From assembly GCA_030605515.1 (NCBI GenBank), contig JAUWIE010000063.1, positions 1 to 35,504 of the forward strand: a stretch of 35,504 bases of DNA, given 5' to 3'. Under the pieces are notes generated by a model, which was not told where the DNA came from, did no database searches, and saw only the letters and a program-made list of their open reading frames with translations. The stretch's first letter is position 1. Every line of letters begins with the position of its first letter. The position numbers and the translations under genes are program-made. This document shows positions 1 through 35,504 of this stretch, one piece after another. The DNA is from Thermoplasmatota archaeon. Lineage in GTDB: Archaea > Thermoplasmatota > E2 > DHVEG-1.

Positions 1-1
1 A

Positions 2-841
2 TTCGCAGGACCAGCTGGCACTGGGAAAACAACTTCAGCTCTTGCGCTAGCAAGAGAAGTATTTGGAGATACATGGAAACAAAATTTTAATGAGTTAAAT
101 GCAAGCGATGAACGAGGAATTGGAATTATACGAGGAAAGATTAAAGATTTTGCACGGACTTCGCCAATAGGAAAAGCACAATTTAAAATAATTTTTTTAG
201 ATGAAGCTGATGCATTAACTACGGATGCTCAAGCAGCTCTAAGAAGAACAATAGAAAAATATACCCATATCTGTAGGTTCATCTTATCTGTAAACTACTC
301 CTCAAAAATAATTGAGCCTATTCAATCCCGTTGTACTGTTTTTAGATTCAGACCAATAAAAGAAGACGATGTAAAAAAGCATATTGAAAAGATCGCTAAA
401 AATGAAAAACTTGAGATTACATCAGATGGTATGAAGACATTAATATTTATTTCACGTGGGGATTTACGAAAGGCAATAAATATTTTACAAGTAGGTGCAT
501 CGGTTAGTAAAAAAATTACAGCTGAGGTTTTATATGAGACAAGTGCTACTGCAAAACCAGAGGATGTAAAAGCTTTAGTAAACACAGCTTTAAGTGGTAA
601 TTATATGGCTGCTCGAAATCAACTATATGATCTTTTAATAAAACATGGGCTGAGTGGAGAGGACATTATTAAACAAATACATCAGACAATTTTTGATCTT
701 ACAATTCCTGATGCAAGTAAGGTTTTGCTCATTGAAAAAACAGGTGAGATAGAGTTTAGGCTTGTTGAGGGTAGCAATGAACATATTCAGCTTGAATCAT
801 TACTTGCACAATTTGCTCTTGAAGGTGGCAAACTGAAGTAA
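2..841 (+). CDS. rfcS: Replication factor C small subunit (clamp loader ATPase), 5' end cut by window edge
   Basis: The frame is open from nt 2 and runs without a stop into tracked ORF 431..841. The translation shows FAGPAGTGKT (Walker A), IIFLDEADAL (Walker B) and PIQSRC (SRC motif). Confidence 0.93.
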   Translation, partial: FAGPAGTGKTTSALALAREVFGDTWKQNFNELNASDERGIGIIRGKIKDFARTSPIGKAQFKIIFLDEADALTTDAQAALRRTIEKYTHICRFILSVNYSSKIIEPIQSRCTVFRFRPIKEDDVKKHIEKIAKNEKLEITSDGMKTLIFISRGDLRKAINILQVGASVSKKITAEVLYETSATAKPEDVKALVNTALSGNYMAARNQLYDLLIKHGLSGEDIIKQIHQTIFDLTIPDASKVLLIEKTGEIEFRLVEGSNEHIQLESLLAQFALEGGKLK

Positions 842-2161
842 TTACTTTATAAAATCATCAACTATCTGCTTTAATTCTTCAGCAGTTTCTTCTGCTACAC
901 TATACCTTATTCGAACAACTGGTTTATCAGGTTTTAATACACGGCTAATATCAATTGGTGTACCACTTACAACTACATCACAATCAGTGTTGTTTATTGT
1001 TTGCTCTAATTCTTTTATTTGTTTTTTCCCATATCCCATCGCTGGTAGAATATTTGTCAGATGAGTAAATTTCTTAAAGGTATCAACAATTGAGCCAACT
1101 GCGTAAGTTCGAGGATCAACAATTTCCTTTGCGTTATGTCTTTTAGCAGCAACAGTACCTGCACCATATTTCATCCCACCATGAGTAACAGTTGGACCAT
1201 CTTCAATTACAAGAACTCGTTTACCAGTTATCATTTCCTCATTTTCAGCAATAATTGCGGATTTCCCCTCAATTACTCTTGCGTTTGGATTTAGTTCTTT
1301 TATGTTTTTATAAATTATGTCAATATCCGATCTTTCAGCTGTGTTAACCTTATTTATAATAATTACATCAGCGGATCTGAAATTAACCTCGCCTGGGTAA
1401 TATAGTACTTCATGACCTGCACGATGTGGATCAGCAATAGTTATTAAAAGATCAGGTTTAATAAAAGAGAAATCGTTATTTCCACCATCCCAAATAATAA
1501 CATCAGCATCTTTTTCTGCACTACGTAAAATTTTTTCATAGTCAACACCTGAAAAAATCACACCGCCCATGTCAATATAAGGTTCGTATTCCTCACGTTC
1601 CTCAATAGTACAATTATACCTGTCAAGATCATCATATGAGGCAAATCGTTGAAGAGTCTGCATCACTAGATCTTTATCATAAGGCATTGGATGTCTTATA
1701 GAGGCAACTCTAAATCCTTTTTTACGTAAGATTTCAAATAGTTTACGTGAAACCTGTGATTTTCCACAACCGGTCCTTACTGCACAAACAGCAATAACTG
1801 GTTTTGTTGATTTCAACATAGTACTATCAGGTCCCATTAATACAAAATCAGCACCAGCAGCATTTACTATTGCTGAGCGACCCATAACATAAGAATAAGG
1901 TAGATCACTATATGCAAAAACAACCATGTCAATGTTATGTTTCTTAATGAGATCAGATATATCTTCTTCAGAATATATTGGAATTCCATCGGGATAAAGA
2001 GGTCCTGATAACTCAGGGGGATATTTCCTACCATAAATATCTGGTATTTGTGTTGCTGTAAACGCAACAACTTCATATTTATCGTTATCTCTAAAATAAA
2101 CATTGAAATTATGGAAGTCTCTGCCAGCTGCTCCAATTATTATAACTTTTTTATCTGCCAA
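842..2161 (-). CDS. P-loop NTPase of the COG2403-like 'predicted GTPase' type, related to the cyclic 2,3-diphosphoglycerate synthetase family; function uncertain
   Basis: 439-aa ORF with a TTG start preceded by GGGGTG and a 5-nt spacer. It has a Rossmann-like N-terminus (KVIIIGAAGRD) and an internal P-loop (AVRTGCGKSQ). The family assignment is from memory of sequence character only. Confidence 0.6.
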   Translation of the reverse strand: MADKKVIIIGAAGRDFHNFNVYFRDNDKYEVVAFTATQIPDIYGRKYPPELSGPLYPDGIPIYSEEDISDLIKKHNIDMVVFAYSDLPYSYVMGRSAIVNAAGADFVLMGPDSTMLKSTKPVIAVCAVRTGCGKSQVSRKLFEILRKKGFRVASIRHPMPYDKDLVMQTLQRFASYDDLDRYNCTIEEREEYEPYIDMGGVIFSGVDYEKILRSAEKDADVIIWDGGNNDFSFIKPDLLITIADPHRAGHEVLYYPGEVNFRSADVIIINKVNTAERSDIDIIYKNIKELNPNARVIEGKSAIIAENEEMITGKRVLVIEDGPTVTHGGMKYGAGTVAAKRHNAKEIVDPRTYAVGSIVDTFKKFTHLTNILPAMGYGKKQIKELEQTINNTDCDVVVSGTPIDISRVLKPDKPVVRIRYSVAEETAEELKQIVDDFIK

Positions 2162-2228
2162 GGTTACACCCCATATTTGTCAACGGGTATCTGCTCTGAA
2201 TTAATAGATGTTTCCTACTAAAAAATAT

Positions 2229-3353
2229 TTATAATTGATCAAATTTTTTTGCAACCTCTTCTGCTACTTCAAGTGTTGTATTACTTCCGCCTAGATCATA
2301 TGTTTTAATTTTCCCTTCTTTTATTACACTTGCTATTGCTTGATTAAGTTTTGTTGCATGTTTTTTCTCCTCAAGCCAATCCAACATAAGTTTAACTGAT
2401 AGAAGAATAGCTGTTGGATTAACCTTATACTGCCCAGCATATTTAGGAGCGCTACCATGAGTCGGCTCAAACAATGCATAGTTATCCCCGATATTTCCAC
2501 TTGCAGCAAATCCAAGACCACCGACTATTTGAGCTGAAAGATCTGAGATGATATCACCAAACATATTAGATGCAACAAGAACATCATAATCCTGCGGGTT
2601 TTTCACAAGCCACATACACATAGCATCTACATTAGTCTCCCAGAATTCAATATTTGGATATTCCTTAGCTATCTTTCGAGCCTCCTGAACCATCATTCCA
2701 CTAGTCTCACGGATTACATTTGGTTTCTCAACAAGTGTGACACTCTTTCGGTTGTATTCCTTAGCATAAGTAAACGCCTGACGTATAATGTTTTGACATG
2801 CTTTCTTTGTAAATATACGACATGAAATTGCCATATCATCCAAAGATGTGTCTTTAAATTTCTTCATTTTATTATGAGTCATCAACGCATTAAATACTAC
2901 ATTTGATGGCGGTCTGAATTCAACACCAGCATACAAACCCTCAGTGTTCTCCCGGAAAACAACAAGATCTATATCATCACGATAGTTTAACGGATTACCA
3001 GCAAAAGCCTTACAGGGTCGTAGATTAGTATGAAGATTAAGCTCCTGTCTTAATCGAACAATTGGACTTGAATACACAAAACCTTTATTTTTTATTTCAG
3101 GTGATAACTCTTTTTGCGCTTCATCTTTAGGTTTTGATGTTATCGCTCCAAATAAACAACAATCTGTTTCTCTAAGTAGGTCAAGAGTTCGATCCGGTAA
3201 AGGATTACCTTCTTTTTTCCAAAACTCCCAACCAACATCACCAGGAATATACTCAGCATCAATGTTAATTGTATCAAGAACAATTTTTGCAGCTTCCATA
3301 ACATCGTTGCCTACACCATCACCGGGTAGCCATGCAATATGATATTTTGACAT
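2229..3353 (-). CDS. Isocitrate / homoisocitrate / 3-isopropylmalate dehydrogenase family (beta-decarboxylating dehydrogenase)
   Basis: 374 aa with family motifs LPGDGVGNDV, SPIVRLRQELNLHTNLRP, VVFRENTEGLY and NMFGDIISDLSAQIVGGLG. Substrate specificity cannot be decided by eye. Confidence 0.85.
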   Translation of the reverse strand: MSKYHIAWLPGDGVGNDVMEAAKIVLDTINIDAEYIPGDVGWEFWKKEGNPLPDRTLDLLRETDCCLFGAITSKPKDEAQKELSPEIKNKGFVYSSPIVRLRQELNLHTNLRPCKAFAGNPLNYRDDIDLVVFRENTEGLYAGVEFRPPSNVVFNALMTHNKMKKFKDTSLDDMAISCRIFTKKACQNIIRQAFTYAKEYNRKSVTLVEKPNVIRETSGMMVQEARKIAKEYPNIEFWETNVDAMCMWLVKNPQDYDVLVASNMFGDIISDLSAQIVGGLGFAASGNIGDNYALFEPTHGSAPKYAGQYKVNPTAILLSVKLMLDWLEEKKHATKLNQAIASVIKEGKIKTYDLGGSNTTLEVAEEVAKKFDQL

Positions 3354-3456
3354 AATGGGAGGTAATCCGAAAAGTATTTTAAAGCTTTTTTACAAAAAAA
3401 GTAGAATGAAAAAGTTAAATTTATTTCTCATTTGGTAAATTATCTTATCATTTATT

Positions 3457-3588
3457 CTATTTATCAAGTGTAATTGATACTAAACAATCTTTACAAATCT
3501 CCTCATCAATTTCACATTTTTGAATTATTTTATTACCGCATATTGAACAAAAAAACTTATCTTCTTCTTTAAACAAGTCATCTTTCAT
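3457..3588 (-). CDS. Possible 43-aa zinc-ribbon mini-protein (below the ORF-track size cutoff)
   Basis: Hand translation gives MKDDLFKEEDKFFCSICGNKIIQKCEIDEEICKDCLVSITLDK. It has two CxxC pairs (CSIC, CKDC), an ATG start and a TAG stop. No other support. Confidence 0.25.
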   Translation of the reverse strand: MKDDLFKEEDKFFCSICGNKIIQKCEIDEEICKDCLVSITLDK

Positions 3589-3676
3589 TGTATCTTATCA
3601 GTAAGTATAGAGTATATTACATCATATATTGCTTTATAAAACCTTTTTTTTAAAAAAGAAAAAAGGATGTGAATAA

Positions 3677-4156
3677 TCATTCGAATTTTGTGTATTCACA
3701 CCAAATATAAAATGTTGGTCCAATAATTCCCATTAATCTCCAGTAAAAAGCTGTTTCATTATGCATTGCCAGAGCTACAAATAATATTTCATTATCCAGA
3801 TTTGTACTGTTTATCTTCCCGATTATAAATGGACCTAACATTAATCCACTTATAAATCCAGTGGCATTTGTTTGGTTATTATCTGCGAATTCTCCTTCAA
3901 AACGTCCAATAGTCATACTTGAATAATATCCATTAACCCAACCAGCTGCTTCTAGTGGAATTCCAAGGATATTAATTCCCCATACACCACTAAAATTACC
4001 GTTTGCCCAATCGGGTATATCACTTTCAGAAGACGATCTATAAAGTGATGAGCTCTCAGGTTTTTGGTTTACTATTCTCTGAGGAAATGCATGTATTGTT
4101 ACTGACATACTGACCAATAACATACAGACTCCAATTACTATTACGAATTTTTTCAT
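3677..4156 (-). CDS. Hypothetical secreted or membrane-anchored protein
   Basis: 159 aa with an N-terminal signal-like segment (MKKFVIVIGVCMLLVSMSVTIHA). No recognisable domain. Confidence 0.55.
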   Translation of the reverse strand: MKKFVIVIGVCMLLVSMSVTIHAFPQRIVNQKPESSSLYRSSSESDIPDWANGNFSGVWGINILGIPLEAAGWVNGYYSSMTIGRFEGEFADNNQTNATGFISGLMLGPFIIGKINSTNLDNEILFVALAMHNETAFYWRLMGIIGPTFYIWCEYTKFE

Positions 4157-4254
4157 AATTTTTACCCCAATTATTGATAAATTATATATAATTAATACTT
4201 AATAAATTTATGCATTATTTATCAATAAATTCAGCTAATTTATAGAATATTATT

Positions 4255-5133
4255 TTATTTTCTAAGTTCACCAAGAGATGTAACACGCTCAGCAAAAGCA
4301 TTATGTTTATGAATTGACTCTTCACTTTCACTTCTAACAACAACGATAACATCATCAGGTAACTTACTATATTTTTTCAAAATAGCACTTAAGATATCTC
4401 TAACAACATCCTCTACAAACTTAGTATTTTTATGAGCATTAAGTACTAATTGAGCTTCTTCTTTTCTTTTTAGAATGCTAAATGTTGGACTACTAAATGA
4501 TCGTTCAACAATCTCAATTAAATCATTAGCATCAACTGATCTATCATCACCAGGTACTTCTATTATTAATGTTGTAATATTTCTCTGATTATGTGTTGGT
4601 GGAATTATTTTTTCAGTATAATTACCAATTTTTCTTACTGTTTCCATTGCACAAGGACATGCAGTCATTCCAATTGCCTTAACTCCAATAAGCTTTGTGA
4701 TTTCTCCATTATCTTTTGCTCGTGCTTCAGCTACAAGTTTATATGGTTCTAATCCTTTTTTACCAGAAGGGTAAGAACGATCTAGAAAATAATCAGCTTC
4801 TGCTTTAACTTCAGAAAATGTTGCATAATCATGTTTTCTAAGGAGTTCTTTTGCTGTTTTAGCACAAAAAGTTTCAAGATCCGGAAATGGCTTTTTTAGG
4901 TTGATGTCAATGATTTCAGATACTAATTCTAAATTTCTTGACATATGACTTCCTTTCTGAGCTGCAGGTAAATCAACAAAAAGATCCATTGTAACAACTA
5001 GTGGAATAGCAGTTTTCCTACTTGGTCTTTTAATATGTACAAGTTTTTTAACACCAGTAACACCTACTCGTGTTAATTTGAAATTTGATAGTGAAGGACC
5101 TGATTGGATATCAGGTAAATCTAAGGGTTTAAT
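4255..5133 (-). CDS. mptA: GTP cyclohydrolase MptA/FolE2 type (GTP cyclohydrolase IB/IV), probably starting at ATT
   Basis: The tracked ORF 4255..4989 contains VDLPAAQKGSHMSRN and GMTACPCA. The same frame stays open upstream to 5139 and encodes the family N-terminus (LPDIQS...LTRVGVTGVKKLV). That stretch has no ATG/GTG/TTG, but ATT at 5131-5133 lies 6 nt after GGTGA. Confidence 0.8.
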   Translation of the reverse strand: MKPLDLPDIQSGPSLSNFKLTRVGVTGVKKLVHIKRPSRKTAIPLVVTMDLFVDLPAAQKGSHMSRNLELVSEIIDINLKKPFPDLETFCAKTAKELLRKHDYATFSEVKAEADYFLDRSYPSGKKGLEPYKLVAEARAKDNGEITKLIGVKAIGMTACPCAMETVRKIGNYTEKIIPPTHNQRNITTLIIEVPGDDRSVDANDLIEIVERSFSSPTFSILKRKEEAQLVLNAHKNTKFVEDVVRDILSAILKKYSKLPDDVIVVVRSESEESIHKHNAFAERVTSLGELRK

Positions 5134-5217
5134 AAGACGTCACCAAACCCAAAAATAAGTAACTACTAAAAAATGTTCCTGTTCAACTCAGTTTTGCAAA
5201 AAGATATAATAAACCTC

Positions 5218-5225
5218 TTTATATT
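5218..5225 (+). promoter_or_regulatory. TATA-box-like element upstream of tRNA-Thr
   Basis: TTTATATT is centred about 22 nt upstream of the mature tRNA 5' end. This matches archaeal TATA spacing. Confidence 0.3.
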
Positions 5226-5242
5226 CGGTGAATTGAAAAAAT

Positions 5243-5314
5243 GCCGCTGTGGCTTAGAGGCATAGCGATTCCTTGGTAAGGAATAGGTCGGGGGTTCAAT
5301 TCCCCCCAGCGGCT
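5243..5314 (+). tRNA. tRNA-Thr (anticodon GGT); no encoded CCA, no intron
   Basis: Hand-folded cloverleaf: acceptor GCCGCTG/CAGCGGC, D arm GCTT-AGAGGCA-TAGC, anticodon arm ATTCC-TTGGTAA-GGAAT. Variable loop is AGGTC, T arm is GGGGG-TTCAATT-CCCCC, discriminator is T. Confidence 0.9.
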
Positions 5315-5519
5315 TTTAAATACATGTTATAGCTCCATGTGTGATCCTGATGCCTGATTTGGTAATACTTCCATAAAAAAAGATCCTTCTGAAGAAAGTA
5401 TCTGCAGGTAATTTTCAATAATATTTTACCGTTTCAAATATCTCTTCTTATGAAGTCAGGTGTAACACCAAAGAAAAAACTTGTAAAAAATGTTAAATTT
5501 TTTTATCTACAACTATATG

Positions 5520-5783
5520 TTAACGAAAATACTGTAAATATTTTAGAAGATTGCTATTCTCAACATATATATCTGTAAGCTCTGCAGCAGTGTTTTTATT
5601 AATTCCTTGATTGATAAGCTCTTTTTTAAAGATACGACCCCCTTTATTGGCTTTTCTTTTAAAGCCTAATAAAACTTTTCCAAACCTCAGCATCAATGAT
5701 GGAAAAGATGGAAAGATAATGCCAAATAATCTGATAGGGTTGACATTATCACTATTTTCTTCTGCACCTTTGTTCATTTTCAT
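5520..5783 (-). CDS. Hypothetical small basic protein
   Basis: 87-aa ORF, last in a co-directional run (6563 to 5520) with short gaps. No recognisable motif. Confidence 0.4.
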   Translation of the reverse strand: MKMNKGAEENSDNVNPIRLFGIIFPSFPSLMLRFGKVLLGFKRKANKGGRIFKKELINQGINKNTAAELTDIYVENSNLLKYLQYFR

Positions 5784-5805
5784 TTCTCACAAATAATTTT
5801 ATTGT

Positions 5806-6081
5806 TCAGTGATTTCCGTGATATCCAAATTTACCCATCATTTTACCAAGGTTTAAAGTTGATAGATACTGACTTGTAAGCTCAAATGCTTGTTCATCAG
5901 TCATACCAGCGTTTTTTAGTTCTTTATAAAATGTTGCTGCTGCTTCAGCATATTGTTTTGCACTTTTCGGACTGTACAATAGTTCACTTAGCTCTTTTAA
6001 TAGCCCTGGGACTTTTTCAGATATAACATCTAGTATCTCCCTGATTTTCTCAGGATCAGGCATTCTTTCATGGTTATTCAT
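5806..6081 (-). CDS. Hypothetical small helical protein
   Basis: 91-aa ORF lying 50 nt downstream of the wHTH gene on the same strand. No recognisable domain. Confidence 0.45.
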   Translation of the reverse strand: MNNHERMPDPEKIREILDVISEKVPGLLKELSELLYSPKSAKQYAEAAATFYKELKNAGMTDEQAFELTSQYLSTLNLGKMMGKFGYHGNH

Positions 6082-6131
6082 TTTTCATATTCCTCCAAAT
6101 TTAATTCTTAACTTATGTATATGTGATCATT

Positions 6132-6563
6132 TCATATATCAAAACCGAGCATTTGTGACCACTTTTTAATCACATTATCAGTTAGACTATAAACATATCG
6201 TGATCCTTTTTGATGTTTTTGAATAATATCTTTTTCAATAAGCTCATTTATTTTCTCTCTAATAATTCTTCTAGAAGCAGTTCCACGTTTATTTCTCACT
6301 AGTTCAGTTATCTGTGAAACATTCTGCTTATTTCTATCAAGTAATACACGTACGATCTCTCTTGAAATAGGATCTTTAACCTCTGGAAGTATAAGATCAG
6401 GTGTAAGACCACCATGATCAAGTAATAGGCCAGTTATTCTAAGGTACTTCTGCGTTGTTTTACTCACATTATTCAATGGTTTAATTAAAACCGATAGCAT
6501 TTTTTCAAGTTCATTGATCCGCTTGTTCAACTCTTTAATCTCATCTGTTAAATCTTTTTTCAC
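6132..6563 (-). CDS. Winged-helix (MarR/ArsR-like) DNA-binding protein with N-terminal coiled coil
   Basis: 143 aa. The N-terminus has a heptad-like stretch (DEIKELNKRINELEKML). The C-terminal part reads as HTH plus wing (NVSQITELVRNKRGTASRRIIREKINELIEKDIIQKHQKGSRYVYSLT). Confidence 0.6.
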   Translation of the reverse strand: MKKDLTDEIKELNKRINELEKMLSVLIKPLNNVSKTTQKYLRITGLLLDHGGLTPDLILPEVKDPISREIVRVLLDRNKQNVSQITELVRNKRGTASRRIIREKINELIEKDIIQKHQKGSRYVYSLTDNVIKKWSQMLGFDI

Positions 6564-6623
6564 ACAACTTTAGAATAAAATATTAGATAAAAGGATTTTT
6601 GATGAAAAAACAATATAAATTTT

Positions 6624-7745
6624 TTAGTCTTTTTTATATCTCTGATTTACATAAGATATTAGCTTACTTCCTTTAAGTTTGATACTTGAAGGTCCAGCTC
6701 TAACATAAAACTCTTCGACATCCTCATTTTTAAAAAATACTTCTTTTTTACATTTAACACAATCAATTTTTAAAATATTTACATTGTTTATTAGAATCAA
6801 CTTTGATTTAATATATGGTAAATATTCATTGCCAATATTGTTTTTAATTAAATTAGTGAAATGTCGATAAAACATATCTCTATTTTGAAATCCATCTTTT
6901 TCAATTCCTAAAATACCACCTTTATCTGAAACACCAACAAGAAGTGTTCCACCATCGGAATTGAGAAATGCAACAATTGTTTTTATTACTGCATGCTCTA
7001 CTTTTTTATCAGGTTGTTTCGTATGTAGATTAATCCTCAAGGTTGATTTAAATTCTAAGGTTTCACTTTCTCCATTTTTTATCAAATCAAGAATATGCTC
7101 TGGAGTGTTTTCATATCCCGTAAAAAGCTTCGGGTTTTTCCTTTTGAATGCTGCGATTAATCGATTGGGTAAATCTCTTTTTTCATGTTTAATGAATAGA
7201 TAACCTGCGGTAGATGCAATAAACGCTCCTATTATTGTAAAAAATAAACCCCAGCTGGTTGAGTTGATATTGAAATTACCTATTCTTAAATCAAAAAGAA
7301 TTGTTAGGAAGTATCTGAAAACCTCCCAAACAGCGCCTAGGGATACTGAAAAACAAAAAGAAAACAATGCGACTAGAGAATAACTTGTTCTTACTTTACT
7401 ATCTGAGTAAAGTATAAACATTAGAACAAAACCAATAAAACCAAGAAACATTCCTAGGAAGAATTGTAATATTAAACCTCCTAATAATTTTTCAAGGAAA
7501 ACTGAAAACAATAAGCCTATAAGAAATATTATTTTGAATTTAGCGGGAAATGAAATGGATAGAATTTTTTTTATTAGCTCTGGGAGAAATGTAACGAGTA
7601 ATACTAGAAAATTGATTAGGAAAATACCCCATCGCTCATAATAAATTTCGATACTTACAGATATTATTAAGAATATCCTTATTGCCCAGGATAAAGCAAG
7701 CTGATTCCGCTCTAAAGGGTTCTCAAATTTTTTGTTTTTTTTCAT
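6624..7745 (-). CDS. Polytopic membrane protein with a C-terminal AlbA_2 / Schlafen-type putative nucleic-acid-binding domain
   Basis: The N-terminal ~190 aa are strongly hydrophobic, with about 6 predicted TM segments. The C-terminus (LIKNGESETLEFKS...AVIKTIVAFLNSDGGTLLVGVSD.G.I.GI) matches the AlbA_2 signature as I recall it. I prefer the ATG at 7745 (GGTGAGG plus 6 nt) over the tracked TTG at 7760. Confidence 0.65.
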   Translation of the reverse strand: MKKNKKFENPLERNQLALSWAIRIFLIISVSIEIYYERWGIFLINFLVLLVTFLPELIKKILSISFPAKFKIIFLIGLLFSVFLEKLLGGLILQFFLGMFLGFIGFVLMFILYSDSKVRTSYSLVALFSFCFSVSLGAVWEVFRYFLTILFDLRIGNFNINSTSWGLFFTIIGAFIASTAGYLFIKHEKRDLPNRLIAAFKRKNPKLFTGYENTPEHILDLIKNGESETLEFKSTLRINLHTKQPDKKVEHAVIKTIVAFLNSDGGTLLVGVSDKGGILGIEKDGFQNRDMFYRHFTNLIKNNIGNEYLPYIKSKLILINNVNILKIDCVKCKKEVFFKNEDVEEFYVRAGPSSIKLKGSKLISYVNQRYKKD

Positions 7746-7934
7746 CGGGTTCCTCACCAAATATTAGCTGTAAATTTCATCTTTGTGATATATAATGTAA
7801 TCATTCAGCTTTTTAAACAATTACTTATTTGAACATATTATTAATTGATTTTTTTTACTATTCCAAACATTATTTATATCCTTGTTTTATTTTGACTTAT
7901 AAAAAAAATCACAATTCGAGGGAGGAATTACTAT

Positions 7935-9209
7935 ATGTCTGAAGATATTAGAAAAAAACTAGCAATAGAACATAAAAGATTAGATGAGATAAATGCTTTT
8001 TTATTGAATTCAGATAATAAACTAATAAATAATCTTTTATCATTGGTTGAAAAATATGGTGGACCAGAAGAGATAAACAGAAAGGCTAAGGAATCAGCTA
8101 AAATAGAAAATCTAATGGCAAGATTAAAAGATAAAAACTCTCCACATCTGAAAGATATTGAATGGCTGATTGAACAAAGAGATAAAGGAGCCTTCATAAC
8201 TATTGAGGAATACCGGAAAAAAGTCTTAGGTGATAAAGCAAATAATATGACGTTTAATGAGGATTTCGCGGTAACTTTAGAGATAAGTGCTTGTCAATAC
8301 TTCTCATTTTTTATGGAACAAGTCCGCCAAGCATTAGAAAAAAAGGAGCTTGTACCAGGTCGCTTTATCAGAGTACGTTGCATGAAAGAACAAGAAGAAG
8401 ATAATGATCTTCTAGCGATGACAGCTGCTATGCAAATAATTGGAGCAACTTGGTGTGAAACACTTGATACAAAAGGGACAGATGGTTCTAATGTTCATCT
8501 AGGCGGTCCTGAGACAATAACTGGTTATTTTGGTGGTGTAGGTCAACCAAATGATCATCCCATCAAATGGGTTGATGAATTTCTTTATTACTATACAAAT
8601 TATGGTGTAAAACAAGTTCTTAATATGAATCCTGGGACAATTCTCCTAAGTTATCTAATGCATAAACTTGGAATAGATATCGAGTTTAAAATCTCAGTTT
8701 ATATGGGAAATGATAACCCTTATTCAACCTTCTGGACACTCATGGCAGCAAGATTGTTTTCAAGGGCGGATGGCTCAACTTCATTGATAGGATTTAATTT
8801 TTCTAACTCAGTAAATAACACTACTATCGAATTCAGTGGTGAAATTAGAAAATCCCTTGGCTTAGATGATTATGTCCGTTTTGAGCATCATATTCTTGAA
8901 ACATGGAAAAGTATAGTTATACAACCTTATGATAGAAGAGAAGAGCTTATTAAAATCTCCTCAAAAGTTAAAAATATCAGTGCTAAACATGAAGGTGGAG
9001 AAATTGAAATAGAGAAGAAACGAGAGCATCCATCAGACATCCTTGAGTATTTTCTTCCAAAAGATGATATAAACAAAGCAGATCTTATGCCTGCTCTTAC
9101 AAGAAACTATTTAGATAAACATGATGCTATTAACAACACTGCCCGTGCTTTAACTGAGAATGGTTTATCGTTTATAGCTGCGCCTAACTTACATCATAGG
9201 AGGGGATAA
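7935..9209 (+). CDS. Conserved-looking hypothetical protein, 424 aa, unknown function
   Basis: Long ORF with GGAGG 9 nt upstream of the ATG. Its stop codon overlaps the proposed hom start. I recognise no motif. Confidence 0.7.
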   Translation: MSEDIRKKLAIEHKRLDEINAFLLNSDNKLINNLLSLVEKYGGPEEINRKAKESAKIENLMARLKDKNSPHLKDIEWLIEQRDKGAFITIEEYRKKVLGDKANNMTFNEDFAVTLEISACQYFSFFMEQVRQALEKKELVPGRFIRVRCMKEQEEDNDLLAMTAAMQIIGATWCETLDTKGTDGSNVHLGGPETITGYFGGVGQPNDHPIKWVDEFLYYYTNYGVKQVLNMNPGTILLSYLMHKLGIDIEFKISVYMGNDNPYSTFWTLMAARLFSRADGSTSLIGFNFSNSVNNTTIEFSGEIRKSLGLDDYVRFEHHILETWKSIVIQPYDRREELIKISSKVKNISAKHEGGEIEIEKKREHPSDILEYFLPKDDINKADLMPALTRNYLDKHDAINNTARALTENGLSFIAAPNLHHRRG

Positions 9210-10246
9210 TTATACTATTCAAAATTGCTTTTATTGGATTTGGAACTGTTGGTCAGGGATTGTGTGAGATATTACTTGAAAAAAAAGATATGCTAGAAAA
9301 AAAATATGGTTTTAATTACACTGTAGTTGCGATCTCAGACATTATGAAAGGATCAGTTTATGACAAAAACGGTTTGGATGTAGCAAAGATATTAAACCTT
9401 GTTAAAAACGGTAAGAAATTAGATGAATACCCCACTGGTATTAAGGGTATGGATAGTTTAGCTACTATCAAAGAAACCAATGCTAATACAATTGTGGAGG
9501 TTACTTTTACTGATGTAAAAACAGGTGAGCCAGCTCTTACTCATATTAAAACAGCATTATCTACTGGTAAAAATGTTGTATCTACAAATAAGGGCCCTGT
9601 GATAAAGAAAGCTCTTAATCTTTTAGATATAGCGGATTCTAATAATGTAAATTATGGGTTTGAAGGAGTTGTTTTAGCTGGTACTCCAGTGTTGAATCTA
9701 GCTAAATATACCCTTGCTGGAAACATAATTAGTGGTTTTAAAGGAATTCTAAATGGTACTACAAACTATATTCTCACTAGGATGGAAGAGGGTATGTCTT
9801 ATGATTCTGCATTGAAAAAAGCACAGGAACTTGGTTACGCAGAAGCTGATCCAACGGGTGATGTAGAAGGCTGGGATGCCCTTGGTAAAGTAGTAATTTT
9901 ATCAAATATAGTACTTGGAAAGAAACTAAGCTTGGAGGATGTAAAAAGAGAAGGAATAACCGGAATTTCAATAGATGATATCAAAAAAGCAAAAGCAGAG
10001 GGAAAACGCTGGAAGCTAATAGGATCTGCAGAGGTGCAAACCGATGGCTCCGTAAAAGCAAAGGTCTCACCAGAAAAACTATCTTTTAGTGATCCATTAG
10101 CAGGTGTTTGCGAGGCTGTTAATGCATTGACATACTTTACTGATGAACTAGGGCCTGTTACAATTATTGGACCTGGTGCAGGTCGCCGTGAAACAGGTTT
10201 TTCATTGCTAATTGATCTTTTAGAGATAAACCGGAAATCAAAATAA
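9209..10246 (+). CDS. hom: Homoserine dehydrogenase, probably starting at ATT/ATA
   Basis: The tracked ORF starts at TTG 9260, inside the dinucleotide-binding motif. The frame is open from 9200 and encodes KIAFIGFGTVGQG upstream. GGAGG (9199-9203) lies 5 nt before ATT 9209. The rest is typical of the family (LNGTTNYILT, GYAEADPTGDVEGWDA). Confidence 0.8.
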   Translation: MILFKIAFIGFGTVGQGLCEILLEKKDMLEKKYGFNYTVVAISDIMKGSVYDKNGLDVAKILNLVKNGKKLDEYPTGIKGMDSLATIKETNANTIVEVTFTDVKTGEPALTHIKTALSTGKNVVSTNKGPVIKKALNLLDIADSNNVNYGFEGVVLAGTPVLNLAKYTLAGNIISGFKGILNGTTNYILTRMEEGMSYDSALKKAQELGYAEADPTGDVEGWDALGKVVILSNIVLGKKLSLEDVKREGITGISIDDIKKAKAEGKRWKLIGSAEVQTDGSVKAKVSPEKLSFSDPLAGVCEAVNALTYFTDELGPVTIIGPGAGRRETGFSLLIDLLEINRKSK

Positions 10247-10270
10247 TAATGAGGTAAATGGTGAAAAGCT

Positions 10271-12103
10271 ATGAGTGGTGGATACACTGGGAAAATGCTT
10301 ATAATTGATCTTAACAAGTGTACTACCGCTGTAGAAAACACAGATATAACTGCTGCAAAAAGTTTTATTGGAGCTAAAGGACTTGGAGCTAAAATTCTTT
10401 TTGATAGACTACCAAAAGGAACTGATCCACTTTCACCAGAAAACATTTTGATGTTTACAACCGGGCCTCTTACAGGTACCCGGGCTCAGACTTCTGGCCG
10501 TGGAACCGTGGTTACAAAATCTCCACAGACCGGTCTTTTTTTAGATTCCCATTTTGGTGGTATTTTTGCTGCTGAGATGAAAAAAGCAGGTTGGGATTTT
10601 ATAATCATACATGGTCGATCAAAATCTCCTATTTATATTGTGATAAAAGATGATATTGTTGAATTTAAAGATGCATCAATGATATGGGATGAGGAATGCT
10701 TTGAAATGCATAACCGGCTTCAGAGAAATGAAGGACCAGTGAAAACAGCTGTCATAGGACCTGCTGGTATTAACCTTGTTAAGTTTTCAGCTATCACAAT
10801 CGATGGACATCGACATGCAGGTCGTGGTGGATCAGGTGCTGTGATGGGTTCAAAAAACCTCAAAGCAGTTGCTGTATCTGGTAGTGGTAAGATTCCTTTG
10901 CATAAAACTGATGAATTCCAAAAACAAGCAAGTGATGTTTTAAAGAGAATTCAAGAAAATGATTTTGTACCTGTTAGACGAAAATATGGGACTTCTTATT
11001 GGGTGAAAATCATTAACGATGAAGGTTTCATTCCGACGAGGAATTATCAAGAGGGTTTTTTCGAACATGGTGAAAAAATAAATGCTGAGACAATGCAGAA
11101 AAAAATTGTAGATGGCTCAGGAGCTTGTTATAATTGTGTGATTGCCTGTTGGAATAAATCATCAATTAAATCAGGGCCATATCGTGGTGTTTCACTGATA
11201 GGACCTGAATATGAGACACTTGCACTTATGGGCTCAAATTTAGGTATAAGCTCGATTGAGGATGTAGCATATCTAAATAGTAGATGCAATGAACTTGGTA
11301 TGGATACAATCTCATTAGGAGGAGTGCTTGGATTTGCAATAGAAGCCTATGAAAAAGGAATACTTACAATTGATGACTTAAATTTTAATAATATCGGCTG
11401 GGGATTAACAGAGGAACTCTCAAAGCTTATAGATGATATTGCTTATCGAAGAGGAAAAGCTGGTGAGATACTTGCAGAGGGAGTAAAAATCGCAGCTGAA
11501 AAACTCAAAAACAATGCTGAGAAGTTTTCAGTACATGTAAAAGGAATGGAAATACCAGGGTATGATCCAAGGGGAACATTTGGTATGGGACTTGCTTATG
11601 CAACGTCTGATAGAGGTGGATGTCATCAGAGAGCATGGACTGTTAAAGCTGAGCTTTATGATCCTGAACTAGAGCGTTTTTCATTTAAAAATAAAGCAAA
11701 GATTGTAAAAGATGCACAGGATGAACGAGCAGCGTTTTTTTCACTTGTGCTTTGTGATTTCGCACCAATATCTGAACAGGATTGTGTTGATATGTTAAAT
11801 CTTGCAACAGGATTTGATCACACAGTTGATAGTTATCTCTTGGCTGGTGAGCGAATATGGAATCTTATACGCTTATTTAATCTCCGGGAGGGGTTGAATA
11901 CAGCTGATGATAAGCTACCATCCAGATTCTTTGATGATCCATTTACAGTTGGTCCTGCAAAAGACGTTGTTTTATCAAGGAAAGAGTTTCAACAGAGCCT
12001 TGAGGAGTACTATTCTATCCGTGGATGGAATTCAAAGGGTATTCCAACTGTTAAAAAACTTAAAGAACTTGGTTTGACAAATTACATAAAATCAACAAGT
12101 TGA
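10271..12103 (+). CDS. aor: Aldehyde:ferredoxin oxidoreductase family (tungstopterin enzyme)
   Basis: 610 aa with an AOR-type N-terminus (GYTGKMLIIDLN...GAKGLGAKIL...TGPLTG) and family motifs (SDRGGCHQRAW, CDF). GGTGA lies 6 nt before the ATG. Confidence 0.88.
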   Translation: MSGGYTGKMLIIDLNKCTTAVENTDITAAKSFIGAKGLGAKILFDRLPKGTDPLSPENILMFTTGPLTGTRAQTSGRGTVVTKSPQTGLFLDSHFGGIFAAEMKKAGWDFIIIHGRSKSPIYIVIKDDIVEFKDASMIWDEECFEMHNRLQRNEGPVKTAVIGPAGINLVKFSAITIDGHRHAGRGGSGAVMGSKNLKAVAVSGSGKIPLHKTDEFQKQASDVLKRIQENDFVPVRRKYGTSYWVKIINDEGFIPTRNYQEGFFEHGEKINAETMQKKIVDGSGACYNCVIACWNKSSIKSGPYRGVSLIGPEYETLALMGSNLGISSIEDVAYLNSRCNELGMDTISLGGVLGFAIEAYEKGILTIDDLNFNNIGWGLTEELSKLIDDIAYRRGKAGEILAEGVKIAAEKLKNNAEKFSVHVKGMEIPGYDPRGTFGMGLAYATSDRGGCHQRAWTVKAELYDPELERFSFKNKAKIVKDAQDERAAFFSLVLCDFAPISEQDCVDMLNLATGFDHTVDSYLLAGERIWNLIRLFNLREGLNTADDKLPSRFFDDPFTVGPAKDVVLSRKEFQQSLEEYYSIRGWNSKGIPTVKKLKELGLTNYIKSTS

Positions 12104-12124
12104 ATAATATTTGGTGATAAAAAT

Positions 12125-13282
12125 ATGATACAGTTAAGTAAAGGAGCAGATCGAATATATGGAGAAGCAGCATTTGAAGTACTAGCAAAAGCTCAGGAAT
12201 TAGAACGAAAGGGAAAAAGCATTCTTCATTTTGAAATCGGTGAGCCTGATATGGAAACACCGGATAACATTGCTAAAGCAGGGATAAAGGCAATACAGGA
12301 TAAAAAAACACATTATGTGCCATCAATTGGATTATTGGAGCTTAGAAAATCAGTGCAGGATGAAATAGAGAAAACCCGTGGGTATAGACCTGACCTAGAA
12401 CAGGTTGTTATCACCCCAGGTCTTAAACCAGGTATATTTTTTTCTATGCTAGCAATAATTAATCAAGGTGATGAGGTTATTTATCAGGATCCAGGGTATC
12501 CAACATATGGATCAGTAACTTCTTTTATTGGTGGAAAAAGTATTCCTATCCCTCTCCTGGAAGAAAACGAGTTCCGTATGAACCCTGATGATATAAAAGA
12601 TAAAATCACTGGGAAAACAAAGCTTATCATCATAAACTCTCCTCAGAATCCAACTGGATCAGTTATGACAAAATCTGAGTTGGAGGATATAGCCATGCTT
12701 GCTGAAGAACATGATATTTATATTGTATCAGATGAGATTTATTCAAAGATGACATATGATACAAATCATTATACTCCAACTAGTAGAGATGAAGCAAAAA
12801 AAAGATCTGTGCTTTTGGATGGATTCTCTAAGTATTATGCTATGACTGGCTGGCGATTGGGATATATGATAGCTCCAAAAAAGATGGCTGAGCGGCTTCA
12901 GGATTTTCTAGTAAGTGCTGTGTCATGTACCGCTGCTTTTACACAATGGGCTGGTGTAGAAGCATTAACAGGTAATCAAAGTTTTATTTCTGAGATGATG
13001 ACAAGATTCAAAGAAAAAAGAGATACAATAGTAAAAGGTCTGAACACTATTCCTGGTTTTAAATGCCTCTTTCCAAAAGGAGCATTTTATGCTTTTCCAA
13101 ATATCAAAGAAACAGGGATGAATTCCCAAGAATGCGCTGATCATCTACTCTACAAAGCAGGTGTAGCCGCTTTACCAGGAACTGCTTTTGGTCCTTATGG
13201 TGAAGGATACCTAAGGTTTTCTTATGCAACAACTCTTGAAAACATTGACATCGCTATAAATAAAATTAAAGAATCATTTTAA
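12125..13282 (+). CDS. Class I/II PLP-dependent aminotransferase (aspartate/aromatic aminotransferase-like)
   Basis: 385 aa containing INSPQNPTG and the PLP-lysine region (GFSKYYAMTGWRLGY). Confidence 0.88.
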   Translation: MIQLSKGADRIYGEAAFEVLAKAQELERKGKSILHFEIGEPDMETPDNIAKAGIKAIQDKKTHYVPSIGLLELRKSVQDEIEKTRGYRPDLEQVVITPGLKPGIFFSMLAIINQGDEVIYQDPGYPTYGSVTSFIGGKSIPIPLLEENEFRMNPDDIKDKITGKTKLIIINSPQNPTGSVMTKSELEDIAMLAEEHDIYIVSDEIYSKMTYDTNHYTPTSRDEAKKRSVLLDGFSKYYAMTGWRLGYMIAPKKMAERLQDFLVSAVSCTAAFTQWAGVEALTGNQSFISEMMTRFKEKRDTIVKGLNTIPGFKCLFPKGAFYAFPNIKETGMNSQECADHLLYKAGVAALPGTAFGPYGEGYLRFSYATTLENIDIAINKIKESF

Positions 13283-13699
13283 AAAATAATTATTCAATCT
13301 TCTTTGTTTTAAAGCTTCCTTAATTACACATTCTGTATGATATAAGCACTTATAATTTATGTAGATTTTGACATAAAGATATATTAATCAACAGCATTAA
13401 AATAGTTATAACTATCATATGTATAAACAGGAACAACAAGAAAAGATAGGACAAAACACACTGCCAAATCATTGACTGTTGCAGACTGGGTGTGATATGA
13501 CTGAATTTCGCGCGCTGTACATCTAGACGCACATGCTTTTTATCATGTGTAGTTTACATTATTCTTTTCAAGAGTATTAATTGCTGTTTTCACAAATTTA
13601 CTTAGTCTATATATATTGTATGAACCGACATTGTAACAATCATTGGTATGGTGAGTTTGATAATGGCTTTTTTAGGGTATCCACGTTGGGTTTTTGACT

Positions 13700-13750
13700 T
13701 CCTCAGTCTCAGACTTATCTGTTGTGTGTTTTCTTGTCACGGACTGAGGA
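13700..13750. repeat. Inverted repeat / potential stem-loop in the long spacer upstream of hdrC
   Basis: TCCTCAGTC (13700-13708) is the exact reverse complement of GACTGAGGA (13742-13750). The intervening loop is 33 nt. Confidence 0.5.
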
Positions 13751-13888
13751 TAAAGACAAATGTTATTTCAATATTGTGATAATTTAATAATAGAAATGAG
13801 GATTTTGTGTTAGGGGCCTTAAGTCTCAGTAGATTTTAAATAAGTAAATTAGATAAAAGGATTGCAAAATTATCTGTAGATTCCAAAA

Positions 13889-13898
13889 CTATATATAG
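13889..13898 (+). promoter_or_regulatory. TATA-like element, candidate promoter of the hdr operon (leaderless or very short leader)
   Basis: CTATATATAG sits inside the 14-bp palindrome AACTATATATAGTT. It is centred about 22 nt upstream of the hdrC ATG at 13916, and no SD motif lies between. Confidence 0.35.
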
Positions 13899-13915
13899 TT
13901 AACAATTGTTAATTC

Positions 13916-14458
13916 ATGAGTGGTATATTAATGAGCATAGTAGATTTGACTTCTATGGGGAAGTCTCAAACTGAGCTGAGAAAAGAAATCAATGGGCAGT
14001 TATCAAAACTGCAAGATGAAATCTCAGATTACTGTTTTCAATGTGCAAAATGTACCGCTGGTTGTGAGGCTCATAAACTGCTTGAACTTGAGCCTCATAA
14101 AATGGTTGCTCTTTTGAAACGTGGATTGATCGACGAGATGGTAAACTCTGATATCATCTGGACTTGTATGAGCTGTTTTAAATGCCGTGAGCGGTGTCCG
14201 CAACGCGTAGCTCCTGTTGAGATTTTATTTGCCTTGAAAAACATGGCTGTTGTCAGCGGTAAGCAGATTCCTGGGAAATATACAGCAATGTTACAATCGA
14301 TTCTTTCTATTGGCCTAATCCAAGATGTGCAAGAGGTTACCACTCGAGATAATAAAACAATGAAACGAGATGAACTAGGTCTTCCTTCTCTTTCAAAACC
14401 ATGTGATCCCGCAAAGTTTCAGGTAGGATTAACGAAAATAGCAGTTGAAAAAGTATAG
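13916..14458 (+). CDS. hdrC: Heterodisulfide reductase subunit C-like (two [4Fe-4S] motifs)
   Basis: 180 aa with CFQCAKCTAGC and CMSCFKCRERCP separated by about 35 aa. It sits directly upstream of hdrB. Confidence 0.85.
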   Translation: MSGILMSIVDLTSMGKSQTELRKEINGQLSKLQDEISDYCFQCAKCTAGCEAHKLLELEPHKMVALLKRGLIDEMVNSDIIWTCMSCFKCRERCPQRVAPVEILFALKNMAVVSGKQIPGKYTAMLQSILSIGLIQDVQEVTTRDNKTMKRDELGLPSLSKPCDPAKFQVGLTKIAVEKV

Positions 14459-14467
14459 AGGTCGATT

Positions 14468-15337
14468 ATGAAAAAGAAATATGCATTGTACCCAGGTTGT
14501 CTGATGCCAACAGAACAGTATGCATATGAACTCTCTATACGGGAGAGTTTGCCGTTGTTAGATATTGAACTGGTGGATATCGACGGTTTTTCTTGTTGCG
14601 GTGAACCAATGAAAAGTGTGAATCGGTTACTTACATTGTATCTCTCAGCGCGTAACCTTGCTCTTGCTGAGAAACACAAGCTTGATTTATTTATTCCCTG
14701 TGCAATGTGTCATCTTGCATTGAGTGAATGCAGACACATACTAGGTAATAATCCAGAGATGAAAAAAAGAATTAATGGAATGCTTGCCTCTGAAGAGTTG
14801 ACCTATAAGGGCACGGGTGAAATTGTTCATACGGTTGATTTGTTACATGACCTTGTTGGTGTTGAGACAATTAAACAACGAGTTAAGAAACCAATGAAAG
14901 GGATAAAGCTTGCCACACATTATGGCTGTCATTTAATCCGTCCGACTGAAATCGGGCGTCCAGTGGATTCTGAGCATCCTATGAAGATGGAAGCGATTCT
15001 TGAGGCATTGGAAGCTGAAACTGTTGATTACCCGGAGAAACTGGATTGTTGTGGTGGTATCCTGCAGATCAATCTCCCTGAATCAGCTTTGACGAAGACA
15101 GGGCAGAAACTGAAAGCAGTTCAGGAGCACGGGTTTGACGGTTTTGTTGATGTATGTCCATGGTGTCATAAAATGTTTGACTCGCGGCAGAGTAAAGCTG
15201 GTGAAACGGTTGCAGCGAAGCTGGATGTCCCGGTGTTTTATTTGACACAGTTACTTGGTTTAGCGCTTGGTGTTAAGAAGGAAAAACTTGGTTTGGAGTT
15301 GAATTTGAGTCCAGTGGATAAACTAGAGTTTGGATAG
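14468..15337 (+). CDS. hdrB: Heterodisulfide reductase subunit B-like (two CCG domains)
   Basis: 289 aa with two cysteine-rich CCG motifs: ...GFSCCGEP...CAMCH and ...LDCCGG...CPWCH. Confidence 0.87.
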   Translation: MKKKYALYPGCLMPTEQYAYELSIRESLPLLDIELVDIDGFSCCGEPMKSVNRLLTLYLSARNLALAEKHKLDLFIPCAMCHLALSECRHILGNNPEMKKRINGMLASEELTYKGTGEIVHTVDLLHDLVGVETIKQRVKKPMKGIKLATHYGCHLIRPTEIGRPVDSEHPMKMEAILEALEAETVDYPEKLDCCGGILQINLPESALTKTGQKLKAVQEHGFDGFVDVCPWCHKMFDSRQSKAGETVAAKLDVPVFYLTQLLGLALGVKKEKLGLELNLSPVDKLEFG

Positions 15338-15356
15338 TGTTAGTGGAGTATAGTGT

Positions 15357-17315
15357 ATGCGTCGGATTGGTGTGTTTGTCTGCCATTGCGGTATCAATAT
15401 TGCCCAGAATGTTGATGTTGAAGCGTTAACAAAGTATGCTAGTAAGCTTGATGATGTAGTAGTAAGTAAGCAGTACAAGTATATGTGTTCCGATGTTGGC
15501 GCTACTCTTATTAAGGACTCGATTAAAGAACATCAGCTTGATGGTGTTGTAGTTGCATGTTGTTCCCCGCGGATGCATGAGCATACATTCCGTGAGGTTG
15601 TCAACGATGGTGGGGTGAACCCATATCGTTTAGAGATTGCTAATATACGTGAGCAGTGTTCTTGGGTACATGGCGATCGTGGTAAGTCGACGGAGAAAGC
15701 AAAGTTTCTTGTAAGAAGTGCGGTGGCTAAGGCGAAATTGCTTGAGCCGCTGGAAACGTCGACGCTTGAGGTGAACCCCGATGCATTGGTAATTGGTGGT
15801 GGCATCGCAGGTATCCAGGCATCGCTTGATCTAGCGAATGATGGTTTTAAAGTGTATCTTGTTGAGCGTGAGCCTAGTATCGGTGGGCGGATGTCGCAGC
15901 TTGATAAAACGTTTCCTACGCTTGATTGTTCGTCGTGTATTTTGACTCCGAAGATGATGGAAGTTGGGAATCATCCAAATATTGATCTCTTAACATATGT
16001 TGAGGTTACAGGTGTTGAGGGCAGTATTGGAAATTATACTGTTAAGGTACGAAAGAAACCACGGTATGTTGATGTGGATAAATGTACTGGTTGTGGTGAT
16101 TGTGCTGCAGCCTGCCGGCTTAAGGGAAGGATTTCTAGTGAGTTTGACATGGGCATGGGTAAACGTGGTGCAGCGTATATGCCATTCCCGCAGGCAGTGC
16201 CTTTGAAATATACGATTGATGCAGAGCATTGTCTCTTTCTAACACGTGGTAAATGTGGTGACAAGCCTGCCTGCAGGGAAGCATGTGTGCAGAAGGCGAT
16301 TGATTTTGATCAAAAAGAAGAACTAGTTGATTTAAAAGTCGGCGCGATTGTGGTAACAACTGGTTATGACCTCTTGAATCCTGAAGATCTGTACGAGTAT
16401 GGATATGCAGTTTCACCTGATGTAATTACCACCCTTGAACTAGAACGACTCATTAGTTCATCTGGACCGACAAAAGGTGAAATCTTACGTCCATCCGATC
16501 AGCAGAAACCCAAGAGTGTAACTTTTATTCTTTGTGTTGGCTCCCGTGATGAAACCCAGTGTACCTGGTGCTGTCGTATTGGATGTATGAGTGCGTTGAA
16601 ACATGTGTATCTTTTGCGCGAAAAACTAGGTGACGATGTCGAAATCAACTTATGCTATACCGATATTCGATCCTACGGCAAAGGATATGAGGAGTTTTAT
16701 CGCAAGGTGCGCGGGTTAAAAACAAACATGTTCCGTGGAATACCCTCTGAAGTACAAAATATGGGAGATCATCAGAAAATTGATATTTTTGATACAACAA
16801 CAAATAAACTCTTTGAAATTAAAACAGATATGGTAGTACTAGTTCCTGCATTGGTGCCACGTTCTGATGCAGCTGATTTTGCAAGGTTACTTCATTTGAC
16901 ACAGAGCGGCGACGGGTTCTTTTTGGAGGCTCATCCGAAGTTGCGGCCGATGGATACGTTTGTGAATGGTATTTTTATTGCGGGATGCTGTCAAGGACCA
17001 AAAGATATCCAGGATACAGTATCACAGGCAAGTGGTGCTGCTTCACGTGTGGCAACTATTCTTTCTAAAAAAGAATTAGAAATAGATCCGCTAATAGCTG
17101 CGGTTGATGAAGAGGCATGTACAGGTTGCGGTATCTGTGTCGATGTATGTCCGTACGAAGCACGTGTCCTAAATGAGAAAGCCAAGATTGCTGAGGTGAA
17201 CGAGGCGTTGTGTACTGGTTGTGGTGCGTGTATTGCTGCGTGTCCGAGTAACGCGTCTATTCATAAGAACTTTACAAAAAAACAGTTCTTGAACATGGTT
17301 GATGACATTTTATGA
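15357..17315 (+). CDS. hdrA: Heterodisulfide reductase subunit A (canonical single-module architecture)
   Basis: 652 aa with the N-terminal Cys domain ([13 protein letters not shown]...CCSPRMHE) and FAD fold (VIGGGIAGIQASLDLA). It also has the inserted ferredoxin (CTGCGDCAAAC...), CVGSRD...CC, and a C-terminal 2x[4Fe-4S] (CTGCGICVDVCP, CTGCGACIAACP). Confidence 0.9.
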   Translation: MRRIGVFVCHCGINIAQNVDVEALTKYASKLDDVVVSKQYKYMCSDVGATLIKDSIKEHQLDGVVVACCSPRMHEHTFREVVNDGGVNPYRLEIANIREQCSWVHGDRGKSTEKAKFLVRSAVAKAKLLEPLETSTLEVNPDALVIGGGIAGIQASLDLANDGFKVYLVEREPSIGGRMSQLDKTFPTLDCSSCILTPKMMEVGNHPNIDLLTYVEVTGVEGSIGNYTVKVRKKPRYVDVDKCTGCGDCAAACRLKGRISSEFDMGMGKRGAAYMPFPQAVPLKYTIDAEHCLFLTRGKCGDKPACREACVQKAIDFDQKEELVDLKVGAIVVTTGYDLLNPEDLYEYGYAVSPDVITTLELERLISSSGPTKGEILRPSDQQKPKSVTFILCVGSRDETQCTWCCRIGCMSALKHVYLLREKLGDDVEINLCYTDIRSYGKGYEEFYRKVRGLKTNMFRGIPSEVQNMGDHQKIDIFDTTTNKLFEIKTDMVVLVPALVPRSDAADFARLLHLTQSGDGFFLEAHPKLRPMDTFVNGIFIAGCCQGPKDIQDTVSQASGAASRVATILSKKELEIDPLIAAVDEEACTGCGICVDVCPYEARVLNEKAKIAEVNEALCTGCGACIAACPSNASIHKNFTKKQFLNMVDDIL

Positions 17316-17325
17316 GAGTTAGATT

Positions 17326-18210
17326 ATGAAAGATGATAAGACTATCTCGATGGCTGCTGCTGAAAAACATGGGTCAGTGTTAGTCATCGGTGGTGGTATC
17401 TCTGGTATTCAATCTGCACTTGATCTTGCTAATTCAGGATTTAAAGTGTATGTGCTAGAAGAAAAACCAGCTATTGGTGGCGTGATGTCGCAGCTTGATA
17501 AAACGTTCCCTACGAATGATTGTTCTATGTGTATTATGTCGCCTAAGCTTGTTGATGTAGGCCGTCATCCAAATATCGAGCTTATTACCTTCTCAGAATT
17601 AAAAGATATCACAGGCAAAGTAGGCAATTTCAAAGTTAAAATACTTAAAAAACCACGTTATGTGGATGGAGAGAAATGTACCGGTTGTGGAGTATGCATA
17701 GAAAATTGTCCGGTATTGTTCCAGCCGCAGATCCCTGAAAAACCGAAAGAACCGTCTCAGGTGAGAGACCAGGTGTATATCGATGAACTGATTTCCAAGT
17801 ATTCCTATTATGAAGCACCGTTGATTCAAATTATGCTGGAAGTAAACAAGAAATATAGATATCTCCCAAGGGATGTACTAGAATATCTCTCTTTTAAACT
17901 TGATACCGCGCTTAGCACCATTTATAGAGTGGCTACTTTCTATAAGACATTTAGTCTTGAACCTCTAGGCAAGTACCATATCAAGATATGCCTAGGTACC
18001 GCCTGTCATGTTAGAGGTGCCAGAAATATTGTTGATAAAGTTAAAGACGCAATAGATGCTGCTGAAGAAGGTCTCTTCTCGCTAGAAACTGTTAACTGCC
18101 TTGGTGCCTGTGCTCTTGGCCCTATTATGATGGTGAACGAAGAGGTTCATGGGCACATGACCGTTGATAAAGTCGATGAGATCATAACGTCTTTGGAGGG
18201 AATTAAATGA
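17326..18210 (+). CDS. Fusion of an N-terminal HdrA FAD-domain fragment (aa 1-130) with a NuoE/HoxE-type [2Fe-2S] thioredoxin-like domain (aa ~150-294)
   Basis: The N-terminus ([50 protein letters not shown]...[14 protein letters not shown]) stops right after the first Cys motif of the HdrA inserted ferredoxin. The C-terminus carries the NuoE Cys pattern (ICLGTAC ... NCLGAC). Confidence 0.85.
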
Positions 18211-20075
18211 AGAAGTTGTCAAACCCCAAAGAATTGGAGAAACTGAGAAAGACCATTCAAAACAGAAGGGACCCTAATAAACCAGTAGTTACCATCTGCG
18301 GTGGAACAGGATGTCAAGCTTCCGGATGTGAACATATAATCGAAACGTTCAAAAAGGAGATAATAAAGCAGAGTCTTCAGGAGAAGATCGATGTTCGAAT
18401 CACTGGATGTCATGGATTCTGTGAAAAAGGTCCACTCGTTGTCATATACCCAAGTAAAATTTTTTATCCAATGGTGAAATCAAAGGATGTTTCTAGAATC
18501 ATCTCGGAAACTGTGGTAAATAATAAAGTCATTGAGGAATTGCTTTATGTCGACCCTAGCTCAGGTGAAAGAATAACCTATGAGGATGATATACCATTCT
18601 ATAAAAAACAAACTAGAACAATCTTCGGTAGTAACGGCAAAATTGATCCAAAAAACATCGAGGACTATATTGCCATAAGCGGATACTCAGCTCTTGAAAA
18701 AGTTCTCCCTAGCATGAAACCCCAAGATGTTATAGATGAAGTAAAAAAATCAGGTCTTAGAGGTCGAGGTGGTGGCGGTTTCCGTACAGGTCAAAAATGG
18801 GAATCCTGCAGCAAAGCAAAGGGCAAACAGAAGTATATTATATGTAACGCTGACGAAGGCGATCCCGGTGCATACATGGACCGGAGCATCCTTGAAGGCA
18901 ATTCACACAGCGTGATTGAAGGTATGATCCTCGGTGCTTTTGCAATAGATTCTAATCATGGTTATATCTACGTAAGGGCTGAATACCCACTTGCGGTTAA
19001 GCATTTTTCAATCGCCTTAAATCAGGCAAGAAAACTTGGACTTTTAGGGAAAAATATACTGAACTCCGGTTTTGATTTCGATATCAAAATCTATCAAGGC
19101 GGGGGTGCATTTGTATGCGGCGAGTCATCAGCCCTCATTCAATCCATCGAGGGGAACGTCGGTGAGCCAAGAGCAAAACATATTCATGCAACTGAACGTG
19201 GTCTATGGGACTGCCCCACAGTAATTAACAACGTTGAAACCTGGGCTAATATTCCATTAATTATTAACAAAGGAGCTAAATGGTATGCTAGCATTGGAAC
19301 AGAAAAAAGCAAGGGAACAAAGATATTCTCTCTCGTTGGAAAAATAAATAACACGGGTCTGGTAGAAGTACCAATGGGTATGACCATCAAAGAAATCGTG
19401 TTTGATATCGGGGGTGGAATCCCTAATGACAAAGAGTTTAAAGCAATACAGACAGGAGGGCCATCTGGTGGATGCATACCGAGATCCCTTATGGACATGC
19501 CTATTGATTTTGACGAGTTGAAGCGCGCAGGTTCCATGATGGGTTCCGGTGGCATGATTGTGATGGATGAAGACACATGCATGGTTGATGTCGCCCGGTA
19601 CTTTATGGAATTCAATCTTGACGAATCATGCGGTAAATGTTCATCATGCAGAGAAGGCAACGCTCGGATGTTAGAAATATTAGAGGATATCTGCGTGGGG
19701 AAAGGCAATGAGAACTCTATACCATTGCTTGAAGAATTATCTGAATACATCAAGGAGACATCGCTTTGTGGACTTGGAAAAACTGCTCCCAATCCAGTGC
19801 TGACGACTTTGAAATATTTTAAAGATGAGTATCTCTCCCATATACAAAAAAAAGAATGCCCAGCTAAGGTATGTAAGCCTCTAATATTCTATGAGATAAA
19901 CTCGGAGGATTGTACCGGTTGCGGTATGTGTGCTAAAAAATGTCCAGTAAATGCTATAACTGGTGAAAAAAAGAAACCACACACCATAGACAAAGACATA
20001 TGCACGAAATGTGGGACATGTATAGCAACGTGCAAATTCAACGCCATACAAGTTAAAACAGGAGAGAAAAAGTGA
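18207..20075 (+). CDS. NuoF/HydB/HoxF-type NAD(H)- and FMN-binding subunit, with an N-terminal [2Fe-2S] thioredoxin-like domain and a C-terminal 2x[4Fe-4S] ferredoxin
   Basis: 622 aa with [16 protein letters not shown] (FMN site), [14 protein letters not shown] (NADH site), [12 protein letters not shown] and [12 protein letters not shown] (N3-type cluster). The C-terminus has [12 protein letters not shown] and [11 protein letters not shown]. The start overlaps the upstream stop by 4 nt (ATGA). Confidence 0.88.
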
Positions 20076-23000
20076 ATACAGTTACAATAGAGATCAACGG
20101 ATCTAAGTATGAAACTGAAAAAGGAAAAACTGTTCTTGAAGTTGCTAATGAGAACAACATCGAAATACCTACTCTGTGCTATCACAAGGCTCTGAATCCC
20201 TATGGAGCCTGTAGACTATGTGTAGTGGAAATACTAAAAGACGGTTGGTCTGAGCTTACTACTTCATGCACGCTACCAGTAAATGATGGGTTGAGGGTAC
20301 AGACTGATTCTGAAAAAGTGGTTAAAAGCCGAAAGATGACAATTGAACTATTACTAGCACGTTGCCCAGAGGAAGAAGTATTACTCGAACTTGCAGAAGA
20401 ATATGGTATCGAGAAACCAAGATTCAAGAAAAAAGATGACAACTGCATTTTGTGCGGGCTTTGCGTAAGAATGTGTGAACGTATGGGGCCAAAAGCAATT
20501 AGTTTCATAAACCGAGGTTCTGATCGCAAGGTTAAACCACCATTTGAAGAACATTCTGAGGTATGTCAAACCTGTGGTGCTTGTGCATTTATTTGCCCTA
20601 CCAGTGCAATTAATCTTGAGGAAATCACAAAAAACAAACCAATCCCTATTCTCGATGAATTTGATATGGGTCTAAGAAAACGATCAGTGATGCATATTTC
20701 ATATCCTCAGGCCGTTCCAAACTGGCCGGTTATTGATTCTGAGCATTGCATCCATTTACAGACAGATCAATGCGGTATCTGCAAGGACTCTTGCGAAGCA
20801 GATGCTATTGACTATGACCAAAAGGAGCAAGAACTTGAGATTGATGTTGGCTCTGTTATTTTATCCCCAGGTTTTGAGGAATATACTCTGCCAAAGGGGG
20901 ATAGCTATGGATACCGTGTGTATCCAAATGTGTTGACAAGTATCGAGTTTGAACGTATTCTCTCTGCTTCTGGTCCTTATCAAGGGCATATTAAACGTAT
21001 TTCTGATGGTAAATCTCCTAAGAAAATTGCATGGTTGCAGTGCGTCGGCTCTCGTGACGAAAGCTGCGATAGAAAATATTGTTCTTCAGTTTGTTGTATG
21101 TATGCTACGAAAGAAGCGGTGATTGCAAAGGAGCATCAGCCAGATGTTGAATCCCATATTTATTTCATGGATATGCGTTCGTTTGGTAAGGATTTTGATA
21201 AATATTTTGCCCGAGCTCAAGATGAATATGGAGTAGTATACCGGCGGTGTCGCATTCCAAGGGTGGAGCAGGATAGAACAACGAAGAATCTCATCATTCG
21301 TTATGTTGACGAAGATGGAAGCCTTAAGAAAGAAACATATGATATGGTCGTGTTGTCTGTTGGACTACAGCCATGTAAAGCGCTGGGGAATCTGAGCAAG
21401 ATTCTTGATGTTAATCTAAATGAATATGGTTTTGTTGAGACTGATCCGTTCTCACCAGTTAATACCTCACAGAAAGGTATCTATGCATCAGGGACAGTTA
21501 CAGAGCCAAAGGATATTCCTGAGAGTGTTACGCAGGCTTCTGCAGCTGCAGCAGAGGCAGCAAAGAATATTTTTGAGGTTCGTGGGACAGAGATTACTGA
21601 AAAAGTGTATCCTAAGGAGAAGCAGGTAAGTGCTGAGTTCCCACGTATCGGTGTGTTTGTCTGTCATTGTGGAATCAACATTGCTGGTGTTGTTGATGTA
21701 AAACAGGTAGTTGAATATGCAAAGACGTTGCCGTACGTTGTGCATGCTGATGACAGCATCTTCACGTGTTCTCAGGACTCTCAGGAGATGATTAAGGAGA
21801 AGATACAGGAGTTTAATCTGAATCGTGTGGTAATTGCTTCTTGTACACCTCGGACGCATGAGCCATTGTTTCAGGATACCTTACGTGAGGCAGGTTTGAA
21901 TCCTCATCTTTTTGAGATGGCAAATATACGTGATCAGAATTCATGGGTGCATAAGAACGTTCCTCGGAGTGCAACGCAGAAGGCGATTGATGCAGTGAGG
22001 ATGGCAGTGTCAAAATCAACAGATTTGTATCCGGTTCATCATCTGAAGATCCCAGTTGTTCATAATGCACTGGTGATTGGTGGTGGTATCTCCGGTATGC
22101 AGTCTGCATTGTCTATTGCAGATCAAGGATATGAAGTGTTTCTTGTTGAGCGGGAACCCGTGCTTGGTGGTCATCTGAGAGATATCTATCTTGGTGTTAA
22201 CGGTGAGCAGCCGCAGGAACTATTGAAGGAGACTGTTGAAAAGGTGAATGGTCATTCGAGAATTCAGGTGTTTACGGGTACAACAGTTGAAGCTGTCTCA
22301 GGTTATGTTGGTAATTTTAAGACAAAGCTAACGTCAGAAGATAAAAAGGTACCTGCAGAGATAGAGCATGGTATTATTGTAGTGGCTTCTGGAGGGTTAC
22401 CGTATGAGCCAGTTGAGTATCAGTATGCAAAAAGTGATGAAATTGTTACGCAGACGGAGTTTGAAAAAGACTTGTTTGATGGTAAGTCTTATCTGAAGAA
22501 ACTCCAAGAAGTCGTGATGATCCAATGTGTCGGCTCACGGAATGATGAGCATCCGTATTGCAGTCGGGTGTGTTGTTCTCAGGCGTTGAAGAATGCGTTA
22601 AGGTTCAAAGAGATTAATCCAGATGCTACCGTGTATATCTTGTATCGAGATATTCGTACGTATGGTTTCCGTGAAGATGTTTTGTATCAGAAGGCACGGA
22701 AAAAAGGGATTTTGTTTGTGCGATATGACGAGAATGAAGAACCTGAGGTTAATATTGATAAGGGAAATATTACGGTTAAAACCTTTGAGCGGGTACTTCG
22801 TAGGCCGCTTCATCTACATCCGGATAAACTAGTGTTAAGCACAGGGATTATCCCAGCGGATAACATGGTATTAGCCAAACAGTTGAAGATTCCCTTAAAT
22901 GCTGATAATTTTTATGCTGAAGCACATGTGAAACTGCGCCCTGTTGATTTTTCAGCCGATGGCATCTTCTTGTGTGGTCTTGCACATTCACCGCGTTTTA

Positions 23001-23311
23001 TCGAGGAGTCGATATTGCAGGCGAAGGCTACTAGCGCCCGAGCAGCGACGATACTGTCAAAGGAATATTTGGAGACAAAGGGAAATATTGCCTATGTGAC
23101 CTCGCGGAACTGCGCGGGATGTAAACTATGTATTGAAGCATGTCCATATGATGCAATCACGTTTGATGAAGAGAAGAAAATTGTTGAGGTGAATGAAATT
23201 TTATGCCAGGGCTGTGGTGCATGTTCGGCAGTATGTCCAAGTGGTGTATCGCAGCAGAATACGTTTACGAAACGGCAGATTCTGTCGATGGTTGATGCTT
23301 GTTTGGAGTGA
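20072..23311 (+). CDS. Giant fusion: NuoG/HydA-N-terminal-like [2Fe-2S]+2x[4Fe-4S] module, then the C-terminal remainder of a split HdrA FAD domain, then a second complete HdrA-like module
   Basis: 1079 aa. Residues 1-185 (LCYH..GACRLC..SC; [11 protein letters not shown]; [12 protein letters not shown]) resemble the NuoG N-terminus. From about aa 195 ([22 protein letters not shown]...[19 protein letters not shown]) the protein aligns with HdrA exactly where ORF 17326 stops. From about nt 21640 comes a new HdrA N-domain ([14 protein letters not shown]), FAD fold ([16 protein letters not shown]) and C-terminal ferredoxin. The GTG start overlaps the upstream stop by 4 nt. Confidence 0.85.
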
Positions 23312-23318
23312 TAAAAAA

Positions 23319-23768
23319 ATGGTAGAAGAAAAAAAGGAGTCTAAAAAGAACGAATTTGAACCAAAAATTGTCGGTTTTCTCTGCAACTGGTGTAGCTATG
23401 CCGGTGCAGATCTTGCTGGGACAAGCCGTATTCAATATCCACCGAATGTTCGAATTATCCGTGTGATGTGTTCAGGGTCTGTGGATTCTGTATATATACT
23501 GCGTGCGTTGCTTGAGGGTGCTGATGGTGTGTTTGTTGGTGGCTGTCATCCTGGTGATTGTCATTATCTTGATGGGAATTATAAGGCTCGACGGCGGATG
23601 GTTTTACTTCGTGATATTTTGGATACGTTGGGTTTGGAACAAGAAAGGGTGTGGATTCGTTGGATTTCAGCATCCGAGGGGCAGCAGTTTGCAGAGACAA
23701 TGAGAGAGATGACTGAGGCGATTAGAAAGCTTGGTCCCACTCCTATTACAAAACAATGGAATATATGA
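23319..23768 (+). CDS. mvhD: MvhD-like (methyl-viologen-reducing hydrogenase delta subunit family) [2Fe-2S] electron-transfer protein
   Basis: 149 aa counted from the internal ATG at 23319, with the typical IVGFLCNWCSYAGADLAG...RVMCSG...GCHPGDCHY. The tracked start at 23193 would overlap 119 nt of the upstream gene in another frame, so I reject it. Confidence 0.88.
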   Translation: MVEEKKESKKNEFEPKIVGFLCNWCSYAGADLAGTSRIQYPPNVRIIRVMCSGSVDSVYILRALLEGADGVFVGGCHPGDCHYLDGNYKARRRMVLLRDILDTLGLEQERVWIRWISASEGQQFAETMREMTEAIRKLGPTPITKQWNI

Positions 23769-23783
23769 GGTATGGTGTAAAGT

Positions 23784-24902
23784 ATGACTGATAAAATCTT
23801 AAAAGTTAAAAATGGGGATGTTGCCGGTTCAGTTAACGAGTTTTTGAAAGAACTGTTGAAGTCAGGCAAGGTTCATGCGTTGTTGGTTATGCAGGAGGTT
23901 CCGTCGAAAAAGATATCGTTTCCTGTGTTAATTTCTGATCCGGGTCAGTTAAATGCAAATGTTTTTGCTCCTGTTTTGCCTGTGTCAACAGCATCGATTG
24001 TTTCAAAGATAACGAAGTTTCAAGCTGCAGAGAAGCTGGTTGGCGTAGTGATGCATCCATGTCAGATTCGTGCGCTAGTTGAGCTGGTAAAATTGAATCA
24101 AGCCAGCTTGGAGAATATCGTTATTATTGGAGTGGATTGTTTGGGTACCTTTCCATTGAATATCTACACTGATTTCCCTGAAAAGAAGATACCTACACAG
24201 TTTATACTTGATGCATTTAAAAACAAAAGTAAGGAGGCTGAGAAGTATCTGCGTTCGGCGTGTCTTGTATGTAAAGATCCAGTTCCCGTGAATGCTGATA
24301 TTGTCCTTGGACTGTATGGTGCTGATATAGGTAAAGAAGTTTTTGTTGAGGTTTGTACTGATGCTGGTAAAAAACTGCTTGATGGTATAAAGCTTGATAG
24401 TAAGGATGTGAAAGGTCGTGAGAATGCAGTAAAAGTTGTCCGTGAAGATAAGGCAAATAAGCGTGATGAGTTTGTTAAAAAGAAAAGTTCATTGAAGGGC
24501 ATTAAGGTGTTGTCTGAGTTTTTTGACAAGTGTGTAAATTGTCATAACTGTATGAAGGCGTGTCCGATTTGTTATTGTAAAGAATGTTTGTTTGATTCAT
24601 CCGTGTTCGATGCTGAGGCGTATAAGTTCCTTCGAAAGGCAGAGAGCAAGGGTTTGTTTAAGATGCCGAATGATTCCATTCTTTTCCATCTGGGACGGAT
24701 GAATCATATGATTCTTTCATGTGTAGAGTGTGGGCTGTGCGAGCAGGCATGTCCAAGTGATATTCTATTGATGGATGTGTTTATCCCTGCTGCTGAAAGT
24801 GCGCAGAAAGAGTTTGATTATCATCCAGGAAAAGATCCTGAGGAGAAGATCCCAATGGTTGTCTATCAAGAGGATGAGTATGTGGAAGTAGGGGAAGCAT
24901 AA
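23784..24902 (+). CDS. FrhB/FdhB-family-like (F420/flavin-binding beta-subunit-type) protein with two C-terminal [4Fe-4S] motifs
   Basis: 372 aa. The N-terminal half has an FrhB-like pattern (VHALLV...GVVMHPCQIRALVEL...IIGVDCLGTF). The C-terminal half has CVNCHNCMKACPICYC and CVECGLCEQACP. The assignment rests on motif resemblance only. Confidence 0.55.
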   Translation: MTDKILKVKNGDVAGSVNEFLKELLKSGKVHALLVMQEVPSKKISFPVLISDPGQLNANVFAPVLPVSTASIVSKITKFQAAEKLVGVVMHPCQIRALVELVKLNQASLENIVIIGVDCLGTFPLNIYTDFPEKKIPTQFILDAFKNKSKEAEKYLRSACLVCKDPVPVNADIVLGLYGADIGKEVFVEVCTDAGKKLLDGIKLDSKDVKGRENAVKVVREDKANKRDEFVKKKSSLKGIKVLSEFFDKCVNCHNCMKACPICYCKECLFDSSVFDAEAYKFLRKAESKGLFKMPNDSILFHLGRMNHMILSCVECGLCEQACPSDILLMDVFIPAAESAQKEFDYHPGKDPEEKIPMVVYQEDEYVEVGEA

Positions 24903-24903
24903 T

Positions 24904-25563
24904 ATGGATGTGATTGACTCCCGTAAGGTCGACCAAAATTTCAAGTTTCAGATAGCTAGTGAAGAAGGTGGAGAGGGAATCTTGAAATGTTTTGCATGTG
25001 GGTCATGTACAGCGCGGTGTCCTGAGATGGATGTGAAACCTGAATGGAATCCTCGTGTAATTATCCGGAAGGCGTTGCTGGGTTTAAAAGAGGAGGTGTT
25101 GTCAAGTGAGTTTATTTGGATTTGCAGTGCGCATTACCGCTGTCTGGAAAAATGTCCCCAGGGCGTCAATGTCAAAGAGGTCATGAATGCGGTTCGTAAT
25201 GCACGACTACTTGAAGAACAAACTGAGGATGCAACAGGGAAAATTGCAAAGAAGGTGCTTGATCTTGATTTCAAATATAAGATTGTTACTGATGAGTCTG
25301 GGAAAGACTTGTATGAATGTTTTTCATGTGGGACATGCACAGCAGGTTGTCCAGAGCGAGAGCTTGATCCTTTATATTCACCGCGGAAAGTTATTAAAAA
25401 TGTGTTGCTGGGGATGAAGGATTCCGTGTTTTCTAATAAGTTTGTTGAGATTTGTTCAACACATCATCGGTGTTTTACACAGTGTCCGCAAGGCGTTGAG
25501 ATTCCAAAGTTGATGAATGCGATAAAAAAAATTGCAGAAAGAGAAGGATACAGGAGACCGTAG
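24904..25563 (+). CDS. Internally duplicated HdrC-like iron-sulfur protein (two tandem HdrC modules)
   Basis: 219 aa with two colinear repeats. Repeat 1 is CFACGSCTARCPE...NPRVIIRKALLG...WICSAHYRCLEKCPQGV. Repeat 2 is CFSCGTCTAGCPE...SPRKVIKNVLLG...EICSTHHRCFTQCPQGV. Confidence 0.8.
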   Translation: MDVIDSRKVDQNFKFQIASEEGGEGILKCFACGSCTARCPEMDVKPEWNPRVIIRKALLGLKEEVLSSEFIWICSAHYRCLEKCPQGVNVKEVMNAVRNARLLEEQTEDATGKIAKKVLDLDFKYKIVTDESGKDLYECFSCGTCTAGCPERELDPLYSPRKVIKNVLLGMKDSVFSNKFVEICSTHHRCFTQCPQGVEIPKLMNAIKKIAEREGYRRP

Positions 25564-25570
25564 AATAGTT

Positions 25571-28500
25571 ATGGCGAAGAAATCTGAAATGGTTGGAGCA
25601 GTTGCTGTTGTCGGCGGTGGGATTGCTGGTGTGCAGTCATCACTTGATCTTGCAGATATGGGTTTTAAGGTTTATCTGTTGGAGAAGTCACCGGCGATTG
25701 GTGGGGTGATGGCTCAGCTGGATAAAACGTTTCCAACAAATGACTGTTCAATGTGTATATTATCCCCGAAGCTTGTTGATTGCGTACGTCATGCAAATAT
25801 CAAGTTATTTACAAATACGGAAGTGAAGAAAATTGAAGGGAAACCTGGAAACTTTGTTGTCAAGGCATTAAAGAAACCCAGGTATGTTGACTTGGAGAAA
25901 TGTACGTCATGTGGTGATTGTGAAGAGGTTTGTCCAATTAAACTTCCGAACACGTTTGAACAGGGACTGTCTGATCGGAAAGCAATCTATAAACTGTATC
26001 CTCAGGCGATTCCAAATGCATATGTAATTGATAAAGAGGGTGACGGGGAGCATCGTGGCTGCGTTGATTGTATGAAATGTGTGGATGCATGTAAGGTTGG
26101 TGCGATTAACCATGATGAGAAACCAGAGAACCTTAAGTTTGATGTCGGTGCGGTGATTGTTGCAGCTGGTTCTAAGCCGTTTAACCCAATAATTAAACCT
26201 GAGTTTGGGTACAAACAATATAAGAATGTGATGACAAGCATAGAGTTTGAACGAGTACTTTCAGCATCTGGCCCCTTTGAAGGAAAGGTTATACGTCCAA
26301 GTGATAAGAAGCCGCCAAAGAAAATCGCGTGGGTTCATTGCGTGGGATCTCGTGATAAATCTGTAGAACATGAATATTGCTCTTCGATGTGTTGTATGTA
26401 TACAGCAAAAGAGGCAGTAATTGCAAAAGAGCACGATGCAGATGTTGAGCCGACCGTGTTCTATATTGATGTTCGTTCGTTTGGTAAGGATTTTGATAAA
26501 TATATTGATCGGGCAAAAAAAGAGCATGGGTTACGATACGTTAGATCAAGGATTTCTGAGATAATGGAGGATCCAAAGACAGAGGATCTTGTTATAAGAT
26601 ATGAGGATGACTCAGGGGAGTTAAAAGAGGAGATGTTTAATCTTGTTGTGTTATCTGTTGGTCTTTGTATTGCTGAAGAACAGCGTGATGAGTTGATTGA
26701 GCAGTTAGGTTTTGAAGTAAATGAGTTTGGTTTTGTTCAAACATGTCCTGATGACCCGGTCGTATTGCGTCCTGGAGTTTTTGTCGCTGGTTCATTTCTG
26801 GAGCCGCAGGCGATCCCTGAGAGTGTGATGCAGGCTTCTGCTGCAGCGGCGAATGCTGCTGCATTGTTGAAGGATGCTAGAGGGACCCTAGTTAAAGAGA
26901 AGCAGTATCCAGCGGAGCGTGATGTTTCTGGTGAGAAACCACGGGTTGGTGTGTTTGTCTGTCATTGCGGCATTAACATAGGTGGATATGTTGATGTCCC
27001 AGCAGTTGTTAAATTTGCAGAATCTCTTGATGACGTAGTATATGCTGAGGCAAATTTGTATACGTGTTCTGAGGATACACAGAAGAGGATAGTTGATGCA
27101 ATTAAGAAACATAATTTGAATAGGATTATAGTAGCAGCATGTACACCACGAACACATGAGCCGTTGTTTCAGAAGAGTCTTCGTGAAGCAGGACTTAATC
27201 CTCATCTTTTTGAGATGACAAATATCCGTGAACAATGCTCATGGGTTCATATGGATAAGTTCAAGGATGCTACGGAGAAGGCGAAACAGCTGGTTGCAAT
27301 GACTGTTGCAAAAACCCGTTTTCTACAGCCGATTCAGGAAGCAGAAATTCCAGTTATACAAAAAGCATTGGTTATAGGTGGTGGGATTGCTGGTATGACC
27401 GCTGCTTTGTCACTTGCGGATCAGGGTTATGAAACAGTACTCGTTGAAAAAGAACCAGTACTTGGTGGCTATCTAAACAAAGTGTATTATACAGTTGATG
27501 GTGTCGACATCGATCAGCTACTGAAGAAGACGGTGGAGAAAGTTCAGAACCATAATCTCATAAAAGTGTATACAGGTTCATCACTGGAGAGTCTGAAAGG
27601 GTATGTTGGGAGTTATGAGTCTGAGATTAAAACATCAAAAGGAACAGTAAAGTTTAGCCATGGTGTGGTTGTTGTTACAGTTGGCGCTAGTGAATATAAA
27701 CCAAATTCGTATCTTTACGGTAAAAATCTGCAGGTGCTGACACAGTTGGAATTGGAAAAAAAACTGAGTGACTGCCAGCAGGATGATATCCATGATGGCG
27801 ATACGTTTGTGATGATTCAGTGTGTTGAGTCACGAGATGAAAAAAGACCTTATTGCAGCCGTATCTGTTGCATGCAAGCAGTGAAAAATGCGATCAGAAT
27901 TAAAGAATTAAGCCCGAAGGCTGAAGTTTTTGTGTTGTATCGTGACTTAATGACATATGGGTTTAAAGAGAAATTCTATAAGGATGCCCGGATGAAGGGT
28001 GTGATGTTTCTACAGTATGATGCAGAAAAAAAACCTATAGTTGATACAAAAGATGGGTTGATGGTTAAGTTTTTTGAGCCGATGCTTCAAAAAAAGTTGG
28101 AGATACCAACAGATACGCTCGTGCTTTCTACTGGTTTGCAGCCTAATCTTGATAACCTAGTTATTGCGCAGATGTTGAAGGTACCGATGAATGATGATGG
28201 GTTCTTTTTAGAGGCACATGTGAAACTACGACCTGTTGATTTCTCCACTCGTGGGGTGTTTGTCGCAGGAAACTGTCATACACCAAAGTTTATTTCTGAG
28301 TCGATCTATCAGGCACAGGCAGCTGCAGCACGTGCGGCGACAATTCTTGCGCAGCCGAAGCTTACAGCAGAGCCAAATATTGCAGTTGTTGATGAAGATC
28401 TTTGTTGTGGCTGTAAGACATGTATTGCAGTATGTCCATATAACGCAATTGACTTGACAGAAGATATAAAAAATGGTAATGTTTCAAACATAAATGAGGG

Positions 28501-28609
28501 GTTGTGTCAGGGCTGTGGAACATGTGTAAGCGCGTGTCCATCTAGTGCGATTCAGCAACGTGGATTTAAGGATAAACAAATTCTCCCTATTCTTGATGAA
28601 ATAGTCTAA
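25571..28609 (+). CDS. Tandem HdrA-HdrA fusion: module 1 lacks the N-terminal Cys domain, and module 2 has that domain but no inserted ferredoxin
   Basis: 1012 aa counted from the ATG at 25571; the tracked TTG at 25532 overlaps the upstream gene. Module 1 shows VVGGGIAGVQSSLDLA...CTSCGDCEEVCP...CVDCMKCVDAC...CVGSRD..YCSSMCC. Module 2 starts about nt 26935 with [14 protein letters not shown]...VIGGGIAGMTAALSLA...CVESRD..YCSRICC...CCGCKTCIAVCP, CQGCGTCVSACP. Confidence 0.87.
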   Translation: MAKKSEMVGAVAVVGGGIAGVQSSLDLADMGFKVYLLEKSPAIGGVMAQLDKTFPTNDCSMCILSPKLVDCVRHANIKLFTNTEVKKIEGKPGNFVVKALKKPRYVDLEKCTSCGDCEEVCPIKLPNTFEQGLSDRKAIYKLYPQAIPNAYVIDKEGDGEHRGCVDCMKCVDACKVGAINHDEKPENLKFDVGAVIVAAGSKPFNPIIKPEFGYKQYKNVMTSIEFERVLSASGPFEGKVIRPSDKKPPKKIAWVHCVGSRDKSVEHEYCSSMCCMYTAKEAVIAKEHDADVEPTVFYIDVRSFGKDFDKYIDRAKKEHGLRYVRSRISEIMEDPKTEDLVIRYEDDSGELKEEMFNLVVLSVGLCIAEEQRDELIEQLGFEVNEFGFVQTCPDDPVVLRPGVFVAGSFLEPQAIPESVMQASAAAANAAALLKDARGTLVKEKQYPAERDVSGEKPRVGVFVCHCGINIGGYVDVPAVVKFAESLDDVVYAEANLYTCSEDTQKRIVDAIKKHNLNRIIVAACTPRTHEPLFQKSLREAGLNPHLFEMTNIREQCSWVHMDKFKDATEKAKQLVAMTVAKTRFLQPIQEAEIPVIQKALVIGGGIAGMTAALSLADQGYETVLVEKEPVLGGYLNKVYYTVDGVDIDQLLKKTVEKVQNHNLIKVYTGSSLESLKGYVGSYESEIKTSKGTVKFSHGVVVVTVGASEYKPNSYLYGKNLQVLTQLELEKKLSDCQQDDIHDGDTFVMIQCVESRDEKRPYCSRICCMQAVKNAIRIKELSPKAEVFVLYRDLMTYGFKEKFYKDARMKGVMFLQYDAEKKPIVDTKDGLMVKFFEPMLQKKLEIPTDTLVLSTGLQPNLDNLVIAQMLKVPMNDDGFFLEAHVKLRPVDFSTRGVFVAGNCHTPKFISESIYQAQAAAARAATILAQPKLTAEPNIAVVDEDLCCGCKTCIAVCPYNAIDLTEDIKNGNVSNINEGLCQGCGTCVSACPSSAIQQRGFKDKQILPILDEIV

Positions 28610-28790
28610 AATATTATTACATTACTTTTCATTATTTGTTAGTTTCTGCTGTTTTTATGTGGTGATTTAATTATGCTTTTATTAGAATCATCAATATTTC
28701 AAATAAAAAAATTTCCTAAAGAGGCATTAATTATCCAAAAAATTATTATATTAATTGCTCATATTATATAATTGAATAGAAGGGCTTATC

Positions 28791-29003
28791 ATGGAAGAAA
28801 TTCTATACAATATAAACATACACAAAGATAAAGACTTATTTCTTGGAGAAGTTTATTCAGATATAGAGGGAGCAAAAGAGTTTAAAAACCATAAAATCGA
28901 GACATTACTAAAAGACATTATTCTTGATATGCAACTAAGCCAAGATACATTTTCAGATAGAGCTATAGAATTTACAGAAAATAAAGGAGAAAAACTTCTT
29001 TAA
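28791..29003 (+). CDS. Hypothetical 70-aa ORF
   Basis: ORF only, with no clear SD and no motif. Confidence 0.25.
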   Translation: MEEILYNINIHKDKDLFLGEVYSDIEGAKEFKNHKIETLLKDIILDMQLSQDTFSDRAIEFTENKGEKLL

Positions 29004-29054
29004 TTTTTTGTTATTAAGAAGAATAAATTATCCATAAATGAGAAACCACGTATT

Positions 29055-29378
29055 TTAGTTCATATGTTTTTTAGTTAAAGCTTTTATTGTACCAGATGTT
29101 CCTAGTGTTTCAATCATTACTTTCTTTGATGAAATCATCTTTATGGAGTTCAATAGTTTTATTGTACTATCTTTTTCAATATGGTTACATCTTATTATCC
29201 CATTTACTCCATTGAATCTAATAAGTCGAATGCCCATTTCTTTACAGTTTTTTCCAAAAATTTTTTTGCATTTATTTTGAATCTCAGAGATTATATCAAA
29301 TCTATCAAAATTTGCATCATTTGAGGGTTTGATAATAAACCCGATATATCTACGTCGTCTACCCTCTTTAACTACAAT
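29055..29378 (-). CDS. rnp2: RNase P protein component 2 (Pop5/Rnp2 family), probably starting at ATT
   Basis: The tracked 60-aa ORF (MGIRLIRFNG..GIIRCNH....TLGTSGTIKA) is the C-terminal half of Pop5. The frame is open upstream to a TAA at 29382-29384 and encodes the conserved RRRRYIGFII N-terminus with no ATG/GTG/TTG. ATT at 29376-29378 lies 6 nt after GAGGTG. Confidence 0.75.
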   Translation of the reverse strand: MVVKEGRRRRYIGFIIKPSNDANFDRFDIISEIQNKCKKIFGKNCKEMGIRLIRFNGVNGIIRCNHIEKDSTIKLLNSIKMISSKKVMIETLGTSGTIKALTKKHMN

Positions 29379-29409
29379 AGATTACACCTCAAAAAAACTA
29401 ATTTTTTTT

Positions 29410-30147
29410 TTAATCTGATTCAATACGAGGTGCAAGTAGATATGTTACATGTCCTTTTTTATCAGCGATATCAAATTCAACCCTTGTAGGGTTATCATTT
29501 CCAAGCATAATTGTTATCGGATCTTCACCTTTGATAGATTTTATCATATTGCTAAAGTAATCTATTGAAAACAGACTTCTACATTTACTTGATGCATTTA
29601 ATTCAATTAGTAAATCTTTAGGTAGCTTGAGATTCACGGTGTCTGTATCACCCTCAGCGCATAACTCAAAGTTATCCTTATTTATGGTGAGTGCTAAATG
29701 ATCAGAAACAGCTTCAGAGGCACGAACACCTTGATTAAGTTCAGATGCTCTGATAATTACCTTTCCAGGAAGGTCAAGATTTGGCATCTTAGGATCAGGC
29801 ATACCTGCAGTATCAATTAGTCCCATACGTCTCACAAGATTACCTATTTTTACAATTAATCGATTTGATTCATCATCAAACTCTAATGAAACTGTGTCAC
29901 CTGAGCTTGAAAGACGCATTATTCCACCTAATTTATTCATGTCAATTCCAAGTTCCATATTCTCTGCTTTGTATTCCTCAAAAGCCTTACTGTTCACATG
30001 TAAATCAACCATTGCTACATGTGCAGGATCAACTGCTCTTAAAGAAATACCTTTGTTAGTTATATTGAATTTTACTTCATTTACTAATGGAGATGTAACA
30101 TCGATTATACCTTTTAGTACTTCTGATTTTACCTTTGCATTAAACAT
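29410..30147 (-). CDS. pcn: PCNA, the DNA polymerase sliding clamp
   Basis: 245 aa with typical archaeal PCNA length and sequence character (ISLRAVDPAHVAMVDL...LGIDM..L...YLLAPRIE). Confidence 0.9.
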   Translation of the reverse strand: MFNAKVKSEVLKGIIDVTSPLVNEVKFNITNKGISLRAVDPAHVAMVDLHVNSKAFEEYKAENMELGIDMNKLGGIMRLSSSGDTVSLEFDDESNRLIVKIGNLVRRMGLIDTAGMPDPKMPNLDLPGKVIIRASELNQGVRASEAVSDHLALTINKDNFELCAEGDTDTVNLKLPKDLLIELNASSKCRSLFSIDYFSNMIKSIKGEDPITIMLGNDNPTRVEFDIADKKGHVTYLLAPRIESD

Positions 30148-30222
30148 GTTTATAATCCTCCCCAGGATTCTTTCACTCTTAAAATAAATAATGCAATTGA
30201 TGTTTATAACTATGACGGTATT

Positions 30223-30915
30223 TTAACTTAGAATTGTTGGTTTACATCTAGCAAACATTGTATAACCGGAAAAACCTGTTTTAATACCAAAACCAAGAAG
30301 GGAAAAATGACCAATCCAACCCTTATAACCAATGAAACCAACAGCTGTTACTCTATGAGGTCCTTCAAAAGTTTTAGTTTCATTTCCTCCCTCTGTTAAT
30401 GAAAGAAGAGGGGTGATCTCGGTATAAGCTGTTTCATCATTTGGATATCTACAAAATATTGTAGGTAATATTAATGGTGGCCGGAAATAAGGTGGTAACA
30501 AAGGAAACAGTTTAATTTTTCTAAGAGTAAATGGCTGTAATTTTATTTTAATATTTGTCTTAAAATGAAGCCCTCTCCCACGTGACTTAATCTTAGATAC
30601 AATACCAAAAATTCCATTTGAGTTATTACCAATTTTTAGTAACTTTTGTAGTTCAACATCATTTTCTAAAAGTTCGTCACATTTATCAGCAATAGCCTCT
30701 CCTATATCCTGTCCCATCTTTAGCGATAGATCAATCTGAATCGGTGTTATGGATCCGTCAAAGTCATGACGATAAATAGTTATTGTTTTAACCTGGCTTT
30801 CTCCTTTTGTAGAAGAATCATCCTGAACAGAGGCAATAGATAAAGATGTAAACCCTGATATCATAAAAATTAATACAATAAAGGTAGCACCAACTTTTTT
30901 AATTGTCCTGTTCAT
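30223..30915 (-). CDS. Hypothetical secreted protein
   Basis: 230 aa with an N-terminal signal-like segment (VGATFIVLIFMISGFTSLSIASV). No recognisable domain. Confidence 0.55.
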   Translation of the reverse strand: MNRTIKKVGATFIVLIFMISGFTSLSIASVQDDSSTKGESQVKTITIYRHDFDGSITPIQIDLSLKMGQDIGEAIADKCDELLENDVELQKLLKIGNNSNGIFGIVSKIKSRGRGLHFKTNIKIKLQPFTLRKIKLFPLLPPYFRPPLILPTIFCRYPNDETAYTEITPLLSLTEGGNETKTFEGPHRVTAVGFIGYKGWIGHFSLLGFGIKTGFSGYTMFARCKPTILS

Positions 30916-30995
30916 ATATAAATTCCCCTTAAGTTCTGTAATTTCCGTATTTAATTTAGTTAATATATTAAATTATTAATATTTAAGATTTTCCC

Positions 30996-31310
30996 CTATT
31001 GTTCTCTCCACTTAAAACCACACTTGGTACAAGTAAAAAACCTAGTCTCAGGCTCATCACTACCTCTCATTTGCCTTAATATCCAAAAAGCCTCATTATT
31101 ACCACATTTGGAACAAGGTACCTTAGCCTTTGGAAGAATATCAATTTTATCTTTATCTTCAATGATAGTAACTTCCTTTTTTATTTGTTTGCTAATAACT
31201 ACATTCTTACCTTTCTTCTTTTTTTCAAACCCACATTTATTACAAACAATAGATTCTCCTCTTGGATACATCAACACTTTACATTTAGGACAAAACATAT
31301 CACACTTCAC
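30996..31310 (-). CDS. tfs: Transcription factor S (TFS; RpoM/TFIIS-like zinc-ribbon cleavage factor)
   Basis: 104 aa with an N-terminal Zn ribbon (FCPKC...CNKCG). The C-terminal TFIIS-type ribbon carries the acidic loop (CSKCGNNEAFW..RQMRGSDEPETRFFTCTKCGFKWRE). Confidence 0.9.
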   Translation of the reverse strand: MKCDMFCPKCKVLMYPRGESIVCNKCGFEKKKKGKNVVISKQIKKEVTIIEDKDKIDILPKAKVPCSKCGNNEAFWILRQMRGSDEPETRFFTCTKCGFKWREQ

Positions 31311-31701
31311 TTCCTATAGCATCTTTTAATATATCTTCATGATCAAATGATAGATCAGGTAACTGCTTTAAGCTAAAAAACTTTACATCTGATGCATCAT
31401 CACCGCTCTTTAGCACCCCACTCTCAATTTTCAAACGATAAGCAACAGTAACCGAGTGGCCTCTAGGATCTCTTGCAGGATCTGAATAAACACCTATAAG
31501 CTCCATTATTTTTGTCTTCAAATTTGTTTCCTCAAACACCTCTCTTATCACCGCATCCTCAGTTTTTTCACCATATTCAACAAATCCACCAGGAAACGCC
31601 CACTTTCCTTTAAAAGGAGATATCTTTCTTTTAATCAAAAGAACTTCTTTATCTTTTACTATAATTCCATCAACTGTCAACTTAGGCGATTTATACCTCA
31701 T
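31300..31701 (-). CDS. NUDIX hydrolase
   Basis: Nudix box GGFVEYGEKTEDAVIREVFEETNL. I prefer the ATG at 31701 (MRYKSPKL...) over the tracked TTG at 31710. The 3' end overlaps the tfs start by 11 nt. Confidence 0.85.
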   Translation of the reverse strand: MRYKSPKLTVDGIIVKDKEVLLIKRKISPFKGKWAFPGGFVEYGEKTEDAVIREVFEETNLKTKIMELIGVYSDPARDPRGHSVTVAYRLKIESGVLKSGDDASDVKFFSLKQLPDLSFDHEDILKDAIGSEV

Positions 31702-31796
31702 TAAATCCAAAGAATAAAGTTGGCTGTATTTAATATTTAATAAAAAATACTCTATTGATTTGATTTATTAATTACTAACTGGATAATTGTTTGAAG

Positions 31797-31958
31797 CTAT
31801 CTCTTTAACCTTGACATAGATTCCCAAAAAGAGGGCAACTCTTTTTGTAATTCAGATTTCCAATTATAAAATGTTTGATCATCAATAAATCCATCTTTTT
31901 TAATATTATGAAAAAATTTCGAACGATTTTTCTTTTGTATCCCTTCAATGTTATCCAC
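31797..31958 (-). CDS. Possible 53-aa ORF (below the track cutoff)
   Basis: Hand translation gives VDNIEGIQKKNRSKFFHNIKKDGFIDDQTFYNWKSELQKELPSFWESMSRLKR. The GTG start directly follows an in-frame TAA, with AGGAAGGGAAAA upstream. No homology judgement is possible. Confidence 0.25.
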   Translation of the reverse strand: MDNIEGIQKKNRSKFFHNIKKDGFIDDQTFYNWKSELQKELPSFWESMSRLKR

Positions 31959-32116
31959 TTATTTTCCCTTCCTGTTTGTTAGAAATATAAGAATAAATTC
32001 AGGCTTTATGTATCTTTTTTGCAGGTGAATATGTAAATGAATATGTAGAAAACATATTTAATAAAATAAGTTGTAGTAAATTACAAAAATGAGTAATATA
32101 TTCCAACTTTCCAAAA

Positions 32117-32148
32117 GGGCTCGTGGTCTAGCTGGTTATGACTACAGC
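32117..32148 (+). pseudogene. 5' fragment of a tRNA gene (acceptor 5' strand, D arm, 5' strand of the anticodon stem); identity undeterminable
   Basis: GGGCTCG-TG-GTCT-AGCTGGTTA-TGAC-T-ACAGC fits tRNA positions 1-31. The following sequence (ATTTTCACGCAT...) cannot pair back, and no CGAGCCC 3' acceptor strand was seen downstream in the window. Confidence 0.6.
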
Positions 32149-32203
32149 ATTTTCACGCATATTTTCGACGAAAAAATCGACGAATATCTCAGCGAAAAGT
32201 ACG

Positions 32204-32524
32204 TTATAGCATAGCACGATAACAATTATTTTTCGGCATAACTTCCATTGCAAGTGGCGTCCAACCATTTCTTTTACAGACCTGTATTGCTACATTTCTC
32301 ACTATGCGTGCAACCCGTTCTTGAAACACTTTTGATCTTGTCTTTGGGATCCAGACAAAGTGATAGTTGATATTATATTTTGCATGTCGCGTTGTACGGA
32401 CTTTTGCAAGCTCGTAGCATTCAAGTTTTCCAAAACGAAAATGTTGTTTCGGATCTATTTCATGGTCTTTATATTTGGTAATTATGTCTTCTACGGCTTT
32501 CCAGTTGGTGTTTGTTTTTTTCAT
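32204..32524 (-). pseudogene. IS200/IS605-family TnpA (Y1/HUH transposase), 3'-truncated remnant
   Basis: The translation contains YNINYHFVWIPKTRSKVF....GWTPLAMEVMP, typical of Y1 transposases. It ends (KNNCYRAML*) exactly where the HUH motif (DHVHLL) should follow, and the catalytic Tyr helix is absent. I take the start from the MKKTNTNW ATG; the tracked ORF runs to 32596. Confidence 0.65.
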
Positions 32525-32814
32525 ATTCTGTTTCCTCCAGACGCCGAGTTTCGGCGGCGCTATGAAGGAAAAGAATTTTTTAGCAAGAGATGACAATATA
32601 GTTTTAGCAATTTATTGCGACCACGAAGTGGTAAAAGTTTATGCTTTCTCTTGCGTTGTTCTTTTACTATCACATTCACCAATATTTGAACTCCGTGAGT
32701 TCACTCGATTCAATGTTTAGAAACCTCATTTTTTAAAATGGGGTCATTGGATCGAAACCATCATTTTCTTTCAATTTCAAAGGATATTTTCATCTCTGCT
32801 CTATAAAGAGTAAC

Positions 32815-32831
32815 TGTAACTACTCACGTTT
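32815..32831. repeat. IS66-family terminal inverted repeat (transposase 3' side)
   Basis: GTAACTACTCACGTTTT is the exact reverse complement of 34640-34656. Confidence 0.85.
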
Positions 32832-34341
32832 TGGAAGCCACAGATTCATATTCCAAACATTCAGTGGATGATATCCCTAATTTTTCCGTAACAATTTCGA
32901 TGAAATTCTCGTTTCTTTTTTTAGATGTTTCTAACGTGCTTAAAAGTATTTGATATACTTCTGCACCTGTCCAAGTTCGTCTACCGCCACTTATTTTCCG
33001 GGCAAGTACTCCTTTTCTTACAGCTTGTTCAGCATCATTGTTATGCCAAGGTACACCTTCTACTTCTACAAAGGTGAAAAGCATATTCAGCCGTTTCAAC
33101 AATTCCTTAGAGATACGAATAGCATCACTATCTTCCCATTCTCTGCTAAGAAATTTCTCCAGCTCATCTTGAAAATGAAAACGAACAGTCCTTCGCTCCT
33201 CCACCAAAGGAGGGGGCTTTTTCAAATAATCTATAGATCTTTTCAAGATTGATCTGACACCATCAGCAAACTCAAGAAACTCTTTAGAGCATTTAGACGA
33301 ATCCTTCAAAATGGCAGATTTCGATGATAAGATTGTCCTTGGTTCTACACCATGCTTGACCTCTGCTCTTTCCAACCATCTGTTCACATGAATAAGATCT
33401 AACTGATGAGCTGAGCAATGTACAAAATCATATGGTTTCCATCCATCACGTCCAAGAACACCTTCAAATCCATCCAATATTTCTTCAGGAACTGCATGAC
33501 TGCGAGTTGGAGCAACTACAAATAGAGAAATAAGCTTACTGACAAATACCCACAACCATCCATTTTCCCCACCAATCCTGAATTTGGTTTCATCGGCGTT
33601 CACCATTTTTGCCTTGACAATTTCCACCTTCAGCTTGTTATAATCGTCCTTAAGTGTATCAGCCACCCACCGTTCAAGTTTAAGAATTGTGTCATCACTT
33701 GTTGGAATGCTATATGTTTCAAACAAACTGGACCGTATCTTACCAATGGTAAGACCCAGCAGCCTATGGTAAGTAACCCAACTGGCGACAAATGGTCCAA
33801 ATTCCTGATGCGGGGGCAACCATGGAACCTCACCCCGTACCAATTTCTTGCAACTATCACACCAATACCGATGATAGATGACATCATAAATCCTTGGAGT
33901 GGGGGGAGGAATGTCAGTAACCGTACGCTGTTGTTTTGCACTTTTAACTTCTCCGATGTTAGAATTTCCACAAAAGGGACATGAATCTAACGTAACATAT
34001 AATGAAGGTGAGTTTGAGACAGGTCTTTTCCGCCCATGTCCTTTATGGCCTGGTTGGCCCCCCGTAGGTTTTTTCTCTTTATCATTTCTGTTCCTTTTGT
34101 AAAATATTTTAGAACTTGGAACGCCACCTGCTTCTGCCGTTTTATCAGAAGCTGCAAGAACCATGACAGAACCCAAAAGTTGTGCCAATTTCCCTCTAAG
34201 ATCCTCATTGTCTTTTTCTAATTTCTCTCGTCTAATTCGTTCATTTTCAAGTTCTTCCGATAATTTCTTCTTTTCCTTTTCCAACTTTCGAATATGCTTC
34301 TTCAGTTTCCGAAGTTTTCCTTGTTTGTTCTCATTCGTCAT
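32824..34341 (-). CDS. IS66-family transposase (TnpC-like DDE transposase with leucine zipper and zinc finger)
   Basis: 505 aa with an N-terminal coiled coil (KLEKEKKKLSEELENERIRREKLEKDNEDLRGKL), GGQPGHKGHGRKRP, zinc finger CPFCG...CDSCKK, and ADETKFRIGGENGWLWVF. It also has CSAHQLDLIHVNRW and HNNDAEQAVRKGVLARKISGG..T..GA. Confidence 0.88.
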   Translation of the reverse strand: MTNENKQGKLRKLKKHIRKLEKEKKKLSEELENERIRREKLEKDNEDLRGKLAQLLGSVMVLAASDKTAEAGGVPSSKIFYKRNRNDKEKKPTGGQPGHKGHGRKRPVSNSPSLYVTLDSCPFCGNSNIGEVKSAKQQRTVTDIPPPTPRIYDVIYHRYWCDSCKKLVRGEVPWLPPHQEFGPFVASWVTYHRLLGLTIGKIRSSLFETYSIPTSDDTILKLERWVADTLKDDYNKLKVEIVKAKMVNADETKFRIGGENGWLWVFVSKLISLFVVAPTRSHAVPEEILDGFEGVLGRDGWKPYDFVHCSAHQLDLIHVNRWLERAEVKHGVEPRTILSSKSAILKDSSKCSKEFLEFADGVRSILKRSIDYLKKPPPLVEERRTVRFHFQDELEKFLSREWEDSDAIRISKELLKRLNMLFTFVEVEGVPWHNNDAEQAVRKGVLARKISGGRRTWTGAEVYQILLSTLETSKKRNENFIEIVTEKLGISSTECLEYESVASKT

Positions 34342-34639
34342 GATTCAATATCACCAGATAGACGGTCTTTCCCAAATGTTCCTTTGGACAGTCTACTTTT
34401 GCACTTGTGCCAAAACGGGTTACTTTTCGTATATAGAATCCATGGATATTGTTGATTTTCAATTCCGTGGCTAGTGTCATTGGAACCCGTTTCATGAGAT
34501 ATCTAATAGATATCTTAAGTATTTAATGTTTTCGGTAATTCGACTGGATTTCTTGCCAAAAACTAAAGATCAGTTTTGAAAATGTATTAGAATCTATCTG
34601 ATCAGATAACAAAAAGGATGCAAGGCATCACTGTTTTCT

Positions 34640-34656
34640 AAAACGTGAGTAGTTAC
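34640..34656. repeat. IS66-family terminal inverted repeat (transposase 5' side)
   Basis: AAAACGTGAGTAGTTAC is the exact reverse complement of 32815-32831. Confidence 0.85.
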
Positions 34657-34771
34657 GAAGATATTTGTTATTCATTTTTTCACTTCAGAAATTAATAACA
34701 TTTGTAAGGATTTATATTTTTCTATAAATTCATATTCGGCTAACGAATTAGATCCGACTTAGAAAGTATTT

Positions 34772-35504
34772 TTAAATTCCTACGACTACTCCGGCCCTTC
34801 CACGTAAATGATACGACTGCCGCCCTAATTCTATGTAGGGCTTAATGTTGCTATTATAAAAATCTGGTAACAACCTAGCAATTAAACCATTATCAAATAT
34901 AAGAACTGGGTCATCATATGTCTCAAATGCGTTACCATCTAATCTAAACTCATCATCCACCTGAAGACCAATAAGTACCTGGATCCTCTGTGTACCATAT
35001 CTAGTATTTTCTAAAATGAAATCAGACATACGATCAGACATTCTAAAATATACATTTCTAAGAAATTTATTAATCCTGGGAAATTTCTCAGGAGGAATAA
35101 GTTCATCAATAAGATCATACACAGATTCATCTATCATATCATTTATTATCCGATCTGATTTCGTATATTCTTTTCCAATGATAATTCTAACCGTTTCATT
35201 ATCTTCGGGCTGTATAATCCATCCTCGATTCATATCCACATTGACATCACACAAAAAATTAAAATTGAAAATGTCAAGCAGACTTGAGATCAGATCCCAA
35301 ATATCAAATAATCCCTGTGGTGAGAAATCATTTGTTTCTATTAGTTTTCCATCAGAAGTAACTAATAGCTCACCATCGCCATCAAGAAGTAATTCTCCCA
35401 ATGTCATTTCATTTGTTATCCCTGCCGAGTGTAACATGTCAAATTTATTTGAAATTCTATTCTTTAACACTCTTCTTTCTGAAAGTGAATCAATCGATTC
35501 TATC
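34772..35504 (-). CDS. Hypothetical acidic protein, possibly continuing beyond the window end
   Basis: The tracked 232-aa ORF starts at GTG 35470, but the frame has no stop up to nt 35504. The true start may therefore lie outside the window. No recognisable domain. Confidence 0.5.
   Translation of the reverse strand, partial: IESIDSLSERRVLKNRISNKFDMLHSAGITNEMTLGELLLDGDGELLVTSDGKLIETNDFSPQGLFDIWDLISSLLDIFNFNFLCDVNVDMNRGWIIQPEDNETVRIIIGKEYTKSDRIINDMIDESVYDLIDELIPPEKFPRINKFLRNVYFRMSDRMSDFILENTRYGTQRIQVLIGLQVDDEFRLDGNAFETYDDPVLIFDNGLIARLLPDFYNSNIKPYIELGRQSYHLRGRAGVVVGI

Follow-up and report, generated by a model that had tools for sequence, protein, structure and literature searches.

Gene content of the locus

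The window, that is, the whole stretch of DNA analysed, comprises 35,504 nt of a contig (JAUWIE010000063.1) from a Thermoplasmatota archaeon. From hdrC onward it holds a cluster of 10 genes, in which the intergenic gaps measure 9, 19, 10, -4, -4, 7, 15, 1, and 7 nt. The genes and their domains were delimited as follows, with ORFs named by their first position.

13916..14458, + strand: hdrC, first gene of the cluster, 180 aa, 2x[4Fe-4S] type (Pfam Fer4_8/Fer4_17)
14468..15337, + strand: hdrB, 289 aa, with two CCG domains, the disulfide-reducing site (Pfam CCG, 7e-19, two stretches)
15357..17315, + strand: canonical, unsplit hdrA, 652 aa (5ODC_A residues 5-646, E = 6e-214)
17326..17730, + strand: N-piece of the split HdrA FAD domain, aa 1-135 of ORF 17326 (5ODC 146-258)
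17389-17406, 17518-17532, and 17677-17712, + strand: N-piece motifs GGGISG, DCSMC, and Cys motif 1 of the inserted ferredoxin, respectively
17779..18195, + strand: NuoE/HydC/BfuC [2Fe-2S] domain, aa 152-290 of ORF 17326 (PF01257, 6e-42)
18207..20075, + strand: NuoF/HydB/BfuB (Pfam; full-length matches to bifurcating enzymes)
20072..20614, + strand: NuoG-N/BfuA-like domain, aa 1-181 of ORF 20072 (9MQX_A residues 5-184, 8e-43)
20615..21556, + strand: C-piece of the split HdrA FAD domain, aa 182-495 of ORF 20072 (5ODC 249-560; MAFFT)
20657-20719, 20747-20794, and 21080-21112, + strand: C-piece motifs EFDMG...YPQAVP, Cys motif 2, and CSSVCC-x4-K, respectively
21614..23311, + strand: second HdrA unit, within the ORF 20072 polypeptide (alignment; motifs)
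23319..23768, + strand: mvhD-type [2Fe-2S] adaptor, 149 aa (PF02662 FlpD, 1e-57)
23784..24902, + strand: FrhB/FdhB-like protein with 2x[4Fe-4S], 372 aa (PF04432, 3e-14, plus Fer4)
24904..25563, + strand: duplicated HdrC-like FeS protein, 219 aa (TIGR03290, 5e-38, two stretches; Pfam)
25571..28609, + strand: unsplit tandem HdrA, 1012 aa, a collinear paralogue of ORF 17326 (N) plus ORF 20072 (C) (MAFFT)

A scan for sigma-70 promoters and terminators was uninformative, with counts no higher than the shuffled expectation and an archaeon as host.

An HdrA FAD domain divided between two polypeptides

Three consecutive ORFs, 17326-18210 (294 aa), 18207-20075 (622 aa), and 20072-23311 (1079 aa, with a GTG start), are joined by 4-nt overlaps reading ATGA (17326/18207) and GTGA (18207/20072); the coordinates and both overlaps are as the initial annotation had reported. 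Within ORF 17326, an HdrA N-piece of about 135 residues and a NuoE/HydC domain share one reading frame, and aa 17-132 correspond to residues 146-258 of HdrA 5ODC (E = 1e-46). ORF 20072 is composed of a BfuA/NuoG-N-like region (aa 4-181), a stretch equivalent to HdrA 249-560 (aa 182-495), and a second HdrA unit (aa 515-1079). Domain searches (5ODC 146-258 and PF01257) thus bear out the earlier description of ORF 17326 as an HdrA N-terminus that continues as NuoE. The same holds for ORF 20072, which had been described as a NuoG-N-like module that resumes HdrA at the next conserved block: its HdrA match starts at aa 182, and the blocks quoted in that annotation align in MAFFT.

The two pieces cover HdrA in a complementary manner. 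Coverage of the NCBIfam HdrA2 profile spans positions 136-258 and 251-560 for the split pieces and 136-562 in a single chain for the unsplit paralogue ORF 25571, so that on both this profile and 5ODC the pieces complement each other, as the proposal of a complementary breakpoint had held. Full-length homology to solved HdrA over the FAD domain is reached only by ORFs 17326 and 20072 together. By these alignments, the break in the FAD domain falls within its inserted 2x[4Fe-4S] ferredoxin domain, immediately past Cys motif 1.

Cofactor motifs are distributed over the two chains accordingly: GxGxxG, DCSxC, and Cys motif 1 are on ORF 17326, while Cys motif 2, CxxxCC-x4-K, and the C-terminal FAD motif are on ORF 20072. 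The four-Cys motifs of the inserted ferredoxin lie at aa 118-129 of ORF 17326 (motif 1) and aa 226-241 of ORF 20072 (motif 2). In a ferredoxin fold, each [4Fe-4S] cluster draws ligands from both four-Cys motifs. All 120 homologues keep Cys motif 1; about 107-108 of the 120 have motif 2 together with CC-x4-K. K347 of ORF 20072 aligns with 5ODC Lys409, the Lys at flavin N5 that is a hallmark of the bifurcating FAD, and in the canonical hdrA product (15357..17315) K415 falls in the same alignment column. The possibility that ORF 20072 carries a first ferredoxin motif of its own was ruled out: the two motifs upstream are needed for the two BfuA clusters (compare BamI and 9MQX_A). The BfuA-like part possesses two CxxCxxCxxxC motifs, both its own, and therefore cannot replace the missing Cys motif 1.

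The second HdrA unit of ORF 20072 combines a CHCGIN cluster site resembling that of the N-domain with a complete FAD domain, whose GGGISG motif lies at 22079-22096 and which has no inserted ferredoxin; it also carries a C-terminal 2x[4Fe-4S] ferredoxin. The layout matches that of the second half of ORF 25571. Judged by this layout and by paralogy to ORF 25571, what has been split is a tandem HdrA of the BamE/HdrL type, in its first FAD (thioredoxin-reductase-like) module. The initial annotation was right that an HdrA had been split in two, but the host is this first module and not a canonical single HdrA. K840, in the second FAD domain, is also a Lys, in contrast to Gln768 of BamE, so the sequence does not mark this second FAD as inactive.

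A bifurcating-type NADH module at the breakpoint

The NuoE/HydC domain of ORF 17326 was recovered with PF01257 (6e-42) and with 7P5H_C (6e-38), as well as 8A6T_C and 9N5U_C, and its Cx4C...Cx3C ligand pattern is kept in 120/120 homologues. Between the two HdrA pieces, where a NuoF subunit had been recognised previously, ORF 18207 matches bifurcating enzymes over its full length (7T2R_B, 7Q4V_B, 9MQX_B, and 8A6T_B; 772-796 bits), scoring 796 bits against 7T2R_B versus 367 bits against non-bifurcating Nqo1. Its layout consists of an N-terminal thioredoxin-like [2Fe-2S] domain, an FMN/NADH site, SLBB, a [4Fe-4S] site, and a C-terminal 2x[4Fe-4S] ferredoxin, with Pfam domains at aa 19-101, 179-350, 461-545, and 562-615. 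By domain content and homology, ORF 18207 is a full bifurcating-type NuoF/HydB/BfuB. The BfuA-like domain of ORF 20072 has motifs for one [2Fe-2S] cluster plus two CxxCxxCxxxC motifs, and, like its homologues, no His-ligated cluster; this is the type-2 BfuA pattern defined in PMC9304861. The motif sets for BfuC [2Fe-2S] (ORF 17326) and for BfuA [2Fe-2S]/[4Fe-4S] (ORF 20072) are thus both present.

These features bear on a simpler reading, in which the NuoEFG-like module is a non-bifurcating NADH dehydrogenase that passes electrons to HdrA, the sole bifurcator (between ferredoxin and disulfide), as in the proposed FlxABCD-HdrABC. NADH-dependent Hdr systems with such non-bifurcating input modules have been proposed for sulfate reducers, and nuoEFG-hdrA-mvhD units were so read by Poehlein et al. 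However, the NuoF homologue here keeps all the extra FeS domains that separate HydB/BfuB from NuoF, its nearest relatives of solved structure all bifurcate, and this core is reported to be invariant among Bfu enzymes (PMC9304861). We regard plain NADH input as distinctly improbable.

Distribution and variants of the split unit

The gene order [HdrA-N|NuoE]-NuoF-[NuoG-N|HdrA-C-HdrA2]-MvhD-FrhB-like was found in many uncultured archaea and bacteria, as the neighbourhood search suggested in the initial annotation had envisaged. It spans five phylum-level groups (Thermoplasmatota, Altiarchaeales, Cytophagales, Acidobacteria, and Desulfobacterales), often with hdrC/hdrB-like genes upstream. The mvhD gene is kept downstream of the split genes at other loci, and in most loci, those with split and with unsplit HdrA alike, the gene after mvhD encodes an FrhB/FdhB-like protein. 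Protein names given by the source databases extend the split unit to Aminicenantes, Planctomycetota, Dehalococcoidia, and others. ORF 17326 had no exact match in the assembly collection.

Could the split instead be a frameshifted or mis-assembled single HdrA/HdrL-like gene, or a set of non-functional remnants? At one related locus (L014) an apparent split is indeed only an assembly gap. Against such an origin here, at least 13 independent assemblies, which represent several phyla, show identical gene borders, each fusion partner is represented by >120 protein clusters (90% identity) with all cofactor ligands conserved, and 4-nt start/stop overlaps are typical of coupled genes. E-values exclude chance matches, and the recurring borders rule out the frameshift or mis-assembly that the initial annotation had named as a ground for refutation; the likelihood of artefact or decay is negligible.

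Insertions at the same point in unsplit proteins form a series. The insert at the breakpoint is 20-22 aa in ordinary HdrA, whereas other unsplit proteins carry one nested ferredoxin (P0278), a polyferredoxin (P0255), or a whole BfuA-like domain (P0246). P0246 is a single chain in which the BfuA-like domain is nested exactly at the breakpoint and flanked by both HdrA halves. In two AlphaFold2 runs its nested BfuA-like domain and HdrA C-part reached pLDDT >90, while residues 1-145 remained at pLDDT <50 because the MAFFT alignments gave this region almost no depth. Every sequence test agrees with the earlier claim that the coding of a single HdrA FAD domain is shared by two polypeptides and that each of these is fused to a Bfu piece, and P0246 adds support. 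We also found a split single HdrA with the identical breakpoint in other loci, and one locus (L045) with the split and the BfuA-like domain but without NuoE and NuoF. In Desulfobacterales the HdrA N-piece is a free protein of 128-167 aa lacking the NuoE fusion; the covalent tether on the NuoE side is therefore not essential, and the claim that each piece is tied to the NADH module stands for this operon but is not universal.

Relationship to described systems

Electron bifurcation allows anaerobes to gain very low-potential electrons at little energy cost. To our knowledge, no complex with two different bifurcation modules was known before the 2026 structure of benzoyl-CoA reductase. In that enzyme, class II benzoyl-CoA reductase Bam[(BC)2DEFGHI]2 of Geobacter metallireducens, a HydBC-type module is serially coupled to a fused HdrA dimer via an MvhD adaptor, and only the first FAD of the dimer, BamE, bifurcates, with Lys280 at flavin N5 and Gln768 in the second (bioRxiv 10.64898/2026.04.10.717634). 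It is the closest characterised system, with bifurcation modules (BamGHI and BamE) that are coupled non-covalently. Like the locus studied here, it combines a HydCBA/Bfu-type NADH plus ferredoxin module (BamGHI) and a type-2 BfuA with a tandem HdrA (BamE) and an MvhD-type BamF. Unlike here, all its subunits are separate, BamE is unsplit, and BamI contacts the C-terminal ferredoxin domain. No BamB (tungsten), BamC, or BamD was found in this operon, which has HdrB and HdrC instead. An AOR gene upstream (10271-12103) was considered as a BamB/WOR-like partner and rejected (1AOR, 2.5e-135, versus BamB 4Z3W, 7e-60); as an ordinary AOR that is syntenic in 0/82 related loci, it was also discarded as a member of the system.

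The closest described operon family is that of the HdrABC/HdrL-MvhD-FeS clusters, known from Desulfobacterium autotrophicum (PMC2702500) and Syntrophobacter fumaroxidans (Sfum_0819-0824; PMC5947623). These share hdrABC and a large HdrA of tandem type that includes a pyridine-nucleotide module, followed by MvhD and an FdhB/FrhB-like FeS protein. The HdrL module, however, is GltD/NfnB-like, is placed about 25 residues farther along the chain (after YPQAVP), and does not divide the polypeptide, whereas here a three-part Bfu unit is present and the host domain is cut. Such a GltD/NfnB-like module is nested in the inserted-ferredoxin domain at the HdrL-like loci L023, L033, L042, and L057; domain searches of ORFs 17326, 20072, and 25571 found no GltD-like domain. 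Our literature search found no biochemical characterisation of HdrL.

Compared with the Bfu family (HydABC, NiFe-HydABCSL, NfnABC, and Wor-Bfu 9MQX), the BfuB and BfuC cofactor sets are complete here, and each of the three parts has its best PDB matches among Bfu enzymes, but no type described in PMC9304861 has BfuA and BfuC both fused to halves of another flavoprotein. Bam-Bfu is the sole link to HdrA named in that survey. With MvhAGD-HdrABC and Fdh-Hdr (5ODC, 7BKB, and 8RVU), the locus has in common the HdrA FAD domain with its Lys, the proximal cluster, inserted and C-terminal ferredoxin domains, MvhD, and HdrBC. Those complexes differ in having a single-chain HdrA homodimer with hydrogenase or formate dehydrogenase input, and an inserted ferredoxin that is free to reduce ferredoxin or polyferredoxin. 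Units of nuoEFG-mvhD-hdrA were seen in Desulfotignum in 2013 (Poehlein et al.), with the split unrecognised. We found no description in the literature of a split HdrA fused to NuoE/NuoG, though a mention in HdrA reviews is possible. The impression in the initial annotation that the arrangement was unfamiliar thus holds for the split, but not for the joining of HydBC and HdrA modules in one complex, which class II benzoyl-CoA reductase achieves non-covalently.

Proposed architecture and electron path

The two HdrA pieces would assemble as one FAD domain, in which the FAD, the FAD-proximal [4Fe-4S] cluster, and both inserted-ferredoxin clusters would be held by residues of both chains. The Bfu module would thereby be fixed to the arm of the bifurcating FAD that is formed by the inserted ferredoxin. 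This Bfu-HdrA unit may form one soluble complex with MvhD, the FrhB/FdhB-like protein, and HdrBC, in which HydBC-type (con/bi)furcation of NADH and ferredoxin would operate in series with HdrA-type bifurcation and the high-potential branch would lead to the disulfide at HdrB. From the topology, the most likely wiring would run between the BfuB FMN, the BfuA clusters, the two inserted-ferredoxin clusters shared by both chains, and the HdrA FAD. Electrons could flow either way, from NADH plus reduced ferredoxin to HdrA or from HdrA to the reduction of NAD+ and ferredoxin; the direction is ambiguous because the inserted-ferredoxin arm is the low-potential output in canonical HdrA and BamE.

On balance, we lean towards the region being a hybrid of two electron-bifurcating machines, Bfu and HdrA, that is probably wired through the inserted-ferredoxin arm of HdrA. 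Arguments for this reading are the complementary coverage, the division of conserved cofactor ligands between the chains, the extra FeS domains of BfuB, the shared gene order, the recurrence of the breakpoint in a split single HdrA, the nested series at that site, the NAD(P)H module that HdrL-like proteins nest in this ferredoxin domain, and the serial coupling established for class II benzoyl-CoA reductase. What counts against this wiring is Bam, where BamI, the BfuA homologue, delivers electrons to the C-terminal ferredoxin domain and BamF rather than to the inserted ferredoxin. The free N-piece of Desulfobacterales and locus L045, with no NuoE or NuoF, also weigh against the reading.

A path of the Bam type would take confurcated NADH and ferredoxin electrons from BfuA through the C-terminal ferredoxin domain and MvhD to the bifurcating FAD, leaving the inserted-ferredoxin arm as a free low-potential output and the nesting site as a mere surface loop. 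It is the path of the only solved HydBC-HdrA hybrid (from I3 via E1/E2 and F1 to B-FAD; bioRxiv 10.64898/2026.04.10.717634), and both MvhD and the C-terminal ferredoxin domain are present and conserved here. Yet the nested series of ferredoxin, polyferredoxin, and BfuA-like domain resembles a lengthening of the inserted-ferredoxin cluster chain, the linkers on either side are just ~12-20 residues, and HdrL also uses this ferredoxin domain as the nesting site of its NAD(P)H module. We consider the Bam-type path rather unlikely.

A broader proposal can be made, which we advance tentatively and at somewhat less than even chances. Bfu-Hdr may be a widespread, unstudied enzyme class, in which a HydBC-type site is hard-wired to the HdrA ferredoxin arm via two-chain [4Fe-4S] clusters. 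Two-stage bifurcation would couple NADH, ferredoxin, disulfide, and a fourth partner (MvhD/FrhB-like) through a wiring unlike that of benzoyl-CoA reductase; the class would have arisen as FeS domains became nested step by step, with gene fission as the later event. The graded series from loop to ferredoxin, polyferredoxin, BfuA-like domain, and fission points to the inserted ferredoxin of HdrA as a docking port of general use.

The finding indicates that joined bifurcation modules are not confined to aromatic degraders, with a covalently interlocked version encoded in Thermoplasmatota, Altiarchaeales, Desulfobacterota, Acidobacteria, and Bacteroidota. The unit would be an example from nature of two chains that together build a flavoprotein domain and, probably, three FeS clusters. 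It also offers a concrete target for the function of the tandem-HdrA/MvhD/FrhB-like cassettes that are abundant in sediment microbes. In metabolic reconstructions, present annotation names conceal the split unit. The names carried by the pieces are 'NAD(P)H-dependent oxidoreductase subunit E', '(2Fe-2S)-binding protein', and 'FAD-dependent oxidoreductase'.

A complementary break in HdrA with a Bfu module between the pieces

Three consecutive genes encoded the two pieces of the split electron-bifurcating flavoprotein HdrA together with a HydCBA-type NADH/ferredoxin module (Bfu: BfuC = NuoE/HydC, BfuB = NuoF/HydB, BfuA = NuoG-N-like), and an unsplit paralogue of the same HdrA was located downstream.

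17326-18210, + strand: ORF 17326 (294 aa), N-terminal HdrA piece fused to NuoE
18207-20075, + strand: ORF 18207 (622 aa), NuoF-type subunit
20072-23311, + strand: ORF 20072 (1079 aa), NuoG-N-like module fused to the C-terminal HdrA piece and a second HdrA unit
25571-28609, + strand: ORF 25571 (1012 aa), unsplit tandem HdrA

ORF 17326 matched residues 146-258 of HdrA (solved structure 5ODC) with its aa 17-132 (E 1e-46) and NuoE/HydC with aa 152-290 (PF01257, 6e-42). ORF 20072 matched the 247-aa BfuA of 9MQX with aa 4-181 (8e-43) and HdrA residues 249-560 with aa 182-495, while aa 515-1079 comprised a further HdrA unit, in which an N-domain-like CHCGIN site was followed by a complete FAD domain, one with no inserted ferredoxin, and by a C-terminal ferredoxin. 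The NCBIfam HdrA2 profile was covered at 136-258 and 251-560 by the split pieces and at 136-562 by the single chain of ORF 25571; on the two fusion proteins no NCBIfam model scored at or above its cut-off. The break falls directly after motif 1, the first of two Cys motifs of the 2x[4Fe-4S] ferredoxin inserted in HdrA; the ten-residue overlap of the pieces is due solely to a similarity between motif 1 and the final Cys motif of BfuA. Coverage of both the profile and 5ODC confirmed the complementary breakpoint proposed in the initial annotation, and the NuoF-type subunit placed between the pieces proved to be a full-length HydB/BfuB, with an N-terminal thioredoxin-like [2Fe-2S] domain, a C-terminal 2x[4Fe-4S] domain, and bit scores of 672-796 against bifurcating enzymes compared with 367 against Nqo1.

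Each chain carried part of the HdrA cofactor motifs: ORF 17326 had GGGISG, DCSMC, and motif 1 of the ferredoxin, and ORF 20072 had the EFDMG...YPQAVP block, motif 2 (C-x7-C-x2-C-x3-C), CSSVCC-x4-K, and the C-terminal flavin motif. Lys409 of 5ODC was aligned with K347 of ORF 20072. Ferredoxins of the 2x[4Fe-4S] fold bind each cluster through three Cys of one motif plus a single Cys of its partner motif. Should the pieces come together, the ligands of both inserted-ferredoxin clusters, and probably those of the FAD-proximal cluster, would thus be shared by the two polypeptides. The second FAD domains of ORF 20072 (K840; window 22559-22591) and ORF 25571 also retained the Lys that marks a bifurcating flavin, unlike the second, non-bifurcating FAD of BamE, the fused HdrA dimer of class II benzoyl-CoA reductase (Bam), which has Gln.

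Conservation and variants of the split

Homologues of each fusion formed at least 120 clusters at the 90% identity level, those of the HdrA-N/NuoE fusion having 50-84% identity and near-full coverage. A 201-aa query over the ORF 20072 junction recovered 35 representatives at E <= 1e-30 among 1.84 billion, roughly 20 of which covered the entire junction. Among the matches listed, motif 1 and the NuoE cluster ligands were kept in all 120 homologues of ORF 17326. For ORF 20072, YPQAVP followed by at least four Cys was found in 108 of the 120 homologues listed, CC-x4-K in 107, exactly two upstream CxxCxxCxxxC motifs in 106, and a His-ligated cluster in none; two such motifs and no His-ligated cluster is the type-2 BfuA pattern (PMC9304861).

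The same split was found in other archaea and in bacteria. The order [HdrA-N/NuoE]-NuoF-[NuoG-N/HdrA-C-HdrA2]-MvhD-FrhB-like recurred in loci from Thermoplasmatota (L001-L006), Altiarchaeales (L007), Cytophagales (L008), and Acidobacteria (L009), and hdrC-/hdrB-like genes often stood ahead of it. The number of clusters per fusion and this recurrence across phyla ruled out both an assembly artefact and rarity. A seeming split of an HdrL-like gene in another locus (L014, 730-5846) was rejected, as masked bases (X in the translation) marked an assembly gap there.

In four Desulfobacterales/Deltaproteobacteria loci (L010, L011, L036, L041), the HdrA N-piece was free, 128-167 aa long, ending just past motif 1 and followed by separate NuoE and NuoF genes, so fission extends more widely than the NuoE fusion. 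The NuoG-N/HdrA-C fusion came next where the contig extended far enough (L041, 9998-16123); in L022 this fusion was an ORF and the free N-piece a tblastn match only. Nor was the split always paired with a full Bfu module, since in L045 (1791-9041), which has neither NuoE nor NuoF, a free N-piece directly preceded the NuoG-N/HdrA-C fusion, MvhD, and a 964-aa FdhA-like protein of molybdo/tungstopterin type with its own NuoG-like N-terminus. Finally, a single canonical HdrA was cut at the same breakpoint in L081 (7576-12964), in the order MvhD, P0027 (422 aa, HdrA 3-253 plus NuoE), NuoF, P0210 (607 aa, NuoG-N plus HdrA 237-652), and a Prismane/hybrid-cluster-like protein.

Unsplit relatives with nested FeS domains

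Between motif 1 and YPQAVP, ordinary HdrA has 20-22 residues and no Cys. Three unsplit relatives carried FeS domains nested at this site: one ferredoxin in P0278 (99 residues, 8 Cys), a polyferredoxin in P0255 (212 residues, 16 Cys), and a complete BfuA-like domain in P0246 (248 residues, 14 Cys). The latter holds both HdrA halves in one chain and is the best natural evidence that the N-part of ORF 17326 and the C-part of ORF 20072 belong to one domain. In two AlphaFold2 runs its nested domain and HdrA C-part were confident, and residues 1-145 had pLDDT < 50 for a technical reason, the alignments being nearly empty there. Next to P0246 were genes for an AOR-family protein, a small Fer4 subunit, and another HdrA-like protein, a setting that resembled a Bam-like layout.

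HdrL-like tandem HdrA proteins of 1483-1884 aa (L023 10016-14467, L033 5849-10825, L042 9983-14437, L057 9374-15028, the last with an additional MvhD fused at its C-terminus) bore a GltD/NfnB-like NAD(P)H module within the same inserted ferredoxin domain, between YPQAVP and motif 2, ~25 residues beyond the split site. At the matched position, 64 of 80 loci had an unsplit HdrA, almost always of tandem type (54 exceeded 800 aa, and nine of the other ten were cut by a contig end), followed usually by MvhD and often by a FrhB-like gene. Evidently, this unsplit tandem-HdrA/MvhD cassette was the parent cassette, of which ORF 25571 is one copy.

Relation to known complexes and proposed wiring

The nearest characterised system is Bam, in which BamGH (HydBC-type) confurcates NADH and reduced ferredoxin, electrons pass from BamI through the C-terminal ferredoxin domain of BamE to MvhD-like BamF, and the first FAD of BamE bifurcates electrons between BamD and the tungsten subunits, which are reached by way of the remaining clusters; its authors considered two bifurcation modules in one complex previously unreported (bioRxiv 10.64898/2026.04.10.717634). 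The window operon encodes parts of these three kinds as well. It differs from Bam in linking them covalently, in its divided HdrA, and in lacking BamB/BamC/BamD. Among described operon families, the nearest is HdrABC/HdrL-MvhD-FeS protein from sulfate reducers, for which genomic and proteomic data are the sole source (PMC2702500; PMC5947623). In a Bfu survey, Bam-Bfu was the only Hdr-type Bfu and 18 of 57 clades were unassigned (PMC9304861), and Poehlein et al. reported nuoEFG-mvhD-hdrA units in Desulfotignum phosphitoxidans, where the split was not recognised. A full-text literature search, two relevant reviews lying outside its coverage, returned no description of the HdrA split. The feature belongs with HdrA-based bifurcating complexes that have built-in pyridine-nucleotide modules and with HydBC-HdrA coupling as in Bam. 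The concept of such coupling is already known from this recent case; as far as the check reached, no account exists of the split-and-nest topology, how widely it occurs, or its evolutionary series.

At the level of sequence, our analysis establishes the architecture, how the ligands are divided, how far the unit is conserved, and that BfuB has a bifurcating-type cofactor set. The initial observation of a split HdrA was upheld, and its interpretation was supported with corrections. By inference, the two pieces would together restore a single FAD domain, the Bfu module would exchange electrons with the HdrA flavin, and HdrBC would form the disulfide-reducing, high-potential branch. We favour wiring of Bfu to HdrA via the inserted-ferredoxin clusters because FeS extensions of graded size occur at the breakpoint site, linkers are short, and the NAD(P)H module of HdrL likewise sits in the inserted ferredoxin domain. 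A serious rival is Bam-type wiring, since the solved Bam complex uses a different entry point, the C-terminal ferredoxin domain. Because the inserted-ferredoxin arm carries the low-potential electron in canonical HdrA and BamE, flow could take either direction: NADH and reduced ferredoxin may feed the disulfide and the MvhD/FrhB-like arm, or a donor on that arm may feed the disulfide plus NAD+ and ferredoxin.

Operon layout and surroundings

Ten + strand genes extended from 13916 to 28609, with successive gaps of 9, 19, 10, -4, -4, 7, 15, 1, and 7 nt, in the order hdrC, hdrB, canonical hdrA, ORF 17326, ORF 18207, ORF 20072, mvhD, and genes for a FrhB/FdhB-like FeS protein, a duplicated HdrC-like protein, and the tandem HdrA of ORF 25571. 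The 4-nt overlaps noted earlier at both internal junctions were verified as ATGA and GTGA. The canonical hdrA product aligned with 5ODC_A over residues 5-646 (E 6e-214). All ten genes were present in the nearest locus, L001 from a Thermoplasmata MAG, at 71-93% protein identity, and a PCNA gene (29410-30147, - strand) identifies the host as an archaeon.

Window 10271-13282 held an aldehyde:ferredoxin oxidoreductase (AOR) gene and, after a 21-nt gap, a class I/II aminotransferase gene; the AOR gene lay ~1.8 kb ahead of hdrC. Its product matched 1AOR (2.5e-135) and was almost equally close to 9MQX_D, the AOR of the Wor-Bfu complex; the gene was syntenic with the hdr cluster in none of the related loci. 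G+C was 0.41-0.44 over the operon (window 14000-28000) versus 0.29-0.35 in both flanks, which could reflect horizontal acquisition or merely the amino-acid composition of FeS flavoproteins. An IS66-family transposase gene was located at 32824-34341 (- strand). Long antisense or overlapping ORFs lay within operon genes at 19184-19792 (-), 20200-20529 (-), 21488-21859 (-), and 23193-23318 (+). The 191-aa ORF from 23193 (+) was merely mvhD extended upstream into the 3' end of ORF 20072, and mvhD likely starts at 23319, matching L001.
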